A stretch of 64,000 nucleotides of DNA, from assembly GCA_027468165.1 (NCBI GenBank), contig GCA_027468165.1_3951.1; one strand, 5' to 3'. Positions 1 through 64,000 of this stretch are shown piece after piece. A model generated the notes under the pieces. It ran no database searches. It worked only from the letters and a program-made list of their open reading frames with translations, and was not told the DNA's origin. The position numbers and the translations under genes are program-made. How positions within the stretch are numbered: the stretch's first letter is position 1; each line of letters begins with the position of its first letter. Source of the stretch: a phage.

Positions 1-2
1 GT

Positions 3-1343
3 TCGAATATCTTCAGACTTGCTGATAGATTATTCAACCAACCTTTACTAGCCACTGAATCATTAGCTCACTCAGCAGCAACTTATGTGAATAACAGATT
101 GCTGGGTGATGTCCAAGCAGCAGTAAACTTTGATAAACCTAAAGGTGAAGCAAGAAGTCTTTTAAAAGTAAAAGATGACATTGCTATTATTCCTATTATG
201 GGTGGTTTAACTCATCGTATGACATTCATTGATGCAATGTGTACAGGTGGTCTAAGCTCTTATGAAGGTTTACGTAGAGGCTTTGACGAAGCTTTAGCAG
301 ATGAGTCAATTAAGACTATTGTTCTGCATATTGATTCTGGTGGTGGTGAAGCTTCAGGTTGCTTTGAATTAGCACGTCACATTATGGCTTCAAGAGGCCA
401 AAAGAAAATTATTGCTTATGTAGATGAGTTCGCTTGTTCCGCTGCATATGCTCTTGCATCTTCTGCTGAAGAAATTATTGCATCACCAGATGCAGATGTT
501 GGTTCTATTGGTGTAATCATGGTTCATCAGGAATTAACTAAGGCATTTGAAAAGAATGGCGTAACAATTAACGTCATTAAAGCTGGTGAGTTTAAAGGTA
601 TGGGTTCACCATTCCAAGCACTTTCAGAAGAAAGCAAAGAAAGACTTCAAAAGAGAATTAATGATACCTACGCAACCTTTACAGGTTTTGTAGCTGAATC
701 TCGTAATCTCTCTGAAGAAGCTGTAAAGAATACTGAGGCGAATGTTTATTCTGCTCAGGAAGCTCTTGAACTTGGTTTAATTAACTCAATCATGTCTCAA
801 GATGATTTCTTAAATTACTTACAAGGTTCTGAAGAGGCTCCTGTAAGTTTAAACGTTAACAATTCAGGTGAAGAAATGACTGAACAAGAAAAGCAAGAAC
901 TAGAAGCTTTGCGTCTTCAGGTTGCTCAAATGAAAGCTAAAGAACAGGAAGCTGCTTTGTCAGATTTGACTAATAAGATTTCTGCTTCTGCTGAAGCTTT
1001 TGGATTTGATGCAAAAGAAGCTGCAACGACTATTTTAGGTGCTGGTCTTGATAACCCTCTGAGTGTTCTGTTTATGAATGCTATGGAAGGTGCTAACCAG
1101 AAACTTAATGAAACTATCGCATCCCATGCTTCTGCAATGGAAGAAAAAGAATCAGAGATTACCAAGCTGAAAGAAACTGCTGGTGCTGTTCTTGAACATT
1201 CCAACGCTATGGAAGAAGTGGGTAATGACGGCGAAGCTGATTTGGTTGAAGAAGAAAAAGAACCAGCTAAGAATGCTTCCGAAGACACCGCTGAACAACG
1301 CAAACTGGCTCTCCAGAATGCTCTAAAATCTCTTATCAAATAA
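3..1343 (+). CDS. Prohead protease (S49/ClpP-like) fused to a C-terminal Glu/Ala/Lys-rich scaffold-like domain; 5' end truncated by the window edge
   Basis: Frame is open from nt 3 to the GTG at 87, so the gene starts upstream. Motifs HIDSGGGEASG and FACSAAYALASSA match S49/ClpP peptidases. The C-terminal 150 aa are coiled-coil-like. Confidence 0.6.
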   Translation, partial: SNIFRLADRLFNQPLLATESLAHSAATYVNNRLLGDVQAAVNFDKPKGEARSLLKVKDDIAIIPIMGGLTHRMTFIDAMCTGGLSSYEGLRRGFDEALADESIKTIVLHIDSGGGEASGCFELARHIMASRGQKKIIAYVDEFACSAAYALASSAEEIIASPDADVGSIGVIMVHQELTKAFEKNGVTINVIKAGEFKGMGSPFQALSEESKERLQKRINDTYATFTGFVAESRNLSEEAVKNTEANVYSAQEALELGLINSIMSQDDFLNYLQGSEEAPVSLNVNNSGEEMTEQEKQELEALRLQVAQMKAKEQEAALSDLTNKISASAEAFGFDAKEAATTILGAGLDNPLSVLFMNAMEGANQKLNETIASHASAMEEKESEITKLKETAGAVLEHSNAMEEVGNDGEADLVEEEKEPAKNASEDTAEQRKLALQNALKSLIK

Positions 1344-1354
1344 GGAACACAACA

Positions 1355-1732
1355 ATGGCATATCAAGGTTTTACTAAGTTAGGTAAAAGAGAACCTCTGA
1401 ATGATATCATTCTTTGGGAACAGGTTACCCCAACAGGCCACTCTCGTAAAGAGTACACTCCGGTTGCTTCAACAGAATACCGTGTAGGTGAAGTTCTGAA
1501 AGCAGATGGTACTAAGGTTACAGCAGGGCAAGAAGCTCAGGCTGACTCTGTATGTATCGTTAACTTTTATGCAGACTCACAACTGTCTTATCACGGTCAG
1601 TTGAAAGTGGTAGGTATCTACCGCGATGCAGAACTGAAAGACATGCTTACTCTTGAGTCTGGTGTTAATGCTGAGAACGTCAAGAAAGCTCTGGCTGCTA
1701 AAGGTATTGATTTCTTACCAACTGGCCTGTAA
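1355..1732 (+). CDS. Small head-associated protein (possible decoration or head-stabilising protein)
   Basis: ATG with AAGGA RBS; sits between protease/scaffold and the putative major capsid gene; function inferred from position only. Confidence 0.3.
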   Translation: MAYQGFTKLGKREPLNDIILWEQVTPTGHSRKEYTPVASTEYRVGEVLKADGTKVTAGQEAQADSVCIVNFYADSQLSYHGQLKVVGIYRDAELKDMLTLESGVNAENVKKALAAKGIDFLPTGL

Positions 1733-1765
1733 TAACAATAATAAGACATTCTGGAGAATTTTACA

Positions 1766-2878
1766 ATGTTGACTAATTCTGAAAAAAGCAGATTTTTCCT
1801 TGCTGACCTGACTGGTGAAGTCCAGTCTATCCCAAATACTTATGGGTATATTTCCAACTTAGGTCTGTTCCGTTCAGCACCAATTACCCAAACTACTTTC
1901 CTGATGGACTTAACTGATTGGGATGTTAGCTTGCTTGATGCGGTAGACCGTGATAGCCGTAAAGCAGAGACTAGCGCACCTGAGCGTGTTCGTCAAATCA
2001 GCTTCCCAATGATGTACTTCAAAGAAGTTGAAAGCATCACTCCTGATGAAATTCAGGGTGTACGTCAGCCAGGCACTGCAAACGAACTGACTACTGAAGC
2101 TGTAGTACGTGCTAAGAAGCTGATGAAGATTCGTACCAAGTTCGATATTACTCGTGAGTTCCTGTTTATGCAAGCTCTGAAGGGTAAAGTTGTTGATGCT
2201 CGTGGTACTCTGTATGCTGACCTGTACAAGCAGTTCGACGTTGAGAAGAAGACTATTCACTTCGACCTTGACAACCCTAATGCTGACATCGACGCTTCTA
2301 TTGAAGAACTGCGTATGCACATGGAAGACGAAGCTAAGACTGGCACTGTAATCAACGGTGAAGAAATTCACGTAGTTGTTGACCGTGTATTCTTCAGCAA
2401 ACTGACTAAGCATCCTAAGATTCGTGACGCTTATCTTGCACAGCAGACTCCACTGGCTTGGCAACAGATTACTGGCTCTCTGAGAACTGGTGGTACTGAC
2501 GGCGTTCAGGCTCATATGAACACCTTCTACTACGGTGGTGTTAAGTTTGTCCAGTACAATGGTAAGTTCAAAGACAAGCGTGGTAAGGTTCACACTCTGG
2601 TGAGCATTGATGGTGTTACTCAGGACGGAACTGTAGGTGTAGGTCACGCTTTCCCTAACGTTTCTATGCTGGGTGAAGCAAACAACATCTTCGAAGTGGC
2701 ATATGGCCCATGTCCTAAGATGGGTTATGCAAATACACTTGGTCAGGAACTGTACGTATTCGAATACGAAAAAGACCGTGACGAAGGTATTGACTTTGAA
2801 GCTCACTCTTACATGCTGCCATACTGTACTCGTCCTCAGTTGCTGGTAGACGTTCGTTCTGACGCTAAAGGCGAATAA
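1766..2878 (+). CDS. Major capsid protein (putative)
   Basis: 370 aa ORF directly after protease/scaffold, RBS GGAG, strongly biased codon usage typical of highly expressed structural genes. Confidence 0.55.
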   Translation: MLTNSEKSRFFLADLTGEVQSIPNTYGYISNLGLFRSAPITQTTFLMDLTDWDVSLLDAVDRDSRKAETSAPERVRQISFPMMYFKEVESITPDEIQGVRQPGTANELTTEAVVRAKKLMKIRTKFDITREFLFMQALKGKVVDARGTLYADLYKQFDVEKKTIHFDLDNPNADIDASIEELRMHMEDEAKTGTVINGEEIHVVVDRVFFSKLTKHPKIRDAYLAQQTPLAWQQITGSLRTGGTDGVQAHMNTFYYGGVKFVQYNGKFKDKRGKVHTLVSIDGVTQDGTVGVGHAFPNVSMLGEANNIFEVAYGPCPKMGYANTLGQELYVFEYEKDRDEGIDFEAHSYMLPYCTRPQLLVDVRSDAKGE

Positions 2879-2899
2879 TATTCTTAAGGAGGGTTATGA

Positions 2900-3349
2900 A
2901 TGTGTTATACAGGCGACCCAGCCAATAACCCTCTTGATAGAGTAAGAATCCTCTGCACAGACACCAATAATGATGAAATTCTTATTGAGCAGTCTGTGCT
3001 AGAGTGGTTCTATCTAGAATCTGGAAAGGATGAAAAGAAAGCAGCCATCAAAGCTCTTAAATATTTACTCTTTCAAGTAGCCAAGATGGGAGATGAGAAG
3101 GTTGGTGGTGTTTACTTACGTAACTCTTCCAGATTCAAGTCTCTGAAGGCTGTTTATGACGACCTTGTTAAAAGCTCTGTTTCAGGACTACCCTATGCAG
3201 GTGGTATTAGTCAGTGTGATATTGACATGCGTCGTCATAATCCTTGCTCTGTCAAGAAATACACAGAATATGGTGATGCTGCTAGATACGAAGGCAGAGA
3301 TTACTGCAACCGTGTTAATGGCGTATTTATTATCGAGCGAGATGAATAA
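2900..3349 (+). CDS. Hypothetical head/neck protein
   Basis: ATG preceded by AAGGAGGG; located between capsid and tail genes. Confidence 0.4.
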   Translation: MCYTGDPANNPLDRVRILCTDTNNDEILIEQSVLEWFYLESGKDEKKAAIKALKYLLFQVAKMGDEKVGGVYLRNSSRFKSLKAVYDDLVKSSVSGLPYAGGISQCDIDMRRHNPCSVKKYTEYGDAARYEGRDYCNRVNGVFIIERDE

Positions 3350-3831
3350 TGGTTAAAAGGGTTATTCACCCCGCTAGAGCAAAATTAGTCGGGGCTATGA
3401 AGAACTTGCACACGGCTAATGCTCAAGTTGGGTATTTTCAAGAACAAGGTCAACATAGCTCTGGTTTTTCTTATCCTGCTTTAATGTACTTACAAGAAGT
3501 TATTGGGGTTCCTTCAGCTTCTGGTAAAGTATATCGTAGGTTGTTTGAAATCACTATGATGCTAAACAGACAGACCTTGTTAGAGCAGACTAAGAAGAAT
3601 CTATATAAGCAACTTAGCAGTCTCAACACAGACCCTTCAAACACCTTAGAAGCATTTGCAAAGAATGCTCAGAAGGCAATTAAAAGAGGTTTTGGTAATT
3701 CTGCTATCCTCCCTCCTAACGCACCTTCCACAGTCAAGAAAAAAGGCTTTAACGCACCTCTTGTTGAGACAGGTGACTTAAGGGATAACCTTGCTTATAA
3801 AATTTCTACTAAGAAGGGTATTAAAAAATGA
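3349..3831 (+). CDS. Hypothetical head-tail joining protein
   Basis: ORF tightly packed with neighbours in the structural operon. Confidence 0.35.
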   Translation: MVKRVIHPARAKLVGAMKNLHTANAQVGYFQEQGQHSSGFSYPALMYLQEVIGVPSASGKVYRRLFEITMMLNRQTLLEQTKKNLYKQLSSLNTDPSNTLEAFAKNAQKAIKRGFGNSAILPPNAPSTVKKKGFNAPLVETGDLRDNLAYKISTKKGIKK

Positions 3832-4229
3832 GACTCTTAAACAGACACAGCTTTATAGTAAAGCGTAAAGTCTCTGAAGACGGTTATTATAATGATGATG
3901 GTGATTGGGTAGCTTCACAAGATATTGTAGAGGTTAACTGTAAAGGTAATATCCAGCCATACATCAAAGGTTCTGTAAAGAATGGTACACAGATTGCTTT
4001 ACCGGAAGGTATTAGGCTTACCGATACAAGAATCCTGTATACTACATATAAACTTAGAACTTCAGATGATGTAGAGTGGAATGAGTCTGATATTGTTATG
4101 ATTGATGGTCATGAGTATGAAGTATTTATGACTATGGATTGGTCACAGCAATTAGCCCATACGTCCCATTATGAATATATCATTATTAGAAGGGATAAAA
4201 TGAATGCAGTTAGAAACAGCAGAACTTGA
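3828..4229 (+). CDS. Hypothetical head-tail joining protein
   Basis: Overlaps the stop of the upstream gene (translational coupling) in the structural operon. Confidence 0.35.
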   Translation: MRLLNRHSFIVKRKVSEDGYYNDDGDWVASQDIVEVNCKGNIQPYIKGSVKNGTQIALPEGIRLTDTRILYTTYKLRTSDDVEWNESDIVMIDGHEYEVFMTMDWSQQLAHTSHYEYIIIRRDKMNAVRNSRT

Positions 4230-4803
4230 AAAAGGTCTAGTTAGAACCTTAGTGGATGTTATTGGTCACAGACTAGCTCGTGATAAAAATAATAGACCAA
4301 ATGTAATTAGAGCTTACCCTTCTGATAACTCAAATGACAAAGGTTTAAAACCTGACCAGCCATTCATTACCGTATATTGTCAAGATGCTGCAACACCTTA
4401 TGGTTGGGTTCTTGATAAGTTTGTTGAGGATGATGTAGTTTGCTACAGAATTGCTTTTCAGATTCCAGTATTGATTACGGTAAATGGTAAAGGTGCTCAC
4501 AGTATTATGCTTGAGCTTAAACAACGATTAGAGATGAGTTCAGTCAGAGATTTAATTCTTGAAGAGACAGGAGCTACAGTTCTAGATACTGGAGCTATCC
4601 CAAATGACTATACTTATCTTAATACAGATTTCGAAAATTCTGCACCTCTTGTTGTAACTCTTGTAAAAAATTCAGTCCTGAAAGATGAACGTGGAGGTAT
4701 TATTGAACGTGTCATCGTTGATGGTGAATTAGTTTACGAAGAAGGACAAGAGCCACCAGAATATACTATCCATCTAGATGTAGACTCCAAAGGGGTAAAA
4801 TAA
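4204..4803 (+). CDS. Hypothetical tail completion/neck protein
   Basis: ORF immediately upstream of the putative sheath gene. Confidence 0.35.
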   Translation: MQLETAELEKGLVRTLVDVIGHRLARDKNNRPNVIRAYPSDNSNDKGLKPDQPFITVYCQDAATPYGWVLDKFVEDDVVCYRIAFQIPVLITVNGKGAHSIMLELKQRLEMSSVRDLILEETGATVLDTGAIPNDYTYLNTDFENSAPLVVTLVKNSVLKDERGGIIERVIVDGELVYEEGQEPPEYTIHLDVDSKGVK

Positions 4804-6156
4804 ATGTGGAATCCAATTGTTAATGTAGATATTACATTGAACACCGCAGGAACTACAAGAGAAGGTTTTGGGCTACCACTATTTTTAGCTTCAACAGATA
4901 ACTTTGAAGAAAGAGTGCGTGGTTACACTTCCTTAACTGAAGTTGCTGAAGATTTCGATGAGAAGTCTGCTGCATATAAGGCTGCTAAACAACTTTGGAG
5001 TCAAACTCCTAAAGTAACTCAGCTTTATATTGGTAGACGTGCTATGCAGTACACTGTATCAATTCCTGATGCCGTTACCGAAAGTACAGACTATTCTTTA
5101 ACTGTAGCTGCTGGCGGTGGAATTTCTCAACCATATCAGTATACAGCAAAAAGCTCAGACACTGCTGAAGTAGTGTTGCAACAGTTTAAAACACAGATTG
5201 AAGCTGACCCAACAATCAAAGATAAGGTTTCTGTGAACGTAACTGGTAGTGGTTCTTCTACCACAATGGTTATTACCAAAGCTGGTGATAATGATTTTGT
5301 GAAAGTAACAACTACAGCACAAACAGTGTCAATTGCAAGTACAACTGCTGATACAGCGTCAACTGCTCTGGCAGCCATTGAAGCTTATTCTACTGACTGG
5401 TATTTCATTGCAGCAGAAGACAGAACTCAACAGTTTGTCTTAGCAATGGCTTCTGAGATTCAGGCTCGCAAGAAAATCTTCTTCACTGCTAACTCTGATG
5501 TAGCAGCACTGCAAGGCACAGAATTAAACAGTGCAAATGATGTTCCAGCACAGCTTGCTAAGAACATGTACACCCGTACAGTTTGCTTGTGGCATCACAC
5601 AGCAGCAGAAGACTATCCAGAGATGGCATACATTGCTTATGGTGCTCCATATGATGCAGGTTCAATTGCTTGGGGTAACGCACAGTTAACTGGCGTAGCT
5701 GCTTCTCTACAACCATCTAATCAGAGACCTCTGACAAGTATTCAGAAGTCAGCTTTAGATGCACGTCACTGTAACTTTATTGACCTTGATGGTGGTGTTC
5801 CAGTGGTTCGTAGAGGGATTACTTCTGGTGGGGAATGGATTGATATCATCCGTGGTGTTGACTGGTTAGAATCAGACCTGAAAACTTCTCTGAGAGACTT
5901 GCTAATTAACCAGAAGGGTGGTAAGATTACTTATGATGATACTGGTATTACCCGTATTCGTCAAGTCATTGAAACCTCTCTACAAAGAGCAGTCAACAGA
6001 AACTTCCTGTCATCTTACACAGTTAATGTTCCTAAAGCCTCTCAAGTTGCTTTAGCAGACAAGAAAGCTCGTATCCTGAAAGATGTTACCTTCGCAGGTA
6101 TCTTAGCAGGGGCTATCTTGGATGTTGACTTGAAAGGTACAGTGGCTTACGAATAA
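4804..6156 (+). CDS. Tail sheath protein (putative)
   Basis: 450 aa ORF followed by a 148 aa tube-sized ORF, chaperone-sized ORFs and a tape measure gene; typical myovirus synteny. Confidence 0.5.
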   Translation: MWNPIVNVDITLNTAGTTREGFGLPLFLASTDNFEERVRGYTSLTEVAEDFDEKSAAYKAAKQLWSQTPKVTQLYIGRRAMQYTVSIPDAVTESTDYSLTVAAGGGISQPYQYTAKSSDTAEVVLQQFKTQIEADPTIKDKVSVNVTGSGSSTTMVITKAGDNDFVKVTTTAQTVSIASTTADTASTALAAIEAYSTDWYFIAAEDRTQQFVLAMASEIQARKKIFFTANSDVAALQGTELNSANDVPAQLAKNMYTRTVCLWHHTAAEDYPEMAYIAYGAPYDAGSIAWGNAQLTGVAASLQPSNQRPLTSIQKSALDARHCNFIDLDGGVPVVRRGITSGGEWIDIIRGVDWLESDLKTSLRDLLINQKGGKITYDDTGITRIRQVIETSLQRAVNRNFLSSYTVNVPKASQVALADKKARILKDVTFAGILAGAILDVDLKGTVAYE

Positions 6157-6171
6157 TAGAGGTAAATTGGA

Positions 6172-6618
6172 ATGGCTATGTATCAGCAATATTCCCCTAA
6201 AGACGTTGTATGTAGCTGGAACGGCATTGCTATTGAAGGCTTTGCTCCAGATTCATTCTTACGTCTACAGAGAACATCACCACTTATTACACCAGTTGTA
6301 GGTGCAGGTGGTCAGGTTGCTCTGACAAGAAATGCAGACAAGACAGGTACTATTGAGATTGAGCTAATGCAGACTTCTCTCTCTAATCAGATGCTTTCTG
6401 CAATTCAAGCTAAACAAGACAATATGGAACTTGAAGAAGATATCTCTTCTAACTTCGTAATCTACGACCCATCAGGCTCTGTTCTGGCAACTGGTATTAA
6501 TGCTTGGTTGCAGGAACTACCACAGATTGAACTTGGTCGTGACCAGAACTCTAAGACTTGGATTTTTGGTTGTGAGAAGCTAGACTACACTTCTACAATT
6601 CCAGCGTCAAGTGTTTAA
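6172..6618 (+). CDS. Tail tube protein (putative)
   Basis: 148 aa ORF after the sheath gene, followed by a strong intrinsic terminator. Confidence 0.5.
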   Translation: MAMYQQYSPKDVVCSWNGIAIEGFAPDSFLRLQRTSPLITPVVGAGGQVALTRNADKTGTIEIELMQTSLSNQMLSAIQAKQDNMELEEDISSNFVIYDPSGSVLATGINAWLQELPQIELGRDQNSKTWIFGCEKLDYTSTIPASSV

Positions 6619-6630
6619 TAAATCCTATAA

Positions 6631-6664
6631 GGGGGAGACTTTAAAAGGTCTTCCCCTTTTTTGT
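6631..6664 (+). terminator. Rho-independent terminator
   Basis: GC-rich hairpin GGGGGAGAC/GTCTTCCCC followed by a T-run, immediately after the tube gene. Confidence 0.6.
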
Positions 6665-6691
6665 TTCTTTTAAAAGTATTAAGGAATCACA

Positions 6692-7090
6692 ATGAAAACA
6701 GAAGCTAGAGTAATTAATGGTAAGAAAGTAAATATCGTTCTGCTTGGGGCAAGAGATGGTATTAAGATGTCTATGAAGTTGGGTAAAATTGTTGTTCCGA
6801 CTTTTGCACAGATGCTATCAAGTCTGACTGATAAAGATAAGAAAGAAGTCCCAATGGTTCCATTTAAAGAACTTGTTGAGGCTTGTTTTGACAGAATTGA
6901 AGAAATTAACCTTGAAGAAATGGCTACCATGTTATTTCAAGGGGCAACTGTTGATGACTTCCCACTTAATATTGATACATACTTCCAAGCAAACTATGGT
7001 GAATTTATTGATTACTTAGCATTTGCGCTGGAGGCAAACTTCGGAAGTTTTTTCGAAGCAAGCATTTTCAAAAGCCTAACTTCTCAGTAA
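6692..7090 (+). CDS. Tail assembly chaperone (putative)
   Basis: Small ORF between tube and tape measure genes. Confidence 0.4.
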   Translation: MKTEARVINGKKVNIVLLGARDGIKMSMKLGKIVVPTFAQMLSSLTDKDKKEVPMVPFKELVEACFDRIEEINLEEMATMLFQGATVDDFPLNIDTYFQANYGEFIDYLAFALEANFGSFFEASIFKSLTSQ

Positions 7091-7092
7091 AC

Positions 7093-7331
7093 ATGGGTAA
7101 CACTCTACAGACACCACTAACTGATGCTGCTGTAGAGGCAACCTATGAAGAAGCAGACGAGATGAAATTTGTGCTTGCTATTTATGGTATGGAAGGGTGT
7201 AAAGAAACACTTGACCAACTCTTTGCTATGACATTCTCTGATTTATTATCATTGAGACAATTTCTTGAAATTCAGAGGTCGTATAAAGAGGAAATTGCTT
7301 ACAACGAACTTAGAAGAGCAGGAAAAATGTA

Positions 7332-7332
<1 letters not shown>
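7093..7332 (+). CDS. Tail assembly chaperone, second small ORF
   Basis: 79 aa ORF directly upstream of the tape measure gene. Confidence 0.35.
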
Positions 7333-12734
<5,402 letters not shown>

Positions 12735-12735
<1 letters not shown>

Positions 12736-14204
12736 TGGCAGGATTAACTACAACAGGATTACAAACTCTAAGATATCAGGAAATTTTTGATAATATCAAA
12801 TCAAGACTTCTTAGAGATATTTCACCAAACCTTGACGTTTCTGAAGATAGTCAATTAGGCCTCTTCCTAGCTTCAATTGCAAGGTCTTTAGCAGATACTC
12901 ACGAGATTCTATCAGAAGTCTATGATGGTGGAACAATTGACAAGGCCGAAGGCTTTAACCTTGATGATATTACCGCTTTAAACGCTGTATATAGGTATGT
13001 TGCACAGGCAACAAGAGGTCAGGTGGAGTTTACTGGAACAACTGGTGCTACCATTCCTTCAACAACAAGATTAAGAAGTACTGCCGGAAACATCTTTTAT
13101 CCAGTTAACAACATTACCCTTACCCCATCATATTGTGTTGAAGCTGTCCTTGAAGTTAACTCTTTACGAACTGATGCAGATTATGTTATTATTATTGATA
13201 ACGTCATTTTCTCATATAAACCAACCTCATCAGATACAATCACCACACTTCTAACAAAATTAGCAGAAGCTATTAATGGTGGTATTGTAGCAAAGGCAGA
13301 AGTCATTAATGATGGAGCAGCATTAAAAATCTATAAAGATGAGGGTGATATCATTGCAAGAACAAACCCTATGGTTGTCACTGCAACAACGTTTCTGACC
13401 TTTACAAAAATTACAACTATTTCAGATGTAGTAGCTGAAGAGGTTGGTGCTACCCCTGCTTTAGCTGGTACACTTATTGAGATTGAGACAACTGTTGATG
13501 GTCTTGACAGTATTTATAACAGATATGACTTAACAACTGGTAGAAACGAAGAAACTGACACAGAACTTAGACAGAGATATTTAGAGTCCTTAGCAGTTAC
13601 TGGTGTAGGAACTTTGGATGCAATTGTAGCTGCTGTTAAAAGAGTTCAAGGTGTCTCAGATGCTTCAGGTGTTGAAAATGATACTGAAGAAACAAACTCA
13701 GAAGGTCTCCCACCAAAATCTTTTAAGATTGTTGTAGTTGGCGGTCAAAATGATAATGTTGCTCAAGCAATCTGGGATACAAAACCTGCTGGTATTAGAG
13801 CTTATGGCTCAATTTTTGGTACAGCCCATGATTTAGGTGGTTTAGCACACAATATCTATTTTAGCAGACCAACACCAAAATACGCATTTGTTAAGGTCTC
13901 TTACTCTCTATATGATGAAGAAAGCTTGACAATCCCTGAAGAGGATATCAGAGACAGTATTGTACAAGGTATTAATGCCTACGGAAGAACTCTTAAGGTT
14001 GGTAATGATGTTATCCCTAACAGAATCTATGGACATATCTATGACGTAATTAAAGGTATTGAGATTAATGAAGTTAAAGTAGCATTATCAAATAACCAAT
14101 CAGTTCCACCTAGTGACGGACAATATACTACAGCAAGAATTACTGTTGACGGTGACCAATATACTGTTTGGGAAAGCAGCCAGTATACCATCACTAAGGA
14201 GTAA
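12735..14204 (+). CDS. Baseplate protein (gpJ-like, putative)
   Basis: 489 aa ORF after the W-like gene. Confidence 0.35.
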
Positions 14205-14206
14205 TA

Positions 14207-15061
14207 ATGTTTGAAAAGATTGATAGTGTTTATTACAAAACACTTGATGAACGAACTGTAACACAGTTTAAAGATAAGTTTATCTACACAAGCATCTTGA
14301 AAGCAGTCACTGATGAGTTACAAACGCTAGAGGATGTTTGCTGGCAGATGCACACAGAGAGAAATATCAGGACGTCAGTAGGCCAACAACTTGATAATAT
14401 TGGCTCACTGATTAAAGTTCCTAGACCTTTAGGTGCTGATGATGAAACATATAGAGCTATGCTTTATATCCAAATCTTCCTAAGACGCTCTGACACTACT
14501 CCTACATTCTTGCAAAAAGCAATTATGACACTGTATGGTGCAACTTTCTCTCAGATTTTTGAGCATATTACTCCTAAGACTGGTGGTATCGTTATCCGTA
14601 TTAACACCAGAAAAAACGTTCTTGATGCTGCATATACGCTATCAAAGATTTCTGCAACAACCACTGGTTCTGCTGTTATCTTAAGAGATGTTACTTTAAA
14701 GGGGACTGCTTGGACACCTGTAGAGGTTGCTGATTCAGCACTTGCCATTGTTGATGATAAAGAGAACTGGTTTGTAACTGATGCTAACAGAGGTCTGGTA
14801 ACAAATAACACTGGTGGCTCTCTGGAGTCTAACCTAGTAGGGAGTCTTGCAGATGCTGGTGTTATTGATGGTTACTTTAAGGTTGACAGAACAGCAAACT
14901 CACAGAGTGATGATTACATGACTGTAGATAGGTCTAATAAAAGTGGATATTTCATCATTGGTAAAGAAGCTGTTGCAGGTGGTGCATACGGAATCATGGC
15001 TGAGGTTGCACAAATTGTCAAAGGCAGAAAAGATAAATCACAACAAGAAGGAAATTCTTAA
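14207..15061 (+). CDS. Baseplate/tail fiber attachment protein (gpI-like, putative)
   Basis: 284 aa ORF directly upstream of the fiber genes. Confidence 0.3.
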
Positions 15062-15363
15062 TGGCAGTTTTAAATTGGTCTACAAATGAAGTGGATACCG
15101 ATGGTAATCAGTTAAAAGTTTTACCACCACCGGAAATTCAAGAGACAGGTCTTTTAAAGGGTGAGCCTATGGGTAGGCAGTGGTTCAACTATATTATCAA
15201 CTACCTGCTGAATAAAGTAAACGGCACTGTTGGTGAAGTTCGCTCATATGCAACTGAGCAACCAGATTTAGTGGCTAATGGCTGGAATCTGATTAAGTCT
15301 GAGACAGGGACTGCATCAACAAGTACAAGAAACCTTTACACATATGAATATGTAGGAGCTTAA
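15061..15363 (+). CDS. Hypothetical tail protein
   Basis: 100 aa coupled ORF. Confidence 0.3.
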
Positions 15364-15365
15364 TA

Positions 15366-16541
15366 ATGGCAGTAGGTGAAATTCAAATTAGTGCCTTGCC
15401 ACAAGCGGCCTTACCAATTGATTTGAGTGATATCTTCCATCTTAAGCAAGGTGTTGAGGATAAAAGATGTACGCTTGAACAATTGTTAGCACCTCACGCA
15501 TCTTTGAGGAATAACCCTCATGGTGTAACTAAATCACAAGTTGGTCTTGATAATGTTATTAACTCTCTACAATTAGTTGCAGCTAATAACTTGTCAGACA
15601 TTGTGAATGTTGCTGAGGCAAGAGCGAATCTGCAAATTATGTCTTCAGATGAAGTGAACAGTTTAATTAAGAGACATATCGACGACAAAAGCAACCCACA
15701 CAATACAACTAAAGCACAGGTTGGGTTAAGTAATGTTCAGAACTGGACAACATCAAACCTGTACAATGAAGATGCTGATAAGTATGCTACCGCGAGAGCA
15801 GTGAATAATTTATACAAAGCTATCCAAGCATCATATCCAGTAGGGACTATTCATCTATCTGTTAACTCTACTAATCCATCTACTTACTTGCTTTGTGGGG
15901 GTACTTGGGAGTTAGTATCTAAAGGTAAGGCACTAGTTGGTTATGATACAGATTCTAGACCTGTTGGTTCAACGTTTGGTTCTCAGACTGTAGCATTAAC
16001 AAATAATAATTTACCGGCGCACACCCACTCTATCTATTTAACAGGTGGTGGCCATACACACTCTGCAAGTGTATCTATCTCCAGTTTTGATTATGGTTCA
16101 AGAAGTACATCAACTTTCGATTATGGTACGAAGGCAACCGATGGTGCTGGTGCTCACACTCACACTTTTAGTGGCACGACAAGTAATGCTGGTAACCACA
16201 ACCATAGAGTACCACTGAGAGGTAATGATAGGAGTGGGTGGAATGCTATTACCGCGTCTGCTGATGCTGGGGTTGGTAACGCTTCGTATACTGATTTAGC
16301 AGGTGCTCACACCCATAGCTTCTCAGGCACAACTGCATCATCTGGTGCTCATAGCCATACTGTTGCAATTGGTGCTCATAGCCACACTGTTAGTATCGGT
16401 TCACACAGTCATACTGGCACTGTTACTGTTTCTAGCTCAGAGCATACGCACTCAGGCACATCTGGCTCTGTTGGTGGTGGTCAGGCTTTCAGTGTTGAGC
16501 AGCCATCTTTTGTAGTATATGTATGGCAGAGAACAGCTTAG
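15366..16541 (+). CDS. Tail fiber protein with C-terminal HxH repeat tip domain
   Basis: Repeated AHTHS/AHSHT/GHTHS motifs; C-terminus ...AFSVEQPSFVVYVWQRTA resembles the C-terminus of the next gene. Confidence 0.6.
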   Translation: MAVGEIQISALPQAALPIDLSDIFHLKQGVEDKRCTLEQLLAPHASLRNNPHGVTKSQVGLDNVINSLQLVAANNLSDIVNVAEARANLQIMSSDEVNSLIKRHIDDKSNPHNTTKAQVGLSNVQNWTTSNLYNEDADKYATARAVNNLYKAIQASYPVGTIHLSVNSTNPSTYLLCGGTWELVSKGKALVGYDTDSRPVGSTFGSQTVALTNNNLPAHTHSIYLTGGGHTHSASVSISSFDYGSRSTSTFDYGTKATDGAGAHTHTFSGTTSNAGNHNHRVPLRGNDRSGWNAITASADAGVGNASYTDLAGAHTHSFSGTTASSGAHSHTVAIGAHSHTVSIGSHSHTGTVTVSSSEHTHSGTSGSVGGGQAFSVEQPSFVVYVWQRTA

Positions 16542-16550
16542 TTTCTTTAC

Positions 16551-16571
16551 AGGGGCTTTATAGCCCCTTTT
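16551..16571 (+). terminator. Hairpin/terminator between the two fiber genes
   Basis: AGGGGC-TTTATA-GCCCCT hairpin followed by TTTT. Confidence 0.4.
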
Positions 16572-16587
16572 AAGAGGAAAATTTATA

Positions 16588-19119
16588 ATGGCAGATTACA
16601 AATTGAGTCAATTAAACTCAATCGACACAATCCGTTCAGATGACCTTCTTCATGTCAGAGTTAAAAAGAGACCTGAAATGCTGGGTGATGAAGACCGTCG
16701 AATGACCTATCAAGACTTTTTAGCATCTTTTAAGCTTGAAAGATTTGTTCAGATTGCTGGTAGTAATATGACAGGTGACTTAGGGATTGTTAAGTTACTT
16801 TATGGTGGTAAGGCAGTCTTTGACCCAACAGGCTCTTCTGAGATTACTATTGGGGATGTTTTAAAGACTTTTAAAATCAACGCAAGCGGCCTTAAACTAA
16901 CTATTGCAGATGCTTCAAGGTCGGCAACTGTTTATCATACTCTGAATAAGCCAAGTCCTAATGAACTTGGGATGAGAACTAATGAAGAGAATGATGCAAG
17001 ATATGCAAGGCTTGCTATTACAAACACATTCTCTGGAACTCAGAACATTCAAGGTGATGCTAACTTACTTCGCCTTAGAAACCAAAATGCAAACAAAGCA
17101 CAATATATTGAAGGTGTAAACCTAGATGGTTCGGCTAGATGGTGGGTTGGTATTGGTAGTAATGGCTCTGACGAAGTAAAGCTGTACAATAACAAATACA
17201 ACACAGCAGTGATTGTTGCAAACAATATCTCTGTGAGTAGGTCTTTAGCAATCACTGGTCAAGTTCAACCATCAGATTTCTCTAACTTAGATGCTAGATA
17301 CTTTACTCAGACAGTTGCTAATCAGAGATTTGCACAGTTAGCTGCTAATAACAATTTCACTGGTACTAACACTTTTAGCAGAAATCTAACTATCATTAGT
17401 GACAGTGCTGCTTTAAGGTTGAAAAATGCAACATCTAGTTCCCTATTTATTCAGGGAGTTAACTCTCAGAATGCCAACAGATGGTATGTAGGGAACGGTG
17501 ATAACACCGCCTCTGTGTTACTACACAACTATGTATACAATTCAAATATTAGGCTCGATAATGGATATATCTCAGTCAACCAGAATTTCAGAATCACTGG
17601 TCAAGTTCAACCTTCTGATTGGACTAACATCGACTCTAGATACATTCCGGTAGGAACTTTGAGTAATCTTGCTAAACTAAGTGATGCAAACACTTTCAGG
17701 TCTTCACAAGTAATTCTCAAAGATGAACTATCGTTACAGCTAAGAAACACTGTTCAGGATAAGCCACTATACCTTGCTGGTTATAACGCTGATAATGTGA
17801 GAAGGTGGTTCATCGGGAATGGGGAGCCAGCAGACCCAACTAAACTCATTATTTACAATGATAGGACTGGTACTGCTATTTTCATGCAAGATGACTTCTT
17901 GCTGAACAAAACAGTCAGAATTGCTGGTCAAGTACAACCTTCTGATTGGACTAACATTGATGGTCGATACTATAACAAGTCATCAGCAGATAATAGGTAT
18001 CTAAGAGTAAGAAGCACTGGATTTAACACCAGCGGTGTGGATAAATGGGCTAAGATTGCAACTGTCACCATGCCACAAACAACATCAACAGCAGTAATCG
18101 AGTTGTTTGGTGGGGCTGGGTTCAACTTTGGTGCATATGACCAAGCCTGTAAAACAGAAATTGTTCTTAGAACAGGTAATAACAACCCAAAAGGATTAAA
18201 TGTTGTTGCATGGAAAAACTCACCAAATGGTGTTGTGACGGAAATTGGGTATGTTAACACATCTGGCGATAATTATGACATCTATTGCAAAGCTACTCGT
18301 TATCAAAATGCTACGACAGCTAGGGTTCAGTCATCAGATAATGCAACAGTACAACTGTTTGCAACCCCAGAGACATACGATAATGCTCCAGATGACTATG
18401 TTGCTGGGACAATTGCTTATTATTATACTAGTCTCTTGAAACCAACCCCTTCAGATATTGGTGCATACACTAAAGGAGAAACTGACCAGAAGATTGCACA
18501 GGCAATTAGTGACTCTACAGACCTGAATAAAATCTACCCAGTTGGTATTGTAACGTGGTTTAACAGTAATGTTGACCCTAACACAGCGTTGCCTGGGTTA
18601 ACTTGGACGTATCTGAACAATGGTGTTGGTAGAACTATCAGAATCGCAGCAGCAAATGGTTCAGATGTTGCTACAACTGGTGGTTCAGATTCTGTAACGT
18701 TATCTGTTGGTAACTTACCTTCACACACGCATAGTTTCTCTGCTACCACGTCGTCGTTTGATTACGGCACTAAAACCACGAATAACACCGGGGCGCATAC
18801 GCACAGTGTGAGCGGTACAGCCGCAAGTGCCGGAAACCATACTCATAGTGTCAAAGGCGCATCAGCAGAAAGACGGTACACATCAAGTGGGTCAACAAAT
18901 GAGGTAGTGGCTGCGGTCAATATGAATACAAGTGCTGCAGGAGCGCACACTCATAGTGTCAGCGGCACAGCTGCATCTGCAGGTGCTCACGCACATACTG
19001 TCGGTATTGGTGCTCACACCCATACAGTTAGTGGTAACACTGGTGGTACAGGTTCTGGTTCAGCATTTAGTGTTACTAACCAGTTCTACAAGTTGATGGC
19101 TTGGGTAAGAACTGCTTAA
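16588..19119 (+). CDS. Large tail fiber protein with internal ~110 aa repeats and C-terminal HxH repeat tip
   Basis: 843 aa; three to four repeats containing ITGQVQPSD(F/W)(S/T)N(L/I)D.RY; C-terminal AHTHSVSGTAASAG repeats; C-terminus ...AFSVTNQFYKLMAWVRTA. Confidence 0.65.
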   Translation: MADYKLSQLNSIDTIRSDDLLHVRVKKRPEMLGDEDRRMTYQDFLASFKLERFVQIAGSNMTGDLGIVKLLYGGKAVFDPTGSSEITIGDVLKTFKINASGLKLTIADASRSATVYHTLNKPSPNELGMRTNEENDARYARLAITNTFSGTQNIQGDANLLRLRNQNANKAQYIEGVNLDGSARWWVGIGSNGSDEVKLYNNKYNTAVIVANNISVSRSLAITGQVQPSDFSNLDARYFTQTVANQRFAQLAANNNFTGTNTFSRNLTIISDSAALRLKNATSSSLFIQGVNSQNANRWYVGNGDNTASVLLHNYVYNSNIRLDNGYISVNQNFRITGQVQPSDWTNIDSRYIPVGTLSNLAKLSDANTFRSSQVILKDELSLQLRNTVQDKPLYLAGYNADNVRRWFIGNGEPADPTKLIIYNDRTGTAIFMQDDFLLNKTVRIAGQVQPSDWTNIDGRYYNKSSADNRYLRVRSTGFNTSGVDKWAKIATVTMPQTTSTAVIELFGGAGFNFGAYDQACKTEIVLRTGNNNPKGLNVVAWKNSPNGVVTEIGYVNTSGDNYDIYCKATRYQNATTARVQSSDNATVQLFATPETYDNAPDDYVAGTIAYYYTSLLKPTPSDIGAYTKGETDQKIAQAISDSTDLNKIYPVGIVTWFNSNVDPNTALPGLTWTYLNNGVGRTIRIAAANGSDVATTGGSDSVTLSVGNLPSHTHSFSATTSSFDYGTKTTNNTGAHTHSVSGTAASAGNHTHSVKGASAERRYTSSGSTNEVVAAVNMNTSAAGAHTHSVSGTAASAGAHAHTVGIGAHTHTVSGNTGGTGSGSAFSVTNQFYKLMAWVRTA

Positions 19120-19197
19120 TCCCTTATTGACTGATTGTTAAGATGGTGTTAATATTCTTTAGGGTATTCTCACCATCTTGGCTGATGAGGTGATTAA

Positions 19198-19395
19198 ATG
19201 CCTACAATCCTAGCAATTCTTCTAAAAAATCTAGGTAGCTTCTTCTGGAAACTTATTTTATCCCTTCTAAGTGAATACATGATTGAGAAAGTGTTCTTTA
19301 GGCTTGCAAGATACCTTGCGAGTAAAACAGACACACCTATTGATGATGAGTTCGTAGATAACTTAGAAAAAGCTTTTAAGGGGGAGAATAAATGA
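19198..19395 (+). CDS. Small membrane protein (hypothetical; holin-like topology)
   Basis: 65 aa with one hydrophobic helix and a charged C-terminus. Confidence 0.25.
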   Translation: MPTILAILLKNLGSFFWKLILSLLSEYMIEKVFFRLARYLASKTDTPIDDEFVDNLEKAFKGENK

Positions 19396-19763
19396 AGTGG
19401 CTAGAGGAAGCTTTTAAAAATAATATTGGTGCAATTGTAGTTGGTATTTTTAGTGTTATCGGAATGTATACCACGATGCAAGTTTCAAGTGGTAAACAAG
19501 AAGTGTCTGTCTCAACAAAGTTACAACAGTTGGATAATTACACAAGTAGTAACTATTCAGCTATTCGTGATTTACAGTCTGACATGAGACTTATTCAGTT
19601 AGGGATGGAGAACCAGAAAGTTCAGTTAGAGAATGTTAAGGGTGAGAACGCAAAACTTACCAAAACTCTTGATAAATTCTCTGACAGTGTGAATAATCTG
19701 GCCCAATCAGTATCAGCCCTCCAAGCTATTACTGAGAAGAACACAAAGAATACTGAAAAGTAA
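19392..19763 (+). CDS. Membrane-anchored coiled-coil protein (hypothetical)
   Basis: N-terminal hydrophobic helix IGAIVVGIFSVIGMY followed by a coiled-coil region. Confidence 0.3.
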   Translation: MKWLEEAFKNNIGAIVVGIFSVIGMYTTMQVSSGKQEVSVSTKLQQLDNYTSSNYSAIRDLQSDMRLIQLGMENQKVQLENVKGENAKLTKTLDKFSDSVNNLAQSVSALQAITEKNTKNTEK

Positions 19764-19770
19764 AGTTTAA

Positions 19771-19796
19771 GGCTCCTTTTTACGGGAGCCTTTTTT
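19771..19796. terminator. Bidirectional terminator at the convergence of the plus-strand structural block and the minus-strand block
   Basis: GGCTCC-TTTTTAC-GGGAGCC hairpin with a T-run on the plus strand; lies between convergent genes ending at 19763 and 19800. Confidence 0.55.
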
Positions 19797-19799
19797 GTT

Positions 19800-20699
19800 T
19801 TATTTACCTACTGACAAAGGTGCTTCAATCTTCCCTGCATGTTGGTAATTGTTAATACCACCAATAAAGTCACTTGCAGTGAGATGTTTCAGGTCACTTA
19901 AAGTATTAAGTGGAAGACCAATCTCAAAAGTTGGTGCATGGAACTCTTCATTGTTCATCAGTTCATAAACCTGCTTCATATGATTCTGATAAATCTGAGT
20001 ATCTCCAAAGACACCTATCAAATATCGTGGAGTGTATCCAGTCATCTTACAAAGAACTTCCAGAATAAAACCGTAAGATGCAATATTAAACGGAAGTCCT
20101 AAAAAGGTATCTACTGAACGCTGATACCATTGTAAGTCAACTTCACCCTCGTTAGTAATATAAATCTGAAACAGAACATGACAAGGTGCTAGAGCCATTG
20201 AGTTTGCTGCAATATCTGCTGCATTCCAAGCATTAACAAGCATGTAACGGTCTGTGATATCACCCTTCATCTTTGTTACTAAGGTCTCTAACTGGTCTAC
20301 AACACAACCGTTATGACCTTCAAAGTTTCTCCACTGAACTCCATAGATTCTTCCACCTGCATCTTCTAACCAATCTTGTTCAGAAGAATAATTAGAGCTT
20401 AACCAGCGTTTAAAATCATCTGACCAGATTGTCCAACGTTCTCCGTCATTTTCACCCCAAGTGCGATAACGGAGTTCGCCAAGCTTATTCTCACCATTCA
20501 GGAACCATAAAGCTTCCCCAATAACTTGCCGTGTAAACACCTGTTTAGATGTTAAGAGCGGGAAACCAGTTCGCATATCAAAACGAAACTGAGGTGGAGC
20601 AAATGCAGAGATAACATCTCCAGTTCGTGTAGTACGCAGTTCACCGACGGATAAAACATGGTTCAGGATATTTTTATAACTTGAATCTGCTTGTGACAT
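19800..20699 (-). CDS. thyA: Thymidylate synthase
   Basis: Motifs RTGFPLLTSK, YGVQWR, ALAPCH and LGLPFNIASY match ThyA. Confidence 0.95.
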   Translation of the reverse strand: MSQADSSYKNILNHVLSVGELRTTRTGDVISAFAPPQFRFDMRTGFPLLTSKQVFTRQVIGEALWFLNGENKLGELRYRTWGENDGERWTIWSDDFKRWLSSNYSSEQDWLEDAGGRIYGVQWRNFEGHNGCVVDQLETLVTKMKGDITDRYMLVNAWNAADIAANSMALAPCHVLFQIYITNEGEVDLQWYQRSVDTFLGLPFNIASYGFILEVLCKMTGYTPRYLIGVFGDTQIYQNHMKQVYELMNNEEFHAPTFEIGLPLNTLSDLKHLTASDFIGGINNYQHAGKIEAPLSVGK

Positions 20700-20700
20700 A

Positions 20701-21246
20701 TCAAAAGTGTCCTTTTACTTGTGGAACATAAATTTCAAAAGTTGCTTTACCATCCTCTGATGGTTTTGACTGTACCTTTGTAAATACACGACCATCATAC
20801 AACTTCTCGAAGAAGTTTTCAAAAGGTAAATGTACAGTGACCTCTTCAGTAACTTTATGGAAAACTGTATGGAACACTACATCAGCATACGGTAAAGCAT
20901 TGACAAGGACACCTGCACCACCAATTACAAAGACATCTTCATCAATAGAGCTATCAAGATACTTCAAAAATGCTCCAAATGACTCTTTACTGGCTTTTGC
21001 ATACATTACGTCATCTTTGCCAAAGTCTATACCTAAGTATGGTACAGAGTTTGTTAATATGAGGTTTGCACGTTCTGGTAAAGGTTTACTACCCAGAGTC
21101 TTGAAAGTCTCATTACCCATCACTACTAAGTTGTTTTTAGTGAGTCTCTTAAACTCTTGCATATCCTGTTTATGTCGAGGCCACGGCATACCAGTTGGAG
21201 TACCAAACTCACCATTTTCGCCACTTGCAAAGATTAATTTAATCAT
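20701..21246 (-). CDS. folA: Dihydrofolate reductase
   Basis: GMPW, VVMGNETF, PLPERANLILTNS and VIGGAG match DHFR motifs; adjacent to thyA. Confidence 0.9.
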   Translation of the reverse strand: MIKLIFASGENGEFGTPTGMPWPRHKQDMQEFKRLTKNNLVVMGNETFKTLGSKPLPERANLILTNSVPYLGIDFGKDDVMYAKASKESFGAFLKYLDSSIDEDVFVIGGAGVLVNALPYADVVFHTVFHKVTEEVTVHLPFENFFEKLYDGRVFTKVQSKPSEDGKATFEIYVPQVKGHF

Positions 21247-21503
21247 TTTGTAAATCCTTTCTTAATGAACCAGTTGATAACATTCTTCACAGCTTTATTA
21301 CTATGGTAGATTAAGTGTGGTGTAGGCTGGTATAAACCATAAGCCCAGAAAGCAATGATTTCATTACATCCTGTACACCTTGTACTCTCTTCGGCAATAT
21401 GACCGTGGACTATTTCACTTACCTCACCTTGTAAGTCTGTACACCCACAATGTGGGCATCGGATAGGTGTTCCATCAGACTCATAGCAGTGTTCAATTTT
21501 CAT
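21243..21503 (-). CDS. Zinc-ribbon protein (hypothetical)
   Basis: CPHCGC ... CTGCNE cysteine pairs. Confidence 0.4.
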   Translation of the reverse strand: MKIEHCYESDGTPIRCPHCGCTDLQGEVSEIVHGHIAEESTRCTGCNEIIAFWAYGLYQPTPHLIYHSNKAVKNVINWFIKKGFTK

Positions 21504-22019
21504 TTATTTAACCTCAAAAACTGGCTCAAGAACCAATATAAAGTCTACACAGTCATCTTCTTCATCCAGAATACCATCAAAGTTCTTAGGAACGAAGTCG
21601 AAGAGGCTCATAACAAAACAGTCAGAAGTAACCCTAATAGTGCCTCCCATATTCTCTACAGTCAACACTGTACGGCTTTCTTTTACCTCTCGAAGAAGAT
21701 TGCTCACAAAGTCATCTAAGAAGTACTTCATCAGTGACTTAAAACCTTTAGGGTAATCTGTACCAGAGTATGTTTCAATCTGAGGTACAAGCTTAACATT
21801 TATACTAGTCTTTGTTAAGAACGTATTAGAGAACATGCTATCAGGTAACTTGCAAACAGTCTTTCCAGTACCTTCATGTTCAATCTCAACAAAACCAGCT
21901 TCATCGCCACATGTAACTATTTTAAAAGATGCTTCATTCTCATACTGTGAAGCCATAAACTTTTTAAGCATCTCTTTAAGGAAATCTGCATGGGCATCTT
22001 GTAAGAAGATATCAATCAT
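21504..22019 (-). CDS. Hypothetical protein
   Basis: 171 aa ORF in the minus-strand operon. Confidence 0.4.
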   Translation of the reverse strand: MIDIFLQDAHADFLKEMLKKFMASQYENEASFKIVTCGDEAGFVEIEHEGTGKTVCKLPDSMFSNTFLTKTSINVKLVPQIETYSGTDYPKGFKSLMKYFLDDFVSNLLREVKESRTVLTVENMGGTIRVTSDCFVMSLFDFVPKNFDGILDEEDDCVDFILVLEPVFEVK

Positions 22020-22032
22020 AGTTAATCACCTA

Positions 22033-22392
22033 TTATGGGAACAGACACTTAATGTCATCGTTTTTGAAAACGAAGCTTGTGTAATTGTGACCATCAACGT
22101 CCAGCCAAACAGCCTGAACATCTACACCATCAAGGTTGTGGTAAAGCTCTTTGATGAAGTGGTCTTTCACAATCTGACTGCTAGTTGTTTCCAGCTTAAT
22201 GTTTGAGATTGCTGAACCTACAGCCATATAACCCATGACACGTTTCTTCTCAGTATGATTAATCTTACCATCTTTGTAAGTCATAATGAGATTGGAAAGA
22301 ATCTTTGCACCGTAATGCTTCTCAAGGTGAGTAGGTACACCATAAAAACCTAGTGCGAAGTTTTCAGAGTGGATAATGTTTTCACGTTTCAT
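22033..22392 (-). CDS. Hypothetical protein
   Basis: 119 aa ORF in the minus-strand operon. Confidence 0.4.
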   Translation of the reverse strand: MKRENIIHSENFALGFYGVPTHLEKHYGAKILSNLIMTYKDGKINHTEKKRVMGYMAVGSAISNIKLETTSSQIVKDHFIKELYHNLDGVDVQAVWLDVDGHNYTSFVFKNDDIKCLFP

Positions 22393-22393
22393 A

Positions 22394-22723
22394 TTAATCT
22401 GCCAACCTTAAATTGAAGTTAACACCAAATTTTTCACATACTCCCAACATAAACTCAAGGGAGACATTGCCAGTGAGATTGATTATGTTGGATACACGAG
22501 CCTGAGAGATACCACAAATTTTAGCAACTTGCTCTTGAGAAAGACCTCTGGATTTAATCTCTCTCTTAAAACGATGTGCAACGAAATCTCTCATTTCGTC
22601 TACATCCATTGGACAAATATAACTCCCCATTTCAGCCTCTCTGTCAGCCTCCCAATCATCTTGTGGAGCATAAGGGTCAAAAACCTCATTCATCTTTCTT
22701 CTTCCGTTTGCGTGAAGTGTCAA
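22394..22723 (-). CDS. Helix-turn-helix (XRE-type) DNA-binding protein
   Basis: LSQEQVAKICGISQARVSNIINLTGNVSLEFMLGVCEKFGV matches the HTH_3 pattern. Confidence 0.6.
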   Translation of the reverse strand: MTLHANGRRKMNEVFDPYAPQDDWEADREAEMGSYICPMDVDEMRDFVAHRFKREIKSRGLSQEQVAKICGISQARVSNIINLTGNVSLEFMLGVCEKFGVNFNLRLAD

Positions 22724-22898
22724 TCAATGAATCTATGTTTGTAGCTCTAACCTTTTCACGTTCATCGTTAAGATAATCGTCAAGAGCCTTTTCAATCTGT
22801 GAATCATCTTGACAGATAACTGTAAAGACTGTAAAGCCGTCTGTATCATCAATTATCTTACCATAACCGCTTCTGGGATGTAACTTTTTAAGAGCCAT
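22686..22898 (-). CDS. Hypothetical protein
   Basis: 70 aa ORF with basic C-terminus; overlaps the start of the HTH gene. Confidence 0.3.
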   Translation of the reverse strand: MALKKLHPRSGYGKIIDDTDGFTVFTVICQDDSQIEKALDDYLNDEREKVRATNIDSLIDTSRKRKKKDE

Positions 22899-22899
22899 A

Positions 22900-23283
22900 T
22901 CAAATACCTGTGCAGCTTCTGTTTTCTAAGAAATACTCAACACCATACATAGCTTTTTGCATCAAATCTTCTTTAAACTGGATACGATGATTAAGCATAG
23001 CCTGTACATCAATATCATCATGGTGCTTCTCTTTAATATTTGCAGATTGCAGGAAATACTCTGCAAGAACACGATACTGATAGTCAGTTACCTTATCAGT
23101 CATCTCTGTTAAAGACTCTTCAGAGATTGGTTTAAGTAACTCACCATTAGCCAGAGCAACACCTTTAACAATCTGGCAAGTGTCTTCTGGAACACCTGAT
23201 AAGTCCACATTTGGGAGTTCTGTTGCATTGACTGGTAAATTCATTGCCATAACCATTGCAGCAGCTAATAAAATCTTTTTCAT
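22900..23283 (-). CDS. Secreted/periplasmic protein with signal peptide (hypothetical)
   Basis: N-terminal MKKILLAAAMVMAMNLPVNA signal-peptide-like sequence. Confidence 0.45.
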   Translation of the reverse strand: MKKILLAAAMVMAMNLPVNATELPNVDLSGVPEDTCQIVKGVALANGELLKPISEESLTEMTDKVTDYQYRVLAEYFLQSANIKEKHHDDIDVQAMLNHRIQFKEDLMQKAMYGVEYFLENRSCTGI

Positions 23284-23548
23284 AATGACCTCAAAGTTAT
23301 ATTAAATTTTGTATTACATCGAGTATAAAAATAAGCTATAACACCTGACTTGTCAACAGATTTTATAGCTTATTTGGCAGATTTTTATAAGGCTACTACC
23401 ATCCTTCCATACCAAACCCTACCTTACCAAACCATACAATACTGAACCTCACTTAAAACCCTCTTAGAAGACTCTTAAGTGATGCTGGTGAGTACCCGTT
23501 GGTTTATGCTGCTCAGTATACTCACCAAATTTTCTATGTCAACAACTT

Positions 23549-24652
23549 TTATTCATAATCTCGTATAACGAGACCAACAGGGAACTGTAAAGAACCCTTA
23601 CGAGTCATCTTCTGGAACTGAACCGTTAAAGGCTTCCCGATAAACTCTTCAGGATGTTCAGCAAGATACTGTTTTTTCTCATGAGTAGTCTTCCATGAGA
23701 CATCTACAAAGACGTTAGGGAGAGTCTCTACAACAAACTTGCCATGACCACGCTTATCAGTCTTTACACCAGTTACTTTAAACTCTTCAGTGTGCATCTT
23801 CTTGTGCTTAATCAAGAAGTATGAACGGTGACAACACTCATAGAAGGAGTATTCAGAAATTGAACGGTACATTGCACCTTCAAACTTAGCTTCAACCCAT
23901 TTATCATGAGCTTCATCAAACTCTTCCCAAGAATTTACACGACGAGATTTAACAGGAACAACTTTACAGCCATCTCTAAAGTCATTCAATGGTGAAGTCT
24001 CAATAATATCTCTACGCTCAGGCCACGTCTTAGTGCTGTCACAGATATCATACCAGTAAAACTTGAGCAGGTGTCTGTCAGGATTGTCTTCATTTTTAAT
24101 CATAGAGACAATATCTTCTAAGTCCCACCCATGAGCATAAATCTCTCCATCAAATTCATCAACATCTTTGTGGAGCCTTAGCATTGCCATAATGTCAGGT
24201 ATTAGTTCAGTAGGGATTTTGTAAACAGTATTCTCACGAGAGTATGCTGTAAATACACTGCCAATACTCAAGTGCCTTGAAATCCTACAACGTACACCAT
24301 CCAGTTTTGGTTGAGCATCAGCAGGGAATTTCAAATACTTTGCATGACTAACCTTTGCAGCATCATGAGCAAGCTGAACACCTACCTTTTCAGTATTCTG
24401 TGCAGACTCTTTTGTGTAAGCATAACCTTTGCGGTCAACTTGCTTTTTATACTTAGCAGAAACTTCAAAGAGAGCTTGCTGTTCAGCGTTACGCTCATTC
24501 TTTTTACCGATGTTTTTAGGTTCTGCTGTATACTCTTCAAACATCATCTTGCCATTTTCTTTACCGTAGGTTGTAATAACTTTGTCACCTACAGCAACGC
24601 ATGACCAGACATTGAAAGAGCCATCTTTATTTTGTTTGTACAGAATTGTCAT
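23549..24652 (-). CDS. ATP-dependent DNA ligase
   Basis: Adenylation motif I KLDG (PKLDGVRCR); size and context fit a T7-type ligase; start chosen at ATG after GAGG RBS. Confidence 0.8.
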   Translation of the reverse strand: MTILYKQNKDGSFNVWSCVAVGDKVITTYGKENGKMMFEEYTAEPKNIGKKNERNAEQQALFEVSAKYKKQVDRKGYAYTKESAQNTEKVGVQLAHDAAKVSHAKYLKFPADAQPKLDGVRCRISRHLSIGSVFTAYSRENTVYKIPTELIPDIMAMLRLHKDVDEFDGEIYAHGWDLEDIVSMIKNEDNPDRHLLKFYWYDICDSTKTWPERRDIIETSPLNDFRDGCKVVPVKSRRVNSWEEFDEAHDKWVEAKFEGAMYRSISEYSFYECCHRSYFLIKHKKMHTEEFKVTGVKTDKRGHGKFVVETLPNVFVDVSWKTTHEKKQYLAEHPEEFIGKPLTVQFQKMTRKGSLQFPVGLVIRDYE

Positions 24653-24845
24653 TTTTAACCTCTGAGTGATACCAAGTGTAACAAGCATTACATGCGTAAA
24701 GCTCTAAGTCATTTTTATCTGGTTTATGGAAACAGTTTGACCCACAACGACACCGGAATAGCTTACCATCAACACGAAGAATGAATGTTTCAAGCTCACC
24801 ATCTTCTGTAAGAACTGCGTTCTTAAATTTATCTTCTACAGTCAT
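24627..24845 (-). CDS. Zinc-ribbon protein (hypothetical)
   Basis: CRCGSNC ... CNAC cysteine pairs. Confidence 0.35.
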   Translation of the reverse strand: MTVEDKFKNAVLTEDGELETFILRVDGKLFRCRCGSNCFHKPDKNDLELYACNACYTWYHSEVKNDNSVQTK

Positions 24846-24896
24846 TTTCTCTTACCACCAATTTCTACGTCAATAACTTGAACATCACCAGCAACA

Positions 24897-25133
24897 TCAC
24901 TCAATAACCGTAGTATGTGATTGACCGTTTTTACCATAGCTGTAAGATGTTGTTGTTTGAGAGTTTGGACATCTGACAACAACAATGTCTCTGCTTATGG
25001 TATCACCATGTAACTTATAGACTTTGCAATCTTGCATCTCTGGTGGGAGGCTGTAAGAAGCATTTTTATCTTCATAAGAAGGGTTGCAGCCAGATAGAAA
25101 AATAACACCAAGTGCAATTACTGCTTTCCACAT
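24897..25133 (-). CDS. Putative lipoprotein
   Basis: ATG after GGGGAGG RBS; signal peptide ending in lipobox-like FLSGC. Confidence 0.45.
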   Translation of the reverse strand: MWKAVIALGVIFLSGCNPSYEDKNASYSLPPEMQDCKVYKLHGDTISRDIVVVRCPNSQTTTSYSYGKNGQSHTTVIE

Positions 25134-25319
25134 AATACCTCCCCTATTACTGTTCACGATGTTCTACTTCTCTGTACGTTCGTCGATAGATTATAATAAG
25201 CTGTGCTAACTCGTTGCTTTTCACATCTGAACGTAGCAGTTGCCAATCAAAACCTTTACCGACTCTTCCATACAAACTAAATAATTTTACTTTGTGTTTC
25301 ATTTTGGTGTCCCTAATAC

Positions 25320-25547
25320 TCAGAGGCCAATACTAATACGTTCACCCTTAAGGACTCCTGTACGGTCTCTTGCAATCTTACCGTCAACAATAAGAATGTG
25401 CGCAGACTTTAAAGATTCACTATTAAAACCTTTTACGAACTTACTAGGCATCACCACAATAAGCATCTCTTGAATCAACTCTGGAGTATAGCAGTTGTTG
25501 TGAAGTTGCTGAATAACGTCTGCAAGTGTCATTTTTGATGTCTCCAA
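25320..25547 (-). CDS. Hypothetical protein
   Basis: 75 aa ORF. Confidence 0.3.
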   Translation of the reverse strand: METSKMTLADVIQQLHNNCYTPELIQEMLIVVMPSKFVKGFNSESLKSAHILIVDGKIARDRTGVLKGERISIGL

Positions 25548-25738
25548 TACTCAATGTCAATAAGTTCTTGTGCAATGCTTTTCAGATTACCTTTCAAGAA
25601 AACCTTCTCAGAACCTGAAAGAGATGAATTATCAATTAGCCTGTTCATCCTCTCAAACAACTTCTGCTTACGATTCTTGATAGTCTCCTTTGAAGCACCT
25701 TTCATCATTGCTGCATGGGTTCTTCCACGGTGGCTCAT
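25529..25738 (-). CDS. Hypothetical basic protein
   Basis: 69 aa ORF. Confidence 0.3.
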   Translation of the reverse strand: MSHRGRTHAAMMKGASKETIKNRKQKLFERMNRLIDNSSLSGSEKVFLKGNLKSIAQELIDIEYWRHQK

Positions 25739-25799
25739 AAGCCCTCCTATATAAGATATTGTATAAGGTACTCTTCCATGAGCACCTTGTCAATACTAA

Positions 25800-26356
25800 T
25801 CAGTGTACTTCAAGCCAATTTTTACCAACTTTACCAGTACCAGTTACAAGCGTTTCCTCCTTAAGCCCTAAATTTCTTGACGCTTGACCATACATCCAGT
25901 CAATTACTGCTTTAACATCCTGCGTCATGTCTTCTGGGCACTCCCAACTATTCTCATCGTGATATGCTAAAAGCAATCTAGCGCCAATAGCTGGTTTTCG
26001 ACCATTCAACTTTGTAAGACCCTCTTCACAAGTTCTTCTACAAGCAAGGTTGATGGCTTCATTCTGAACCTGACTTTCAGAACCCATAAGCAAATAATTC
26101 AATAACTTATGTGGAGATTTACACCACAACCAAGCTCCAGCAACCTTTACAAACCCTCCTTTAGAGATTGCGGCAGTCTTACCAAATACCTCTTCAAGAG
26201 CCTTCTTAGTAGCTTTGAAGTCTGCTTCTAAATTATCCAGCAGCTTCTTAATTTTAGGGAGACGTACAAAGTATGTTTGCTTAGTTAAAGCACCCTCCTC
26301 AGTTGTAGATGCTTTAATCGTCTTAGCAAATTTCTCATCGCCAGCCCCGAACAATA
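25800..26356 (-). CDS. DNA polymerase (family A), exon 2 (C-terminal part)
   Basis: LFGAGDEK (end of motif B), AYHDEN (motif C) and C-terminal ...KNWLEVH match Pol I/T7-type polymerases; frame is open upstream of the reported start. Confidence 0.75.
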
Positions 26357-27157
26357 CATCTGGTCAATACACTCGCAAGGTGTACCAGTTCTCTTATGAA
26401 CTTCTCCGCATTTCTACGGAGTGTCGGACTATATCACGTAGCAGTGATGCTACCGTTGCACTTGGGAATGGTCATTAGCTTACCACCCTACTCTACTCAG
26501 TTCATACGTTAAGTATGCCTTTCGATAGTCTCTGAACGTTTCTCTGTTAGGAATCTCTATAGTTATGTTATTTACTTAGGTAGTCAATTGCTCTTTGCAT
26601 ATTATCAACGCTATCTGCAAGCAACCCCAAAGCTCTGTTGCAATTGTGGCATAACATACCTCTTACCTTTCCGGTTTTATGGTCATGGTCAACAACAAGT
26701 TTAGCCTTGTGTCGTGAACCATTCATGATAAAACCTTCACCGCCACAAATTTGACATTTGTAATCACAGTCACGGAGTAGAGCTTCAACCTCTTCTCTTT
26801 CCAATCCATATGTTCTTAGGTAGTAATTCTTAACTCTACCTTTCTCACCGCAATGTGACGAACAATAAACTTGCCTTGCTGTTCTCGGCATGAACACCTT
26901 CTCACAACTAGGACATTTCTTAGTAAGAACCCTGTGTTCTGCCCTTCTGTCAAACTTTAATACACAACTTCTGCACCGTTTCTGATTGTATTGGTATGGT
27001 TTAAACTCCGTACCACACTCAGTGCATAATCTCTCTTCGTAACCTGCCATTGTCTCTCTCCTTGTTTTAGGAGTCCTAACAGAGACTTCGCTGCTGATTA
27101 CCATATCTTTACAGACTTAGGCTTCCAGCAATTCACAACGTTTTACATGCGCCACTG
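26357..27157 (-). mobile_element. Group I intron (about 801 nt) interrupting the DNA polymerase gene and carrying an HNH endonuclease ORF
   Basis: 5' exon ends in U paired to intron GCGCAU (P1); intron ends in G; R-like GTTCAGAGACTA and S-like GATATAGTCC elements (minus strand); exon lengths sum to 2700 nt in frame. Confidence 0.65.
26568..27050 (-). CDS. HNH homing endonuclease (intron-encoded)
   Basis: Cys-rich zinc-binding region plus VVDHDHKTGKVRGMLCHNCNRALG HNH motif; start at ATG after AAGGAGA RBS. Confidence 0.8.
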   Translation of the reverse strand: MAGYEERLCTECGTEFKPYQYNQKRCRSCVLKFDRRAEHRVLTKKCPSCEKVFMPRTARQVYCSSHCGEKGRVKNYYLRTYGLEREEVEALLRDCDYKCQICGGEGFIMNGSRHKAKLVVDHDHKTGKVRGMLCHNCNRALGLLADSVDNMQRAIDYLSK

Positions 27158-29300
27158 ACGCATAAATGCCATTTTTGGCTTTCTTACGACCTTTACTAAT
27201 TTCTTGAAGAAGACTTGCATCCTGTGTAGCTCGACATGTCAAGATGTCTTCCTCTTTATTAAGACTGAAGTAGATACTATTTAAAGTATGTGCATCAGTT
27301 CCTGAGTACACCACGTACAAGTCATTTTCCGAATCATAATGCAAATACTTGTCAATCTCTGGGTTTAGATACTGGTCAAAATGTTTGCAATAATATCTAC
27401 CATCCTCTTGTTTGACAAACTCAACCTCTTCTTTACCCTCTGTCACTGCTTTGGTGAACTCTTTATCACCCATAAAGTTACACAGCAGTACAAGTTGCGC
27501 GCTATTCATATCTGCTGAAACAATATTAGTTCCTTCTTCACAAGTCCAAACTTCCCTCATAGGTGCTCCATAGACAGCAGCACCAGACGGTACGTTTACA
27601 ATACCATATTGTGTCATACGTCCAGTTGAAGTACCAAATACCATTGCACCAGCACTAAGGCGACCATCTGGACGAATCTGGTTCAACCAACCTTTTTCAT
27701 CATCCTTTGAGTTCTCAATAGTTCTGCGTCGGTGCATCAAAGTATAGTACTTAGCAATCTTCTGTCCAAGCTCACCTTCAATCGTATCATAAGATGATTC
27801 AGTAAGTTTTGGTGAAGTCCTAATCAGACAAGGTTCAAGCAAATCTGTGTACTTCTTCACAGACCAGTTATGCTCAATGTACTGGACACCTTCGTGTTCA
27901 ACATAGCTCAAACCACACCGTTCCACCATCTCATCCCACTTAGGATGCTTTGTAATCATCTTTTTGTTGTCTTTGAAGCGACAAACCTTAACAGGACGAC
28001 CATCAGAGTCTTTCTTATAGTTCCAGTCATCTGGAATCCAACCAACTGATTTCAAGTAGTCTTTAACAACTGCTACCTGAGTCATACGAGAAACTTCGAA
28101 CTCAATTGGTGTATATGGTGCATCAATCAAACCTGTGTAGCGACTTGACTCAAGTTCAAAGTGGTTAACAACATGGCTGTTATAGTACTTCACAGTTTTA
28201 ACTGTTTTTACTGGCTTCCAGTCTTTGCACTTCTTACCAATCTTTGCATTCAACTCATTGCAAATTGCACGAGCATCCTTCATTGCTACAAAACCTTCCT
28301 TGTACTCTTCACCAGTTACGGAGTTGGTTGGTGTATAGCAATTCCGCTTTTCAATGTTAAAAATCTTTGTAGTTGGCTTACCAAATGGCTTGATTTCATA
28401 TGTCTGCATCTCACCGTTACGTACCTGCTGACGATACTTTGTCTTAGGGTACTTGGTAATTCTCTTCAGTCCATCTGCATGGCCGAATGCTTCAACATAC
28501 TCATTCCAAGCTTTTGCAAACTCTTCTCCAGTGACTTTGCCTTTGGTCTTAATAGTTGGAGGAAGATGTGGTTCAACTTCTGAAGCAAGCTCATTAGTCA
28601 ACTTGTCAAGTTCCTTTACATGGAACTCCATAAGCTCTTTATCAGCTTTCCAACCATTGATAGCTTGTTGACTCATCCAGAAAGATGTTTCTTTAGCTCG
28701 CATGTAGGTTTCATAGGTGTCTACGCCACACTTCTTCAGCTTGAGATATTCATTATCCAGTGCACGTTTAGTTTTGGCGTTAATACGGATATCTTCTACA
28801 ACACGAGTGAAGATTTCTGCATTCCACACACCCCAATGTTCAATCTCTGGTTTACGTACACCAACACGAGCACCCCATGCTGCCAAGCCATGAGCACCTT
28901 TATAGCCCTTTGGAGTTGGTCTATCCATCCACTGAACACGAGACTGGATAAGAGAATCCTGAAAGAAATTACTCCACGGCTTACACTTTGGATTATCAAA
29001 GTTCCACAAATCAGGTGCAATGTGATTGAAAACCCACCAGTCATACCCTAAACCATTATGGATGCAAAGTCGTTTTGCCTTTAACGCAAACTCAATACCT
29101 TCACGCAAACCACCCTTAATGTACTTGGTATACTTGTGACCGAGGATAGGCTCATCTGTAAAGACCCATACAGGTGGCTCTTCATCGTCAGATTTATAGT
29201 CTGCGAAAGCCATTACGTGCACTTTAGTGAACTCAAGGAGTAAACCATCAGTTTCTGTATCACCAACTAAATGTAAGTTTTTAAAATCTACGTTTTCCAT
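27158..29300 (-). CDS. DNA polymerase (family A), exon 1 (3'-5' exonuclease and N-terminal polymerase part)
   Basis: N-terminal exo motif VGDTETDG; ends in RKKAKNGIYA (start of motif B) then reads into an intron stop; start at ATG after GAGGGAG RBS. Confidence 0.75.
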
Positions 29301-29557
29301 TTTTACTCCCTCTAAAATCATTAACCACATACATTACTGCAAAAAATTATAAAAAGCAAGTTGACAATGTACTTGACAAGGTGTTAATCTTTGCGAAGTG
29401 GGTTTTTACTTAAAAGGTTACTTAACAGTTTAACTATACAGATACTTTAAAACTCTTAAAAGATTATTTAATAGCTTTTAAAAAGCTTTAAAGTATAACG
29501 TATAGAATACGTTAAGATAAAAGATTAAAACTTAATAGTTACTTAAAAGAGGCTTAC

Positions 29558-29980
29558 ATGCAGAAAATGTTTGTTCACCCAGACATAGCTGACTTTGTTA
29601 GAGCTTTGCAGAAGTTGGAAGAACTTGACATTGCTGCTCAACGGGAATATGCTCACCATCACAGGAGAATGGTTGATATACAACATGAAATAGAGTTGTC
29701 TGAAAACTATGAAGATGACTTAAAATGCTCTGTATTTGAGCATATGAAAGATGTTGCTACAGCGAGACGTAAAGCTAAAGACACAGTTGCTTTACTAGAT
29801 TCTCTTAAAAAGAAGTTGCAAAGTGGTACAGACCTGTGTAATCTAGCGTCACTGATTAATGATGTTGAAACTTCTTGGGATAGGCATTACTATCCACGTT
29901 CTGAAAAGACACTTGACTTTTCTTCATCCGAAAACTTAAAATGCTCTAGAAAGAAACTTAACCAACTGAGAGAGAAATAA
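29558..29980 (+). CDS. Hypothetical protein (first gene of the plus-strand early block)
   Basis: 140 aa ORF after an AT-rich control region. Confidence 0.4.
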   Translation: MQKMFVHPDIADFVRALQKLEELDIAAQREYAHHHRRMVDIQHEIELSENYEDDLKCSVFEHMKDVATARRKAKDTVALLDSLKKKLQSGTDLCNLASLINDVETSWDRHYYPRSEKTLDFSSSENLKCSRKKLNQLREK

Positions 29981-29981
29981 T

Positions 29982-30794
29982 ATGAACACTACTGTAGACC
30001 AGATGCTTAAAGAAAAAGGTGTTGACGAAGCATTCTTAATCAATGCCGTAGAAAGCATGGCTATGATTCTTCGTGGAAACAACTACACAGAACAGTTTAT
30101 GCCTGCAAGCTATAACTTGCCTAAAGACAAGTCTGATAACGGTGCTTTTGCAGAACAGGTTAACATGATGCTGTGCGACAAGAAACTTGCTTTAGCATCC
30201 ATCGTTGTAGGTGTTGATGCTCTTGCAGAGTTCATCTTTTATGAGATGCAGAAAAATGACTATATTGCCATGACCTCTGAAGAAAAAGACTCGCTACTAC
30301 TCTTAGATAATAATGAGCTAGTTGACCTGTTAATTTCGTCAACGAGTGCTGTTATGGCTGCTCTTGAGAAGCGCATGGAAGAGAAGCTGTCACGATATGA
30401 AAAACTTGATTGGGGTGTAGAAGAGTTAAACCCACGAATCAAAGAGATTATCCAGCAAACCAAAGATTCTTTGGAAGAAGCTGTGAAAGATGATTCCGTA
30501 GCTGATGTAGAACCACTACAGGTGAAGGTCGCTCTGATGATTCCAGCTATTTCTACAATGATGAATATCGTTGCACTAATCCAACTTTCACAGATGTTGG
30601 GTGTAACCATTGAGTTCGTTGAGGAGATGACTGGTGGTGTCAGTATGCAAGCAATCAATGATGTTTTGGTAAACATTGGTGCTTCAATCATTGAAGAGAA
30701 GCTGCGTATTAACTTTGGTGATGATTTTGTGAAGCAAGTATCAGCTATGGCTGAAAAAGAGTATTCACAGATTAATACCGACCAACTGCACTAA
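29982..30794 (+). CDS. Hypothetical protein
   Basis: 270 aa ORF followed by a terminator. Confidence 0.4.
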   Translation: MNTTVDQMLKEKGVDEAFLINAVESMAMILRGNNYTEQFMPASYNLPKDKSDNGAFAEQVNMMLCDKKLALASIVVGVDALAEFIFYEMQKNDYIAMTSEEKDSLLLLDNNELVDLLISSTSAVMAALEKRMEEKLSRYEKLDWGVEELNPRIKEIIQQTKDSLEEAVKDDSVADVEPLQVKVALMIPAISTMMNIVALIQLSQMLGVTIEFVEEMTGGVSMQAINDVLVNIGASIIEEKLRINFGDDFVKQVSAMAEKEYSQINTDQLH

Positions 30795-30811
30795 GTCTTT
30801 ATAAACCCTAC

Positions 30812-30838
30812 AAGCCTCCTTAGTTGGGGGCTTTTTTA
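30812..30838 (+). terminator. Rho-independent terminator
   Basis: AGCCTCC/GGGGGCT hairpin followed by TTTTTT. Confidence 0.5.
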
Positions 30839-30856
30839 GTAATGAAGGGAGGTAGA

Positions 30857-31600
30857 ATGAGTAGTATTATTGCATTTACTGGAAAGGCACGTTCTGGAAA
30901 AGACACCTCATGCTCTATTGTCAAGAATATCTTAGAAGATGAGTATGGCTACAATGTTGCAGTAATGGCCTATGCAGACAATCTTAAGCTATCTGCGTCA
31001 AAGATATTTGACCTGACTTGGAATGACCTTTACGGAGAAACTAAAGAGACTCCACAGGTTTTTGATTTATCATACCCTGAACTTATGAGTAAAGTTACGG
31101 AAGCTATGGAGTTCACCTTCAGAGATGAACGTTACCATATGGACTTTAAGCTTATGTCTGAGTTAACCGGACGATTAATCATGGAACTTAAGAGGGTTGC
31201 TAAACCAACTCTATTGACACGTCTGGGTTTTAGCAAGAAGTATAAATTCTCATCAAGACAAATTCAACAGATTTGGGGTACTGAAGTTATCCGTAAAGTT
31301 ATGGGTGACAAGTTCTGGGCTAAAGACCTTGAAAAAAGAATGGTAAACTTCTTTGATGTTTGCTCACTTAGGAATCAAGAAGGTGTTGTTTTAATCAGTG
31401 ACTTAAGGTTTGACTCTGAAGCTGAGTGGTTGAGCAGATTTGCACACCAAACTATTGAAGTAAAAAGAGACAATGTGGACAAGGTTTCATCACATGTTTC
31501 AGAAAATGGAATTTCTACTAAATATGCGCGTGACATTATCCATAATAATGGTACTCTTGAAGACCTTGAAAACAAGCTAAGAGCTATCCTGAAAATTTAA
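30857..31600 (+). CDS. P-loop kinase, putative deoxynucleoside monophosphate kinase
   Basis: Walker A FTGKARSGKDT near the N-terminus; ATG after GGGAGG RBS. Confidence 0.5.
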   Translation: MSSIIAFTGKARSGKDTSCSIVKNILEDEYGYNVAVMAYADNLKLSASKIFDLTWNDLYGETKETPQVFDLSYPELMSKVTEAMEFTFRDERYHMDFKLMSELTGRLIMELKRVAKPTLLTRLGFSKKYKFSSRQIQQIWGTEVIRKVMGDKFWAKDLEKRMVNFFDVCSLRNQEGVVLISDLRFDSEAEWLSRFAHQTIEVKRDNVDKVSSHVSENGISTKYARDIIHNNGTLEDLENKLRAILKI

Positions 31601-31608
31601 AAGAGAGA

Positions 31609-31809
31609 ATGAAGATGAGAGTAAAAGATAATTTCAAAGTTATTGACCATCGTTTAGTGGAACTCTCATCTCTTTCCAATGAGGTAATGATTGAACGTCT
31701 TAAGAGAGTTGAATCACGAAGGAAAGAGATTGCAGATGAAATTCATGAACTGGACAAGATTGAAAATGGATTGAAGGCAGAACTACAACGAAGAGGTGCT
31801 AATGTCTAA
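31609..31809 (+). CDS. Small coiled-coil protein (hypothetical)
   Basis: 66 aa ORF. Confidence 0.3.
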   Translation: MKMRVKDNFKVIDHRLVELSSLSNEVMIERLKRVESRRKEIADEIHELDKIENGLKAELQRRGANV

Positions 31810-33787
31810 AGGTCGTAAATTGAAAGAGGCTGGTCAGTTTATTGGTCATTGTGCATGTCCACGTTGTGGTTCATCAGATGCTGGTTCAATCTACCATCAT
31901 GACGATGATTCTTATTCGATGACTTGCTTTAGCTGTAACAAAGGTTTCCCAGAGTGGGATTTTGATAAAGGACAAATCGTGAGCACTTATTCTACTGGTT
32001 CAGATAATAAAAACCGTACTTTCCGTGGAATGGATTTAGACGATGTAAAAGAAAACCTAGAAGCAATGGACTTGAAAGATAGGAAGATTCCTGCAAAAGT
32101 CCTTGAACGTTTAGGTATCAAGGTTGACATTGATAGTGACGGTGAAATTGATGCACATTTCTATCCGACTTACAAACGTAATGAAGATGGCAAGCTAGAA
32201 CATGTTGGTTATCGTGTTCGTCACCGTTACCCAGAAGACCATCCAAAAGAACACCTACGTGGTAAGTTAAAAGACTTTTCAGGTGGTGTTGGAGATATTA
32301 AAGGCGAACTGGCAATGTTTGGTTCATGGATTGCTCCAGAAGGTGGTAACCGTTTATTCATCTGGGAAGGTGAGATGGAATGTGCGACAGCTATCTACAT
32401 GACTTCTTTGGCAATTAAAGATAAGTCTCGTCGTAAGAATTACTGTCACGTATCTGTTCCATCAGGTGCAAACATTAAGTCTATCAAAGACAACTATCAG
32501 TACATCACATCATTTGATGAGATTTACTTGTGCTTTGATAACGATGAAGCAGGTGCTAAAGCCACTAAAGAGGCTGCTGGTATCCTCCCTATTGAGAAGG
32601 TTCGTTTATTCCAGTATCCAGAAGGTGTAAAAGACCTTAACGAATGGTGGACAAAGTTCTATAAAGAGAAAGATACAGTTCTGGAAGGATTTAAGCAGCG
32701 TATCTACAACGCACCTCGTTACTGCCCTGCTGGTATCAAGAACTTCGCAGATGGTTTTGAGGCAATGAAGAATCGTGGTCAGATTCCATTGATTCCTTTC
32801 CCAGAGTCTTTCGGAGATTTGAACAGGCTGACTTATGGTGGTTATGGTTTAGGTGAGATTACAACTATTGCAGCACCATCTTCAGTAGGTAAGTCAGCTT
32901 ACACTCGTGAGATGATTTATTCAGCTTGGAAAGAAACTGATTATAATATCGGTGTAATTCCTGTAGAAGATACCTATGAAGAGTTGATGGAGATGCTCTG
33001 TGCAATTCACCTGAGCAAACAGATTTCTGAGATTCCTTATGACGAACGTGATTGGGATGAATTAAGGGGGGCACACGCAGAGCTTTCTAAAGGTCGTCGA
33101 ATCCATATCGTTGACCATCAAGGGGCAATTGACCAAGATAACCTGCTAGAGTTTGTTGACTATCTTGTTAATAGTTTAGACTGTAAGATTATCATCCTTG
33201 ACCCTATTACGTTGGCTCTGTCACGTTCAGATACGGATGAAGAGGAAGTTTTGTCTGAGCTATTGCGTCGTTGTAAACGCTACCAGTATGCGCAGGTAAA
33301 CGTGTGTCACGTTCGTAAGAGTGCAGGTGGTCAGAAAGCCAACTCTGAAGGTGGAGATATCTCTGAAGAGGATATTAAGGGTTCTGGTGCATACTTCCAG
33401 ATTTCCATGAACAACATTCTGTTAATGCGTAACAAGGTTGACCCAGACCCTGTTAAGAAAAACTTGACAAAAATCAAGTTAACTAAGTGCCGTCGTCATG
33501 GTAAGTCAACAGGTATTGCTGGACACACTTGGTACAATCCAGACACAGGACGTCTTATCAAAGCTTCTGGATGTGGTGTTGATATTGATGGTGCAGCAGA
33601 AAATATTCGGCAACAGTTTGGTATTGGTGAAGCCGAAGACCATTACGATGACTCTTTGCCACATTATGAGGATGAAGTGTTTGACCGTGAGACTGGTGAA
33701 GTCTATACTGAAGAGCAGCGTCAAAGCTCAACGATTCCACCTGTATTAAGTGAGGATGCAGATGACTGCCCATTCGAAACTGAGTGA
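31802..33787 (+). CDS. DNA primase/helicase (T7 gp4-like bifunctional)
   Basis: N-terminal zinc finger CPRCGSSD...CFSCNKG; central primase-like region; C-terminal helicase with Walker A APSSVGKS and Walker B IIILD. Confidence 0.8.
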   Translation: MSKGRKLKEAGQFIGHCACPRCGSSDAGSIYHHDDDSYSMTCFSCNKGFPEWDFDKGQIVSTYSTGSDNKNRTFRGMDLDDVKENLEAMDLKDRKIPAKVLERLGIKVDIDSDGEIDAHFYPTYKRNEDGKLEHVGYRVRHRYPEDHPKEHLRGKLKDFSGGVGDIKGELAMFGSWIAPEGGNRLFIWEGEMECATAIYMTSLAIKDKSRRKNYCHVSVPSGANIKSIKDNYQYITSFDEIYLCFDNDEAGAKATKEAAGILPIEKVRLFQYPEGVKDLNEWWTKFYKEKDTVLEGFKQRIYNAPRYCPAGIKNFADGFEAMKNRGQIPLIPFPESFGDLNRLTYGGYGLGEITTIAAPSSVGKSAYTREMIYSAWKETDYNIGVIPVEDTYEELMEMLCAIHLSKQISEIPYDERDWDELRGAHAELSKGRRIHIVDHQGAIDQDNLLEFVDYLVNSLDCKIIILDPITLALSRSDTDEEEVLSELLRRCKRYQYAQVNVCHVRKSAGGQKANSEGGDISEEDIKGSGAYFQISMNNILLMRNKVDPDPVKKNLTKIKLTKCRRHGKSTGIAGHTWYNPDTGRLIKASGCGVDIDGAAENIRQQFGIGEAEDHYDDSLPHYEDEVFDRETGEVYTEEQRQSSTIPPVLSEDADDCPFETE

Positions 33788-34039
33788 TAGTTATAAAAGA
33801 GAGGGGTTCACACCCTTCTTTGAAGAAAAAAGTTTAAATAAATTTCAGGAAGAGTGTTTGACAAAGATTGATAGGTTCTATAGAATGCTCCACATGAAAT
33901 GCAATGGGGGAGTTGAGATAAAACAAGATTTCCACCAGAGCATGATTACGGTCATCATTGCGCTACCTCAGCATAATATTAGTTGGCTGTTTATAATTAA
34001 AGAAAATGTGTTTGAATATCAAGTATATCGGAGAATATC

Positions 34040-34189
34040 ATGAAACACTCTAAAGCATTTGAAAAAGTTTTTGGGGATTCCTTAAAAGCCACTGCTGGCA
34101 AACCAGCAAAATACTATGAAGAGAAGCGTGTAAGAACTGGAAAAACTGCACGTAAAGCAGCTTCTAAAGATAAGCACAATTTCCAGTAA
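34040..34189 (+). CDS. Small basic protein (hypothetical, 49 aa)
   Basis: ATG after GGAGAA RBS in the gap between helicase and SSB genes; below the ORF-track size cutoff. Confidence 0.25.
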   Translation: MKHSKAFEKVFGDSLKATAGKPAKYYEEKRVRTGKTARKAASKDKHNFQ

Positions 34190-34196
34190 TTAATGT

Positions 34197-34225
34197 TTGA
34201 CAATAGAGTATCAACAAATTAGAAT
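34197..34225 (+). promoter_or_regulatory. Sigma70-like promoter
   Basis: TTGACA, 17 nt spacer, TAGAAT; about 35 nt upstream of the SSB-like gene. Confidence 0.5.
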
Positions 34226-34261
34226 TGGTACTCTTCATAAATTGAGATAGAGGTTTAAATA

Positions 34262-35119
34262 ATGTCTAAAGTTGTTAAAATGAAAGCTCCGGTAGAGAAG
34301 TACAATGGTACTGAACGTCAAACTCTGCGTTACCTGCTGAAAGATGTTTGGTTTTATTACCTGAACACTTCACCACGTCCGGCAAAAGGTAAATCCATTG
34401 ATAAGAAATTCCCAGGAAAAGATTGTAACTACAGTGTTTCAATTCTGGCAGAGGATGGTAACAAGCTGTTTAAAGAGTTTACTAAGTCTAAGAAAAACCC
34501 AGAAGGTTGGGATAAAGTTACTACTGAAGCAGTTGATGCAGATGACTTCGAAGAGAAGTTTGGTTGCAAACCACCATTTGAAGCAGACACTTACCATATC
34601 TTGAAAGTAAGTCGTGCAGCAGCTTATAAAGATGGTGCTGTGTGGACAGCTAAACAGTCATTCCCTGTAATGCTGATTGAAGAAGTAAATGGTAAGCGTG
34701 TAGCTGTTAAACAGCCGATGAAGAAAATCAAAGCTCAAGCATCTGACAAACATGAAGATGACAAGAACTATGATGTAATTCATCCAGATATTGCAGTCGG
34801 TAACGGTTCTTTTGGTAGTGTGATTCTTTCTACTCACTTCTACACTTTTGAGAACAATGTTCTGACAAAACCTATTCAGGAACAGTTTATCATTGATACC
34901 CTTGTACCTTACACTGGTGGTAACGGTGCTAACGGTGAACCTGAACTGGATGAAGACGAACTGGCTATGCTTGGTCTTGATGGTGTTGAAGATAACGGTG
35001 AAATCACTGAAGAAGACGCAAAAGACCACAAACCTTCGAATGATTCTGATGATGGTGACGATGAAGACTTGCCAGACCCAGATGACGAAGAAGATGAAGA
35101 CTTCGATACAGAAGACTAA
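34262..35119 (+). CDS. Single-stranded DNA-binding protein (T7 gp2.5-like, putative)
   Basis: Highly acidic C-terminal tail ending DEEDEDFDTED with an aromatic residue near the end; replication-module context. Confidence 0.5.
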   Translation: MSKVVKMKAPVEKYNGTERQTLRYLLKDVWFYYLNTSPRPAKGKSIDKKFPGKDCNYSVSILAEDGNKLFKEFTKSKKNPEGWDKVTTEAVDADDFEEKFGCKPPFEADTYHILKVSRAAAYKDGAVWTAKQSFPVMLIEEVNGKRVAVKQPMKKIKAQASDKHEDDKNYDVIHPDIAVGNGSFGSVILSTHFYTFENNVLTKPIQEQFIIDTLVPYTGGNGANGEPELDEDELAMLGLDGVEDNGEITEEDAKDHKPSNDSDDGDDEDLPDPDDEEDEDFDTED

Positions 35120-35138
35120 TCTCTAAAAGTTACTTTAA

Positions 35139-35165
35139 AGCCCTGTACTTGGTATGGGGCTTTTT
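35139..35165 (+). terminator. Rho-independent terminator
   Basis: AGCCC/GGGCT hairpin followed by TTTTT. Confidence 0.45.
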
Positions 35166-35181
35166 CATATGGAGAGTCACA

Positions 35182-36222
35182 ATGGAGAAGTATACGCTAA
35201 CAAAACTTCCCGATTCAGTTACACATGTCTTTATTGACTCTGACAGTATTGCCTATAAAGGTGCTTGTGTAGTTGAGAAAGCAAAATATAAATATGTCAA
35301 TAAACTCACAGCAGAAGAATCTGAACCATTTGATAATGCAAAAGATGCTGCAAGATGGTTAGCAGACCAGAGAATCTTTGTAGAAGAGCTTGGCCTAACA
35401 TTTGATGAAGATGAATGGGAAAGACAGACTTGGAAAGAAGCTAAGAGTGAAAAAGAAGCTATCATGGCTACTCAGCAGGTTCTTCAGGAATGGCTTAAGG
35501 TTGTTGGTAAAGAAAGAACTTGGGTAGGTTATTTAACAGAGAAGGGTGTGCATAAACATAAAGACGTTAAAGGTCTTGAGCACCAATATCAAGGTAACCG
35601 TAAAGATGCTGTCACACCAACACACTTAGTTGCTTGTCGTGAATATCTTTTATCCAGACCAGAGTTCAAACTCTTAAAGGGTGGATTCGAAGCTGATTCC
35701 ATCGTAATTGCTAAAGCTGAAAAGATGGGTAAGAAAGCTGCTCTTATGAGTATTGACAAAGACCTTCGACAAGCTGAAGGAACCTATTGTATTGATATGA
35801 CTTATGAAAAATCACCACTAATTTTTATCGCTGATAATAACGTTGGTGATATCTGGGATTGTCCTATCAAATCAAAACCAAAAGCTGCAAAAACAGTTGG
35901 TGTAGGTTTTAAATTTTTGTGTTATCAGGCTGTTGCTGGTGATAATGCAGATAACTACTTCGGTCTTAAAGGTGCTGGAAAAGTAGCTGTGATGAATGCT
36001 TTAGATGGTAAAGAGACCTATAAAGAGTGTCTTGACGCTATCTATGAACTCTATGCTAAAAAAGAGTCTTATACCTATGTATCATGGGATGGACAGACTG
36101 TTACAAAAACACCATTAGAGTTAATGGAGCAGCATTTCTGGGTAGCATATCAAGAGAGAAATCCAAAAGATAATTTCTCTTTTAAGAAATATAATTGGGA
36201 GCCGTGTATGAATGAAGATTAA
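35182..36222 (+). CDS. 5'-3' exonuclease (FEN/RNase H family)
   Basis: N-terminal FIDSDSIAYK (cf. DG.S..YR) and helix-3-turn-helix-like AVAGDNADNYFGLKGAGKVA; ATG after GGAGAG RBS. Confidence 0.6.
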   Translation: MEKYTLTKLPDSVTHVFIDSDSIAYKGACVVEKAKYKYVNKLTAEESEPFDNAKDAARWLADQRIFVEELGLTFDEDEWERQTWKEAKSEKEAIMATQQVLQEWLKVVGKERTWVGYLTEKGVHKHKDVKGLEHQYQGNRKDAVTPTHLVACREYLLSRPEFKLLKGGFEADSIVIAKAEKMGKKAALMSIDKDLRQAEGTYCIDMTYEKSPLIFIADNNVGDIWDCPIKSKPKAAKTVGVGFKFLCYQAVAGDNADNYFGLKGAGKVAVMNALDGKETYKECLDAIYELYAKKESYTYVSWDGQTVTKTPLELMEQHFWVAYQERNPKDNFSFKKYNWEPCMNED

Positions 36223-36709
36223 AGGATTTGGCAATTGTCCTACCTATGGTCATTGGGTATCTTTATGTGGGGAAGTTGACCCCACTAAACATTTTGGTTT
36301 TGTCTACCTAGTGTACTGCAAAAAGACTGGACAGTATTATTTGGGTAAAAAACAGCTTAATAGTGTGACCAAAAGAAAAGTTGCTGGCAAGACTCGGAAG
36401 AAGGTAGTCACTAAGGAGAGTGATTGGATGACTTATGAGACTTCTTCTGAGTATATTAAGAAAGATATCGAGAGCTTTGGAAAAGAATTTTTTGACTTTT
36501 ACATTATCCAAACCTACTACACGAAAGGTGGCCTAGTTTATGGTGAAGCAAACCTCCAACATAAATTCGATGTAATGACAAAAAGGATTGACTCTAAGCT
36601 CAGACTCTTCTACAATGCCAATATTGCAGCAATTAAGTTTATTACTAAAGAAACTTATGAAGATGCTGAAAAAAGAATCCATAAGATAATGAAAGCAAAC
36701 TGTGCTTGA
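36212..36709 (+). CDS. GIY-YIG family endonuclease (putative free-standing homing endonuclease)
   Basis: GFVYLVYCKKTGQYYLGKK fits the GIY-(10 aa)-YIG pattern. Confidence 0.45.
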   Translation: MKIKGFGNCPTYGHWVSLCGEVDPTKHFGFVYLVYCKKTGQYYLGKKQLNSVTKRKVAGKTRKKVVTKESDWMTYETSSEYIKKDIESFGKEFFDFYIIQTYYTKGGLVYGEANLQHKFDVMTKRIDSKLRLFYNANIAAIKFITKETYEDAEKRIHKIMKANCA

Positions 36710-36730
36710 TAACTATTGAGAGAGAATAAA

Positions 36731-36961
36731 ATGTTTAACAAAAGTAAAGCTGTGAGTCATGTAGCAAAGGTTGACAGCAAGATTGAAGAACTTGAGCGCA
36801 TTCTTGCAAATGCCAGAGAGTCAATAATTAAAGAAGTTGAAGCTGTTGAATCTCAAATGCAGCACCTAATGCTTAAACGTCAAGAGTTACGTGAGCATCT
36901 GGAATATATTGAAACACGAGAGCTAAAAGTTAACAGATTTTTAAGGAGTCCGAATGTTTAA
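36731..36961 (+). CDS. Small coiled-coil protein (hypothetical)
   Basis: ATG after GAGAGAG RBS. Confidence 0.3.
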   Translation: MFNKSKAVSHVAKVDSKIEELERILANARESIIKEVEAVESQMQHLMLKRQELREHLEYIETRELKVNRFLRSPNV

Positions 36962-37709
36962 CTCAAGAGAATCAGTAAAAAACTGGAATCTTCGTTGCGG
37001 AAACACCCAAAAGCAACCTTACAGTGATGAGTATTGGGAATCTTTGAAATCCCAGTCTCTGTGTATGCTTGAAGAAGCAAAAGAGCTTGTAAAAGCAATT
37101 GAAGAGAAAGACCCCATTGAGACACTGGATGCTCAGGCAGATTTGCAATATGTTCTTGACGGTTTGATTTACCTGTCACAACATGACCATAACGGTGCTA
37201 TGAAAGCTGTTTGCCATAATAATGACCTGAAGTATACAGACGACTATGAAGAAGCTTTAAAGCGTCTTGCAGATGTTGAGAAGCGTACTGGTCAAGAGTG
37301 TATCATTAGAATGTCAGTGGTTGATGGTAAAGAGTGGTATGCGATTGTCCGTGCAGCCGATGGGAAGATTATGAAGCAATCAAATCTCCCTAAAGTACAG
37401 CTTGGTGAATACATTGTAGAGCTTGAAAGCCAAGAACTTTTTGTGGTAGTATCTGAGACATGCGTTATCTGCAAAGGTATTGTAGGTAGCTTAAAGGATT
37501 TGGGTGTAGATGGTTTTGTAGAAGTTAATCCAATTACCTCTAAAGCAGATAAAGATTTCTGTAAAGAGAATGGACTATGGATTGCAGATATTGTCTACTA
37601 CGATGGTGAGCAGTTCCATGTAACCTCATACCCGAAACTGAACTATGATGCTAATAACCTGAAGTGCTGGTTAAAAGGGGTTGGTTATAATGGATTCACA
37701 GAACATTAA
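36954..37709 (+). CDS. Hypothetical protein
   Basis: 251 aa ORF. Confidence 0.4.
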   Translation: MFNSRESVKNWNLRCGNTQKQPYSDEYWESLKSQSLCMLEEAKELVKAIEEKDPIETLDAQADLQYVLDGLIYLSQHDHNGAMKAVCHNNDLKYTDDYEEALKRLADVEKRTGQECIIRMSVVDGKEWYAIVRAADGKIMKQSNLPKVQLGEYIVELESQELFVVVSETCVICKGIVGSLKDLGVDGFVEVNPITSKADKDFCKENGLWIADIVYYDGEQFHVTSYPKLNYDANNLKCWLKGVGYNGFTEH

Positions 37710-38013
37710 TAAAGAAGGTGTGGCTCAGAAGAGCCACTTCTCAAACTACAATATCTCTATGACGGTGTTTATGTATGACCCGTTACTTGAGAAGTATGGT
37801 GAGACTCCAGATACACTTCTGGATAATGAACAAGTTTTAAAAGCAGTTCTGTACAAATACGGGATTGATATTGAGAAAGAGTATTCTTTTGAAATCTGTC
37901 AACACAGGAATACTTTTGGCAAAGTTGTAATGGCTCCACTCTTCATGGGTGTAGAAAGAACTGACTATGGTTGGTTATATCTAAAAAGAAACTTGGAGAA
38001 ATACCGTGTCTAA
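37690..38013 (+). CDS. Hypothetical protein
   Basis: About 107 aa ORF. Confidence 0.3.
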   Translation: MDSQNINKEGVAQKSHFSNYNISMTVFMYDPLLEKYGETPDTLLDNEQVLKAVLYKYGIDIEKEYSFEICQHRNTFGKVVMAPLFMGVERTDYGWLYLKRNLEKYRV

Positions 38014-38341
38014 AGCAAAAAAGCTATCTTATGATGACATTATCTCAGGTGCTAAATTAGGTGTTGATAGTATCGGACAAGATGTTAAGCACGAGGACAC
38101 AGTTATGTACTGTGACGACCGAAGAGGTAGAAGTGCAATCTTGTTTGGAAGAATTGTTTGCAAAATGCGAGGCAATTACGTTGTTGCAGACATGGATGTG
38201 AATGTCACACAAAAACTTGAAACAATTATGGATGCTAGTGCACCGTCATGGTTCCTGAATTGTATGCACACTTCTTCAGTCACAAAAGTAAGTGATAAGT
38301 TTTACGATATGTGGCAGAATGAGCAAATTTTCAAGATTTAA
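38006..38341 (+). CDS. Hypothetical protein
   Basis: 111 aa ORF followed by a terminator. Confidence 0.35.
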   Translation: MSKAKKLSYDDIISGAKLGVDSIGQDVKHEDTVMYCDDRRGRSAILFGRIVCKMRGNYVVADMDVNVTQKLETIMDASAPSWFLNCMHTSSVTKVSDKFYDMWQNEQIFKI

Positions 38342-38347
38342 ACTAGG

Positions 38348-38369
38348 GAGCCTCTTCGGAGGCTCTTTT
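38348..38369 (+). terminator. Rho-independent terminator
   Basis: GAGCCTC-TTCG-GAGGCTC hairpin followed by TTTT. Confidence 0.6.
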
Positions 38370-38387
38370 CATCTGTAGGATTTAAAA

Positions 38388-40622
38388 ATGATTAAGACAA
38401 TTAAAAAATCAAACGGTACAGTAGTAAACTTTGACCCAGAAAGACTGAATAAGTGGGCATCATGGGCAGATAAGCGTGGTATTATCTGGTCAGAAGTCAC
38501 TATGGAAGCCATGAAACGTGTCTATGAAGGTTGCACTACAAAAGAGATGCACCAAGCCATGATTGATGTTTGTGTTGATAAACAAACTCAAGAGTACTCA
38601 GATATGGCTGGACGGCTACTTCTGGGGATTATCTACAAAGAAGCCTTTGGAGGCTTTACTAAGGTTCCTACGCTGATTACCTTCGTTAAAAATATGGAGA
38701 GAGCAGGACTTTGGGAGAAGATGGACTATTCTCAGGAAGAGCTTGAATATCTGCAAGGGTACATTGTGCACTCAAAAGATATCTCTTACGGTTATGCAGT
38801 CCTGAAACAGTTCAGAGACAAGTATGGTATCCGTGATATTAAAACGGGAAGACTTTTTGAGTCACCACAATTTATGTTTATGGGTATGGCTATGAAAGCC
38901 TTCGAGAAGCAACCAAAGCACCGTAGACTGCAAGATGTTATCAAGCTGTACACTTACCTATCTGACCTGAAGATTAATGCTCCTACGCCTTATCTGAATG
39001 GTTTAAGAGCTACTAAATCAGGTTATGCGTCATGCTGTTTGATTAAGGCAAACGATACTGCTGAGTCACTTGGTATTGCTGCAAAGGTTGCTTATGATAT
39101 GACTACGAAGCAAGCTGGTATTGGTATGCTGATGGAGACTCGTACTATTGGTGATGGTATCCGTCAAAATACTATCGAACACATGGGTAAACTACCTTAT
39201 TACAAGCTTGTACGTTCATCTGTAGAGGCAAACAAACAAAAGAGCCGTGGTGGTTCAGCTAACAACTTCTACACCGCTCTAGACCCGCAGATTGAAGATT
39301 TACTGCGTTTGAAGCACCCTACAACGGTTCCTTCGAAACGTATTAACGAGATGGACTACTCATTTGGTACAAATGATTATTTCTGGCAGTGTGTTCAATA
39401 TGATACAGACTGGTTGCTATTCTCTTACAAGGATGCACCAAAGCTCTATGACATGTTCTACACAGCATCTGCTGATGAGTTTGCTATGGCAGTTGGTCAC
39501 GCAGTACATTCAGGTGTTAAGCACAGACGGGTGAAGGCTCGTGAAATTGCTAAACTGTTTATCCAGCAGCGTTATGCAACAGGCCGTGTGTACCCATTCT
39601 TCACGAATAATGCAAACACACATACACCATTTAAAGAGCCTTTGAAGATGTCAAATCTTTGTATGGAAATTGTGTTGCCAGTGTACGGCTTTGAGAAAGA
39701 GACAGACCTTTACAGAGATGATGCTGTGAAAGAGGATGGTGAGGTAGCTCTTTGCTTCCTAGCTAGTTTGGTTGCAGGGAGAATTTCAGAAGATGAATAC
39801 GCTGACGTTGCTTATTATGCTCTTGCAATGGTTGACTCCGTTATCGACCTTATGGATTATCCGTATCCGTCGATGCGCAACCATGTTCAGAAGCGTCGTT
39901 CTGTTGGGATTGGCCTTACAAATGTGGCTCATTACCTTGCGAAAAACTACGTGAACTACTCTTCAAGAGCAGGTAAGACAAAGCTTCATGAGCTTGCTGA
40001 AATGCACTCTTACTATTTACACGAAGCTTCTTTAAGACTTGCTAAAGAACGTGGTGTACCTGAGTATATGCAGTTCACTAAGTATCCTGAAGGTTGGGTT
40101 CCTCCGAAAACAGCTAACAGGAAGATTGATGAGAAGCATGATGCAAAACTTCGTTATGATTGGGATGACTTAGCACAACGTATTAAAGAAAATGGTGGAA
40201 TCCGTAACTCTGTATTAGAAGCTTACATGCCTAATGAGAGTTCTTCACTGGCAACTAATACGACAAATGGCCTGTATCCAATTCGTGACTTTATTTTAAC
40301 TAAAAAGTCTGCAACTGGTAACGTACTGTTTATTGTTCCAGACTACGAAGAGTTGAAGTATGTCTATGAAATTGCTTGGGATATTGACACCTTTGACCTG
40401 ATTGATTGTTATGCAATTGTTCAAAAGTTCACTGGTCAAGCTATCTCTTCAGATTTCTATGTTGACTATGCAAAGTCTAAGAAGGTATCATTGTCTCAAG
40501 CTTTGAAGTACATGATTTATGCCAACTCAGTAGGTATGAAAACCATGTACTACCTTAACAGTCGCATTGGTGTAGGTAAATCTGCACTGCAAGATGCTTA
40601 TTGCGAGGGTTGTGGTGTTTAG
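38388..40622 (+). CDS. nrdA: Ribonucleoside-diphosphate reductase, alpha subunit (class Ia)
   Basis: N-terminal ATP-cone; active-site NLCMEI; C-terminal YCEGCGV cysteine pair; followed by nrdB and nrdH. Confidence 0.9.
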   Translation: MIKTIKKSNGTVVNFDPERLNKWASWADKRGIIWSEVTMEAMKRVYEGCTTKEMHQAMIDVCVDKQTQEYSDMAGRLLLGIIYKEAFGGFTKVPTLITFVKNMERAGLWEKMDYSQEELEYLQGYIVHSKDISYGYAVLKQFRDKYGIRDIKTGRLFESPQFMFMGMAMKAFEKQPKHRRLQDVIKLYTYLSDLKINAPTPYLNGLRATKSGYASCCLIKANDTAESLGIAAKVAYDMTTKQAGIGMLMETRTIGDGIRQNTIEHMGKLPYYKLVRSSVEANKQKSRGGSANNFYTALDPQIEDLLRLKHPTTVPSKRINEMDYSFGTNDYFWQCVQYDTDWLLFSYKDAPKLYDMFYTASADEFAMAVGHAVHSGVKHRRVKAREIAKLFIQQRYATGRVYPFFTNNANTHTPFKEPLKMSNLCMEIVLPVYGFEKETDLYRDDAVKEDGEVALCFLASLVAGRISEDEYADVAYYALAMVDSVIDLMDYPYPSMRNHVQKRRSVGIGLTNVAHYLAKNYVNYSSRAGKTKLHELAEMHSYYLHEASLRLAKERGVPEYMQFTKYPEGWVPPKTANRKIDEKHDAKLRYDWDDLAQRIKENGGIRNSVLEAYMPNESSSLATNTTNGLYPIRDFILTKKSATGNVLFIVPDYEELKYVYEIAWDIDTFDLIDCYAIVQKFTGQAISSDFYVDYAKSKKVSLSQALKYMIYANSVGMKTMYYLNSRIGVGKSALQDAYCEGCGV

Positions 40623-40636
40623 TTTTAATAACTATG

Positions 40637-40656
40637 AGGGTCGTAAAAGACCCTCT
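40637..40656 (+). other. Stem-loop without a T-tract between nrdA and the next ORF
   Basis: GAGGGTC-GTAAAA-GACCCTC perfect 7 bp hairpin. Confidence 0.35.
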
Positions 40657-40677
40657 AAAATTAACTTTGGAGAAACT

Positions 40678-40935
40678 ATGAAAGACTTAATAGAAAAACA
40701 TGAGCGGCCAATATACTTGCTCTACAAACCCCGCAAAACATTGTACTATGTGAGCAGCACAGGCATCATGATAAAGCAGAATGATGACTTATGGGTCACT
40801 GGAGCCTCTTACATCTCTACAGTAGATGGTAAAATCTATGTAAGACCTTATGACATGTTTAATAAAGAAAATTGGGAAGTTTTAGACAGAAAACAAGCCT
40901 CAGAGATGATAAAGAAAGGAGAAATCACGCTATGA
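40678..40935 (+). CDS. Hypothetical small protein
   Basis: ATG after GGAG RBS; sits between nrdA and nrdB. Confidence 0.35.
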   Translation: MKDLIEKHERPIYLLYKPRKTLYYVSSTGIMIKQNDDLWVTGASYISTVDGKIYVRPYDMFNKENWEVLDRKQASEMIKKGEITL

Positions 40936-42005
40936 TTAACCAACACCCAATCTTTTTAGGTGGTGAGAGAAAGACTTTTGACTCACTTAATAAACACTAC
41001 CCAAAAATCTTTGAGCTATATAAACAACAAAAAGCACAAGACTGGTCAGAAGATGAGTTCCCTTTTGAACAATCACGTCTTGATTTTGAGAGTGTACCAG
41101 CATCAATGTCAGGTGTAATGCTTGAGATTCTTAAGTGGCAGTGGGAAGCAGATACCCAAGTTGCTAAGAGCTTAGCGTTTGCCTTTGCACCATTCATCTC
41201 TGATGACATTTATGCAACTGCAATTATGAAGCAGTCTGAGATTGAAAACCTACATGCTCTTACTTACTCAGAGATTGTAAGGCAATGTATTAAAAATCCT
41301 GAAACAATCTTAGATGAGATTAACCAGAATGTTGCTGTGCAAGACCGATTAAAAACTGTGAACCGTGTTCTTGAAGAATTACTAGATGAAGGTATAAACT
41401 ATCGTCTGAGTTATGTCCGTGACTCGCTTCTGGACAAAGACCCTTTACACTTCCATAAAGTGATTTTGAAAGGTCTATTTGCAGTGACTGCACTTGAAGG
41501 TATCTCTTTCATGGCATCCTTTGCATGTACTTTTGCACTTGATGCTCAAGATAAATTTCAAGGTATTGCTCAAGCTGTCCAGAAAATTATGCTTGACGAA
41601 ATCCTTCACACTAAAATTGATATTGAAGTTTTAAAAGAAACTTTAAGAGATGATGAGTGGCAAAAAGCTTTCCAACAGATTCTCCCAGAGATTAAAGTAA
41701 TCTTAGATGAAGTAGTTGAAAGTGAAGAAAAATGGTCGTATTATATCTTCTCCGAAGGACGTGCTGTAGTTGGGTTAAATACAAAACTTCTTCATGAGTG
41801 GGTTTACTATAATGCTGCCCCACTGTATGATATGTTTGGCATTCCCAGAGATTTTGTAGCTCCTAAAGAACCACCTTTGAAGTATATGATTAAGAAGATG
41901 GAAATTGATAAAGAGCAGAATGCTAATCAGGAGCAACAGAACGGTGCGTATCTATTGAATACTGTTGTAGATGATTTGAATAGTGGATTTTTAGAGGTTC
42001 CTTAA
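40932..42005 (+). CDS. nrdB: Ribonucleoside-diphosphate reductase, beta subunit
   Basis: Size and position after nrdA; ferritin-like helical protein with EGI.F-type iron-ligand region. Confidence 0.8.
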   Translation: MINQHPIFLGGERKTFDSLNKHYPKIFELYKQQKAQDWSEDEFPFEQSRLDFESVPASMSGVMLEILKWQWEADTQVAKSLAFAFAPFISDDIYATAIMKQSEIENLHALTYSEIVRQCIKNPETILDEINQNVAVQDRLKTVNRVLEELLDEGINYRLSYVRDSLLDKDPLHFHKVILKGLFAVTALEGISFMASFACTFALDAQDKFQGIAQAVQKIMLDEILHTKIDIEVLKETLRDDEWQKAFQQILPEIKVILDEVVESEEKWSYYIFSEGRAVVGLNTKLLHEWVYYNAAPLYDMFGIPRDFVAPKEPPLKYMIKKMEIDKEQNANQEQQNGAYLLNTVVDDLNSGFLEVP

Positions 42006-42247
42006 TGACTTATGTAATTTACTCCAAAACTGGATGCCCTCAGTGTGAGACTGCAAAGAATTTTGCAAAAGCTCGTGGTATTGACCATGTTGTAAGAATG
42101 TTAGGGCAGGATTATGAACTGTCAGACCTGATGGATATTGCACAGATGCCAGTTCGTCAGATGCCATTCATCATGAAAACTGATGGTCAAAACCTAGAGC
42201 CTGTTGGAACGCTACAGAATTTTATGGCAGAGGTGAATAATGCTTAA
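42005..42247 (+). CDS. nrdH: Glutaredoxin-like protein (NrdH-type)
   Basis: N-terminal CPQC redox motif in an 80 aa protein coupled to nrdB. Confidence 0.75.
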   Translation: MTYVIYSKTGCPQCETAKNFAKARGIDHVVRMLGQDYELSDLMDIAQMPVRQMPFIMKTDGQNLEPVGTLQNFMAEVNNA

Positions 42248-42446
42248 ACGCCTTTGGGAAGGCTTGGTTATTGATGCACCAGCTATTGTGATTGGTATGC
42301 TTGTTGTTAACCTATTTACTGACTTTGAACAAGGTTCATTGTTTGGAGCCATGTTAATATGGGTTATCTTTGAAATCTTAGAGATACAGTTAGGCATCAC
42401 TGAAAAACTAAGAGAACTCTTTTCAAAGTTTTCTAAAAAGATTTAA
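42240..42446 (+). CDS. Small membrane protein (hypothetical)
   Basis: 68 aa, hydrophobic. Confidence 0.3.
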   Translation: MLKRLWEGLVIDAPAIVIGMLVVNLFTDFEQGSLFGAMLIWVIFEILEIQLGITEKLRELFSKFSKKI

Positions 42447-42453
42447 AATGAAA

Positions 42454-42475
42454 GGGTCTCTTCGGAGACCTTTTT
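42454..42475 (+). terminator. Rho-independent terminator
   Basis: GGGTCTC-TTCG-GAGACC hairpin followed by TTTTT. Confidence 0.6.
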
Positions 42476-42494
42476 AGCATGTAAAGGGGCAATA

Positions 42495-44639
42495 ATGAAC
42501 AAAGTACAAATTATTAAAAAGAATGGCTCACTTGAAGAACCTGATATCAAAAAAGTTTTAGCAGCAGTAACTAAGTCAGCTAACAGAGTTGGGTATAAAG
42601 AACTTCCACCAGATGTTACCCAAGCACTTGAATCAGCATTTATGAGGATTCTGGTAAAATCCACTAAGCAGAATAATTTGCTCATCTCGGTAAATGATAT
42701 CCACAGTATTGTTGAAGGTGCTTTGGCAGAAGTCAATCACGAGATTTATGAATCTTATTCAACATATAGAAATTACCGGAAAGAGGTTGCTCAAAATTGG
42801 GATGAGCTTTACCAAAAGACTAAAGACACGCTCTTCTTAGGTGACCGTGAAAATGCTAACTTTGACAGTAGTTTAATTTCTACAAAAGGTTCAATTATTC
42901 GTGGTTATCTGACTAAAGAAATCTTTAAACAGTACCATTTAACACCAGAGGAACTCGAAGCCATTGAAAAAGGGTTTATCTACATCCATGACTTAAGAGA
43001 CCTAATTTTTGGTGGGATTAACTGTTGCCTGTTCGACATTGGTAAAGTACTGGAAGGTGGCTTTGAAATGTCTGGCATCGAATACTGTGAACCGAAGTCT
43101 GTACTGTCAGCCTTACAGGTTATCGGTGATGTAGTTCTTTCAGCAACTGCACAGCAATTTGGTGGATTTACTTTAGCAGAGATTGATAAGGTGCTTGTAC
43201 CGTATGCTAAAAAGTCTCTACGCTACCATGCTGAGAAAGCAGCGTCTTACGGTATTCCTAAAGAACATTACCATAATTATGTCATGGAGCAGCTACAGAT
43301 TGAATTAACTCAAGGCTTCCAGTCACTAGAGATGAAACTGAATACTGTACCATGTAGCCGTGGTGATTTTGCATTCACAACTTTAACATTTGGTTTACTT
43401 GACTCAGACATGTCTAATGAAGACAACCTGCTGCAATACATGATTGCAAACACCATTCTTGATGTTCGCATGAATGGACAAGGTAAGAGCAAGAAACCTG
43501 TTGTATTTCCTAAACTGGTTTATATTTATGACCAGAAGAGACATGATGAGAATATCTGTCAAGGTCAACTGTACAGTAAAGCTATTGAGTGTTGCTCTAA
43601 AGCAATGTATCCAGATTTCTTAAGCGTATCTGGTCATGGTGCTGTAGCAGAGGCTTTTGAGCGTTCTGGCAAGGTAATTTCACCGATGGGTTGCAGAGCT
43701 TTCTTATCCCCATATCTTAACGAGAATGGAGAAGAGTTCTACGTTGGTCGTGCTAACATTGGTGCTGTATCTTTGAACTTACCAATGATTTACCAGTATT
43801 CTAAAGAGAATGGTTTAGATTTCTGGAAAGAACTTGATAAGTACCTAGAGATGATTCGCAGCTTCCACAAGAAACGCTACGAAATGATTGCTAATATGCC
43901 AGCAAGTTCTAACCCTCTTGCATTCACACAAGGTGGTCTGTACAAAGGAACTAAGAAACCTACTGACAAGGTTGGTTGGGATATCGTGAAGTCCTTCACA
44001 GCTTCTTTTGGGGTTACTGCGCTTGATGAGTTGTCTGTTCTTAGTGAGGGTAAACGACTTCATGAAGTTGGAAGCTGTAGCTTTGCATACGATGTTCTGG
44101 CATACATTAACATGAAAACTGAAGAGTTTAAGAATGAAGATGGCTTCTTGTATGCGGTATATGGCACTCCAGCAGAATCACTTTGCGGGACTCAGCTAAA
44201 ACAGTTCAGAGATATGTTTGGCGTTATCAAAGGTGTTTCTGACAAGGAATACTTTACAAACAGTTTCCACATGAATGTTGCAGCAGACATATCACCATTT
44301 GAGAAGCAGGACTTAGAAGAGCCATTCTTCCATATCTGTAGAGGTGGCAGAATCCAGTATGTAAGGGTAGCTAACCCAGAAAACTTGCCAGCACTTAAAA
44401 GTTGTATTACAAGAGGCATGTTGAAAGGTTTTTATCAGGGACTTAACTTTGACTTAGCAATCTGTGAACATTGTGGTAACAGACCAAAGGCTGATGTTGA
44501 AGAATGTGAAGTTTGCCATTCACATGATATCTCTGTGATTAACAGGGTGTGCGGGTACTTGGGGTGGACTAAGATTAAAGGCGAATCCCGAATGAACGAT
44601 GCAAAAATTGCTGAGATTCGTGATAGAGTCTCTATGTAA
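42495..44639 (+). CDS. nrdD: Anaerobic ribonucleoside-triphosphate reductase (class III)
   Basis: C-terminal glycyl-radical motif RVCGYLG preceded by a Cys cluster CEHCGN...CEVCHS. Confidence 0.9.
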   Translation: MNKVQIIKKNGSLEEPDIKKVLAAVTKSANRVGYKELPPDVTQALESAFMRILVKSTKQNNLLISVNDIHSIVEGALAEVNHEIYESYSTYRNYRKEVAQNWDELYQKTKDTLFLGDRENANFDSSLISTKGSIIRGYLTKEIFKQYHLTPEELEAIEKGFIYIHDLRDLIFGGINCCLFDIGKVLEGGFEMSGIEYCEPKSVLSALQVIGDVVLSATAQQFGGFTLAEIDKVLVPYAKKSLRYHAEKAASYGIPKEHYHNYVMEQLQIELTQGFQSLEMKLNTVPCSRGDFAFTTLTFGLLDSDMSNEDNLLQYMIANTILDVRMNGQGKSKKPVVFPKLVYIYDQKRHDENICQGQLYSKAIECCSKAMYPDFLSVSGHGAVAEAFERSGKVISPMGCRAFLSPYLNENGEEFYVGRANIGAVSLNLPMIYQYSKENGLDFWKELDKYLEMIRSFHKKRYEMIANMPASSNPLAFTQGGLYKGTKKPTDKVGWDIVKSFTASFGVTALDELSVLSEGKRLHEVGSCSFAYDVLAYINMKTEEFKNEDGFLYAVYGTPAESLCGTQLKQFRDMFGVIKGVSDKEYFTNSFHMNVAADISPFEKQDLEEPFFHICRGGRIQYVRVANPENLPALKSCITRGMLKGFYQGLNFDLAICEHCGNRPKADVEECEVCHSHDISVINRVCGYLGWTKIKGESRMNDAKIAEIRDRVSM

Positions 44640-44650
44640 AACTTGACAAG

Positions 44651-44685
44651 GTGATGTGAGTCTTGATAGGCTTACATCACTTTTT
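44651..44685 (+). terminator. Rho-independent terminator
   Basis: GTGATGT/ACATCAC hairpin followed by TTTTT; overlaps a TTGACAAGGTG motif. Confidence 0.45.
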
Positions 44686-44700
44686 ATTTGGAGTTGCATC

Positions 44701-45036
44701 ATGGACTTGTGGCTTTATGTAGCAGTTTGTGGGATTGTATGTCTGATAATCTTATTTATTCTTGGAATAATGAGATTTAGAGACATTATACAGTCAGATT
44801 TTTTGCCTGAGATTGCCATGATAGTTGGGGTTATTACACTTTGTGTCTTGGCAGTGTTCTATTCATACAAAACTGTGATATGGATGGAGGCAAACAATTG
44901 TGTAAAAACTCATCAACATCGTGAGGTTACTTATTTTGTGAGTGTACTTAGTGGGAACACCACTATACTTGTCCCACAAACTTCTGTAGAGTATCTTTAC
45001 ACATGTGATAATGGTAAAACTATATGGTGGAATTAA
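44701..45036 (+). CDS. Membrane protein (hypothetical)
   Basis: Two or more hydrophobic helices; ATG after GGAG RBS. Confidence 0.35.
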   Translation: MDLWLYVAVCGIVCLIILFILGIMRFRDIIQSDFLPEIAMIVGVITLCVLAVFYSYKTVIWMEANNCVKTHQHREVTYFVSVLSGNTTILVPQTSVEYLYTCDNGKTIWWN

Positions 45037-45239
45037 CAATGACAACACTCTTAAGGGTATTAGCACCCACACTACACATAGCAATCTTCTTCTTTGGAGT
45101 TAGTGTTATGGTATGGGGTTTTTCAGACCCACAATGGAGTTTCGCATATCATGGTCAGATGGATTTATGGTCATGCTTCAAACCATTTTTAGGGTTAGCT
45201 ATAGCATTCAGTGCATTGCCAACTAGGGTGAAATTATGA
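45024..45239 (+). CDS. Small membrane protein (hypothetical)
   Basis: 71 aa, hydrophobic. Confidence 0.3.
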   Translation: MVELTMTTLLRVLAPTLHIAIFFFGVSVMVWGFSDPQWSFAYHGQMDLWSCFKPFLGLAIAFSALPTRVKL

Positions 45240-45631
45240 TTAAGTTGAACCAAAAACAGTTAGAGTGGGTTAAAGACTACACCTCAGAGTGTGGCTCTTG
45301 CGAAAAGAATCACGTAAAATACTCAACATTCCATACAGTCTTCACATTGTACATCAGCGACAATGTTCTAAGTGATTCCGTGGAAGACGGTGTAGCGTTA
45401 CCTAATGAGTTACTTGATAAACTAGCTGTAGTCACTGGAACTTGGTCTGAAGAAGACGGTCATGAATTATCTGATGATGTTGTCTTCTACACTCTTGAAA
45501 ACATCATGAATCCAGAGTACATTATGCTAATGACTTGTGCACAAGACTGTGTGCCATTACAAAACTTCATTAAAGAACACTGTGAAGAATTTATTACTAA
45601 ACAGGTTCCTTGTCAGGTGGTGTTTGAATGA
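45236..45631 (+). CDS. Hypothetical protein
   Basis: 131 aa ORF. Confidence 0.35.
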   Translation: MIKLNQKQLEWVKDYTSECGSCEKNHVKYSTFHTVFTLYISDNVLSDSVEDGVALPNELLDKLAVVTGTWSEEDGHELSDDVVFYTLENIMNPEYIMLMTCAQDCVPLQNFIKEHCEEFITKQVPCQVVFE

Positions 45632-45927
45632 GTAAAACAATTCGAAGAAAAGGTTTAAAGAACGTTCATGGACTCTATGAGTGGAGAAATGAGGTGCGTA
45701 ACAGAGAAAATGCTTCAGATGTCTACTTCCATTCTGATATGATGTCCAGAAAAGGTGGCTCTTATGACTTTACAAGTCAGCCTTGTAGAGAGATTAAGAA
45801 GGCTACTAAACGTCTTACAAGAACACAAATCAGTCAGCTTTCTAAGACATCCTTCTTAGATGAAGATTTTGACATTGACAGCAAATCTCCAAAGAAAGCT
45901 GCTCAGAGCACTTATATGTATTGGTGA
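45628..45927 (+). CDS. Hypothetical protein
   Basis: 99 aa ORF. Confidence 0.3.
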   Translation: MSKTIRRKGLKNVHGLYEWRNEVRNRENASDVYFHSDMMSRKGGSYDFTSQPCREIKKATKRLTRTQISQLSKTSFLDEDFDIDSKSPKKAAQSTYMYW

Positions 45928-45936
45928 GGTAACTAG

Positions 45937-46422
45937 ATGAATTACATGGAGATTCGACCATTTGACACAGCTAATGGTGAAGGGGTTCGTGTAAGTCTCT
46001 TCGTAGCTGGCTGTAAACATCACTGTGAAGGCTGCTTTAACAGGGAGTCTTGGAAGTTTAATGCTGGTAAAGAGTTTACTTATGCAAACCTCTACGGCAT
46101 CATTAAGTTAATGGATGATAATGCTATCAGTGGGCTGTCAATACTTGGTGGGGAACCTCTGGATGACAGAAACATTCAAGAGGTCACCAACATATGCAAG
46201 CGTATTAAAACTGTTTATCCAGAAAAGTCTATATGGCTTTGGACAGGTTTTCAACTACACGAAAAAATCCACTTAGATGTTATGAAATATGTTGACGTGG
46301 TGATTGATGGTAAGTATGATTCTTCTAAACCAACAGTTAAACCATATCGTGGTTCTGATAACCAAAACCTCTGGAGAAAAGAGTATGGGTGGCAAGGTGA
46401 CTGTCAATGGCGAGCAGAGTGA
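45937..46422 (+). CDS. nrdG: Anaerobic ribonucleotide reductase activating protein (radical SAM)
   Basis: CKHHCEGC radical-SAM cluster motif; close to nrdD. Confidence 0.85.
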   Translation: MNYMEIRPFDTANGEGVRVSLFVAGCKHHCEGCFNRESWKFNAGKEFTYANLYGIIKLMDDNAISGLSILGGEPLDDRNIQEVTNICKRIKTVYPEKSIWLWTGFQLHEKIHLDVMKYVDVVIDGKYDSSKPTVKPYRGSDNQNLWRKEYGWQGDCQWRAE

Positions 46423-46459
46423 ATCTCGTCGTAAAATTGGCTACGGAAAAGGTGAGATA

Positions 46460-46762
46460 ATGATTATATCTTTTAATAGTGCTTTATTAGGCACTTATAA
46501 GGTTAAGACTGAACTCCTTGATGAGTGGAAAAAGTATACAAACTCACTTTTTGGTAATGTTGGAATGGAAGCCTTAGCAGAGATTGAGAAGGCGGGAACA
46601 TTCGAAGTTGTTGGTAAAGGCCACTTTACAATGTTCTACAGAACAAACCTAAACGTTGGTGACAGTATTGTTGGTGTCACTGAAGAAGAACTTAAAACAT
46701 TTTGTGAAAAGATTGAGAGAGATACGAAATGGGAATCTGGAACAGTTTTAAATCAAAAATAA
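46460..46762 (+). CDS. Hypothetical protein
   Basis: ATG after AAAGGTGAG RBS; the longer track ORF overlaps nrdG and is probably an over-extension. Confidence 0.3.
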   Translation: MIISFNSALLGTYKVKTELLDEWKKYTNSLFGNVGMEALAEIEKAGTFEVVGKGHFTMFYRTNLNVGDSIVGVTEEELKTFCEKIERDTKWESGTVLNQK

Positions 46763-46986
46763 AAGCAGCACTGGCATCACTAGGTATGCTCACTGGTGTT
46801 GACGTTACTCATCTCATGCAGAACTTCAAGATGGATGAGAAACTAGCTAATGAGATTATGAAAAGCATCTATGTAGGTCGTGGAAAAGGTGGTAAAAAAC
46901 AAGCACATCGACCAACTGGTGCAGCAGCAATTAAACGTGCAGCTAAAAAAGCTCGTAACCGTAAACGTAACAAGAAGGCTAAATAA
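46729..46986 (+). CDS. Small protein with Lys/Arg-rich C-terminus (hypothetical)
   Basis: C-terminus AAIKRAAKKARNRKRNKKAK. Confidence 0.3.
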   Translation: MGIWNSFKSKIKAALASLGMLTGVDVTHLMQNFKMDEKLANEIMKSIYVGRGKGGKKQAHRPTGAAAIKRAAKKARNRKRNKKAK

Positions 46987-46988
46987 TC

Positions 46989-47309
46989 ATGAGCAAAGTT
47001 TATAACACTCGTAAATTACAGATTTTCGTACTGTGCCAGTTTATGGCTAAAGAGTATAACTGCTACTATTGTGGTACAGGGTTCATTAGTGATAATGACG
47101 GCTCATATCTACCATTCAAAGAGGCTGTAAAACTCTTCAATGAAGAGAAAAGCTCTAAGAAAGATATTGAAAAGGTTAAGTTAACCTACAGCAAGAAAGA
47201 TAAGAAGATTATCTGCCTAGATAACTTTGTAAAAGTTACTGGAGAAGCAAAAGAGTTTATGGATGAGAGTGAAATCTCATTCACAAGCATCTTGAAAGTA
47301 GCTCAGTAA
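46989..47309 (+). CDS. Hypothetical protein
   Basis: 106 aa ORF followed by a terminator. Confidence 0.35.
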   Translation: MSKVYNTRKLQIFVLCQFMAKEYNCYYCGTGFISDNDGSYLPFKEAVKLFNEEKSSKKDIEKVKLTYSKKDKKIICLDNFVKVTGEAKEFMDESEISFTSILKVAQ

Positions 47310-47320
47310 ACAGATACTAT

Positions 47321-47347
47321 AAGGGGACTGTAAAGGTTCCCTTTTTA
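47321..47347 (+). terminator. Rho-independent terminator
   Basis: AAGGGGA/TTCCCTT hairpin followed by a T-run. Confidence 0.4.
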
Positions 47348-47360
47348 TTTTGGAGATAAT

Positions 47361-47894
47361 ATGTATCTGTCAAATCTGAAACGTTCGGTTGCAATGTCAG
47401 TTCTAAGACTCAGCTTTGAGGAACGTCAAGAGTTCATTGACACCCACCAATATGACCCTTCTAACTCTAATCACATGATTCTCTGGAATCGTGAGAGTAC
47501 TCGTGAAAGAGCACTATTCCGCTATTACCCACACTACACTATAGATAACCTGTATGAATGTTTTGTTGTGAAGAACACCATTACAGTTCTCAATAAGCTT
47601 TGTAGATACACAGGTAACCAGTCCTTCACATTAGGTCACCACAAGCCTGTTACAAAAGGTGGTGAGCATCACTGTACAAACTGGTTTATCCAAACTAAAG
47701 CTGATAATCAGAAGCAAGGAGATAACCTCCTAAGTACTCCTAAGATGACCTATGAAGAGCAAGAGAAATATATCAAAAATAATATGCCAGATGTGCTTGA
47801 CAACAACTATACAGATTTGGCAATATCTCTCCTGTTGAAGTTCGAGACAGTTTATAGGGCAACTTACAATGGCAGTAACAAACGTAACTTTTGA
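47361..47894 (+). CDS. HNH endonuclease-like protein (putative free-standing homing endonuclease)
   Basis: LGHHKPVTKGGEHHCTNWFIQTKADNQKQGD resembles an HNH core (His pair, Asn, conserved Gly). Confidence 0.45.
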   Translation: MYLSNLKRSVAMSVLRLSFEERQEFIDTHQYDPSNSNHMILWNRESTRERALFRYYPHYTIDNLYECFVVKNTITVLNKLCRYTGNQSFTLGHHKPVTKGGEHHCTNWFIQTKADNQKQGDNLLSTPKMTYEEQEKYIKNNMPDVLDNNYTDLAISLLLKFETVYRATYNGSNKRNF

Positions 47895-47909
47895 TTGAGA
47901 GAGAAAACT

Positions 47910-48365
47910 ATGATTTTTTGCAGCTTCCAAAAAAGAATTATTGAGATTCTATACAATAAGTTTGGGACAGATAACACATTTGACTCAAATGAAGCTATTG
48001 AAGCCCTACAAGAAGGAAGTGATTATATCAAAAAACAGCCAATAGCAAACATCAGGTACTACTTGACTCAGATGAGAAAGTGGGGTGTGCTCATCGTGGT
48101 AGGACAGATTAAGCAACAAGGGAGGATGCTCATCAACCAATTAAATAGGGGTTTTATTGAGAAGCACATTCAGCTAGAATATTTACTTAAAGAGCCACGA
48201 AAACAACGTGAAGAGCAGCAAAAAGACTTAAGTGGTGGTGTAGATGTGTCTCCAGACATAAAATTCTTTATTGGTGAGTTGATGTTTGATACACTCCAAG
48301 ATGCTGTTGAACACTGCAAAAAGTATATTATCAAAGTAAAACGTGCAAAAATTATTTGGGAGTAA
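47910..48365 (+). CDS. Tandem paralog family member A1 (unknown function)
   Basis: About 60% identical to A2 at 48787; shares N-terminal ILY.KFG.DNTF and C-terminal EA.EHCKK..I.VK.AK.IWE with all four members. Confidence 0.5.
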   Translation: MIFCSFQKRIIEILYNKFGTDNTFDSNEAIEALQEGSDYIKKQPIANIRYYLTQMRKWGVLIVVGQIKQQGRMLINQLNRGFIEKHIQLEYLLKEPRKQREEQQKDLSGGVDVSPDIKFFIGELMFDTLQDAVEHCKKYIIKVKRAKIIWE

Positions 48366-48369
48366 TAAC

Positions 48370-48765
48370 ATGTTTGAGCTTCTGAAGGTTCTGTATATAA
48401 ATTTTGGCTATGACAAAACATTTTCTGGCTCACAACTAACTAAGGTTTTTAATAAATATCTACCACATGCTTCAATCAGGGATAAAGCTAATTGGTCTCA
48501 CAGATTACGTAAAAGTGGATATCTTAGTGTTGTTGGAGCGACAGGCTTTAATAATGAGTATCTTATGAGAATCAATGAAAGCAAAGCTAAAAATGTGCTT
48601 TTAAGTTGTAATGACCATCAACAAAAGGATGAAGAGGTTAGTGTAGGTGAAGTAGGGTACTTCATAGGTGATATACACTTTACCAGTATGGAGGCAGCAG
48701 TTGAGCATTGTAAGAGAACGGTTATCCAAACAAAAAGAAAGCGTATTGTTTGGGAAGAAGTTTAA
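48370..48765 (+). CDS. Tandem paralog family member B1 (unknown function)
   Basis: Starts MFELLKVLYINFGYDKTF; pairs with B2 at 49256; shares the C-terminal motif. Confidence 0.5.
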   Translation: MFELLKVLYINFGYDKTFSGSQLTKVFNKYLPHASIRDKANWSHRLRKSGYLSVVGATGFNNEYLMRINESKAKNVLLSCNDHQQKDEEVSVGEVGYFIGDIHFTSMEAAVEHCKRTVIQTKRKRIVWEEV

Positions 48766-48786
48766 ACATTTGATTAGGAATACACT

Positions 48787-49251
48787 ATGATTTTTTGCAA
48801 TTTACAGAAGCACGTAATAGAGATTTTATACAAAACCTTCGGGACAGAAAACACTTTTGACTCTAACGAAGCAATTGACGCATTAAGAGAGAATAGCCTT
48901 TTTATACGAGGCCAGTCAATCAGCAATACCCGTGGGTATCTAACAATGTTAAGACAGTCTGGTGTACTGCTGACTGTAGGGCAGGTAAAAAGCAAAGGTA
49001 GACTAAGTATTAATCAATTAAATCGAGCCTTTATGGAGAAGCACATACAACTGTCAAGGATGCTAGACAATACGCGTGAAGAGTTGGGGAGTTCACAAAA
49101 AGCAAGTTCACCTGATGTTAAAGATGTGGATGTACAACCTGACGTAAGATACTTTATTGCTGATGTTATGTTTAAAACACTCGATGAAGCTATTGAGCAC
49201 TGCAAAAAGCATCTTATTAAAGTTAAACATGCAAAAGTTATTTGGGAGTGA
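48787..49251 (+). CDS. Tandem paralog family member A2 (unknown function)
   Basis: MIFCNLQKHVIEILYKTFGTENTFDSNEAI... paralog of A1. Confidence 0.5.
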   Translation: MIFCNLQKHVIEILYKTFGTENTFDSNEAIDALRENSLFIRGQSISNTRGYLTMLRQSGVLLTVGQVKSKGRLSINQLNRAFMEKHIQLSRMLDNTREELGSSQKASSPDVKDVDVQPDVRYFIADVMFKTLDEAIEHCKKHLIKVKHAKVIWE

Positions 49252-49255
49252 TGCT

Positions 49256-49636
49256 ATGATTGAACTGTTAAAAGTCCTATATAAAAAGTTTGGTTATGAT
49301 AAAACTTTTACTTGTTCACAGATACGTAGTATCCATGACAAGGAATTTCCAAATGTATCCAAGACAAACAAGTCAACTCGGTTCAATCGTCTTCGCCAGA
49401 GGGGTTACATTAAAATAGTTGGATACAAGAATAACTCTTTCGAGTATGTAATGCAGATTAACAGAGAAGTATCAAGTAAAATACTTGAAGAGCCAACAGC
49501 CGAAGAACAAAAGATACAAGATGGTGAAGTTCGCTTCTTTGTGGAGAAGGAAAGTTTTGGGTCAATAGATGAAGCTATCGAGTATTGTAAAAAGAACATT
49601 ATCCAGATAAAGCGTAGAAAGGTTATTTGGGAATAA
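49256..49636 (+). CDS. Tandem paralog family member B2 (unknown function)
   Basis: MIELLKVLYKKFGYDKTF... paralog of B1; ATG after GGGAG RBS. Confidence 0.5.
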   Translation: MIELLKVLYKKFGYDKTFTCSQIRSIHDKEFPNVSKTNKSTRFNRLRQRGYIKIVGYKNNSFEYVMQINREVSSKILEEPTAEEQKIQDGEVRFFVEKESFGSIDEAIEYCKKNIIQIKRRKVIWE

Positions 49637-49651
49637 AGAGAGAGAGAAACT

Positions 49652-50533
49652 ATGAAAACATCTATCCGTGTTACAGTTCATTCACCAACTAAAGGGACTC
49701 ATGAAGAAGAATTTAACATCATCCAATTCCCTTCTGGTGAGATTGGTGGACACTTTTCACCAGAGTTTGTTGATTTTACTGCATATGCAGCATCATCTAT
49801 CAACAATGTGATTATGATTGTAAAAGGTTATGATAAAGATACATTGTTTGCTGTGGCACTTGCTAAAGAGGCTGTGGACAACTTAGTACCTCATAAGTTT
49901 GCTATGAAGACTGTTATCTTTTACTATTTACCAAATGCACGTTATGACCGTCACATGTTTAAAGGTGATGCAGCAGCTTTGAAAGTGTTTGCACAACAGG
50001 TTAATGCAATGGGTTTTGATGCAGTCTGTGCAGTTGACCCTCACAGCTATGTGCCAGATAACCTGTTTAACTGCTTCCAGAGCATTCCTCAAAAGGAAAT
50101 TGCAGTCCACTATGCAAATGACCCACTGGTTGATTACTTAGTAGCCCCAGATGCAGGTGCTTCTAAGAAGATTGCAGAAACTGCTAAAGAAGTGGATAAA
50201 CCATACATCACAATGTCTAAAGTACGTAACCTTAAGACTGGTGAAATTACTGGTATGCGAATCCTTGATGATGTTGATTTGACAGATAAAACCGTCATGA
50301 TTCTGGATGATATCTGTGATGGAGGTCGTACCTTTATAGAAGCAGCTAAACATCTTCGCGAAGCAGGTGCAAAACGTGTGGAACTCTATGTAACACATGG
50401 TATCTTCTCTAAAGGTGTTGAAAACCTTCTTGACAATGGTATTGACCATATCTACACTACAAACTCTTTAGGGGAAGCTAAAGACCGTGGTTTAGCACAT
50501 TATAGCCAAGTTACTGTAGCAAACCTTGATTGA
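49652..50533 (+). CDS. prs: Ribose-phosphate pyrophosphokinase family protein (Prs-like; possibly NARP1 ADP-ribose pyrophosphokinase)
   Basis: PRPP-binding-type motif VMILDDICDGGRT; directly upstream of a NadV-like gene. Confidence 0.65.
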   Translation: MKTSIRVTVHSPTKGTHEEEFNIIQFPSGEIGGHFSPEFVDFTAYAASSINNVIMIVKGYDKDTLFAVALAKEAVDNLVPHKFAMKTVIFYYLPNARYDRHMFKGDAAALKVFAQQVNAMGFDAVCAVDPHSYVPDNLFNCFQSIPQKEIAVHYANDPLVDYLVAPDAGASKKIAETAKEVDKPYITMSKVRNLKTGEITGMRILDDVDLTDKTVMILDDICDGGRTFIEAAKHLREAGAKRVELYVTHGIFSKGVENLLDNGIDHIYTTNSLGEAKDRGLAHYSQVTVANLD

Positions 50534-50544
50534 AACTTTATAGG

Positions 50545-50565
50545 GGGGCTTCAAAGCCCCATTTT
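50545..50565 (+). terminator. Hairpin/weak terminator
   Basis: GGGGCTT-CAA-AGCCCC hairpin followed by ATTTTG. Confidence 0.35.
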
Positions 50566-50581
50566 GAGAGAGATTAAAAAG

Positions 50582-52363
50582 ATGACTAAATCACTTTATG
50601 CAGTACCAGCAGGTTTAAACGCGGACGCTTACAAATCTGGCCATGTTTACCAATACCCTAGTGCAACAGATTACTTGATGTTCAACCTGACACCACGTAG
50701 TGATAAATGGTTTAATAGTCCTTTAGCAATTGATGGTGTAGTGGCTTTTGGTATTCAACGTTTTGTTAAAGATTACTTGATAGACCACTGGAACGCCACT
50801 TTCTTTGAACGTGATAAAAAAGAAGCAATTGACGAAATCTTAGAAGTCATGAATGGTGTTCTGGGTAAAGATGCTATCGGTCGAGAGCATTGGGAAGCAC
50901 TTCACGACTTAGGTTATCTACCAGTTGAAGTATACGCTGTAGAAGAAGGTACAGTTGTACCTATGCGTGTTCCAATGATTGTATTCCAGAACACTGTTTC
51001 AGGTTTCCATTGGGTAGCGGGATATCTGGAAGATGCTTTCTCTGCTGAGATTTGGAAGGCTTGTACCATTGCAACTATTGCATTGCACTACAAACGTATC
51101 TGTAAGAAGTGGGCTGACCTCACTTGCAACAATGACTCACATTTGCCTTATCAGTGCCATGACTTTGCTATGCGTGGTATGTCTGGCTTTACTGATGACG
51201 CATTTAACGCTGTAGGTCACTTAACAAGCTTTAAAGGGACTGATAGCTTCCCTGCGGTATATACAGCTAAACGCATTTATGGACAGTCATACCCAATCTC
51301 TGATATTGGTAGCTCTGTACCAGCCACTGAACACTCTGTCATGTGTGCAAACATTGCTTGGGAAGGTGGTAATGAGTTGATTGAAGAAGAAAGACGCTTT
51401 AAAGGTGAGTTGCAAACCTTCCGTCGTTTCTTAACAGAAACTTACCCAACTGGTATTGCAAGTGTTGTTTCAGACACTTATAATTTCTGGAGAACTGTAT
51501 CAGAAATCTTACCAGCACTTCGTAAAGAGATTATGGAACGTGACGGAAAACTGGTAATTCGTCCTGACTCTGGCGACCCTGTACATATTGTCACAGGTTA
51601 TAAAGCAATCCACTTAGAGTGCGCTAAAAAAGCTTATTACGAACACCTAAGCAAGCTGGAAGCCAGCGACACAAAGTTGAATGCTGTTCTGAACATGAAT
51701 CTTGAAGACATTCACTATATTATGGCTGGGTGGTTACGTACAGAAGGCTATGAAATGGTGGTTGACAGAGAAGACTTTGAAGTAGCTGATACAGTGCTTC
51801 TGAAAGATGCCTACATCAACGGCTCTGCAAACGTTGTAACACGTCCTGTAGCAGAGATTGATGGAGCTATTAAGACCCTGTATAACATCTTTGGGGGGAC
51901 TATCAACTCTAAAGGCTTTAAGGTACTGGATGAGCACATTGGCCTTATCTATGGTGACTCTATCACGTTGGAACGTGCAAACGAAATCCTGAAGCGTTTG
52001 TATGAAATGGGTTTTGCAAGCTCTAACGTAGTGTTTGGTGTAGGTTCTTACACTTACCAGTACATGACTCGTGACACCTTTGCATTTGCTGTCAAAGCAA
52101 CTCTTGCAAGCATTGGTGGTAAAGAGATTATGCTTGCAAAAGACCCTAAAACAGATAGCGGTGTTAAGAAGTCTGCTTTTGGTGGTGTAGCACCTATGTG
52201 GGATGGTGATAAGCTGAAAGCTGTAGATGGCTATGGATTCCAGAGCTTTGCAGATGTGCTTGAACATCCAGCTTGTGCTTTACGTTTAGTCTTTAGTGAC
52301 TCTGAGCAGTTCGGTTACACAACTCTTGGTGATATTCGAAATAATATTGACAAGCAGCTTTAA
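50582..52363 (+). CDS. nadV: Nicotinamide phosphoribosyltransferase family protein (NadV/NAMPT-like; possibly NARP1 Namat)
   Basis: About 594 aa ORF paired with the Prs-like gene; assignment rests on size, pairing and general NAMPT-like character, not a verified alignment. Confidence 0.55.
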   Translation: MTKSLYAVPAGLNADAYKSGHVYQYPSATDYLMFNLTPRSDKWFNSPLAIDGVVAFGIQRFVKDYLIDHWNATFFERDKKEAIDEILEVMNGVLGKDAIGREHWEALHDLGYLPVEVYAVEEGTVVPMRVPMIVFQNTVSGFHWVAGYLEDAFSAEIWKACTIATIALHYKRICKKWADLTCNNDSHLPYQCHDFAMRGMSGFTDDAFNAVGHLTSFKGTDSFPAVYTAKRIYGQSYPISDIGSSVPATEHSVMCANIAWEGGNELIEEERRFKGELQTFRRFLTETYPTGIASVVSDTYNFWRTVSEILPALRKEIMERDGKLVIRPDSGDPVHIVTGYKAIHLECAKKAYYEHLSKLEASDTKLNAVLNMNLEDIHYIMAGWLRTEGYEMVVDREDFEVADTVLLKDAYINGSANVVTRPVAEIDGAIKTLYNIFGGTINSKGFKVLDEHIGLIYGDSITLERANEILKRLYEMGFASSNVVFGVGSYTYQYMTRDTFAFAVKATLASIGGKEIMLAKDPKTDSGVKKSAFGGVAPMWDGDKLKAVDGYGFQSFADVLEHPACALRLVFSDSEQFGYTTLGDIRNNIDKQL

Positions 52364-52377
52364 AAGTATATGATAAG

Positions 52378-52400
52378 AGGCTCCTACGGGAGCCTTTTTA
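52378..52400 (+). terminator. Rho-independent terminator
   Basis: AGGCTCC-TAC-GGGAGCCT hairpin followed by TTTTT. Confidence 0.6.
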
Positions 52401-52416
52401 ATTTCTGGAGAGGATT

Positions 52417-52752
52417 ATGAAAATCAAAGAGATGAATATCAATATTGTCTTAGAAGAACGTTGGGAGAACATCAAGAAGCCTGAAAATGGTCATAAGTTC
52501 CTCAACAAAATCTTAGTAGCAGCTAAAGAAGAACTGACTGGCAAGGTTGCAGCGGCAATCACGATAAAGGTGTGTGTAAAGGGTCTTCCAGACAATCACC
52601 AATTTGCACTTGACGAGTTTAAAGAAAGCTTCTACAATCCAAACAAACAGATGCTTGAAAGTAACTTTGCAGTATCTACAAGTATCGTCCATGACAGAAG
52701 CTTTACCCTTTACAAGAATATGAGAGGTGAGTCATGCAAGCATATTGGATAG
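52417..52752 (+). CDS. Hypothetical protein
   Basis: 111 aa ORF. Confidence 0.35.
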   Translation: MKIKEMNINIVLEERWENIKKPENGHKFLNKILVAAKEELTGKVAAAITIKVCVKGLPDNHQFALDEFKESFYNPNKQMLESNFAVSTSIVHDRSFTLYKNMRGESCKHIG

Positions 52753-52910
52753 AAATTTTACTGTCACTTGGTAGTGTAGCAGTATTTGTTTACCTTCTTT
52801 GCAAGTACTACGCAGAGTACAAAAAATGTGACTTCTGTAACGGAGAGGGTTATACAAGAGCAGGTTGCTGCCCTATGTGTGGTGGTTCTGGTAAAATGTT
52901 TAATAAGTAA
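52734..52910 (+). CDS. Small membrane-anchored zinc-finger protein (58 aa; DnaJ-type CxxCxGxG repeats)
   Basis: ATG after GAGGTGAG RBS; hydrophobic N-terminus then CDFCNGEG and CPMCGGSG; below the ORF-track cutoff. Confidence 0.35.
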   Translation: MQAYWIEILLSLGSVAVFVYLLCKYYAEYKKCDFCNGEGYTRAGCCPMCGGSGKMFNK

Positions 52911-52938
52911 TTTAACAGTAAACTAAGAGGAAAGTATT

Positions 52939-55305
52939 ATGCGCATGGTAAATGACCACGCAGAAGTGATTAAGAGTTCAACTTCTTTGGAGACGTCTCA
53001 AGCACAGATTACAATGACACCTGAAATGTTCAGCCTTCTGAGTTCTGGTGTATATACCTTTAAAGAGCGAGCAGTAATTCGTGAACTGTCATGTAACGCA
53101 GTAGATGCTCAGAAAGAAGCTGGAAAAGAGAACATCCCGTTCCATGTGCATTTACCTACTCGTTTTGAGCCTTACTTTGAAGTTCGTGATTTTGGAACTG
53201 GATTGACTCATGATAAAGTTATGAGTTTGTATCTAAATTACGGGGCTTCTACGAAGAATGACTCTAATGACTACATTGGTGCAATGGGTATCGGTTCAAA
53301 ATCTCCATTTGCAATTGCTCAGTCATTCACAGTATCTAGCTATGTTGATGGTATTGTTAATAAGTACTCTGTTTACCTTGAGAATGGTATCCCTCAAGTA
53401 ACTAAGCTGACTACCAACCCAACAAAAGAACCTAACGGTTTAGCTGTACGTGTAGCAGTTGCTGACCATCGTATCTCAAAGTTCTTTGAAGAAGCTGGTC
53501 ACGTATACTCATACTTTACTGTAAAACCAGAAAGTAACATTGAGTATGACGATGTATTAGCAGATATGAATGTCATTGCCCGTGAAGAAGGTGTTTATGA
53601 TGCCATGATTCATAAGCAAAGCTGGCGTTCTAGTGGTAACAAGACAGAGTTTAATGTAGTGATGGGTAACATTGCCTACCCTGTTAACATGGAAGCACTA
53701 CTTGGTGATGATTTCTTTAAAGTCTTGCCAGAGTTTTTCCGTAGGAGCGTAGACCTTGTAAACATCTATATGCCTATTGGTTCAGTTGCTATTGCAGCTT
53801 CTCGTGAAGCATTGCAGATGAATGATACAACAAAAAATGTTATCATTGAGGCTACTAAAAAGATAACTGAAGCAATTACAAAGGATGTTATCAAGAAAGT
53901 TAATAGCCAACCTACACTCATGGATGCTGCACAGGCTTATGCTGAGTTACGTTTAAACTCACGAGAGATGTTTAATGCTGTGTGTCCAAAGCTAGAGTGG
54001 GGAGGCGTTAAGCTTGATTCTTTGGAAGAAGAATTGCTAAACATTCGTCGTGGAATTATCTACGCAGAAGACGGCTCAGTCATTTATGAACGTGACGGTA
54101 AAGGTAATATTAAGGTTGATAGGAACGGAAACAACATCCCTAAAGTAGATTATCTTTATGACCCAGTTGCTTATGTCAAGTTCAACTCTTTAGAGAGTAA
54201 GATTCGTGCAACATCACTTTCCTACACTCAAGAGGCAAGTATGTTCAATATCTTTGGAGCAATGCGTAAAAGTCAAATTGAACAGTTTTTGTTTGTTATA
54301 AATGACCGTCGCAATAAAAACGGTACTGAGAAGACTGTAGGACGCAATCAAATCTTGCGTGGTGCATGTCGAGACTATGCCAGTGAGTCGAGTATGTTTC
54401 ACAGATACAATGGTATTGTCTTTGTATTCTCTACTGAGAAAGATTTAGACGACCTAATCAATCTACACAAACTTGATAAAAGCTTGTTAAAGATTGTGAA
54501 GATGTCTGATAAGGAACATCATTATCAGCGTAAAGAAGCTGTAAGAGGTGTTGTAAAACTCTGGAAAGCTGTTCCAGCAGAAGGTGTAGCTTCATACAAA
54601 GAGGTGTCAGAAGACTTAGATACGATTGAAGAGCCTCAGCTTTATATTAAGGCAGTAGGCGACACAGTTGATGGCGAATGTTTTTGCTCATCTCCAGAAG
54701 ATGTAGCTAAGTCAGTTGCCAATGTCATTGGAAAGACAGTATATGTTTTCCGAAAAGCAAATTGGAAAAAGATACCAGAAGATTGGGTTGAAGTAGATGA
54801 GAAGCTCTTGAACGACAGCTTAACTGATGTTCACTGGATTAATCACAACAGGTATATGACACGTATCTATGTGAATGGTGTCCTTGACCTTACAAGCAGT
54901 TGGATTATTGCCAGAAACTTTACGTTCAATAACAGGAAGATTTCTCGTGGCTATTGCTATTCACGAGATACAAACAAAACTATCTTCTTAGAAGGTAATG
55001 AAGATGCTGTTGAGGCAATGTTTGGCAAAATCCAATACGTTGCTGCACCGTTTGCATACACTTACACTGTTAGCAGGTTGCAAACTTTGAAAGGATGCCT
55101 TGACAACGATACAAAGCTGTACAAGAAAATTAAGAAAGCTGGCGACCGTATGGTCATTAAGGTGACAAACTATCTTTCAAAAAGAAAACAAGAAAACTTC
55201 TTGCTTTCTCATTTAGATTGGAATAAAGTGTCACCCATCGAAGTGAGTAAGTTCTTAGGCTTTGATGTGAAGTGTGTTCCAGAAGGGACTACAATTTACG
55301 ATTAA
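52939..55305 (+). CDS. rIIA: GHKL-family ATPase domain protein, rIIA-like
   Basis: N-terminal Bergerat-fold motifs ELSCNAVDA, VRDFGTGL and GAMGIGSKS; 788 aa; followed by a candidate rIIB. Confidence 0.5.
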   Translation: MRMVNDHAEVIKSSTSLETSQAQITMTPEMFSLLSSGVYTFKERAVIRELSCNAVDAQKEAGKENIPFHVHLPTRFEPYFEVRDFGTGLTHDKVMSLYLNYGASTKNDSNDYIGAMGIGSKSPFAIAQSFTVSSYVDGIVNKYSVYLENGIPQVTKLTTNPTKEPNGLAVRVAVADHRISKFFEEAGHVYSYFTVKPESNIEYDDVLADMNVIAREEGVYDAMIHKQSWRSSGNKTEFNVVMGNIAYPVNMEALLGDDFFKVLPEFFRRSVDLVNIYMPIGSVAIAASREALQMNDTTKNVIIEATKKITEAITKDVIKKVNSQPTLMDAAQAYAELRLNSREMFNAVCPKLEWGGVKLDSLEEELLNIRRGIIYAEDGSVIYERDGKGNIKVDRNGNNIPKVDYLYDPVAYVKFNSLESKIRATSLSYTQEASMFNIFGAMRKSQIEQFLFVINDRRNKNGTEKTVGRNQILRGACRDYASESSMFHRYNGIVFVFSTEKDLDDLINLHKLDKSLLKIVKMSDKEHHYQRKEAVRGVVKLWKAVPAEGVASYKEVSEDLDTIEEPQLYIKAVGDTVDGECFCSSPEDVAKSVANVIGKTVYVFRKANWKKIPEDWVEVDEKLLNDSLTDVHWINHNRYMTRIYVNGVLDLTSSWIIARNFTFNNRKISRGYCYSRDTNKTIFLEGNEDAVEAMFGKIQYVAAPFAYTYTVSRLQTLKGCLDNDTKLYKKIKKAGDRMVIKVTNYLSKRKQENFLLSHLDWNKVSPIEVSKFLGFDVKCVPEGTTIYD

Positions 55306-55310
55306 AGTGT

Positions 55311-55340
55311 TTGACAAGGGGCTTTGAAGCCCCTTAGAAT
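55311..55340 (+). promoter_or_regulatory. Sigma70-like promoter with a GC hairpin in the spacer
   Basis: TTGACA, 17-18 nt spacer containing AGGGGCTTTGAAGCCCC, then TAGAAT. Confidence 0.4.
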
Positions 55341-55384
55341 AGCCTTACAAAATGATTTATTAACTAACAAGAGAGAGTAATAAG

Positions 55385-56494
55385 ATGACTACTAAAACTA
55401 AAGCACAGATTGACGCAGAAATTTACAAACTGGTTAAAGAAGGCAAGCTGACTAAAACAGCTATTGCACAGAAGTTCAATACTTCAACCCGTTCAGTTGG
55501 TCGTGCTGTAGAGCGTCATGAAGCAACCTTAAAAGGTAAGAAAAAGGCAACTTCTAAGCCAGCTAAGAAGACCCTAAAGCAAGTTGCTAAGTCAGTTAAA
55601 AAGAAAGCTGGCAAACCAGTTGAAAAGGTTGTTAAAGAGGCTGTACAAAAGGCTCCGGTAAACAAACTGCACGAAGCTATGCAGAAAGATGACAAGATTG
55701 AGTACATGATTACTGGTGACTCTGTAATTATGACTTACGGTTCAGAATCTGAAATTGTTGAGTCTACTCATCCGAACTATCAAGAGATTGTAGTTCATGT
55801 TGTGAAAGGTGAGTTCAAGAAAGCCTTTGAACTGATGAACATTCGTAAGTCTATCGAAAACTTCACTCAGGGTGCTATCACAATCAAAGGTGATAAGCTA
55901 TTCTACGGGGCTGTTGAGATGCGTTCTACTCTGGTTGACCGTATCCTTCACATGATGAAGACTGGCGATAAAGGTTTTGAACGACTTGTAATGTTCTTCG
56001 AAAAACTGATGGAAAACCCATCTAAAGATTCTGTAGAACAACTTTGGGGATTTGTATCCCACCTTGATGTTGAAATTGATGAAGAAGGTTACATCATTGG
56101 TTGGAAGAGAGTCTCTACTCGTGAAGGCAAGTTGGTTGACTCTCACACACACAAAGTGCCTAATGATTTGGGTAACATTGTAGAGATGCCACGTTGGATG
56201 GTTGATAACAACCGTAACGTAACTTGTTCTCAAGGTCTTCATGTTGGTGCTTGGGATTATGTTCGTTACTTCTCAGGTGATACCATCCTGAAGGTTCGTG
56301 TCCATCCACGAGATGTTGTATCTGTTCCAACTGATTACAACGATATGAAGATGCGTTCATCCCGTTATGAAGTTGCAGCAATCGTTGATAATCAGCGTAA
56401 AGTACTGAAAGCGTGGGATGGTAAGACTGAGGCTTTGCATGTCATCGTTGGCACTGCTGGTGAACTCATCTCCCAACGTAAACGTGAAATCTAA
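55385..56494 (+). CDS. rIIB: rIIB-like protein (putative)
   Basis: 369 aa ORF downstream of the rIIA-like gene; N-terminal HTH-like segment and Lys-rich linker; call from synteny only. Confidence 0.3.
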   Translation: MTTKTKAQIDAEIYKLVKEGKLTKTAIAQKFNTSTRSVGRAVERHEATLKGKKKATSKPAKKTLKQVAKSVKKKAGKPVEKVVKEAVQKAPVNKLHEAMQKDDKIEYMITGDSVIMTYGSESEIVESTHPNYQEIVVHVVKGEFKKAFELMNIRKSIENFTQGAITIKGDKLFYGAVEMRSTLVDRILHMMKTGDKGFERLVMFFEKLMENPSKDSVEQLWGFVSHLDVEIDEEGYIIGWKRVSTREGKLVDSHTHKVPNDLGNIVEMPRWMVDNNRNVTCSQGLHVGAWDYVRYFSGDTILKVRVHPRDVVSVPTDYNDMKMRSSRYEVAAIVDNQRKVLKAWDGKTEALHVIVGTAGELISQRKREI

Positions 56495-56510
56495 TAAGTA
56501 ATTTCTTAAA

Positions 56511-56532
56511 AGGCTGCTTCGGCGGCCTTTTT
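56511..56532 (+). terminator. Rho-independent terminator
   Basis: GGCTGC-TTCG-GCGGCC hairpin followed by TTTTTT. Confidence 0.55.
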
Positions 56533-56534
56533 TA

Positions 56535-56562
56535 TTTGTATTTTGTGCAGAGTGCTGTATAA
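56535..56562 (+). promoter_or_regulatory. Sigma70-like promoter
   Basis: TTGTAT, 16 nt spacer, TATAAT; about 30 nt upstream of the transglycosylase gene. Confidence 0.45.
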
Positions 56563-56594
56563 TTGAGGTCACGATAAACTAAACAGGAGAACCA

Positions 56595-57146
56595 ATGAAG
56601 AAGTTGATTCTAGGTTTGTGCTTAATGTTTACAGCACACTTATCTTATGCAGTTGACTGCCCAGAGCTATCAATTAGTCAAAAAGTAAACATGTTAAAAG
56701 CTTACCAGTATGGTGAGAATAATATGGGTAAAGGATGGGGCATCACTCTAGCTGCTATAGCCTTACAAGAGTCAGAGTTAGGTCTGAATATGGAGAATAA
56801 AAAGACCCATGACTATGGTATCTTCCAGAATCACTTGAAGACTGTTGTAAAGCGTAACAAAATCAGCCCTAATGTGGCTAAAAAGAAACTCTTAAAAGAT
56901 TTTAACTATGCTGCAAAGGAAACACACAAAGAGCTTGAGTTTTGGACGAAGGTACATGGTCAACCAAAATCAAAGAAGACTTTACAAAAAGTTTTAGCGT
57001 CATATAATGCTGGGTATTCGTACAAAATCCCTAAAGCTAAGAAATATTCTCAGGATGTCTATAACAATATGAAAGTCATCGCTCAATGTGAATTTGCAAC
57101 AAACATTTCTAAGGTAAATCATGAAAAAATTAAGAAAGTTGGATGA
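56595..57146 (+). CDS. Secreted lytic transglycosylase-like protein (SLT domain; candidate endolysin)
   Basis: Signal peptide MKKLILGLCLMFTAHLSYA; SLT-like ES...DYGIFQ and SYNAG motifs. Confidence 0.5.
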   Translation: MKKLILGLCLMFTAHLSYAVDCPELSISQKVNMLKAYQYGENNMGKGWGITLAAIALQESELGLNMENKKTHDYGIFQNHLKTVVKRNKISPNVAKKKLLKDFNYAAKETHKELEFWTKVHGQPKSKKTLQKVLASYNAGYSYKIPKAKKYSQDVYNNMKVIAQCEFATNISKVNHEKIKKVG

Positions 57147-57816
57147 AGTACTGTGCCATGCTTACGACTTGCATCCTCATGAGTTAGGTCTTGATTCCTG
57201 TGTATGGACTCCAGAACAGTGCAGAGATTTTGAAGATACTGCAAGAGAAGTTGTATGCTCACTTGAAGAGTTCCACACATCAGAACCAATTGTGAACGTT
57301 GTGGACAAAGAGACTGGACAATCTATAGGTGTAAGACGTGACAGTTTAGTCATAGTCAATAAAGACCTTGTAGAAAAAGGTAACCTCATCTTAGCAGATA
57401 TTGATGGTGTTCTTACAAATTTTAATCACGAAGATTGCTCAACGGAATTGACTGATGGGTCATTCTCACAGTACACTAATCTTCTTGACTCTGTAAGAGC
57501 AAAACCAACGTATGTTTTTAGTATTATTGATGCAATTGCTAATCATGCTGCCATTGGACTCTTGACAGCAAGAGGTGAGTCTCAGAGAATACCTACTGAG
57601 ATGTTTTTAAGGCATAACATAGAGCATGACTACATGCTTCTTATGCGTGGTTTTGGAACTAACTCTATAAGTGCAGAAAGTTTAAAAGTTAGGATGATTC
57701 AGTCTTGCATTCTTCCTTACTTTAATATAGTATGCTTTATAGAAGATACAGAGAAGAATGTTCAGAAGGTAAACAGAATCCTTCCACACATTAAAACCAT
57801 GTTAGTTAAACATTGA
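57121..57816 (+). CDS. HAD-superfamily hydrolase-like protein (putative phosphatase/nucleotidase)
   Basis: HAD motif I-like LADIDGVLTNF. Confidence 0.4.
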   Translation: MKKLRKLDEVLCHAYDLHPHELGLDSCVWTPEQCRDFEDTAREVVCSLEEFHTSEPIVNVVDKETGQSIGVRRDSLVIVNKDLVEKGNLILADIDGVLTNFNHEDCSTELTDGSFSQYTNLLDSVRAKPTYVFSIIDAIANHAAIGLLTARGESQRIPTEMFLRHNIEHDYMLLMRGFGTNSISAESLKVRMIQSCILPYFNIVCFIEDTEKNVQKVNRILPHIKTMLVKH

Positions 57817-57826
57817 GAGAAAACTT

Positions 57827-58291
57827 ATGAACAATATCATTACGGTAGCACTGGACGATACGACAAACAAATCTGTATTAGTTCGTAAATTGATTCAAGG
57901 TAACTTTGAAGGTAAAATTTTTCGTGCTGTTAATGTAAAAGCTGATGGCAGCATTCGTGAATATCGTGCATTGTTGAATGTTAAAAAGCACGTAAAAGGT
58001 GCTGGTTCAACGACTGCACACAAAGAAAACCTGATGACTATCTATGATATGGGTAAGGCTTCAGAGTTAGGTGCTGAAGGTATCGTTAAAGAAGGTGCTC
58101 CGTATCGCTCTTTCAATCTGGAAACTACTCTTATGCTTTCCTTTACAAGTGGTTCTAAAACAATCACTTACCTCTTTACTGATGCTGCAACGGTATCTGC
58201 TATTAAGGATGGCACTGTCAAAGCTGGCGTAGTTGCTGCTGCAAAAGCTTCTTCGATGGCTGCGAATATCCTTGCTAAAGTCCTCAGTTAA
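57827..58291 (+). CDS. Hypothetical protein
   Basis: 154 aa ORF followed by a strong terminator. Confidence 0.4.
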   Translation: MNNIITVALDDTTNKSVLVRKLIQGNFEGKIFRAVNVKADGSIREYRALLNVKKHVKGAGSTTAHKENLMTIYDMGKASELGAEGIVKEGAPYRSFNLETTLMLSFTSGSKTITYLFTDAATVSAIKDGTVKAGVVAAAKASSMAANILAKVLS

Positions 58292-58303
58292 GGTTAAGAT
58301 ACA

Positions 58304-58325
58304 GGCTCCTTCGGGAGCCTTTTTC
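58304..58325 (+). terminator. Rho-independent terminator
   Basis: AGGCTCC-TTCG-GGAGCCT hairpin followed by TTTTT. Confidence 0.6.
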
Positions 58326-58343
58326 ATTTCAGGAGATTGTTAA

Positions 58344-58691
58344 ATGACATTTAAAGAGTTCTGCCAAGCTACTTTCATAATTGTTTTCTTAGTTGGGGCG
58401 GGTGTCTGGGGAGGATACTCTTACCGAGACTATCAAGTTGCTGAAGCTGAGCTAAACAATGAGAAGCTAATAAGTGTTGCTAAAGATGCTTATCAGGAAG
58501 GTTTAGCCACACTCAGCACTAATTACAAAAATGATTTGAAAGACGTGCTTGCTAAGAATAAGCATACAAAAGAGGTACTAACATATGAAAAAACTAAGCC
58601 AGAGTTTTATAATGTTTGTGTTACTGATAATTATGTCAGGGTGTTCAACGAACAAAGTGAACAGTACATTCAAAAACTCCCAAGTAAGTGA
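58344..58691 (+). CDS. i-spanin (Rz-like, putative)
   Basis: N-terminal transmembrane helix FIIVFLVGAGVWGG then a charged periplasmic domain; an o-spanin-like ORF starts inside it in another frame. Confidence 0.45.
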   Translation: MTFKEFCQATFIIVFLVGAGVWGGYSYRDYQVAEAELNNEKLISVAKDAYQEGLATLSTNYKNDLKDVLAKNKHTKEVLTYEKTKPEFYNVCVTDNYVRVFNEQSEQYIQKLPSK

Positions 58692-58854
58692 GAGTGACAA
58701 GTACACCCAAGAAGAATCAAGATTCACTGTCAAAGGCAACACTGGTAGTGATGTGGCAGCAGCCCTTGAGTTTTATCGTGATGGTTTTTACCAGTGCACA
58801 ATCAAAGCTAATAATCTTATTGACATGATTTTATTAGAGAACAAACAGCAATGA
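58585..58854 (+). CDS. o-spanin (Rz1-like lipoprotein, putative)
   Basis: Signal peptide with lipobox-like IMSGC; begins within the i-spanin gene and extends past it. Confidence 0.45.
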   Translation: MKKLSQSFIMFVLLIIMSGCSTNKVNSTFKNSQVSESDKYTQEESRFTVKGNTGSDVAAALEFYRDGFYQCTIKANNLIDMILLENKQQ

Positions 58855-59120
58855 CAGAGAACGAAGACACTTTCTATGTAGAAGGGTACTTACTGCTACC
58901 ACGACCAAAAGAAACTTATATGCGGGTTGATTTTTCACCAACCATTATGGATAACGTGATGTGTCATATCTTTATGCAAGGTGTCACAGCACAACTTAAG
59001 CATGTTGGTAAAGAGTGCAAAATAAAGGTTGACACTCATCCAGAAATCAAAGAGAATCACTACACATGGTTCTTACCAGACTCTAAAGAAATCTTAGCAG
59101 TTCTTAAAACGAGGAAATGA
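58851..59120 (+). CDS. Hypothetical protein
   Basis: 89 aa coupled ORF. Confidence 0.3.
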   Translation: MTENEDTFYVEGYLLLPRPKETYMRVDFSPTIMDNVMCHIFMQGVTAQLKHVGKECKIKVDTHPEIKENHYTWFLPDSKEILAVLKTRK

Positions 59121-59431
59121 TTATGCAATTCCAGCCAACAAATCGTGGATTTTCTTATGCAGAATTTAAAGATGCTAAAGGAGAGATTTGTACTTTACAA
59201 GAAAGTTCATCATATGAACCATGTATCTGGTTAGGTGCTAAAGAGGTCTCTGTTCAGTACCTAGATGGTGGCTGGAAAACACTTGATATCCCAGCATTAG
59301 TAGGCAAAGATTTTGTAGGTAACCAAAGAATGAAACTCAACCAAGAACAGGTGAAAGAGTTGTTACCGTACCTTCAGTACTTTGCTGAAAATGGTGAATT
59401 ACCAACAGAGGAACTTACAAATGCAGATTAA
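59117..59431 (+). CDS. Hypothetical protein
   Basis: 104 aa coupled ORF. Confidence 0.3.
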   Translation: MIMQFQPTNRGFSYAEFKDAKGEICTLQESSSYEPCIWLGAKEVSVQYLDGGWKTLDIPALVGKDFVGNQRMKLNQEQVKELLPYLQYFAENGELPTEELTNAD

Positions 59432-59744
59432 TGGAAGAGACTTTGTAGCTGTTTACTACGAGAAAGATAAAGAAGTTGGCGTAGCACAAGTATCTTATGG
59501 TAATGGTAAGTGGTTGTATGGAACAATCGCAGTAGTCGGAACAAGGAGTGATACAAAAACTTTTAAAGATTGTGTTGACCTTCTTGAAGAATCCATCCAC
59601 AATCATTGGTGTCTGATATGGATGACTGACAACGAAGTGATAGCACGCTTCAAAAAGATTGGTATCAACATTGATAGCATTGAGCATGTTGATTTGTATG
59701 AGCTAACTGAGAAGGTAAACTATGAAAGCTCTAGAGGTAGTTGA
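59421..59744 (+). CDS. Hypothetical protein
   Basis: ATG after GAGGA RBS. Confidence 0.3.
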   Translation: MQINGRDFVAVYYEKDKEVGVAQVSYGNGKWLYGTIAVVGTRSDTKTFKDCVDLLEESIHNHWCLIWMTDNEVIARFKKIGINIDSIEHVDLYELTEKVNYESSRGS

Positions 59745-59949
59745 CAAAGACACTGGAGAAGTCATATCTGCATGTGTTTTCATAAGCGATGACACAGTGA
59801 TACCATTTTACAACCTTGATGGTTTTAGTTTTACAGGGATAACTCCAGAAGAATACTTTGAAGACCTTACCTTTGCCAGAATCTCTATAGATACATTCTA
59901 TAAATGTTTCTATGATGAAGGTAAAGAGTTACGAGAAACTGAACTATAA
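59722..59949 (+). CDS. Hypothetical protein
   Basis: 75 aa ORF. Confidence 0.3.
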   Translation: MKALEVVDKDTGEVISACVFISDDTVIPFYNLDGFSFTGITPEEYFEDLTFARISIDTFYKCFYDEGKELRETEL

Positions 59950-59960
59950 GGCTTATATTT

Positions 59961-60161
59961 ATGGCTGACTTCTGCAAAGATTGTGCTATCGAAATGTTCG
60001 GACGTGATACAGGAGACTTAAAAGGTCTTATCACTGAAGATGACTTTAAAGCTGGCTATGCAATGCCAGTAATCTGTGAAGGTTGTGGGTGTATCTGGGT
60101 AGACCACGAAGGACAACGTGTAAAACCTTCAGAAGATAAAGAATCTTGGGAGAGATGTTAA
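59961..60161 (+). CDS. Small zinc-ribbon protein (hypothetical)
   Basis: CKDC ... CEGCGC cysteine pairs. Confidence 0.3.
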   Translation: MADFCKDCAIEMFGRDTGDLKGLITEDDFKAGYAMPVICEGCGCIWVDHEGQRVKPSEDKESWERC

Positions 60162-60947
60162 ATGGGTATTGTAAAAATAATCAATGGGGATATCTTCTCT
60201 GCATTTGATAAAGGTAAGTTTGATATCATTGGTCACGGTTGCAACTGTATGAACTTAATGGGTGCAGGTATCGCTGACAAGATTTCTAAACTTTACCCAA
60301 AAGCATATGAGACTGATACAGAAGTTTATCTGTATGCAGGTGGTATAGGCCACAAACCCTGTGAAAATTTACTAGGTAATTTCTCTGTAGCACGTTTAGA
60401 ACAAGGCCGTATAGCTAACCTTTACACTCAGCTTAAGACTGGTAAAGATGCCCGATACAGTGCTTTAGAGTCATCTTTGAAACAGCTTAACAGATACTGT
60501 GAAGTCAATCAGTTGAAGAAAGTTGGTTTACCTATGGTTGGTGCAGGTATCGGTGGACTAGACCCTCAAGCCGTCACAGTTATCATTAATCAGGTGATGA
60601 AGAGCGTAGATGTTTACCTGTATGTCTACGAGGCAGAGATGTACCACGAGTTACACTCAGGTTGGAATAACTACTGTGAACCAGAATACTTTGCAGGTGT
60701 AGTAGTGTTCACTGATGATGCAGTTACCCTCTTCAGACGAAGAAAAGGTAAGATACATCAAAGTAACCCTCCGGTTGAGAAGATGTCTCTAAGTAACGCT
60801 CTAGTTACCCACCTGTCGAAGAGCAATCACAGAATTGCAGTAACATTTGGCAGTGATGCAGATACATATATCTATGCAAGAACTGATGAGGATGTTAAGG
60901 AAATTTTCTCTTCACAGGAAGTTACCTTCTTAGACGCAAAGAACTAA
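60162..60947 (+). CDS. Macro-domain-like protein (possible ADP-ribose binding/processing)
   Basis: DIIGHGCNCMNLMGAGIADKI resembles the macro-domain glycine-rich motif (cf. VNAAN..L.GGGGV); weak, from memory. Confidence 0.3.
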   Translation: MGIVKIINGDIFSAFDKGKFDIIGHGCNCMNLMGAGIADKISKLYPKAYETDTEVYLYAGGIGHKPCENLLGNFSVARLEQGRIANLYTQLKTGKDARYSALESSLKQLNRYCEVNQLKKVGLPMVGAGIGGLDPQAVTVIINQVMKSVDVYLYVYEAEMYHELHSGWNNYCEPEYFAGVVVFTDDAVTLFRRRKGKIHQSNPPVEKMSLSNALVTHLSKSNHRIAVTFGSDADTYIYARTDEDVKEIFSSQEVTFLDAKN

Positions 60948-61017
60948 GAAACTCTGTAGAATATTCACAATAGACTAAGCCTTTCTTATCTGGTAAATTT
61001 TTCAGGTAAGGAGGGCT

Positions 61018-61200
61018 TTTTCATTTCAGGATTGTGCAGGTAGATTTCTGGACAGAAATCTGTAGAGAGAATTTTGAACTCCAAAGAGAAAATTCATTTT
61101 CAAACTGTGCAGGTAATCTCCAAAGAGCTTTTTCATTTTCAAAACGTGCAGATAAAAATCAGGTCGGGCAAGAAAAATCATTTTAGAATTGTGCAGGTAG
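61018..61200 (+). repeat. Four imperfect direct repeats, core TTCATTTTCAAA-N-TGTGCAGGTA, in a noncoding region
   Basis: Copies near 61018, 61092, 61130 and 61177; also CTCCAAAGAG twice; the 70 aa track ORF here translates the repeats. Confidence 0.6.
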
Positions 61201-61375
61201 GTGAGTGTAGGTGGGAATGTCGCCATTTCTCACAAGGCTACCACATCCGAAAAGAAAAGTCAACAGAAAAATTTGTAGCGGATTGAAAAATAATTCTTGA
61301 TTTGTGTTCTGTTTTGTGGTAGTCGCGTGCGCCCGTTTCATTACATTTTTGCCAAAAATATTTTTAAAATTTTTA

Positions 61376-61404
61376 TTGACTCCTCGAACTGGTTTTTATA
61401 GTAT
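61376..61404 (+). promoter_or_regulatory. Sigma70-like promoter with an AT-rich UP-like element
   Basis: TTGACT, 17 nt spacer, TAGTAT (or TATAGT at 15); preceded by AAAAATATTTTTAAAATTTTTA. Confidence 0.4.
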
Positions 61405-61410
61405 TTGCAT

Positions 61411-61469
61411 CAACGGGGAGGTAATGAACTTCCCCACTAAGTAAAACCCTTAAACTAGGAGATTCAAAA
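61411..61469 (+). repeat. Cassette element X1: hairpin GGGGAGG..CTTCCCC plus conserved leader AAACCCTTAAACTAGGAGATTCAAAAATG
   Basis: Near-identical copy at 63179-63237. Confidence 0.6.
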
Positions 61470-61850
61470 ATGGCATATCGTGCACCTAAATTCATCAATA
61501 AAGACAACTTCCGCAACGCACTGGAAAAATCACTTGATGGGAATTTTACAGGTCAGATTATTGTTGTTCATGCATTCAATTTTAAGTATGATATTAACGG
61601 GAACAGAATCAACCATTACACGGCAACCATGTTAGATGGTACGCTATCAAGTGAAAAAGCTGTACTGAATGCACTTGCTGGACGTGGTAAAAACCTGATA
61701 AAATGCAATAAGAGACGTTATCAGGGCGGCGCATATGGTTATGATGATGCTGTTTATCATCTTGAAAATATGGGCTATTCAGTGGAAAAAGCTGGAGTGT
61801 CTCAAATAATCGGCAGTGACGGCTATGTGACAATATTCAAAATTAACTAA
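61470..61850 (+). CDS. Cassette small protein A (hypothetical)
   Basis: 126 aa ORF starting right at the conserved AGGAGATTCAAAAATG leader. Confidence 0.45.
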   Translation: MAYRAPKFINKDNFRNALEKSLDGNFTGQIIVVHAFNFKYDINGNRINHYTATMLDGTLSSEKAVLNALAGRGKNLIKCNKRRYQGGAYGYDDAVYHLENMGYSVEKAGVSQIIGSDGYVTIFKIN

Positions 61851-61853
61851 TAA

Positions 61854-61938
61854 AGTACTTTACAAGGGGTTTATAGTTCGATAAAGTAAGCCCCAGATAA
61901 AGAGCTTTACCACTCAATCCTAAATTGGAGATTCTAAA
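61854..61938 (+). repeat. Cassette element Y1: GTACTTTACA + hairpin GGGGTTTA..TAAGCCCC + AGATAAAGAGCTTTACC + leader
   Basis: Related copies at 62200-62286 and 63511-63597; leader variant CTAAATTGGAGATTCTAAAATG. Confidence 0.6.
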
Positions 61939-62196
61939 ATGGCTATTATCAAAAACGTTGTAATTACTGCAAAAACTCGCGATGACGCTCGCATCATGGC
62001 GAAAAAGTTAGGCGGGAAAGTTGTTGACAACGGAAAACAATCTGCTGTAAGGTGGGGCGTGAAGGCTGATAAACAACTAACCTTAAAACGCAGTTCAAAC
62101 AATCTTTTTAAAGGTGTAAAATCACTCGGTAAAGTGAACGTGTTTACCAAAAAAGGCTATAAAATGCGCTTGTCATTAACTGGCAATTTAATCTGA
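61939..62196 (+). CDS. Cassette small protein B (hypothetical, Lys-rich)
   Basis: 85 aa ORF after element Y1. Confidence 0.4.
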   Translation: MAIIKNVVITAKTRDDARIMAKKLGGKVVDNGKQSAVRWGVKADKQLTLKRSSNNLFKGVKSLGKVNVFTKKGYKMRLSLTGNLI

Positions 62197-62199
62197 TAA

Positions 62200-62286
62200 A
62201 GTACTTTACAGGGGGCTTAAAAGCTGATATCTTAAGCCCCAGATAAAGAGCTTTACTATATTAACCTTAAACTAGGAGATTCAAAA
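62200..62286 (+). repeat. Cassette element Y2 (stem variant GGGGCTTAA..TTAAGCCCC)
   Basis: Same flanks as Y1/Y3 with paired changes in the stem that keep base pairing. Confidence 0.6.
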
Positions 62287-62799
62287 ATGAAAACTGTAGA
62301 CGCTACCTTTGAAGTTGTAAAAGAAAAATTTTCCATCATTTACGAAGCTGTTAACTGCTACGAAGCAAGCCATAGCCTTGATAATTGGGAATTTACAGAT
62401 AATCACCAAGGTGGTGTGACTATTAAAAACCCCAACTATCGTTATAATGCTTTTAAATATGCAATCCCTTTACATTACAGCCTTAAACAGCTTTCAAGCG
62501 ACTATGCAAAACAAGGCCGGGAAAATCCATCAAAAGCGGCCTATATCAGCTTGCAGAGAGAACTAGAAAGGGATTTAGAAGCTTCAGCATATAATATTGC
62601 CGCAAAAGTTGTCGATGCAAACGGGAAAACGGTTTTAGATAGTTTTTCTATTGGTTACGCTTTCGATTGGTGCTATAGCGACGGCGTCGATTTAGCGGAT
62701 AGACTAAAAGAGGAGGTGAGCAGTTCAGGCGCAGAATCTGAAGTTATGGAACAATTAGAAGCCTTAAAAGATTCAGTGATGAATATCTTTAAAAATTAA
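62287..62799 (+). CDS. Cassette protein C (hypothetical)
   Basis: 170 aa ORF after element Y2. Confidence 0.45.
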   Translation: MKTVDATFEVVKEKFSIIYEAVNCYEASHSLDNWEFTDNHQGGVTIKNPNYRYNAFKYAIPLHYSLKQLSSDYAKQGRENPSKAAYISLQRELERDLEASAYNIAAKVVDANGKTVLDSFSIGYAFDWCYSDGVDLADRLKEEVSSSGAESEVMEQLEALKDSVMNIFKN

Positions 62800-62815
62800 A
62801 TTAAGAGGGAACACC

Positions 62816-63148
62816 ATGTTAATGATGGGTATCACTGCAATCATCGCCATTATAGCACTTTACAAGGCTTATAGCGCATATAATTTGGCAAGTAAGGCAA
62901 TCACACAACAGGTTAGTAATAACCTTGTAATGAGCTTTCTGGAGCGTTTAAGTGATGAGCAATTGAAACGGCTAGAAATGAGCTTTAGATTCAAAGCGAA
63001 AACCTATCAGATAAGTGATATCTTAAAAGAGGATTTTCAGCTTGTCGATGATTATAACGCCCTGATAAATGCTTTAAATATCAGTGACTTAAAAGATTAT
63101 TACGCTGTAATTGTCCAAGAATTGAACAAACGAAAAAATTTCTCTTGA
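62816..63148 (+). CDS. Cassette protein D (hypothetical; N-terminal hydrophobic helix)
   Basis: 110 aa ORF with its own GAGGGA RBS; N-terminus MLMMGITAIIAIIALY. Confidence 0.4.
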   Translation: MLMMGITAIIAIIALYKAYSAYNLASKAITQQVSNNLVMSFLERLSDEQLKRLEMSFRFKAKTYQISDILKEDFQLVDDYNALINALNISDLKDYYAVIVQELNKRKNFS

Positions 63149-63178
63149 ATTTGGTTTTAAAAGCAAGTAAATTACTAA

Positions 63179-63237
63179 TCAACGGTGAGGGAATGAACTT
63201 CCCCACTAAATAAAACCCTTAAACTAGGAGATTCAAA
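63179..63237 (+). repeat. Cassette element X2
   Basis: CAACGGTGAGGGAATGAACTTCCCCACTAAATAAAACCCTTAAACTAGGAGATTCAAAATG, near-identical to X1. Confidence 0.6.
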
Positions 63238-63510
63238 ATGTATACTACTAACAACGGTCGCACCTTAAACGTAACCCTGCGCCACTATGTAAACGGCGTG
63301 ATGAACTTTGAAGATTTACAAGCGGAGCAACACATTCTGGATTGGCAACTTGCAGGATTCCAAAAAACTGCTACCGGATACGGGAAAAAGATTCCAACTA
63401 GTTGGAAAGTATACTACGAAGGGCGTTTGCGCAGAATTTATCAGGATGTATACAGCAATAGCGCATCAACTTACATCATGGTAAAAGGTAAAAAATTGCA
63501 TTTAGTGTAA
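63238..63510 (+). CDS. Cassette small protein E (hypothetical)
   Basis: 90 aa ORF after element X2. Confidence 0.4.
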   Translation: MYTTNNGRTLNVTLRHYVNGVMNFEDLQAEQHILDWQLAGFQKTATGYGKKIPTSWKVYYEGRLRRIYQDVYSNSASTYIMVKGKKLHLV

Positions 63511-63597
63511 AGTACTTTACAAGGGGCTTATAGTTCGATAAAGTAAGCCCCAGATAAAGAGCTTTACCGCATTAACCTTAAACTAGGAGATTCAAAA
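63511..63597 (+). repeat. Cassette element Y3
   Basis: AGTACTTTACAAGGGGCTTATAGTTCGATAAAGTAAGCCCCAGATAAAGAGCTTTACC...AACCTTAAACTAGGAGATTCAAAAATG. Confidence 0.6.
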
Positions 63598-64000
63598 ATG
63601 GCTATCAATAAACGCGAATTATCAATTTTAAAAGCACGTTTGACCGTTAACCGGATTAATGTTATTACGTCATCAGCACCAGACGAGACACTGCAAAACA
63701 TTATTGGGAAGATTCAAAGTGTTATCTTAGACGTTGAAAGCGTAAAAAACTCACTGACTGACGTTGCAGCAGGTATCACCTTAAACGGTGCACAATATGA
63801 AATGGCTGACATGTTAGGCAAATCTAAGGTAATGAATAAAGAGCTTGATTTGAAAATGTTCAGATTCGCCGTAAAAGTATGGTTATCCGTCGATTATGAC
63901 GCAAATTTTGCAATCGCTGACTTTTTTGCAACATGGTTACAACGTAATTTGACAAATCACGATTTTCGTGATATCTGCGATGCAATTTATGCAGAACTTT
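63598..64000 (+). CDS. Cassette protein F (hypothetical; 3' end beyond the window)
   Basis: ATG at the conserved leader; frame open to the window end (MAINKRELSILKARL...). Confidence 0.4.
   Translation, partial: MAINKRELSILKARLTVNRINVITSSAPDETLQNIIGKIQSVILDVESVKNSLTDVAAGITLNGAQYEMADMLGKSKVMNKELDLKMFRFAVKVWLSVDYDANFAIADFFATWLQRNLTNHDFRDICDAIYAEL

What the first reader, a model, noticed from the sequence alone, without database searches (positions are those of the whole stretch)
15366..19119. Two tail fiber genes share a histidine-rich HxH repeat tip
The 391 aa and 843 aa fiber proteins both carry C-terminal arrays of (A/G)HTHS/(A/G)HSHT-type motifs spaced about 8-12 residues apart, and end in similar sequences (...AFSVEQPSFVVYVWQRTA versus ...AFSVTNQFYKLMAWVRTA). 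HxH repeats in T4 fiber tips coordinate metal ions inside a trimeric beta-structure, so these are probably metal-binding receptor-recognition tips. Two fibers with a shared tip module but different shafts suggests module exchange or two receptor specificities.
Basis: partly seen in the sequence, partly recalled or inferred. Interest (0 to 1): 0.5.

Follow-up and report, generated by a model that had tools for sequence, protein, structure and literature searches.

The report
Felix O1-type phage fibres, T4-like tips
The two genes are the short and long tail fibres of a Felix O1-like coliphage, and both end in the already published T4 gp37-type "collar, histidine-lined needle, head" receptor-binding tip; the one new detail is that the long fibre's head segment was recently swapped in from a T4-like or lambda-like phage.

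Summary
ORFs 15366-16541 (391 aa) and 16588-19119 (843 aa) carry 9 and 6 HxH motifs (0 of 20,000 shuffles reach this). Their C-terminal ~200 aa are homologous: 40% identity, E=3e-29, extending into the non-His collar and the last strand.

Both tips match the crystal structure of the T4 gp37 tip (PDB 2XGF; E=2.7e-26 and 5.9e-17). The HxH spacing is the same as in T4 (14/36-37/14/9/9), where each HxH layer holds one iron ion on the trimer axis.

So the metal-lined needle reading is well supported by homology, although no metal or trimer was tested here. Two corrections apply:
- The HxH array is the structural needle. The specificity element is the ~29-aa head between the ascending and descending strands, which is unrelated between the two fibres and hypervariable in the genus.
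- The shared C-terminal ending returns to the collar.

This architecture is already published for Felixounavirus (Bas63 cryo-EM 2025; noted in 2010 and 2015).

The two genes show no recent exchange with each other. However, LTF nt 18739-19016 is 96.4% identical to gp37 of the T-even phage G2285, inside a Felixounavirus backbone. No gp38, Tfa or gp57A chaperone homologue lies in the window.

Verdict: ordinary and already known, with a tidy new example of cassette swapping.

The parts
15366..16541 (+). Short tail fibre (STF) gene, 391 aa. It is the orthologue of Felix O1 gp76, wV8 gp82 and Bas63 gp26.
   Evidence: ORF. phrog_2097 'tail fiber protein', E=1e-135. 95-97% aa identity to wV8 and fBSPA4. 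Same gene order as the relatives. Bas63 description.
15834..16019 (+). STF collar domain (aa 157-218), ending at NLPAHTHS.
   Evidence: Pfam PF21939 Gp10_C, E=1.4e-18, 68.6 bits against a cutoff of 27. Aligns to the T4 gp37 collar and to the T4 gp10 C-terminal domain.
16020..16205 (+). STF needle, ascending strand (aa 219-280). HxH at 219, 230, 264 and 278. Contains a duplicated FDYG(S/T)(R/K) segment.
   Evidence: H230 and one FDYG unit are extra relative to T4 gp37.
16206..16292 (+). STF head (tip) insert, aa 281-309 (RVPLRGNDRSGWNAITASADAGVGNASYT). Predicted receptor-contact region.
   Evidence: Aligns to T4 gp37 932-959, the tip subdomain that carries the receptor-binding residues. Lowest conservation among Ounavirinae STFs, 16-46% in distant members.
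16293..16457 (+). STF needle, descending strand (aa 310-364). HxH at 315, 329, 338, 347 and 360. Includes a 27-nt (9-aa) tandem duplication at 16332-16389.
   Evidence: Spacing 14/9/9 is the same as T4. H360 is extra relative to T4.
16458..16538 (+). STF C-terminal strand (aa 365-391, ...GQAFSVEQPSFVVYVWQRTA), returning to the collar.
   Evidence: Aligned with the T4 gp37 C-terminus ...NIAFNYIVRLA. Nearly invariant in the genus.
16551..16571 (+). GC-rich hairpin plus short T run between the STF and LTF genes (AGGGGCTTTATAGCCCCTTTT).
   Evidence: Sequence. The same position is annotated as a rho-independent terminator in wV8. The simple terminator scan did not call it.
16588..19119 (+). Long tail fibre (LTF) gene, 843 aa. 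It is the orthologue of Felix O1 gp77, wV8 gp83 and Bas63 gp27.
   Evidence: ORF. phrog_4277 'tail fiber protein', 1300 bits. 70-80% aa identity to Felixounavirus LTFs. The exact protein is in NCBI as a hypothetical protein on an 87.6-kb E. coli assembly contig.
17005..17997 (+). LTF shaft (approximate bounds): three ~115-aa repeats, each ending in I(T/A)GQVQPSD(F/W)(S/T)N(L/I)DxRY.
   Evidence: Pfam PF20744 gp37_trimer, three stretches, E=1.5e-66. Weak match to the T7 gp17 pyramid region, 4A0T, E=1e-4. Strongly mosaic among relatives.
18013..18474 (+). LTF central domain (aa ~476-629), not characterised here.
   Evidence: phrog_3299, phrog_21552 and phrog_11029 hits, E=1e-25 to 1e-31. Replaced as a block in some relatives, at 0-23% identity.
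18535..18723 (+). LTF collar domain (aa 650-712), ending at NLPSHTHS.
   Evidence: Aligns to the STF collar (E=2e-5) and to T4 gp37. The Pfam Gp10_C match is 21.8 bits, below the cutoff of 27. 93-100% identical in Felixounavirus relatives.
18724..18846 (+). LTF needle, ascending strand (aa 713-753). HxH at 713, 737 and 751.
18847..18933 (+). LTF head (tip) insert, aa 754-782 (SVKGASAERRYTSSGSTNEVVAAVNMNTS). Predicted receptor-contact region.
   Evidence: Aligns to the T4 gp37 tip subdomain. Only 6-20% identical to all 11 compared Ounavirinae LTFs. No similarity to the STF head.
18934..19029 (+). LTF needle, descending strand (aa 783-814). HxH at 787, 801 and 810. T4's seventh HxH is absent.
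19030..19116 (+). LTF C-terminal strand (aa 815-843, ...GSAFSVTNQFYKLMAWVRTA).
   Evidence: Nearly invariant in the genus (identical in 8 of 11 compared LTFs).
18739..19016 (+). Horizontally exchanged cassette inside the LTF (aa ~718-810): SSFDYGTK, HxH 2 to 5 and the head, with the 3' junction inside HxH 6 (GIGAHTHTV).
   Evidence: 96.4% nt identity over 278 nt to gp37 of Mosigvirus vB_EcoM_G2285, and 91.4% to the stf gene of lambdoid PhiR29_2. In 30-nt bins, identity to G2285 is 86-100% inside and 33-66% in the bins just outside. Felixounavirus relatives show the opposite pattern. Unique among the top 120 LTF homologues.

Best explanation
These are the short (STF, 391 aa) and long (LTF, 843 aa) tail fibres of a Felix O1-like myophage (Ounavirinae, Felixounavirus).

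Each fibre is expected to be a homotrimer ending in a T4 gp37-type receptor-binding module. The chain forms a small collar domain and then runs out along a thin needle. It makes a ~29-residue head at the far end and runs back along the needle. Its last ~25 residues return to the collar, so the needle is a six-stranded beta structure.

By homology, every HxH motif points its two histidines at the three-fold axis. The three chains together give six ligands for one metal ion, which is Fe2+ in T4. That predicts 9 metal layers in the STF needle and 6 in the LTF needle. The metals rivet the needle together; they do not touch the receptor.

Specificity lies in the head. The two heads are unrelated in sequence here, so the two fibres most likely recognise different surface structures, probably LPS-core sugars or an outer-membrane protein.

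The conserved SSFDYGTK and GIGAHxHTV 'His-box' sequences that flank the distal needle and head act as recombination joints. In this phage the LTF cassette (18739-19016) was recently acquired from the T-even or lambdoid gp37/Stf pool.

Shown here: the homology, the motif register, the variability pattern and the mosaic junctions. Inferred: trimer formation, metal binding, receptor identity and the direction of transfer.
For: Family and gene order:
- Megablast and tblastn place the region in Felixounavirus, with the order wedge 2 (489 aa), wedge 1 (284 aa), 100-aa platform protein, STF, LTF. This matches Bas63 gp23 to gp27.

Homology to a solved tip:
- phmmer against PDB sequences finds 2XGF (T4 gp37 tip) at E=2.7e-26 for the STF (residues 145-362) and E=5.9e-17 for the LTF (701-822).
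- A three-way alignment has 48 invariant columns, including YP.G of the collar, FDYGTK and all HxH histidines present in all three sequences.
- HxH spacing is 32/14/37/14/9/9 in T4, 11+34/14/37/14/9/9/13 in the STF and 24/14/36/14/9 in the LTF.

Literature:
- In T4 there are seven coordinated iron atoms along the needle, H929 is a ligand, and the receptor-binding residues cluster in tip subdomain 932-959 (PMC6957217).
- The Bas63 cryo-EM paper describes STF gp26 and LTF gp27 as both having a collar, an HxH needle and a head like T4 gp37 (PMC12609058).

Variability across 12 Ounavirinae fibre pairs:
- The collar and C-terminal strand are 93-100% conserved across the Felixounavirus LTFs. Identity collapses in the head bins: STF 271-330, and LTF 751-780 at 6-20%.

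Cassette:
- define it. The closest LTF backbone (P0002, 83-100% per 30-aa bin outside the cassette region) instead carries a T4-like head. Swapping therefore appears recurrent.
Against: - No metal, trimer or receptor was observed here.
- The only structure prediction possible was a monomer. It was unusable (mean pLDDT 51), so no fold search was run.
- Even in Bas63 the fibre density was too weak to place side chains. Metal sites in a Felixounavirus fibre have therefore never been seen directly.
- T4 gp37 needs the chaperones gp38 and gp57A. No homologue of either, or of lambdoid Tfa, was found in the 64-kb window (best E=0.15).
- The LTF lacks T4's seventh HxH, and the STF has two extra.
- The Pfam collar match of the LTF is below the curated cutoff (21.8 against 27 bits).
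Confidence: 0.88

Rival explanations
1. The resemblance between the two C-termini is only low-complexity His/Ser/Thr/Gly composition, with no common ancestry or shared fold.
For: The needle is compositionally biased, and the BLAST low-complexity filter trims matches to it (for example the partial coverage).
Against: - Composition-adjusted BLASTP gives E=3e-29.
- The non-His collar alone gives E=2e-5, and the C-terminal strand alone gives E=0.008.
- The Smith-Waterman score is 24 sd above composition-preserving shuffles.
- Both proteins independently hit the same solved structure, in the same register.
Confidence: 0.01
2. The HxH arrays are themselves the receptor-recognition surface, for example through metal-mediated binding to LPS phosphates or sugars.
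For: They are the most conspicuous feature of the distal fibre. LPS is the known receptor class for Felix O1-like phages.
Against: - In the homologous T4 structure the histidines coordinate iron atoms along the needle and are critical for folding. Receptor-contact residues map to the tip subdomain.
- Here the HxH and flanking residues are largely conserved between fibres and phages with different hosts. Only the head varies. That is the reverse of what a specificity surface would show.
Confidence: 0.04
3. The shared tip results from recent recombination or gene conversion between the two fibre genes within this genome.
For: In the relatives UAB_Phi87 and Mushroom, the STF and LTF genes share a ~200-nt head cassette at 91% and 85% nt identity. 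Intragenomic exchange therefore does occur in the genus.
Against: In this window the best STF-LTF nucleotide match is 96 nt at 76%, confined to the descending His boxes. The heads show no similarity. Overall tip identity is 40% at the protein level, which fits an old duplication or independent acquisitions.
Confidence: 0.03
4. The fold is as proposed, but the two fibres do not give two alternative host specificities. They act in sequence on one host, like T4 LTF and gp12: the LTF binds reversibly first, and the STF then binds the LPS core irreversibly and triggers the baseplate.
For: - Both fibres are attached to every baseplate in Bas63, at different wedge positions.
- The STF is far more conserved than the LTF: 95-97% identity to wV8 and fBSPA4, against 80% at best for the LTF. 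This fits a conserved secondary receptor.
- Felix O1-like phages depend on the LPS core.
Against: [quoted passage not shown] In some relatives both fibres carry the same head, which fits redundancy better than a two-step scheme.
Confidence: 0.4

Closest known systems
Bas63 (Escherichia phage JohannRWettstein) STF gp26 and LTF gp27; cryo-EM, Sci Adv 2025, PMC12609058
   Same: - Same genus-level gene order and the same two-fibre system.
[quoted passage not shown]
- The LTF has 6 HxH in both phages.
   Different: - The STF here has 9 HxH, against 7 reported for Bas63.
- This LTF head cassette is absent from every other Felixounavirus LTF compared.
- I did not align the Bas63 proteins directly.
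T4 gp37 receptor-binding tip (PDB 2XGF; Bartual et al. 2010, cited and from my own knowledge)
   Same: - Direct sequence homology over the collar, needle and C-terminal strand.
- The same HxH register.
- The head is inserted at the same point.
   Different: - The STF needle is two HxH layers longer and the LTF needle one layer shorter.
- The heads are unrelated to T4's.
- No adjacent gp38 gene and no gp57A homologue in the window.
- The tip is fused to much shorter fibres made of one protein, rather than the four-protein T4 long fibre.
gp37 of Mosigvirus vB_EcoM_G2285 (MK327933) and the side tail fibre Stf of lambdoid phages PhiR29_1/2, 2H10 and SPF_0923
   Same: The distal needle plus head cassette is 96.4% nt (92% aa) identical to G2285 and 91.4% nt (81% aa) identical to PhiR29_2. 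It probably has the same receptor specificity.
   Different: Everything outside the 278-nt cassette is unrelated at the nucleotide level. Those phages carry a gp38/Tfa assembly gene directly downstream of the fibre gene. This window has none.
Felix O1 gp76/gp77, wV8 gp82/gp83 and VpaE1 gp74/gp75
   Same: These are orthologues. Their C-terminal homology to T4 gp37 was already noted in 2010 and 2015. The wV8 STF is 95.4% identical to this STF.
   Different: LTF heads and shaft segments are mosaic. The wV8 and JN01 LTFs have only 4 HxH and a much larger head insert.
T4 gp12 and gp10 C-terminal domains (Pfam PF21939 Gp10_C)
   Same: The collar domain of the STF matches Gp10_C above the curated cutoff and matches the gp10 crystal structure 2FKK.
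   Different: gp10 and gp12 lack the long HxH needle and the re-entrant head. Only the collar is shared.

Membership tests
T4 gp37-type receptor-binding tip (collar, needle, head; PDB 2XGF) | Significant sequence homology to the solved tip across collar and needle | tested here: met
   phmmer against PDB sequences: STF E=2.7e-26 (query 145-362 to chain 17-227) and LTF E=5.9e-17. The three-way alignment has 48 invariant columns.
T4 gp37-type receptor-binding tip (collar, needle, head; PDB 2XGF) | HxH motifs on both the ascending and descending strands, in the T4 register | tested here: met
   Spacings are 14/37/14/9/9 in T4, 14/37/14/9/9 in the STF and 14/36/14/9 in the LTF. All aligned T4 histidines are conserved. 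The STF has 2 extra motifs and the LTF has 1 fewer.
T4 gp37-type receptor-binding tip (collar, needle, head; PDB 2XGF) | Variable head inserted between the third and fourth T4-equivalent HxH, with the chain C-terminus returning to the collar | tested here: met
   29-aa inserts lie at STF 281-309 and LTF 754-782, aligned to T4 932-959. They are the most variable part among relatives. The conserved C-terminal strand aligns to the T4 C-terminus.
T4 gp37-type receptor-binding tip (collar, needle, head; PDB 2XGF) | Homotrimer with each HxH layer coordinating one metal ion octahedrally on the three-fold axis | not testable with these tools
Only monomer AlphaFold2 is available. The LTF tip model had mean pLDDT 51 and pTM 0.22 and was not used.
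T4 gp37-type receptor-binding tip (collar, needle, head; PDB 2XGF) | Assembly depends on a dedicated chaperone (gp38/Tfa, usually encoded directly downstream) and on gp57A. This is a property of the T4 pathway, not of the fold. | tested here: not met
   tblastn and phmmer of T4 gp38, G2285 gp38, two PhiR29 Tfa proteins and T4 gp57A against the 64-kb window give a best E of 0.15. The two ORFs downstream of the LTF are small proteins with hydrophobic N-termini and unknown function. About 23 kb of the genome lies outside the window and was not searched.
Felixounavirus STF/LTF pair (Bas63 gp26/gp27, Felix O1 gp76/gp77) | Gene order: wedge 2 (489 aa), wedge 1 (~285 aa), ~100-aa platform protein, STF, LTF, followed by small ORFs and an oppositely oriented thymidylate synthase gene | tested here: met
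   Window ORFs. The layout is identical in fBSPA4, wV8, ASO1A, UAB_Phi87, JN01 and others. The sizes match those in the Bas63 paper.
Felixounavirus STF/LTF pair (Bas63 gp26/gp27, Felix O1 gp76/gp77) | Full-length sequence similarity to genus members | tested here: met
   STF identity to Felixounavirus members is 72-97% over 100% of its length. LTF identity is 70-80% over 100% of its length. phrog_2097 and phrog_4277 match end to end.
Pfam PF03335 Phage_fiber (14-residue tail-fibre repeat = His box) | Score above the curated cutoff of 20 bits | tested here: inconclusive
   The LTF scores 33.2 bits and passes. The STF scores 15.5 bits and falls below the cutoff, even though it has more HxH units.

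The most novel reading that the evidence does not exclude
A receptor-binding cassette comes from phages that always pair it with a dedicated gp38/Tfa assembly chaperone. Here it sits in a Felixounavirus long fibre with no detectable chaperone gene. The nearest sister backbone carries a different, T4-like cassette. If the phage is viable, Felixounavirus collars and C-terminal strands would be a naturally chaperone-independent chassis into which T-even or lambdoid heads can be dropped at the FDYGTK and His-box joints. That would make gp37-type host-range engineering much simpler. It would also imply that gp38/Tfa dependence belongs to the T4/lambda collar context rather than to the needle and head.
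Probability: 0.3. Interest if true: 0.45.

Novelty: already known. Interest (0 to 1): 0.2.

Why it matters
The finding as stated matters little, because it is textbook-level for this genus. Both Felix O1-type fibres were linked to T4 gp37 in 2010 and 2015, and the collar, HxH-needle and head architecture of both was described from cryo-EM in 2025.

The practical value is in annotation and engineering:
- The exact protein is labelled 'hypothetical protein [Escherichia coli]' in NCBI.
- The head segments (16206-16292 and 18847-18933) are the places to look for host-range determinants.
- The sharply bounded 278-nt cassette shared with a T-even phage is a clean natural example of where such tips can be cut and pasted.

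Tried and rejected
1. AlphaFold2 monomer of the LTF tip (aa 640-843) with a 47-sequence alignment. Mean pLDDT was 51 and pTM 0.22. I judged it unusable and ran no fold search on it. A trimer cannot be submitted with these tools.
2. Search for chaperones. T4 gp38, G2285 gp38, two lambdoid Tfa proteins and T4 gp57A were compared with the window by tblastn and phmmer and gave nothing. A tblastn of gp38 against all phage records returned T-even, lambdoid, P2-like and other phages. No 85-90 kb Felixounavirus-sized record appeared among the rows shown, but the full list was not inspected.
3. The two small ORFs downstream of the LTF were considered as candidate chaperones. They match only families of unknown function and give weak coiled-coil or Rz-like hits. 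Some records annotate the second as a holin. I rejected them as chaperone candidates for lack of evidence.
4. Literature on 'His box' recombination. Three full-text searches found nothing usable, and PMC2996694 and PMC5899708 are not held. The Tetart, Sandmeier and Haggard-Ljungquist papers are therefore cited from memory only.
5. The receptor of the G2285/PhiR29-type head. No paper was found.
6. The promoter and terminator scan of 15000-19900 gave counts no higher than in shuffles.

Full report
**What is there.** The window encodes, on the + strand, a 489-aa Baseplate_J protein (12735-14204), a 284-aa baseplate protein (14207-15061) and a 100-aa protein (15061-15363). These are followed by the two ORFs of the finding: 15366-16541 (391 aa) and 16588-19119 (843 aa). 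Next come two small ORFs, and then thymidylate synthase and dihydrofolate reductase on the opposite strand. Megablast of the two genes finds 242 phage records, almost all Felix O1-like (Felixounavirus) phages of Escherichia and Salmonella. The best is Escherichia phage JN01 at 91% identity over 88% of the query. Gene order is identical in every relative fetched. The exact 843-aa protein is in NCBI as 'hypothetical protein [Escherichia coli]' on an 87,625-bp contig. The window is therefore most of a Felixounavirus genome assembled with an E. coli isolate.

**Checking the observation.** The ORF sizes, the endings and the HxH motifs are all real. The 391-aa protein has nine HxH (219, 230, 264, 278, 315, 329, 338, 347, 360). 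The 843-aa protein has six (713, 737, 751, 787, 801, 810). Shuffling the last 190 residues gives means of 1.6 and 0.7 motifs, and none of 20,000 shuffles reaches the observed number. The two proteins align at 40% identity over 193 residues, E=3e-29 with composition adjustment.
- The collar region, which has no HxH, aligns on its own at E=2e-5.
- The last strand aligns on its own at E=0.008.
- The local alignment score is 24 sd above composition-preserving shuffles.

The '8-12 residue' spacing is approximate. Within a strand the spacing is 9-14, with longer gaps of 24-37 residues.

**What it is.** Both C-termini are sequence homologues of the only solved structure of this kind, the T4 gp37 receptor-binding tip (PDB 2XGF). 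The E-values are 2.7e-26 for the short protein and 5.9e-17 for the long one. I fetched T4 gene 37 and aligned its residues 785-1026 with the two tips. The alignment has 48 invariant columns. These include YP.G in the collar, the FDYGTK motif, every HxH histidine common to the three sequences, and the terminal R.A.

T4's seven tip HxH lie at 883, 915, 929 | 966, 980, 989, 998, giving spacings of 32/14/37/14/9/9. The corresponding spacings are 14/37/14/9/9 in the short fibre and 14/36/14/9 in the long one. According to Islam et al. 2019 (PMC6957217):
- the T4 needle carries seven coordinated iron atoms, and H929 is one ligand;
- the chain runs 882-931 out and 960-1009 back;
- residues 932-959 form the tip subdomain;
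- the residues needed for LPS and OmpC binding cluster in that subdomain.

By alignment, the heads here are residues 281-309 of the short fibre (16206-16292) and 754-782 of the long fibre (18847-18933). Relative to T4, the short fibre has one extra HxH on the way out (H230, with an extra FDYG unit) and one extra on the way back (H360). The long fibre lacks T4's seventh. This predicts 9 and 6 metal layers. A 27-nt, 2.1-copy tandem repeat at 16332-16389 encodes the 9-residue HxH unit, which suggests how needle length changes.

**This is already in the literature.**
- Whichard et al. 2010 noted that Felix O1 gp76 and gp77 both resemble T4 gp37 at the C-terminus (PMC3185647).
- The VpaE1 paper in 2015 said the same for gp74 and gp75 (PMC4690856).
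- The 2025 cryo-EM study of the Felixounavirus Bas63 describes an STF (gp26) and an LTF (gp27). [quoted passage not shown] The study counts seven and six di-histidine motifs and compares both fibres to 2XGF (PMC12609058).
- That paper also reports high variability in the receptor-binding tips across the genus.
- The Sf14 paper notes T4 gp37-like tips and the absence of Mu-type fibre chaperones (PMC11821841).

**Where specificity lies.** I extracted STF and LTF from 13 and 11 Ounavirinae genomes and aligned them. Across the Felixounavirus LTFs the collar and C-terminal strand are 93-100% identical to the window (63-83% in Mooglevirus), and the STF N-terminal region and C-terminal strand are also well conserved. 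Identity collapses in the head bins. For the STF this is residues 271-330 (16-46% in distant members). For the LTF it is residues 751-780, which are only 6-20% identical in every relative, including the closest. The number of HxH also varies: STF 6-9 and LTF 4-6, with 6 in 102 of the top 120 database homologues and 4 in 17. The two heads in this window share no detectable similarity. Different receptors are therefore the natural inference, but nothing here measures binding.

**Module exchange.** In this window the best match is 96 nt at 76% identity in the descending His boxes, so there has been no recent exchange between the two genes. In UAB_Phi87 and Mushroom, however, STF and LTF share about 200 nt at 91% and 85% identity, spanning FDYGTK, the head and the first descending His box (visible).

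More striking is the result from a tblastn with the window's LTF head region. It found no Felixounavirus at all. It found instead gp37 of the T-even Mosigvirus vB_EcoM_G2285 (92% aa) and side tail fibre genes of lambdoid phages (80%). At the nucleotide level, window 18745-19022 is 96.4% identical over 278 nt to G2285 gene 37 and 91.4% identical to PhiR29_2 stf.

Binned identities and mismatch maps place the junctions at about 18739, just before SSFDYGTK, and about 19016, inside GIGAHTHTV. In 30-nt bins, identity to G2285 is 86-100% inside and 33-66% in the bins just outside. Identity to Felixounavirus LTFs shows the reverse pattern: 30-80% inside and 90-100% just outside. Among the 120 best LTF homologues in the 5.8-billion-protein collection, only the identical protein has this cassette; the next best is 58%. 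The closest backbone, P0002 (83-100% per 30-aa bin outside the cassette region), carries instead a cassette very like T4's own.

The most economical reading is repeated cassette replacement from the T-even/lambdoid gp37/Stf pool, with the conserved FDYGTK and His-box sequences acting as recombination joints. That conserved 'His boxes' mediate adhesin swapping among T-even phages, and that fibre segments move between unrelated phages, is from my own recollection (Tetart et al. 1998; Sandmeier 1994; Haggard-Ljungquist et al. 1992). I could not retrieve those papers here.

**An open point.** T4 gp37 needs gp38 and gp57A to trimerise (PMC3004832). G2285 and PhiR29_2 each have a gp38/Tfa gene directly after the fibre gene. 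The window has no homologue of gp38, Tfa or gp57A (best E=0.15). The ORFs after the LTF are a 65-aa and a 123-aa protein with hydrophobic N-termini and unknown function. About 23 kb of the genome is outside the window, so absence from the whole phage is not shown.

**What failed.** The only structure prediction I could run, a monomer of the LTF tip with 47 homologues, gave mean pLDDT 51. I did not use it.

**Verdict.** The feature is already known for this genus, so interest is low. The cross-family cassette at 18739-19016, and the apparent lack of a cognate chaperone, are the only points that go beyond published descriptions.

Noticed in passing
window 18739-19016: A 278-nt segment of the long fibre gene is 96.4% identical to gene 37 of a T-even phage (Mosigvirus vB_EcoM_G2285) and 91.4% identical to a lambdoid stf gene. 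Both flanks are Felixounavirus-like. The junctions fall in the SSFDYGTK and GIGAHTHTV coding sequences.
   Followed up: yes
L005 (UAB_Phi87) 4248-4447 vs 6707-6906; L013 (Mushroom) 1034-1228 vs 3664-3858: In these Salmonella Felixounaviruses, the STF and LTF genes of the same genome share the head cassette at 91% and 85% nt identity. Both fibres probably bind the same receptor there, unlike in this window.
   Followed up: partly
P0002 (closest LTF homologue, 90% identity) residues ~729-812: This protein has the same LTF backbone as the window but carries a head cassette very close to that of T4 gp37 itself (…[33 protein letters not shown]…). Sister backbones therefore hold different T-even-type heads.
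   Followed up: partly
window 1-64000 (whole window): No homologue of the fibre chaperones T4 gp38, lambdoid Tfa or T4 gp57A was found, although both fibres end in a gp37-type tip and the LTF cassette comes from phages that have a gp38/Tfa gene directly downstream.
   Followed up: partly
window 16551-16571: A GC-rich hairpin followed by TTTT lies in the 46-nt gap between the STF and LTF genes. The same site is annotated as a rho-independent terminator in wV8. It could attenuate read-through into the LTF gene.
   Followed up: no
window 16332-16389: A 27-nt tandem repeat (2.1 copies, 80% match) encodes the 9-residue GAHSHTV(A/S)I unit. It is a likely trace of unit duplication that lengthens the needle.
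   Followed up: no
window 17005-17997 (LTF aa ~140-470): Three ~115-aa internal repeats (Pfam gp37_trimer x3) each end in GQVQPSD(F/W)xN(L/I)DxRY. There is a weak match to the pyramid region of the T7 gp17 fibre (4A0T). Individual repeats are swapped between relatives: some 30-aa bins are 20-40% identical while neighbouring bins are above 90%.
   Followed up: no
window 18013-18474 (LTF aa 476-629): A central domain of unknown function matches several unannotated or tail-fibre PHROG families. It comes in at least two unrelated versions across the genus (0-23% against 63-93% identity). It may be a second, lateral binding or decoration domain.
   Followed up: no
window 15513-15566 and 15693-15746 (STF aa 50-67 and 110-127): The motif NPH(G/N)(V/T)TK(S/A)QVGL(D/S)NV occurs twice, 60 residues apart, in the STF shaft. 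No Pfam family matched it.
   Followed up: no
window 19198-19395 and 19392-19763: Two small overlapping ORFs lie just after the LTF gene. One is 65 aa with a hydrophobic N-terminus and an acidic tail. The other is 123 aa with an N-terminal hydrophobic segment and a coiled coil, and has a weak Rz-like spanin hit. Relatives annotate them inconsistently as hypothetical or holin. A strong terminator hairpin at 19769-19792 follows them.
   Followed up: partly
window ~19800-30000: Coding strand and GC skew flip here (skew +0.07 to -0.16/-0.23). This marks the boundary between the structural module and a leftward nucleotide-metabolism module (thymidylate synthase 19800-20699, dihydrofolate reductase 20701-21246).
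   Followed up: no

What the first reader, a model, noticed from the sequence alone, without database searches (positions are those of the whole stretch)
16990..17970. Internal ~110 aa tandem repeats in the large tail fiber
Three to four repeats, each ending in (I/R)(T/A)GQVQPSD(F/W)(S/T)N(L/I)D.RY, recur with a period of about 330-340 nt (DNA copies near 17254, 17594 and 17921, sharing TCACTGGTCAAGTTCAACC). This indicates a shaft built from duplicated domains and a possible substrate for length variation by recombination.
Basis: seen in the sequence. Interest (0 to 1): 0.4.

Follow-up and report, generated by a model that had tools for sequence, protein, structure and literature searches.

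The report
Three tandem pyramid domains in tail fiber
The long tail fiber gene of this Felix O1-like phage really does contain three tandem ~105-residue copies of a known fiber-shaft domain; the architecture is already published, and its main peculiarity is that each copy behaves as a swappable cassette bounded by conserved linkers.

Summary
The 843-aa gene at 16588-19119 (+) holds three tandem units: aa 137-240, 248-354 and 355-463 (nt 16996-17976). They are 36-45% identical pairwise (E 1e-21 to 1e-24), and each ends in ITGQVQPSD..N.D.RY. I found no fourth unit by sequence.

Each unit is a Pfam PF20744 domain and is homologous to the T7 gp17 "pyramid" domain (PDB 4A0T/7BOZ). The gene is the Felixounavirus long tail fiber, the ortholog of Bas63 gp27 and Sf14 gp53. 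Their cryo-EM papers already describe repeated, unexpectedly variable shaft domains, so the feature itself is known.

What I add:
- **Copy number.** It is three, at fixed positions, in every complete ortholog examined across three genera. Rare relatives have 2, 4 or 5 units.
- **Ancient alleles.** Unit cores have saturated synonymous divergence in 78-91% of gene pairs, against dS 0.27-0.48 in the flanks.
- **Reassortment.** Core alleles reassort independently between phages whose backbones are about 96% identical.
- **Conserved linkers.** Conserved 70-105-nt linkers separate the cores.

This pattern indicates in-register cassette exchange by recombination, with occasional out-of-register events that change length. 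It does not fit in-situ missense drift. What the core variability does for the phage remains inferred.

The parts
16588..19119 (+). Long tail fiber gene (843 aa), ortholog of Bas63 gp27 and Sf14 gp53
   Evidence: ORF. Full-length match to PHROG 4277, tail fiber. Best nucleotide hits are Felixounavirus tail fiber genes. Synteny wedge - short fiber - long fiber - holin - thymidylate synthase matches.
16588..16995 (+). Conserved N-terminal baseplate-binding region (aa 1-136), ending in the NEENDARY half-motif that precedes unit 1
   Evidence: Amino-acid identity is 0.89-1.00 among 17 non-redundant genes. It forms a single allele class across 35 orthologs. It has no Pfam match and no similarity to the units. 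The AF2 model of this part is unusable, with pLDDT about 30.
16996..17307 (+). Unit 1 (aa 137-240), PF20744 / T7 gp17 pyramid-like domain; variable core about 17038-17247
   Evidence: HMM and Pfam matches. Core amino-acid identity is 0.36-0.53 among relatives. Nine allele classes.
17248..17352 (+). Conserved linker 1 (aa 221-255: ..ITGQVQPSDFSNLDARYFTQTVANQRFAQL..), containing the 19-nt motif at 17252-17270
   Evidence: Amino-acid identity is 0.86-0.91 and synonymous-codon identity 0.64-0.88. Median dS is 0.48, against saturated dS in the cores. Identity-switch points pile up at both of its edges.
17329..17649 (+). Unit 2 (aa 248-354); variable core about 17368-17577
   Evidence: Direct phmmer hit of aa 275-344 to T7 gp17 (4A0T, E 1e-4). 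Thirteen allele classes.
17593..17673 (+). Conserved linker 2 (aa 336-362), containing the 19-nt motif at 17594-17612
   Evidence: Amino-acid identity is 0.85-0.93 and median dS is 0.46. Identity-switch points cluster at 17578-17607 and 17638-17697.
17650..17976 (+). Unit 3 (aa 355-463); variable core about 17698-17907. This allele has no close relative among the cultured phages sampled
   Evidence: Best identity among the sampled orthologs is 49%. It forms its own class among 16. Related alleles exist in the partial proteins P0004 and P0013.
17908..17976 (+). Linker 3 (aa 441-463), less conserved, containing the degenerate motif copy at 17921-17939
   Evidence: Amino-acid identity is 0.70-0.75 and median dS is 0.97.
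18013..18471 (+). Middle domain (aa 476-628), a non-homologously swapped module. Most relatives carry a T7 tip-like PF12604 domain here
   Evidence: Identity to most orthologs is 0-15%. Twelve allele classes. PF12604 scores only E 0.12 in the window, against 2e-13 to 9e-33 in SP116, Sf13 and UAB_69. No PDB sequence match.
18526..19116 (+). Conserved collar (Gp10_C-like) plus HxH needle and tip resembling T4 gp37, with a variable segment at about aa 741-800
   Evidence: PF21939 and PF03335 matches. PDB 2XGF at E 6e-17. Conservation profile.

Best explanation
The region encodes three tandem, anciently duplicated copies of a ~105-residue beta-sheet domain. The domain is Pfam PF20744 and is homologous to the pyramid domain of the T7 gp17 fiber.

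**Structure (inferred by homology).**
- In the homotrimeric fiber each unit is inferred to form one rigid beta segment of the shaft.
- Each unit ends in a conserved linker, ITGQVQPSDxxNxDxRY plus about 15 residues. This corresponds to the "triple alpha-helix and turn" seen between beta domains in the Bas63 cryo-EM map.
- The array sits between the conserved baseplate-binding N-terminus and a swappable middle domain. A T4 gp37-like HxH needle follows.
- Three units is the standard build across Ounavirinae.

**Evolution (shown by sequence comparison).**
- The unit cores are old, deeply diverged alleles.
- The linkers and the rest of the gene share the recent ancestry of the roughly 96%-identical genome backbone.
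- Unit alleles reassort independently among phages.

**Mechanism (inferred).**
- Homologous recombination between co-infecting relatives crosses over in the conserved linkers and exchanges unit cores in register.
- Rare out-of-register crossovers between linkers delete or insert units, giving 2, 4 or 5 copies.

**Selection (inferred, not shown).** Diversity this old and this well maintained implies selection on the exposed faces of the units. Host-surface recognition is the most likely cause; evasion of a defence system is the alternative.
For: **Repeats are real**
-.

**Domain identity**
- PF20744 scores 101, 71 and 60 bits against a cut-off of 21.7.
- A profile of 25 units hits T7 gp17 residues 366-436 (E 8e-8) and Mu fiber protein S, 5YVQ (E 3e-3).
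- The AF2 model shows 5-7 antiparallel strands per unit plus short helices in the linkers, with core pLDDT 70-94.
- The only significant Foldseek PDB hits are 4A0T and 4A0U, at probability 1.0.

**Orthology and architecture**
-.
- Published structures: PMC12609058 and PMC11821841.

**Fixed copy number**
- Three units at the same positions in all complete orthologs from GenBank and IMG/VR except S19cd.

**Ancient alleles and mosaicism**
- Among 35 orthologs the N-terminus forms 1 class, but unit 1 has 9 classes, unit 2 has 13, unit 3 has 16 and the middle domain has 12. The same unit-2 class is found with different unit-1 and unit-3 classes.
- JN01 is about 91-95% identical in units 1-2 but 46% in unit 3. 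KEP2 unit 2 is nearly identical to UAB_69 unit 2, while their unit 1s are about 46% identical.
- dS is above 1 or undefined in 78-91% of pairs for the cores. Median dS is 0.27-0.48 in the N-terminus, linkers 1-2 and collar.
- Identity-switch points fall only at linker edges and never inside the cores.
- The backbone is 96% identical in nucleotides to pEP20 and JH2, yet the pEP20 repeat region is 44.5% identical in amino acids.

**Length variants**
- S19cd has 2 units, with the crossover inside a 57-nt linker. Its middle-domain allele follows a unit 3 in P0013.
- P0032 has 5 units and P0033 has 4, both on 77-87 kb contigs with identical synteny.
- P0032 units 3-5 are closest to alleles that sit at position 1 in three-unit fibers, at 55-67% identity.

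**Recombination proficiency**
- Bas63 recombines with homologous donor DNA at about 30% (PMC11482910).
Against: - The trimer could not be modelled. The monomer model is only moderate (mean pLDDT 67.8, pTM 0.34), and the fold match has a low TM-score (0.34).
- The Bas63 authors liken the domains to the T4 gp34 rod rather than to the T7 pyramid. I could not reproduce a gp34 match (none; E about 0.5).
- Recombination is inferred from mosaic patterns. No crossover was observed.
- The clustering of switch points at linker edges partly follows from the conservation pattern itself.
- The 2-unit variant rests on one GenBank record and could be an assembly artefact.
- Paralogous linkers within one gene share only 19 exact nucleotides, which is poor substrate for intragenic unequal crossing-over.
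- No data link unit alleles to host range. Published host-adaptation mutations in a related fiber map to aa 497 and 534, in the middle domain and not in the units (PMC6669636).
Confidence: 0.8

Rival explanations
1. The unit cores vary because beta-helix regions tolerate missense mutations. On this view the diversity arose in place by relaxed constraint or rapid point mutation, without recombination. This is the first option offered in the Bas63 paper.
For: - Cores are far less conserved than linkers.
- The authors of PMC12609058 list this as one possibility.
- The fold is maintained despite 25-50% identity.
Against: - Synonymous sites in the cores are saturated in 78-91% of pairs, while flanking dS is 0.27-0.48. 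In-place missense drift would leave dS like that of the flanks.
- Discrete allele classes reassort between genomes.
- Identity switches abruptly from above 93% to about 50% at the linkers.
Confidence: 0.05
2. The array is a dynamic tandem repeat whose main behaviour is frequent copy-number change by unequal crossing-over. This would tune fiber length within populations.
For: - Copies share a conserved junction with a 19-nt exact match.
- Variants with 2, 4 and 5 units exist.
Against: - Paralogs are only 36-45% identical in protein and 65-74% identical over 80 nt at the junction. Tandem Repeats Finder detects nothing.
- All complete orthologs examined across three genera have three units at identical positions, with one exception.
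- The Bas63 study also found no variation in repeat number among ICTV Felixounavirus species.
- The extra units in P0032 are 36-63% identical to one another, so they are not recent duplicates.
Confidence: 0.08
3. Cassette exchange does occur, but the diversity of the unit cores is maintained because they are targets of a bacterial anti-phage defence or another neutralising factor. On this view they are not used for host-surface recognition.
For: - The authors of PMC12609058 propose this as a possibility.
- The ancient, balanced alleles fit any frequency-dependent selection.
- The known receptor-binding parts, the middle domain and the needle tip, lie elsewhere in the protein.
Against: No defence system that senses a fiber shaft is identified here or in the papers read. 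Nothing in the sequence data separates this reading from host recognition.
Confidence: 0.15

Closest known systems
Long tail fiber of Felixounavirus Bas63 (gp27) and Mooglevirus Sf14 (gp53), from cryo-EM studies (PMC12609058, PMC11821841)
   Same: - Orthologous gene in the same synteny.
- Same layout: conserved N-terminal baseplate-binding domain, repeated beta domains separated by helical linkers, and a T4 gp37-like HxH needle.
- The Bas63 paper reports five beta-helix repeat domains, with repeats 2-5 unexpectedly variable and repeat number constant. By my inference this maps onto the conserved N-terminal domain, units 1-3 and the middle domain.
   Different: - The window carries a distinct allele combination. 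Its unit 3 has no close cultured relative, and its middle domain is not the PF12604 type.
- Neither paper identifies the repeats as PF20744 or T7 pyramid homologs unit by unit, mentions recombination, or reports the 2-, 4- and 5-unit variants.
T7 gp17 C-terminal pyramid domain (PDB 4A0T, 4A0U, 7BOZ)
   Same: - Sequence homology of each unit core to gp17 residues about 366-436.
- It is the top and only significant fold hit.
- In most Ounavirinae, unit 3 is followed by the T7 tip-like PF12604 domain, as in gp17.
   Different: - T7 has one pyramid domain at the fiber end. Here three lie in tandem, internal to the fiber, and are followed by a further collar and needle.
- The ITGQVQPSD..N.D.RY linker is specific to Ounavirinae in IMG/VR.
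- The window's own post-unit domain is not PF12604.
Mosaic T-even fiber adhesins (gp37/gp38), in which conserved motifs flank hypervariable segments and are thought to mediate recombination (from my own knowledge of Tetart et al. and Trojet et al.; not re-read here)
   Same: The design principle is the same: short conserved DNA segments bracket deeply diverged segments, which allows modular exchange between related phages.
   Different: - The fold is different and so is the location, shaft rather than adhesin tip.
- Here the exchanged modules are whole structural domains in a tandem array.
- Receptor contact by these units is not demonstrated.
Mu tail fiber protein S (gp49, PDB 5YVQ)
   Same: Weak profile match of the unit to residues 352-441 (E 3e-3). 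The Sf14 paper also notes a resemblance to Mu gp49.
   Different: Mu has a single copy, the similarity is marginal, and Mu fibers need a separate chaperone.

Membership tests
Pfam PF20744 (gp37_trimer) | Each unit scores above the family's gathering threshold of 21.7 bits | tested here: met
   Units scanned separately score 101.2, 70.6 and 60.2 bits. The N-terminal 139 aa gives no hit. The whole protein gives 3 stretches at E 1.5e-66.
T7 gp17 pyramid domain | Sequence homology to gp17 residues about 371-447 | tested here: met
   phmmer matches unit 2 aa 275-344 to 4A0T at E 1e-4. The 25-unit profile matches 7BOZ residues 366-436 at E 7.8e-8.
T7 gp17 pyramid domain | Same fold: an extended antiparallel beta-sheet forming one face of a trimeric pyramid | tested here: inconclusive
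   The monomer AF2 model shows a beta-meander per unit. Foldseek's only hits with E<=0.001 are 4A0T_A and 4A0U_A, at probability 1.0; further chains of the same two entries follow at E 0.003-0.005. TM-score is only 0.34 and rmsd about 10 A, because a 3-unit monomer was compared with a pyramid-plus-tip chain.
T7 gp17 pyramid domain | Intertwined homotrimer | not testable with these tools
   Only monomer prediction is available. Trimeric fibers are seen for the orthologs by cryo-EM (PMC12609058, PMC11821841).
T7 gp17 C-terminal module (pyramid plus tip) | The pyramid is followed by the PF12604 tip domain | tested here: not met
   In the window PF12604 scores only E 0.12 over 27 profile positions. 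The feature is met in the orthologs SP116, Sf13 and UAB_69, at E 2e-13 to 9e-33.
Ounavirinae long tail fiber (Bas63 gp27 / Sf14 gp53 orthologs) | Synteny, conserved N-terminal baseplate-binding domain, three PF20744 units, C-terminal Gp10_C collar and HxH needle | tested here: met
T4 gp34 rod-type beta-helix repeats (the comparison made in the Bas63 paper) | Detectable sequence or fold similarity to gp34 (PDB 4UXG, 5NXH) | tested here: inconclusive
   No gp34 chain appears among the profile hits at E<=1. 4UXG appears only at E 0.5-0.7 in Foldseek. The monomer model is a poor basis for this comparison.
Unstable tandem repeat (length-variable by unequal crossing-over) | High nucleotide identity between copies, and copy-number polymorphism among close relatives | tested here: not met
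   Tandem Repeats Finder finds nothing. Junctions are 65-74% identical over 80 nt, with a 19-nt exact core. Copy number is 3 in all complete orthologs examined but one.

The most novel reading that the evidence does not exclude
The conserved helix-and-turn linkers may be more than structural necks. They could work as built-in recombination joints that let Ounavirinae shuffle a deep pool of ancient pyramid-domain alleles independently at each shaft position, and occasionally add or drop positions.

The exposed faces of the units would then be specificity determinants themselves, either lateral contacts with LPS or O-antigen or escape from a fiber-sensing defence. On this reading host specificity is encoded combinatorially along the shaft and not only at the tip.
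Probability: 0.3. Interest if true: 0.45.

Novelty: already known. Interest (0 to 1): 0.22.

Why it matters
As a feature it is ordinary. The domain is in Pfam, and the repeated and variable shaft of the Felixounavirus long fiber was described structurally in 2025.

The modest added value is evolutionary. The variability that puzzled the Bas63 authors is not missense drift. It reflects ancient alleles exchanged as cassettes across conserved linkers, with rare 2-, 4- and 5-unit fibers.

If the unit surfaces contribute to host specificity or defence evasion, these natural joints mark where fibers of Felix O1-type therapeutic and diagnostic phages could be re-engineered. They would also explain why near-identical Felixounaviruses differ in host range.

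Tried and rejected
- **DNA repeat finders.** Tandem Repeats Finder found nothing at the locus, because the copies are too diverged.
- **Whole-protein self-BLASTP.** It returned only the identity hit. The units had to be compared pairwise.
- **A fourth, N-terminal unit.** It was rejected by sequence with an HMM, Pfam and hhalign (probability 0.8%). AF2 of aa 1-250 was uninformative for aa 1-146, with pLDDT about 30. The Bas63 structure suggests that a structurally similar, conserved first beta domain may exist there.
- **The search for homologous proteins.** It returned only 31 proteins, mostly partial, so orthologs were taken from GenBank and IMG/VR loci instead.
- **Gene conversion between paralogous junctions.** Identical codons among same-residue codons run at 58-71%, and the 19-nt identity has a post-hoc probability of about 0.003. 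This is suggestive only, and I did not pursue it.
- **VpaE1_ev78 and VpaE1_ev108 as lab-evolved recombinants.** No paper was found. They are probably independent isolates, so I dropped the lead.
- **The window's middle domain against PDB sequences.** No hit.
- **Literature gaps.** The T7 gp17 structure paper is not held in the library. A search for PF20744 returned nothing.
- **Chance or low-complexity explanation of the repeats.** Rejected.
Full report
**1. The observation**

The finding lies inside one ORF, 16588-19119 (+), 843 aa.

That is 3 matches against 0.02 expected.
- An 80-nt direct-repeat family is spaced 342 and 327 nt apart.
- GQVQPSD occurs at aa 224, 338 and 447.
- The three ~105-aa units are 36-45% identical, with E 1e-21 to 3e-24.
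- An HMM of the units finds exactly three copies in the whole window, at aa 137-240, 248-354 and 355-463, which is nt 16996-17976.

The "fourth" copy is only the half-motif NEENDARY (aa 132-139), which closes the N-terminal domain. That domain shows no similarity to the units by HMM, Pfam or hhalign (0.8% probability). Tandem Repeats Finder sees nothing, because the copies are old.

**2. What the units are**

- Each unit is a Pfam PF20744 ("gp37_trimer") domain, scoring 101, 71 and 60 bits against a cut-off of 21.7.
- Unit 2 alone hits the T7 gp17 C-terminal crystal structure (4A0T).
- A 25-unit profile (A1) hits T7 gp17 residues 366-436 at E 8e-8, and more weakly Mu fiber protein S (5YVQ, E 3e-3).
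- An AF2 monomer model of aa 130-470 gives a 5-7-strand antiparallel meander for each unit, with core pLDDT 70-94, followed by short helices in the linker.
- In Foldseek the only hits at E<=0.001 are 4A0T_A and 4A0U_A; the B chains of the same entries follow at E 0.003-0.005.

So the units are homologs of the T7 "pyramid" domain. In T7 this is an intertwined trimeric beta structure (description in PMC11680406).

**3. What the gene is**

- The window is a Felixounavirus (Felix O1-like) genome. The backbone is about 96% identical in nucleotides to pEP20 and JH2.
- The gene matches PHROG 4277 over its full length.
- Its neighbours are baseplate wedge, 100-aa protein, 391-aa shorter fiber, this fiber, holin, thymidylate synthase. 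The same order is found in every relative fetched.
- The C-terminus carries a Gp10_C-like collar and HxH repeats homologous to the T4 gp37 needle (2XGF, E 6e-17).

It is therefore the ortholog of the "longer" or "long" tail fiber of Sf14 (gp53) and Bas63 (gp27). Both were resolved as 630 A fibers folded back along the sheath (PMC11821841; PMC12609058).

**4. What is already published**

- It reports that repeats 2-5 are unexpectedly variable among Felixounavirus species while repeat number is constant.
- It offers three explanations: mutation tolerance, host recognition, or a defence target. It does not mention recombination.
- The Sf14 paper notes T7 gp17-like domains.

By my inference, their repeat 1 is the conserved N-terminal beta domain, repeats 2-4 are my units 1-3, and repeat 5 is the middle domain.

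**5. Copy number**

- In 10 GenBank loci and 29 IMG/VR loci, every complete ortholog has three units at the same positions. These loci span Felixounavirus, Suspvirus and Mooglevirus, and some genomes appear in both collections.
- The IMG/VR scan used the linker motif [IV][TNA]GQV[QK]P[SNT][DS] and retrieved only Ounavirinae-sized contigs.
- Salmonella phage S19cd has two units (695 aa). Its unit 2 linker runs straight into a middle-domain allele that follows a unit 3 in P0013. The crossover lies in a 57-nt stretch of the linker. The joint is unique to that record, so an assembly artefact is not excluded.
- A search of 1.84 billion representative proteins found 261 hits, most with 1-2 domains.
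- The top two hits are Ounavirinae-type fibers with five units (P0032, 1015 aa) and four units (P0033, 901 aa). Both sit on 77-87 kb metagenomic contigs with the same gene order.
- P0032 units 3-5 are closest to alleles that occupy position 1 in three-unit fibers. Unit 4 is 67% identical to the unit-1 allele class of JN01, KEP2 and SP116, the class the window's unit 1 belongs to. The array has therefore grown by out-of-register insertion of cassettes.

**6. The cassette pattern**

Along the protein, relatives are 90-100% identical in aa 1-140 and 621-730. They are 20-55% identical in the three unit cores, and 0-15% in aa 481-600.

*Allele classes and reassortment.*
- Among 35 orthologs the N-terminus forms one class at >=75% identity. 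Unit-1 cores form 9 classes, unit-2 cores 13, unit-3 cores 16 and the middle domain 12.
- Classes reassort. Unit-2 class 2 occurs with three different unit-1 classes and three different unit-3 classes.
- JN01 matches the window at about 91-95% in units 1-2 but at 46% in unit 3.

*DNA-level profile.*
- At the DNA level, identity drops from above 93% to about 50% within 30-60 nt at the linkers.
- Among 17 non-redundant Felixounavirus genes, amino-acid identity is 0.25-0.54 in the cores and 0.85-0.93 in linkers 1-2. Synonymous-codon identity is 0.42-0.76 across the core bins (mostly 0.42-0.67), against up to 0.83-0.88 in the linker bins.

*Synonymous divergence.*
- Nei-Gojobori dS is above 1 or undefined in 78-91% of pairs for the cores. 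Median dS is 0.27 in the N-terminus, 0.48 and 0.46 in linkers 1 and 2, and 0.41 in the collar.

*Identity-switch points.*
- All 810 identity-switch points found fall at segment boundaries, almost all of them at linker edges; none falls inside a unit core.

Saturated synonymous divergence inside genomes that are otherwise about 96% identical cannot come from in-place missense drift. It indicates old alleles moved by recombination, with the linkers as crossover sites. Bas63 recombines with homologous donor DNA at about 30% (PMC11482910), so the genus is recombination-proficient.

**7. How it most likely works**

*Shown.*
- There are three homologous PF20744, T7-pyramid-like domains in tandem.
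- The count is conserved.
- The linkers are conserved.
- The core alleles are ancient and reassort.
- Rare length variants exist.

*Inferred.*
- Each unit forms a rigid trimeric beta segment, and each linker forms a helical neck. This rests on homology to T7 and on the Bas63 map.
- Crossovers in the linkers swap cores in register between co-infecting phages and rarely change copy number.
- The faces of the units are under diversifying or balancing selection.

Host-surface recognition seems the more likely driver and defence escape the alternative, but nothing here discriminates between them. The only host-adaptation mutations I found for a related fiber map to aa 497 and 534, in the middle domain (PMC6669636).

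**8. Verdict**

The feature is already described, both as a Pfam family and in two cryo-EM papers.

The window contributes a new allele combination: a rare unit-3 allele and a non-PF12604 middle domain. My analysis adds the recombination-cassette reading and the 2-, 4- and 5-unit variants. That is useful, but it fits the long-known mosaicism of phage fibers. Interest is low to moderate.

Noticed in passing
window 18013-18471 (aa 476-628): The domain after unit 3 is replaced non-homologously between otherwise near-identical phages. Most Ounavirinae carry a T7 tip-like PF12604 domain here. The window, JN01 and KEP2 carry a longer domain with no Pfam or PDB sequence match; it hits PHROGs 3299, 21552 and 11029.
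   Followed up: partly
window 18808-18987 (aa ~741-800): There is a fifth variable segment inside the HxH needle, with amino-acid identity 0.18-0.49. It is flanked by conserved collar and C-terminal sequences and is probably the distal receptor-binding head.
   Followed up: no
window 15366-16541 (+): The upstream 391-aa shorter tail fiber shares the Gp10_C collar and HxH needle with the long fiber but has no PF20744 units. Tandem Repeats Finder reports a 27-nt repeat at 16332-16389, which corresponds to the HxH repeats.
   Followed up: partly
L004/L018 (Salmonella phage Si3), L026 (Escherichia phage EC6), L010 (Shigella phage vB_SflM_004): In these records the long fiber gene is split or truncated. 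Si3 has 453 + 311 aa with the break inside unit 3. EC6 has a 549-aa ORF. SflM_004 is fragmented into several short CDSs. These are either frameshift sequencing errors or genuine disruptions.
   Followed up: no
P0037 (3348 aa), P0038 (2080 aa), P0053 (1711 aa): These giant proteins carry 11-29 partial matches to the unit profile (roughly profile positions 25-94), some overlapping. They may be long arrays of a related but shorter beta repeat in unknown organisms.
   Followed up: no
L011 2950-3165 (Aeromonas phage ZPAH14, Chaseviridae): A 560-aa tail fiber of an unrelated phage family carries a single PF20744 unit without the Ounavirinae linker motif.
   Followed up: partly
window 17970-18260 (-): A 96-aa GTG-start ORF lies antisense inside the fiber gene. 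It is most likely a spurious ORF.
   Followed up: no
window 20000-44000 vs 17005-17997: The replication-module backbone is about 96% identical in nucleotides to Escherichia phage pEP20 and JH2. The repeat region of pEP20 is only 44.5% identical in amino acids, so whole-genome relatedness says nothing about fiber alleles.
   Followed up: yes

What the first reader, a model, noticed from the sequence alone, without database searches (positions are those of the whole stretch)
25800..29300. Family A DNA polymerase gene split by a group I intron that carries an HNH homing endonuclease
The polymerase is in two minus-strand pieces. The upstream piece ends ...RKKAKNGIYA and reads into a stop; the downstream piece starts ...LFGAGDEKFAKT and carries motif C (HDE) and a Pol I/T7-like C-terminal His. 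Joined, they give one continuous motif B (R..AK..IYALLFGAGDEK). The proposed junction obeys group I rules: the 5' exon ends in U within ATGCGU, which pairs with GCGCAU six nt into the intron (P1 with U-G at the splice site), and the intron ends in G. R-like (GTTCAGAGACTA) and S-like (GATATAGTCC) core elements are present on the minus strand at about 26525-26537 and 26426-26435. The exons sum to 2700 nt (899 codons plus stop) in frame. The intron (26357-27157) encodes an HNH endonuclease with its own strong RBS.
Basis: partly seen in the sequence, partly recalled or inferred. Interest (0 to 1): 0.75.

Follow-up and report, generated by a model that had tools for sequence, protein, structure and literature searches.

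The report
Self-splicing intron in phage DNA polymerase
The DNA polymerase gene of this Felix O1-like phage is interrupted by an 801-base self-splicing group I intron that carries its own homing endonuclease gene; this is a real but ordinary mobile element, already noted in print for near-identical relatives.

Summary
On the minus strand, pol exon 1 (29300-27158) and exon 2 (26356-25800) are separated by an 801-nt insert (27157-26357). Joining them gives one 899-aa family A polymerase reading ...RKKAKNGIYA|LLFGAGDEK. Intronless relatives encode exactly this peptide, and it aligns without a gap to T7 gp5 motif B.

The insert has a complete group I (IA2-like) fold: P1 with U·G at the 5' splice site, P10, P3-P9.2, the R/S elements and a terminal G. 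All 88 proposed pairs are standard. RF00028 scores only 24.8 bits in the window because about 490 nt of ORF sits in the P6a loop. Natural ORF-less copies with 96-100% identical cores score 62-63 bits (threshold 50).

The 160-aa ORF (27050-26568) belongs to the T4 endonuclease VII branch of the His-Me finger enzymes (Pfam PF02945, "DHHRN" family), not Pfam HNH. It is 50% identical to the pol-intron endonuclease of T7-like Yersinia phage Berlin.

The window is a Felixounavirus, 97% identical to phage JH2. A 2018 paper already calls the JH2, EC6 and FSL SP-010 proteins "intron-encoded". Splicing and homing are inferred, not tested. Interest is low.

The parts
27158..29300 (-). DNA polymerase exon 1 (start ATG 29300; an in-frame ATG also lies at 29330). 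It ends ...GGC AUU UAU GCG U.
   Evidence: ORF list. Pfam DNA_pol_A. JH2 annotates the equivalent 2184-nt CDS. Exon sum is 2700 nt.
27158..27163 (-). 5' exon strand of P1 (AUGCGU). The last U (27158) is the 5' splice-site U.
   Evidence: Sequence. Six of six standard pairs, U·G at the splice site, invariant in 9 variants.
26357..27157 (-). Group I intron, 801 nt, IA2-like, with no P2.
   Evidence: RF00028 partial hit. ORF-less homologues pass the Rfam threshold. Structure counts. MFE z = -3.8 for the ORF-deleted form.
27147..27157 (-). Internal guide sequence. Nt 1-5 (CAGUG) form P10 with the 3' exon UAUUG. Nt 6-11 (GCGCAU) form P1.
27117..27119 (-). UAA that stops the exon-1 reading frame 13 codons into the intron.
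27074..27140 (-). 5' half of the ribozyme core: P3 5' strand (27140-27134), P4, P5/P5a with a GUAA loop, P6, and the P6a 5' strand UCUCUGUUAGGA (27085-27074).
   Evidence: RF00028 model positions 60-139 match here..
27058..27063 (-). Shine-Dalgarno AAGGAG of the intron ORF, in the P6a loop, 7 nt before the ATG.
   Evidence: Sequence.
26568..27050 (-). Intron-encoded homing endonuclease gene: 160 aa plus stop, Endo VII-motif (DHHRN) His-Me finger enzyme with N-terminal CxxC zinc-ribbon-like repeats.
   Evidence: Pfam PF02945, 71 bits against a cut-off of 23.6. PHROG endonuclease VII, 1e-41. PDB Hpy99I and T4 endo VII, with CxxC / DHDH / R / CxxC-N aligned. 50% identity to the Berlin pol-intron ORF.
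26357..26552 (-). 3' half of the ribozyme: P6a 3' strand (26552-26541), R element / P7 5' strand (26537-26525), P7.1, P7.2, P3 3' strand (26460-26454), P8, S element / P7 3' strand (26435-26426), P9 with a GAAA loop, P9.1, P9.2, and the terminal G at 26357.
   Evidence: This half is 97-99% identical to ORF-less introns that pass Rfam.
25800..26356 (-). DNA polymerase exon 2 (starts UA UUG UUC GGG...). It carries the rest of motif B, motif C (HDE) and the C-terminal His. The stop codon is 25802-25800.

Best explanation
An 801-nt mobile group I intron (IA2-like: P7.1 and P7.2 present, no P2) interrupts the family A DNA polymerase gene of a Felix O1-like myophage. It sits inside motif B (the O-helix), after the first base of the Leu codon equivalent to T7 gp5 F528 / E. 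coli Pol I L764.

Shown from sequence and comparison:
- the boundaries;
- the full set of conserved helices;
- in-frame restoration of a polymerase identical in this region to intronless relatives;
- an intact Endo VII-type endonuclease ORF, with its own Shine-Dalgarno, looped out of the P6a helix.

Inferred from what is established for group I introns and for the homologous T7-like phage pol introns:
- The pre-mRNA folds. An exogenous guanosine attacks after U27158, which is held by the U·G pair of P1. P10 aligns the 3' exon, and the terminal G (26357) is released as the exons are ligated.
- Ribosomes that enter unspliced RNA stop at UAA 27119-27117.
- In mixed infections the endonuclease cuts or nicks the intronless pol allele (…TATGCACTGCTGTTC…) near the insertion site.
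- Repair from the intron-bearing genome copies in the intron plus the flanking synonymous changes (…TATGCGT|TATTGTTC…).
For: - The window is a Felixounavirus: 97-98% identical to Seyj1-1 and JH2.
- The join gives a single 899-aa ORF. T7 gp5 aligns across the junction.
- Five intronless alleles encode the same peptide with no indel.
- RF00028: 24.8 bits on the 5' core of the window; 62.9 and 62.1 bits for ORF-less copies at the same site. Those cores are 96-100% identical to the window's.
- 88 of 88 pairs are standard in the window and 99.9% over 9 variants. Two pairs changed on both sides (P6a U:A to C:G; P8 C:G to U:A) and one changed on one side (P3 G·U to G:C). Slid controls pair at only 28-47%.
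- The MFE fold of the ORF-deleted intron recovers P3, P4, P5, P6, P6a, P7.1, P7.2, P8, P9 and P9.1, with z = -3.8.
- ORF family: PF02945 at 6e-20; the catalytic residues align to T4 endo VII and Hpy99I; 50% identical over 116 aa (E = 8e-41) to the ORF inside the annotated, joined pol intron of Yersinia phage Berlin.
- Population pattern expected of a homing element: about 96 of 259 related records carry the intron and 41 carry the ORF. There are two ORF-less forms, one decayed ORF (VpaE1) and many intronless alleles. The ribozyme is far more conserved (96-100%) than the flanking exons (73-87%).
- Literature: PMC6083498 lists the JH2, EC6 and FSL SP-010 Endo VII-motif proteins as intron-encoded. 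PMC3428280 cites self-splicing of the phiI/W31 pol introns, with the ORF in P6a.
Against: - There is no RNA evidence: splicing is inferred.
- The window's own intron does not reach the Rfam gathering score. This is explained by the ORF insertion but remains a failed formal threshold.
- Covariation is thin because the nine variants are 93% identical on average; only 2 pairs changed on both sides, and 160 of 500 shuffles reach that count.
- The structure was derived partly from these same sequences.
- Endonuclease activity, its cut site, and whether it nicks or makes a double-strand break are unknown.
Confidence: 0.93

Rival explanations
1. Split polymerase: the insert is not removed from the RNA, and the enzyme works as two separately translated polypeptides (N-terminal 727 aa with a 13-aa tail, plus a C-terminal 184 aa). 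This is how most GenBank records of relatives annotate it.
For: Relatives are annotated as two 'DNA polymerase' CDSs plus 'endonuclease VII'. A TTG at 26354 could formally start the second piece.
Against: - The break falls in the middle of motif B (the O-helix).
- The TTG has no Shine-Dalgarno and is itself the conserved Leu codon of LLFGAG.
- A complete, conserved ribozyme with correct splice-site rules occupies the gap.
- ORF-less copies of 267-311 nt sit at the same position, where no protein-coding reason for the insert exists.
- Intronless alleles are colinear.
Confidence: 0.03
2. The intron splices, but the ORF is no longer an active homing enzyme. It would be a decaying or domesticated passenger, so the element is now inherited only vertically.
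For: ORF loss and decay occur in this family: 311-nt and 268-nt ORF-less forms, and a frameshifted ORF in VpaE1. No cleavage data exist.
Against: - The window's ORF is full length, with all DHHRN catalytic residues and both CxxC pairs, and a good Shine-Dalgarno.
- It is 98% identical to the JH2 ORF over 468 nt.
- Ribozyme cores are 96-100% identical across pol alleles that differ by 13-27% in their exons, which argues for recent lateral spread.
Confidence: 0.12
3. The insert is an intein or a free-standing endonuclease gene that landed in pol, with no RNA splicing element.
For: Phage polymerases also host inteins, and free-standing HNH genes are common next to this pol gene in relatives.
Against: - The exon-1 frame hits a stop 13 codons into the insert, and the ORF is in a different register with its own start.
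- Ribozyme evidence as above.
Confidence: 0.01

Closest known systems
The same intron in other Felixounaviruses (Escherichia phage JH2, EC6, Salmonella phage FSL SP-010), whose Endo VII-motif proteins are listed as 'intron-encoded' in Fang et al. 2018, Mob DNA (PMC6083498)
   Same: The element, site, boundaries and ORF are all the same. JH2 is 98% identical over the intron and 97% over the whole pol region.
   Different: Nothing of substance. The paper gives one sentence and a tree label. I found no description there of the host gene, structure or boundaries, and no experiment. GenBank records still annotate two pol CDSs.
[quoted passage not shown]
   Same: - The host gene is a family A polymerase.
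- In Berlin the site is also in motif B.
- IA2-type architecture with P7.1 and P7.2.
- The ORF sits in the P6/P6a loop.
- The ORF is 50% identical over 116 aa.
- The P9.1 hairpin GUUCAUAAGAGAAC is identical.
   Different: - The insertion site is 11 nt further 3': T7 codon 528 position 1, against codon 524 position 2 in Berlin.
- The ribozyme is only about 50% identical.
- The host phage is a myovirus of the Ounavirinae.
- PMC3428280 places the phiI/W31 site at E. coli position 881. I could not reconcile this with Berlin, because the 2004 paper was not available.
SPO1/SP82/Bastille/Pf-WMP3 DNA polymerase introns encoding the HNH nicking enzymes I-HmuI, I-HmuII, I-BasI and I-PfoP3I
   Same: A mobile group I intron with a His-Me finger endonuclease in a conserved part of a phage family A polymerase (PMC3428280).
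   Different: - Different site (E. coli position 674, against about 764 here).
- Those endonucleases are of the classical HNH family, not the Endo VII / DHHRN branch.
- No sequence similarity was detected here.
F-CphI of cyanophage S-PM2 (founding DHHRN-family homing endonuclease) and T4 endonuclease VII / Hpy99I
   Same: The catalytic motif is the same: CxxC, DHDH, R, CxxC-N. It sits at the C-terminus, as in the 'endonuclease clade' (PMC6083498).
   Different: F-CphI is free-standing and works with an ORF-less psbA intron (collaborative homing). Here the ORF is inside the intron. T4 endo VII is a resolvase and Hpy99I is a restriction enzyme.
ORF-less group I intron of Erwinia phage MIF8 (Schitoviridae), RF00028 94.4 bits
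   Same: It is the closest ribozyme found outside the Felixounaviruses: 81.5% over 65 nt of P3-P5 and 62% overall (163 of 261 aligned positions). It has a short P6a hairpin like the 268-nt Felixounavirus form.
   Different: It lies in a different host gene region (after an RNAP2-like gene), has no ORF, and has a P2.

Membership tests
Group I intron (Rfam RF00028) | The 5' exon ends in U, which is paired with G of the internal guide sequence (P1 U·G). | tested here: met
   AUGCGU (27163-27158) pairs with GCGCAU (27152-27147). U27158·G27152 is invariant in 9 variants.
Group I intron (Rfam RF00028) | The intron ends in G (omega G), and P10 can align the 3' exon. | tested here: met
   G26357. P10 is UAUUG (3' exon) with CAGUG (intron nt 1-5), 5 pairs.
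Group I intron (Rfam RF00028) | A conserved catalytic core: P3-P8 with the P3/P7 pseudoknot and the R and S elements. | tested here: met
   All helices are present and 88 of 88 pairs are standard. GUUCAGAGACUA and GAUAUAGUCC match the RF00028 consensus columns in the aligned homologue.
Group I intron (Rfam RF00028) | The covariance model scores at or above the gathering threshold (50 bits). | tested here: inconclusive
   The window reaches 24.8 bits (partial, E = 8e-4) and 14.5 bits, because about 490 nt of ORF sits in the P6a loop. Natural ORF-less copies with 96-100% identical cores score 62.9 and 62.1 bits. The ORF-deleted window sequence itself could not be submitted to cmscan.
Group I intron (Rfam RF00028) | Excision restores an intact, conserved host gene. 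| tested here: met
   One 899-aa ORF, colinear with intronless alleles and with T7 gp5.
Group I intron (Rfam RF00028) | Guanosine-dependent self-splicing. | not testable with these tools
   This needs in vitro transcription with GTP, or RT-PCR.
Subgroup IA2 | Extra helices P7.1 and P7.2 between P7 and P3'. | tested here: met
   P7.1 is CAUAC/GUAUG and P7.2 is GGGUGGU/ACCAUUCCC. Both are fully paired in 9 variants and recovered by the MFE fold. The subgroup assignment is by architecture only.
Endo VII-motif (DHHRN) homing endonucleases / Pfam Endonuclease_7 | Profile match above the curated cut-off. | tested here: met
   PF02945 scores 71.4 bits against a cut-off of 23.6. PHROG 307 'endonuclease VII', 1e-41.
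Endo VII-motif (DHHRN) homing endonucleases / Pfam Endonuclease_7 | The catalytic and zinc residues: CxxC ... D-H-D-H ... R ... CxxC-N. | tested here: met
   CQIC, DHDH, R in KVRG and CHNCN align to T4 endo VII C23/C26, D40-H43, R54 and C58/C61/N62 (residue roles from PMC6083498).
Endo VII-motif (DHHRN) homing endonucleases / Pfam Endonuclease_7 | Site-specific cleavage of the intronless allele, followed by homing. | not testable with these tools
   Only indirect support is available: presence/absence polymorphism, and ribozyme cores far more conserved than the exons.
Classical HNH family (Pfam PF01844 and relatives) | Profile match to an HNH model. | tested here: not met
No HNH-family Pfam hit even at E <= 10.

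The most novel reading that the evidence does not exclude
The Felixounavirus population preserves a natural series of the intron/endonuclease life cycle, in which the ribozyme and the endonuclease gene have separate ancestries.

- A compact 268-nt ORF-less intron, with a short P6a hairpin CCUCUUAAGAGG and closest to an ORF-less intron in a Schitoviridae phage, was invaded in its P6a loop by an Endo VII-type gene cassette. The cassette brings its own 7-bp inverted repeat (GUUAGGA/UCCUAAC), which lengthens P6a.
- That gene family also serves T7-like pol introns 11 nt away in the same motif B, and terminase-associated ORFs in rV5-like phages.
- The cassette was later lost next to a CCTAA direct repeat (the 311-nt form), or decayed (VpaE1).
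- The ribozyme core kept spreading across pol alleles that differ by 13-27% in their exons.
Probability: 0.5. Interest if true: 0.4.

Novelty: already known. Interest (0 to 1): 0.22.

Why it matters
The main value is correct annotation. Most of the roughly 96 public Felix O1-like genomes that carry this element list two 'DNA polymerase' fragments plus an 'endonuclease VII' instead of one spliced essential gene.

Felixounaviruses are widely used for Salmonella and E. coli typing, biocontrol and therapy. An active homing element in the polymerase gene matters for recombination between cocktail phages and for marker exclusion.

The coexistence of ORF-containing, ORF-less, decayed-ORF and intronless alleles in easily grown coliphages would also make a convenient experimental system for studying the homing cycle. 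It is not a new kind of biology.

Tried and rejected
- Rfam at gathering threshold on the whole window found nothing. An E-value scan of the whole window found only the one partial RF00028 hit and no second intron. The failure is explained by the ORF, not by the absence of a ribozyme.
- Collaborative homing with the free-standing HNH gene found just 3' of pol in Tf, ekra and BPS15S6 was considered. That protein is unrelated to the intron ORF, is absent from the window, and is not mutually exclusive with the intron ORF, since GE_vB_BS has both. The idea was dropped for this window.
- The intein and two-polypeptide readings are rejected; see the rival explanations.
- A dedicated promoter or terminator for the ORF inside the intron was sought. 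The consensus scan found none inside the intron, and region-wide counts were at or below the shuffled expectation.
- Bonocora & Shub 2004 could not be retrieved by DOI or PMC id. The phiI/W31 insertion site is therefore taken second-hand from PMC3428280 and may not match what I read in Berlin.
- Literature searches for an explicit description of a Felix O1-like pol intron found three things: the Felix O1 paper, whose abstract states that introns were absent and which found no insertion in pol (PMC3185647; Felix O1 is intronless); an unspecific 'two introns' remark for SPJ41 (PMC9951933); and the one-sentence statement in PMC6083498.
- The large protein and metagenome searches were not used, because the answer did not depend on them.
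Full report
**What the window is.** The 3.5-kb region matches 259 phage records. The best matches are Felixounaviruses: Salmonella phage vB Seyj1-1 at 97.8% and Escherichia phage JH2 at 97.0%. The window is therefore a Felix O1-like myophage genome segment.

**Checking the observation.** On the minus strand, one ORF runs 29330/29300 to 27117 and ends ...RKKAKNGIYASVAHVKRCELLEA*. A second runs 26354 to 25800 and begins (L)FGAGDEKFAKT. Both match Pfam DNA_pol_A.
- Joining 29300-27158 to 26356-25800 gives 2143 + 557 = 2700 nt. That is 899 codons plus one terminal stop, and the join reads ...GRKKAKNGIYA|LLFGAGDEKFAKT....
- The spliced C-terminal half aligns to T7 DNA polymerase straight across the junction: GRKKAKNGIYALLFGAGDEK against TRDNAKTFIYGFLYGAGDEK. 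It continues through HDE to the C-terminal His.
- Five intronless relatives (ekra, pEC-M719-6WT.1, LF82P5, UAB_Phi87, Moogle) encode KNGIYALLFGAGDE with no indel at this point (alignment).
- The bases on either side of each splice site differ, so the junction cannot slide.

**Is it a group I intron?** At gathering threshold Rfam finds nothing in the window. With E-value reporting, RF00028 matches 27041-27130 (model positions 60-139, i.e. P4-P6) at 24.8 bits, E = 8e-4. This is the only such hit in the 64 kb. The low score has a simple cause: about 490 nt of ORF lies in the P6a loop.

Relatives carry the same intron at the same site without the ORF. Shigella phage Tf (311 nt) scores 62.9 bits and Salmonella phage BPS15S6 (268 nt) scores 62.1 bits, both full length and above the 50-bit threshold. 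Their ribozyme cores are 96-100% identical to the window's. ORF-containing relatives (JH2, JLBYU32) fail the threshold just as the window does.

**Structure.** I mapped a complete structure onto the window:
- P1: AUGCGU/GCGCAU, with U·G at the splice site.
- P10: UAUUG/CAGUG.
- P3: CGUUGUG/UGCAACG.
- P4: UGCUGG/UCAGCA.
- P5/P5a, capped by a GUAA loop.
- P6.
- P6a: a 12-bp helix UCUCUGUUAGGA/UCCUAACAGAGA, whose loop holds the ORF.
- P7: GACUAU/AUAGUC.
- P7.1 and P7.2.
- P8: GUAGCA/UGCUAC.
- P9, with a GAAA loop.
- P9.1 and P9.2.
- The terminal G.

All 88 pairs are standard in the window. Across nine variants 99.9% of cells pair, against 28-47% when the partners are slid. Two pairs change on both sides (P6a base U:A to C:G; P8 C:G to U:A) and one on one side (P3 G·U to G:C). 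The remaining substitutions fall outside the paired positions. Covariation is thin because the variants are very similar. The family-level evidence is the Rfam score of the ORF-less copies. An unconstrained MFE fold of the ORF-deleted intron recovers P3, P4, P5, P6, P6a, P7.1, P7.2, P8, P9 and P9.1, with z = -3.8. The presence of P7.1 and P7.2 and the absence of P2 give an IA2-like architecture.

**The ORF.** The likely start is ATG 27050, 7 nt after AAGGAG (27063-27058), giving 160 aa. JH2 annotates the same 483-nt gene.
- It matches Pfam Endonuclease_7 (71 bits, cut-off 23.6) and matches no HNH-family model even at E <= 10. PHROGs calls it endonuclease VII.
- Against solved structures it hits Hpy99I (1.4e-5) and T4 endonuclease VII (5e-3). 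CxxC, DHDH, R and CxxC-N are all aligned.
- This is the 'DHHRN' family of Fang et al. 2018 (PMC6083498), a branch of the His-Me finger (HNH in the broad sense) superfamily.

**Relatives of the element.** The ORF is 50% identical over 116 aa (E = 8e-41) to the endonuclease inside the annotated, joined pol intron of the T7-like Yersinia phage Berlin.
- I located Berlin's junction at ...AAG ACG UU|...G|U AUC UAC. This restores RDNAKTFIYGFLYG and gives a 704-aa product.
- It lies 11 nt 5' of the Felixounavirus site, in the same motif B.
- The two ribozymes share architecture and an identical P9.1 hairpin, but are only about 50% identical. The window's ribozyme is closer (62%) to an ORF-less intron in Erwinia phage MIF8, which scores 94 bits with RF00028.
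- Related ORFs also lie at the terminase gene of rV5-like phages.

**Population picture.** About 96 of the 259 related records carry the intron. These numbers come from BLAST coverage classes, not from a curated census.
- 41 records carry the ORF. The ORFs fall into two lineages that are only 74% (nt) / 82% (aa) identical.
- About 11 records have a 310-311-nt form in which the ORF is deleted next to a CCTAA direct repeat and the long P6a is kept.
- About 44 records have a 267-268-nt form with a short P6a hairpin, CCUCUUAAGAGG.
- VpaE1 has a 780-nt intron whose ORF is broken into two annotated CDSs.
- All nine intron-bearing alleles read TATGCGT|TATTGTT. All five intronless ones read TATGCACT(G/A)(C/T)TGTT. 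These are synonymous differences at -2, -1, +2 and +3, and the first two are needed for P1.
- Ribozyme cores are 96-100% identical between phages whose flanking exons are only 73-87% identical.

All of this is what a homing intron with cycles of gain, ORF loss and intron loss would produce. None of it proves current activity.

**Mechanism (inferred).** The steps below follow established group I chemistry and the reported self-splicing of the homologous phiI/W31 introns (cited in PMC3428280).
- Guanosine attacks after U27158.
- The exons are ligated with release of the intron, which ends in G26357.
- Unspliced message terminates translation at UAA 27119-27117.
- The endonuclease is translated from its own Shine-Dalgarno in the P6a loop and targets intronless pol alleles in co-infecting phages.

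**Known or new.** The Felix O1 genome paper's abstract states that introns were absent, and it found no insertion in pol (PMC3185647). Felix O1 is indeed an intronless allele.

PMC6083498 lists the Endo VII-motif proteins of JH2, EC6 and FSL SP-010 as 'intron-encoded'. These three phages carry this same element, at 97% and about 88% identity to the window over the pol region. The element is thus already recognised in print, and its kind (a mobile group I intron with a His-Me endonuclease in a phage family A polymerase) has been known since SPO1 and phiI/W31.

What I did not find described is the structure, the exact site (about E. coli Pol I codon 764, distinct from the 674, 676 and 881 sites listed in PMC3428280), the four allelic states, or any experiment. 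GenBank records still annotate split polymerases.

**Verdict.** The element is ordinary and essentially known, so interest is low. It has modest value for annotation and as a possible experimental system for intron and endonuclease turnover.

Noticed in passing
Relatives: L002 2826-3136 (Tf), L005 1501-1768 (BPS15S6), L009 301-1080 (VpaE1), L003 (ekra); equivalent to window 26357-27157: The pol intron exists in four allelic states among about 259 Felix O1-like records. There are 41 with the ORF (two ORF lineages, only 74% nt identical), a 311-nt ORF-deletion form, a 268-nt form with a short P6a hairpin, and about 160 intronless. VpaE1 has a frameshifted, decaying ORF.
   Followed up: partly
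window 26357-27157 versus flanking exons; L002, L005, L006, L010, L011: Ribozyme cores are 96-100% identical between phages whose adjacent 300 nt of pol exon are only 73-87% identical. The ORF diverges about as much as the exons do (74% to JLBYU32). This suggests recent lateral spread of the ribozyme, or a separate history for the ORF.
   Followed up: partly
window 27158-27163 and 26350-26356; L003, L013-L016: Intron-bearing alleles always read TATGCGT|TATTGTT. Intronless alleles read TATGCACTG/A C/TTGTT. These are four synonymous differences hugging the insertion site. They are consistent with P1 requirements and with co-conversion or target immunity.
   Followed up: partly
L002 3680-4216, L003 3372-3923, L005 2329-2862 (immediately 3' of pol); absent at window about 25500-25800: Many Felixounaviruses carry a free-standing HNH endonuclease gene overlapping or abutting the 3' end of pol. 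It is unrelated to the intron ORF and is absent from this window. It is not mutually exclusive with the intron ORF: GE_vB_BS has both.
   Followed up: partly
L004 2107-2786 (Yersinia phage Berlin): The T7-like Berlin pol intron sits 11 nt upstream of the Felixounavirus site in the same motif B. It carries a 50%-identical Endo VII-type ORF. PMC3428280 gives E. coli position 881 for the phiI/W31 introns, which does not match what I read in Berlin (about position 760). I could not resolve this.
   Followed up: partly
L007 2455-2702 (Erwinia phage MIF8, Schitoviridae): There is an unannotated ORF-less group I intron (RF00028, 94.4 bits) between an RNAP2-like gene and a hypothetical gene. It is the closest ribozyme relative found outside the Felixounaviruses.
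   Followed up: no
L003 5031-5689 (Escherichia phage ekra); window 23549-24688: The DNA ligase gene is annotated as two overlapping CDSs in ekra. In the window it is one intact 379-aa ORF. This may be a frameshift or another interruption in ekra.
   Followed up: no
window 1-64000: No tRNA genes were found anywhere in the 64-kb window (ARAGORN), although Felix O1 is reported to carry 22 tRNAs. The tRNA cluster must lie outside this window.
   Followed up: no

What the first reader, a model, noticed from the sequence alone, without database searches (positions are those of the whole stretch)
36212..36709. Free-standing GIY-YIG endonuclease gene inside the replication module
A 165 aa ORF carries GFVYLVYCKKTGQYYLG, fitting the GIY-(10 aa)-YIG spacing. 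It overlaps the stop of the FEN exonuclease gene and sits between conserved replication genes, the usual position of free-standing homing endonucleases, which can also mark local recombination hotspots.
Basis: partly seen in the sequence, partly recalled or inferred. Interest (0 to 1): 0.4.

Follow-up and report, generated by a model that had tools for sequence, protein, structure and literature searches.

The report
Core GIY-YIG nuclease beside phage exonuclease
The ORF is a real GIY-YIG nuclease gene, but it lacks a DNA-binding domain and is present in every related phage examined, so it is more likely a housekeeping nuclease working with the adjacent exonuclease than a mobile homing endonuclease.

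Summary

The homing interpretation is not supported:
- The window is a Felixounavirus. The ORF sits beside FEN in all 17 Ounavirinae loci examined and in about 297 of about 300 database genomes.
- It diverges in step with its flanks (62% identity to the Erwinia phage copy, versus 54% for FEN).
- dN/dS is 0.03-0.10.
- It has no NUMOD or HTH DNA-binding module. Longer relatives do.
- Short homologues in Naomviridae and marine phage contigs lie directly downstream of non-homologous exonuclease genes (FEN, Cas4-like, Rad50-like).

Best reading (inferred, not shown): it is the endonuclease partner of the exonuclease, used for host-DNA breakdown and/or processing of replication and recombination intermediates, as with T7 gp3/gp6 or T4 EndoII.

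The mobile element at this locus is an HNH gene. It is inserted at the FEN|GIY junction in 7 of 17 relatives and is absent from this window. Interest is modest.

The parts
36212..36709 (+). Gene for a 165-aa single-domain SegE-type GIY-YIG nuclease. Features: N-terminal YGHW motif (12-15), GIY (30-32), YIG (43-45), a basic beta-hairpin (50-69), SDWxxYxxSS (70-79), Glu112, Tyr134-Asn135, and a C-terminal helix (150-164).
36197..36222 (+). Junction that probably gives translational coupling: a GGGAG ribosome-binding motif (36197-36201), the GIY-YIG ATG at 36212, and the FEN stop TAA at 36220-36222 (11-nt overlap).
   Evidence: Read directly from the sequence. The same overlap (-10 nt) occurs in HNH-less Felixounavirus loci and -7 nt in Erwinia phiEa104. 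Coupling itself is inferred.
35182..36222 (+). FEN-type 5'-3' exonuclease gene (T7 gp6 / T5 D15-like), the proposed partner of the nuclease. The most upstream possible start is TTG 35149; relatives are annotated from the ATG at 35182.
   Evidence: PHROG 107 'exonuclease' E=4.4e-64; weak Pfam 5_3_exonuc hits; annotated as exodeoxyribonuclease in relatives.
36192..36208 (.). Empty insertion site of a sporadic HNH/AP2 homing-endonuclease gene. It is unoccupied in this window. In L002, L015, L018-L021 and L095 it holds a gene of about 500 nt.
   Evidence: BLASTN breakpoints at query positions 1931/1937 and 1944/1947 of window 34262-37709; annotations 'HNH homing endonuclease' and 'AP2 domain protein'; a gap of 466-475 nt between FEN and GIY-YIG in 6 loci.
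35612..36361 (.). Mosaic tract covering the 3' half of FEN and the first ~150 nt of the GIY-YIG gene. Nucleotide identity to relatives falls to 76-91% here, while the flanks are 95-100% identical.
   Evidence: Identity in 150-nt bins. The dip is strongest in HNH-carrying L002, L019 and L020, and also appears in HNH-less L017.
34262..35119 (+). Context: a 285-aa protein with an acidic C-terminal tail (...DDEEDEDFDTED), a candidate T7 gp2.5-like SSB. It is the first gene after the promoter-like sites at 33858 and 34197.
   Evidence: PHROG 3877, function unknown; tail read from the translation; 11/12 promoter-like matches and no + strand terminator before 38500. The SSB assignment is inference.

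Best explanation
The ORF encodes a stand-alone catalytic domain of the SegE-type GIY-YIG nuclease family. It is a fixed, vertically inherited core gene of the Ounavirinae replication module, not a mobile homing-endonuclease gene. It is probably co-transcribed and translationally coupled with the FEN-type 5'-3' exonuclease gene directly upstream. The proposed mechanism is inferred. The protein would be a DNA endonuclease of low sequence specificity or of structure selectivity that makes nicks or breaks. The exonuclease would then enlarge them. The pair would convert host DNA into nucleotides for the adjacent nucleotide-metabolism enzymes (RNR, MazG, dNMP kinase) and/or trim branched replication and recombination intermediates. 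This is the role played by gp3 + gp6 in T7 and by EndoII (DenA) + gp46/47 in T4. Shown here: domain identity, fold, conserved active-site residues, universal presence, purifying selection, lack of a DNA-binding module, and recurrent linkage to exonuclease genes. Inferred: nuclease activity, substrate, and cooperation with the exonuclease.

For: Active site: Y32, Y43, E112 and N135 are invariant in 74 mostly short relatives, and the equivalent columns are invariant in 83 long relatives with homing-endonuclease architecture.

Core gene: 259 phage records match the locus at the DNA level. About 297 records hold the protein at >=60% identity, against 304 with FEN. Synteny is the same in Kolesnikvirus phiEa104. 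Identity tracks or exceeds that of the flanks. dN/dS is 0.03-0.10, similar to FEN and RNR.

No DNA-binding module: Pfam finds only the catalytic domain at residues 21-138, and the model shows one domain plus one terminal helix. Among long relatives, 42 of 83 carry NUMOD3 and others carry HTH domains. The query lies in an all-short clade of 25, and its 43 nearest relatives are all short.

Exonuclease linkage: of 86 loci with a same-strand upstream gene, the neighbour falls in a BLAST cluster of 35 Cas4-domain exonuclease-like proteins (three members tested, phrog_1990, E about 1e-42). It is FEN in 23 loci, an HNH insert behind FEN in 6, and Rad50-like in 4. The same arrangement occurs in Naomviridae DSS3_PM1 and in marine podovirus-like contigs.

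No alternative endonuclease: no Holliday-junction resolvase, EndoVII, RuvC or RusA is annotated in the Felixounavirus HMD-P10 genome.

Precedent: T4 denA, a single-domain GIY-YIG nuclease that starts host-DNA degradation, lies directly after nrdB. Cyanomyoviruses carry this family near nrdAB and lack denA, denB and ndd (PMC2984593). T7 gp6 FEN is implicated in host-DNA breakdown (PMC4124056, title and abstract only).
Against: There is no biochemical or genetic evidence for this protein or any short-form relative. No paper mentions the family under PF19835, SegE_GIY-YIG or phrog_447. The canonical catalytic Arg (I-TevI R27) has no invariant Arg counterpart, and the helix that carries it in I-TevI is replaced in the model by a beta-hairpin, so activity or chemistry may differ. 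The protein is not a sequence relative of T4 EndoII (hhalign probability 0.5%), so the analogy rests on architecture and position only. The cyanomyovirus homologue examined (S-SM1) is not next to an exonuclease gene. The 80 IMG/VR loci are those most similar to the query and are partly redundant, so the neighbourhood counts are not independent events. The absence of another resolvase rests on annotation of a genome with many hypothetical proteins. How an unmodified phage genome would be spared from such a nuclease is unexplained.
Confidence: 0.55

Rival explanations
1. It is a free-standing GIY-YIG homing endonuclease. It would cut a specific site in genomes lacking it and spread by gene conversion, and has simply reached fixation in this phage group.
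For: The catalytic domain belongs to the family that includes T4 SegE and many NUMOD3-bearing Seg-like endonucleases. It lies between conserved genes. GenBank depositors often call it 'GIY-YIG homing endonuclease'. The locus is mosaic.
Against: There is no DNA-binding module. The gene is present in 17 of 17 loci and essentially all Ounavirinae records at the same position, across genera. dN/dS is 0.03-0.10, and the protein is more conserved than its FEN neighbour. Short homologues are syntenic with exonuclease genes in unrelated phage families. The sporadic element that accounts for the mosaic tract is the HNH gene.
Confidence: 0.08
2. It is an anti-defence nuclease that destroys a host immune nucleic acid (for example retron msDNA or a signalling or guide molecule) rather than acting in phage DNA metabolism.
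For: A PhageMaP study of the Felixounavirus Bas63 reports that a protein it describes as GIY-YIG (gp77) counters retron Ec67 (PMC11482910). Small phage nucleases are common counter-defence factors (general knowledge).
Against: gp77 is bas63_0077, a different protein that looks HNH-like. The orthologue of this ORF is bas63_0057. Counter-defence genes are usually variable accessory genes, whereas this one is core, highly conserved, and embedded in the replication operon across phage families with very different hosts. There is no PADLOC match.
Confidence: 0.1
3. It is a DNA-repair incision nuclease, like the UvrC N-terminal domain or Slx1. It would nick at lesions or stalled forks in phage DNA, and FEN would then remove the damaged flap.
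Confidence: 0.12
4. It is a catalytically dead GIY-YIG fold retained as a DNA-binding or structural accessory of the replisome or exonuclease.
For: The canonical Arg is not conserved as Arg, and the Arg-bearing helix is replaced by a lysine-rich hairpin.
Against: Tyr, Tyr, Glu and Asn are strictly invariant in 157 relatives, including long forms with homing-endonuclease architecture that must cut DNA to persist. Lys47 is invariant and position 54 is basic in 66 of 74.
Confidence: 0.05

Closest known systems
Seg-like free-standing GIY-YIG homing endonucleases (T4 SegE; PF19835 long forms with NUMOD3/HTH)
   Same: Same catalytic-domain family (PF19835). The invariant residues are the same: the N-terminal GHW motif, GIY, YIG-K, W..Y..S, Glu and Tyr-Asn. 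Both are free-standing genes lying between conserved phage genes.
   Different: This protein lacks the linker and the NUMOD3/HTH DNA-binding region that give Seg enzymes their target recognition. It is fixed rather than sporadic, is under strong purifying selection, and is syntenic across genera and families. T4 SegE itself matches PF19835 only weakly (E=6.4e-9).
T4 endonuclease II (DenA)
   Same: A small single-domain phage GIY-YIG nuclease that is not a homing enzyme. It is encoded inside the nucleotide-metabolism cluster, directly after nrdB, and works upstream of an exonuclease in host-DNA breakdown (record annotation; bioRxiv 10.1101/2025.11.05.686725).
T7 gp3 (endonuclease I) with gp6 (FEN-type exonuclease)
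   Same: The replication module is T7-like: primase-helicase, a gp2.5-like acidic-tail protein, family-A DNA polymerase and a FEN-type exonuclease. An endonuclease gene sits beside the exonuclease gene. The proposed joint roles are host-DNA breakdown and processing of recombination intermediates (PMC4124056).
   Different: From general knowledge, T7 endonuclease I has an unrelated fold. The similarity is functional analogy inferred from gene context, not homology.
I-TevI catalytic domain
   Different: I-TevI is intron-encoded and carries a zinc finger, a minor-groove helix and an HTH domain (Pfam I-TevI_DNA-bd). Its Arg27 helix has no helical counterpart here; the model places a 20-residue basic beta-hairpin there instead.

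Membership tests
GIY-YIG nuclease superfamily | GIY and YIG motifs separated by 10-11 residues on two adjacent beta-strands | tested here: met
   FVY at 30-32 and YLG at 43-45, with 10 residues between them. Strands 29-36 and 42-48 in the model. G29, F30, Y32, Y43 and G45 are invariant in 74 relatives.
GIY-YIG nuclease superfamily | Metal-binding Glu in the helix after beta-3 (I-TevI E75) | tested here: met
   E112 lies in helix 105-118 and is invariant in 74/74; the equivalent column is invariant in 83/83 long forms. The profile alignment to I-TevI stops 4 residues before it, so the equivalence rests on motif position.
GIY-YIG nuclease superfamily | Conserved Asn (I-TevI N90, motif GYN) | tested here: met
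   Y134-N135 are invariant. The local motif FYNANIA compares with I-TevI GYNIADA.
GIY-YIG nuclease superfamily | Catalytic Arg in helix alpha-1 (I-TevI R27) | tested here: inconclusive
   There is no invariant Arg. hhalign (E=4.5e-4, probability 33%) places R27 opposite T53, next to K54, which is K/R in 66/74. K47 is invariant. The model has a beta-hairpin (50-69) where I-TevI has alpha-1.
GIY-YIG nuclease superfamily | Three-stranded sheet plus helices fold | tested here: met
Pfam PF19835 (SegE_GIY-YIG) | Score above the curated gathering threshold | tested here: met
   94.1 bits against a cutoff of 25, covering profile positions 10-123 of 123.
Free-standing homing endonuclease (Seg-like) | Catalytic domain joined to a sequence-reading DNA-binding region (NUMOD, HTH or zinc finger) | tested here: not met
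   Only the catalytic domain is found. The model is one domain plus a terminal helix. Long relatives carry NUMOD3 (42/83), I-HmuI NUMOD-like, NUMOD1 or HTH domains.
Free-standing homing endonuclease (Seg-like) | Sporadic presence/absence among close relatives at an otherwise collinear locus | tested here: not met
   Present in 17/17 Ounavirinae loci read here. About 297 records hold it, against 304 with FEN. By contrast the HNH gene at the same junction is present in 7/17.
Free-standing homing endonuclease (Seg-like) | Evolutionary history or constraint decoupled from the flanking genes | tested here: not met
   Identity co-varies with the flanks (98%, 88% and 62% tiers). dN/dS is 0.03-0.10, comparable to FEN and RNR.
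Free-standing homing endonuclease (Seg-like) | Site-specific cleavage of the endonuclease-less allele and biased inheritance | not testable with these tools
   This needs enzyme assays and mixed infections. No natural endonuclease-less allele was found to serve as a substrate.
T4 EndoII (DenA) family | Sequence homology to DenA | tested here: not met
   hhalign probability 0.5%, E=0.12. DenA hits PF01541, not PF19835.
T4 EndoII (DenA) family | Nicking of host DNA that initiates its degradation | not testable with these tools
   Requires infection experiments (host-DNA fate in a knockout).
NAD synthetase (the name carried by PHROG 447 and many GenBank records) | NAD synthase / PP-loop ATPase domain | tested here: not met
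   A Pfam scan at E<=1 returns only PF19835. NCBIfam returns only a sub-threshold group I intron endonuclease model. The label appears to be a propagated mis-annotation.

The most novel reading that the evidence does not exclude
Short, domain-only SegE-type GIY-YIG proteins may form a widespread domesticated lineage of homing-endonuclease catalytic domains. They would serve as the 'missing' general endonuclease of several phage groups: Ounavirinae, T4-like cyanophages (which lack denA, denB and ndd), dU-containing Naomviridae, and marine podoviruses. In each they would act as an obligate partner of whichever 5'-3' exonuclease the phage encodes (FEN, Cas4-like or Rad50/Mre11), starting host-chromosome recycling and/or resolving branched DNA.
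Probability: 0.3. Interest if true: 0.55.

Novelty: new variant of a known kind. Interest (0 to 1): 0.3.

Why it matters
For annotation: hundreds of phage genomes label this gene either 'GIY-YIG homing endonuclease' or 'NAD synthetase'. The first label is misleading and the second is wrong. The gene should not be counted as a mobile element or as a marker of recent horizontal transfer.

For biology: if the exonuclease-partner reading is right, it names a candidate for the so-far-undescribed host-DNA degradation or branch-processing endonuclease in cyanomyoviruses and Felix O1-like phages. Felix O1-like phages are used for Salmonella and E. coli typing and biocontrol. It would also be an example of a homing-endonuclease catalytic domain recruited to a housekeeping role.

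For this locus: the real recombination hotspot is the FEN|GIY junction, which is targeted by an HNH gene absent from this genome.

Tried and rejected
- Sequence searches of the PDB with the protein and with a family profile gave only chance hits, E>=0.19. Structure prediction was needed instead.
- The PhageMaP report that a Bas63 'GIY-YIG' protein, gp77, counters retron Ec67 looked like a direct functional lead. The paper's gene numbers match the locus tags (gp79/80 for NAD+ synthesis, 84/85 for rIIA/B), so gp77 is bas63_0077. That is an unrelated protein with a weak HNH match. The orthologue of this ORF is bas63_0057. The paper's supplementary fitness tables are not held.
- A third homologue search seeded with I-TevI, meant to give a better profile-profile alignment for the Arg, returned only 9 mostly fragmentary hits. 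The resulting alignment improved only to 33% probability.
- Direct BLASTP against T4 SegE aligns only the GIY..YIG stretch.
- There is no PADLOC match. NCBIfam gives only a sub-threshold match.
- Literature searches for PF19835, SegE_GIY-YIG and phrog_447 found nothing.
- The idea that short forms are the whole family, suggested by the word-indexed search, was corrected by the exhaustive search, in which 83 of 147 new representatives are long.
- The promoter/terminator scan found no more sites than shuffled sequence gives, so co-transcription is only suggested.
Full report
**1. Observation**

The ORF at 36212-36709 (+) exists, starts with ATG and encodes 165 aa. Residues 28-46 read FGFVYLVYCKKTGQYYLGK, so FVY and YLG are separated by 10 residues. 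Its ATG lies 11 nt inside the 3' end of the preceding FEN-type exonuclease gene, whose stop is at 36220-36222. A GGGAG motif lies 10 nt upstream of the ATG.

The match is far beyond chance. Pfam PF19835 (SegE_GIY-YIG) gives E=9.5e-27 over residues 21-138. PHROG 447 gives E=2e-47, and two 'homing endonuclease' PHROGs match more weakly. PHROG 447 carries the name 'NAD synthetase', but no NAD-synthase domain is detectable.

**2. What genome this is**

The 3.4-kb surroundings match 259 phage records, nearly all Felixounavirus (Escherichia, Salmonella and Shigella phages), at 90-98% identity. The local gene order is: primase/helicase, two small ORFs, a 285-aa protein with an acidic tail, FEN, this ORF, a 77-aa protein, MazG, two small ORFs, and the RNR alpha subunit.

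**3. Structure and active site**

An AlphaFold2 model built on a 74-sequence alignment has mean pLDDT 95. It is a single domain:
- beta-1 at 29-36 (GIY) and beta-2 at 42-48 (YIG);
- an extra basic beta-hairpin at 50-69;
- a helix at 80-89, beta-3 at 94-102, and a helix at 105-118 carrying Glu112;
- a loop with Tyr134-Asn135;
- one C-terminal helix at 150-164.

G29, F30, Y32, Y43, G45, K47, W72, Y75, S78, E112, Y134 and N135 are invariant in the 74 relatives, and H14-W15 are nearly so. The corresponding columns are also invariant in 83 long relatives.

The canonical Arg (I-TevI R27) has no invariant Arg counterpart. A low-confidence profile alignment places it next to K54, which is K/R in 66 of 74 sequences, and K47 is invariant.

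**4. Is it a homing endonuclease?**

Four tests were made.

(a) Distribution. tblastn finds the protein at >=60% identity in 297 phage records. The FEN protein is found in 304 records, and these include a few more distant phages in which the GIY-YIG protein is about 50% identical. Every one of the 17 Ounavirinae loci I read holds the gene directly after FEN, or after an HNH insert that follows FEN. These loci are the window, Bas63, SPJ41, HMD-P10, typing phage 11, eleven IMG/VR contigs and Erwinia phiEa104.

(b) Co-divergence. Protein identity to the window copy falls into three tiers:

| Group | GIY-YIG ORF | FEN | RNR | MazG |
|---|---|---|---|---|
| Felixounavirus | 94-99% | 91-99% | about 99% | 98-100% |
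| Moogle-like contigs | about 88% | about 90% | about 93% | 77-80% |
| Erwinia phiEa104 | 62.5% | 54% | 57% | 38% |

The ORF is thus among the best-conserved genes of the module.

(c) Selection. Pairwise dN/dS is 0.03-0.10, like FEN (0.02-0.10), and compares with RNR at 0.014-0.06.

(d) Architecture. There is no DNA-binding module. In an exhaustive search of 1.84 billion representatives the family has 3423 members at E<=1e-3. Of the top 147 new representatives, 83 are longer than 220 aa, and 42 of those 83 carry NUMOD3. Others carry NUMOD1, I-HmuI-like NUMOD or HTH domains, which is the classical Seg/I-TevI architecture. Fifty-two are 185 aa or shorter. On a neighbour-joining tree of the catalytic domain, architecture is clustered (41 changes against 73 expected from shuffling). 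The query sits in an all-short clade of 25, and its 43 nearest relatives are all short.

Together these results argue against a selfish, mobile element and for a gene maintained because the phage needs it.

**5. Gene neighbourhood beyond Ounavirinae**

- In the roseophage DSS3_PM1 (Naomviridae) the homologue (42% identity) again overlaps the end of a 5'-3' exonuclease gene. It sits next to primase/helicase and RNR genes.
- In marine contigs of about 40 kb the order is primase-helicase, PolA, SSB, 5'-3' exonuclease, GIY-YIG, then RNR. Other contigs keep it within the replication module.
- Among the 93 loci with a family hit, 86 had a same-strand gene immediately upstream. These upstream genes fall into BLAST clusters of 35, 23, 6 and 4, plus small unclassified groups:
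  - The cluster of 35 was identified from three members as Cas4-domain PD-(D/E)xK exonuclease (phrog_1990, E about 1e-42).
  - The cluster of 23 is FEN.
  - The cluster of 6 is the HNH insert that itself follows FEN.
  - The cluster of 4 is Rad50/SbcC-like.
  - A Mre11-like phosphoesterase is a common downstream neighbour.
- The partner therefore changes family while the exonuclease-then-GIY-YIG arrangement recurs. These loci are partly redundant and were selected for similarity to the query, so the counts are descriptive only.
- In T4-like cyanophages the homologue is annotated 'NAD synthetase' (T4-GC 213) and appears in several hundred records. In the one record read, S-SM1, it lies about 1.7 kb downstream of nrdA-nrdB and is not beside an exonuclease gene.

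**6. Mechanism (inferred)**

The module is T7-like: a gp4-type primase-helicase, an acidic-tail gp2.5-like protein, a family-A polymerase and a gp6-type FEN exonuclease. No T7 endonuclease I, T4 endonuclease VII, RuvC or RusA is annotated in a fully annotated Felixounavirus.

T4 provides a precedent. DenA (EndoII) is a single-domain, non-homing GIY-YIG nuclease encoded directly after nrdB, and it initiates host-DNA degradation. T4 and T6 escape the Metis defence system by denA mutations (bioRxiv 10.1101/2025.11.05.686725). DenA is related to this ORF only at superfamily level. Cyanomyoviruses lack denA, denB and ndd, and have been proposed to use an undescribed route for host-DNA degradation (PMC2984593). 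T7 gp6 FEN is linked to host-DNA breakdown and recombination (PMC4124056).

I therefore propose that this protein is the endonuclease that opens DNA for the adjacent exonuclease. The purpose would be nucleotide salvage from host DNA and/or processing of branched replication and recombination intermediates.

Shown: domain, fold, invariant residues, universality, selection, and linkage to exonuclease genes. Inferred: activity, substrate, and partnership. Unexplained: how the phage's own DNA would be spared, and what replaces the canonical Arg.

**7. The real mobile element at this locus**

In 7 of 17 Ounavirinae loci a gene of about 500 nt lies exactly between the FEN stop and the GIY-YIG start. 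It is annotated 'HNH homing endonuclease' in one record and 'AP2 domain protein' in another. Many database records list an HNH gene after FEN. In this window the site (about 36192-36208) is empty.

Nucleotide identity to the window drops to 76-86% over about 35612-36361 in HNH-carrying L002, L019 and L020. It drops to 81-89% in HNH-less L017. The flanks are 95-100% identical. This pattern is what co-conversion around a homing site would produce.

**8. Known or new?**

The gene is already catalogued: in Pfam as PF19835, in PHROGs as 447, and in GenBank as 'GIY-YIG homing endonuclease', 'NAD synthetase' or 'hypothetical'. I found no paper on it. The only Felixounavirus paper that mentions GIY-YIG concerns a different gene.

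What is new here is the reclassification. It is a domain-only, core, exonuclease-linked branch of a homing-endonuclease family. That makes it a new variant of a known kind (phage GIY-YIG nucleases with housekeeping roles, like EndoII), supported only by computation.

**9. Verdict**

- Observation: confirmed.
- Interpretation: partly supported. It is a GIY-YIG nuclease; it is not a homing or mobile element.
- Interest: 0.3. The finding as submitted is ordinary. The reinterpretation is a reasonable, testable hypothesis about a widespread, mis-annotated phage nuclease.

Noticed in passing
window 36192-36208 (empty site); L002 3501-4001, L095 3558-4058, and L015, L018-L021: A sporadic HNH/AP2 homing-endonuclease gene of about 500 nt is inserted exactly at the FEN-stop/GIY-start junction in 7 of 17 Ounavirinae loci. 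It is absent from this window.
   Followed up: partly
window 35612-36361: A mosaic tract: nucleotide identity to relatives drops to 76-86% in HNH-carrying L002, L019 and L020, and to 81-89% in HNH-less L017. The flanks are 95-100% identical. The first 150 nt of the GIY-YIG ORF are 83-91% identical to all 13 Felixounavirus and Moogle-like loci compared. This looks like gene conversion around the HNH site.
   Followed up: partly
window 47361-47894 (+), 177 aa: This is the orthologue of bas63_0077. PMC11482910 reports that gene as a counter to retron Ec67 and describes it as containing a GIY-YIG domain. My Pfam and PHROG scans see no GIY-YIG domain, only a weak HNH match (phrog_2214, 5e-5). The sequence has an H-N-H-like motif, GHHKPVTKGGEHHCTNW...DN.
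   Followed up: partly
window 34262-35119 (+), 285 aa: A protein of unknown function (phrog_3877) with a strongly acidic C-terminal tail (...DDEEDEDFDTED), lying between primase/helicase and FEN. This resembles the T7 gp2.5-type single-strand DNA-binding protein. In marine contigs an Enc34-type ssDNA-binding protein occupies the same position.
   Followed up: no
PHROG 447 and many GenBank/RefSeq records (e.g. NC_015292 gp099, S-SM1 SSM1_208): The product name 'NAD synthetase' is attached to this GIY-YIG family in PHROGs, and from there in hundreds of Pharokka or RefSeq annotations. No NAD-synthase domain is detectable.
   Followed up: yes
window 47895-49636 (+): Four consecutive paralogous ORFs of 140-159 aa share a C-terminal motif (...A[VI]EHCKK..I.[VIQ]K..K[IV][IV]WE). 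They look like a tandemly duplicated small gene family of unknown function.
   Followed up: no
BFVD entries K4IC63 (87 aa) and K4I3J2 (91 aa), Escherichia phage EC6: In phage EC6 the orthologue is deposited as two fragments, 93% and 95% identical to the N- and C-terminal halves. This is either a frameshift or sequencing error, or a rare natural pseudogene.
   Followed up: no
L003 21631-24517 (Bas63 nrdD): The anaerobic RNR large-subunit gene of Bas63 is annotated as a two-part joined CDS with a 'putative homing endonuclease' gene inside it, which is an intron-type arrangement. It contrasts with the fixed GIY-YIG gene.
   Followed up: no
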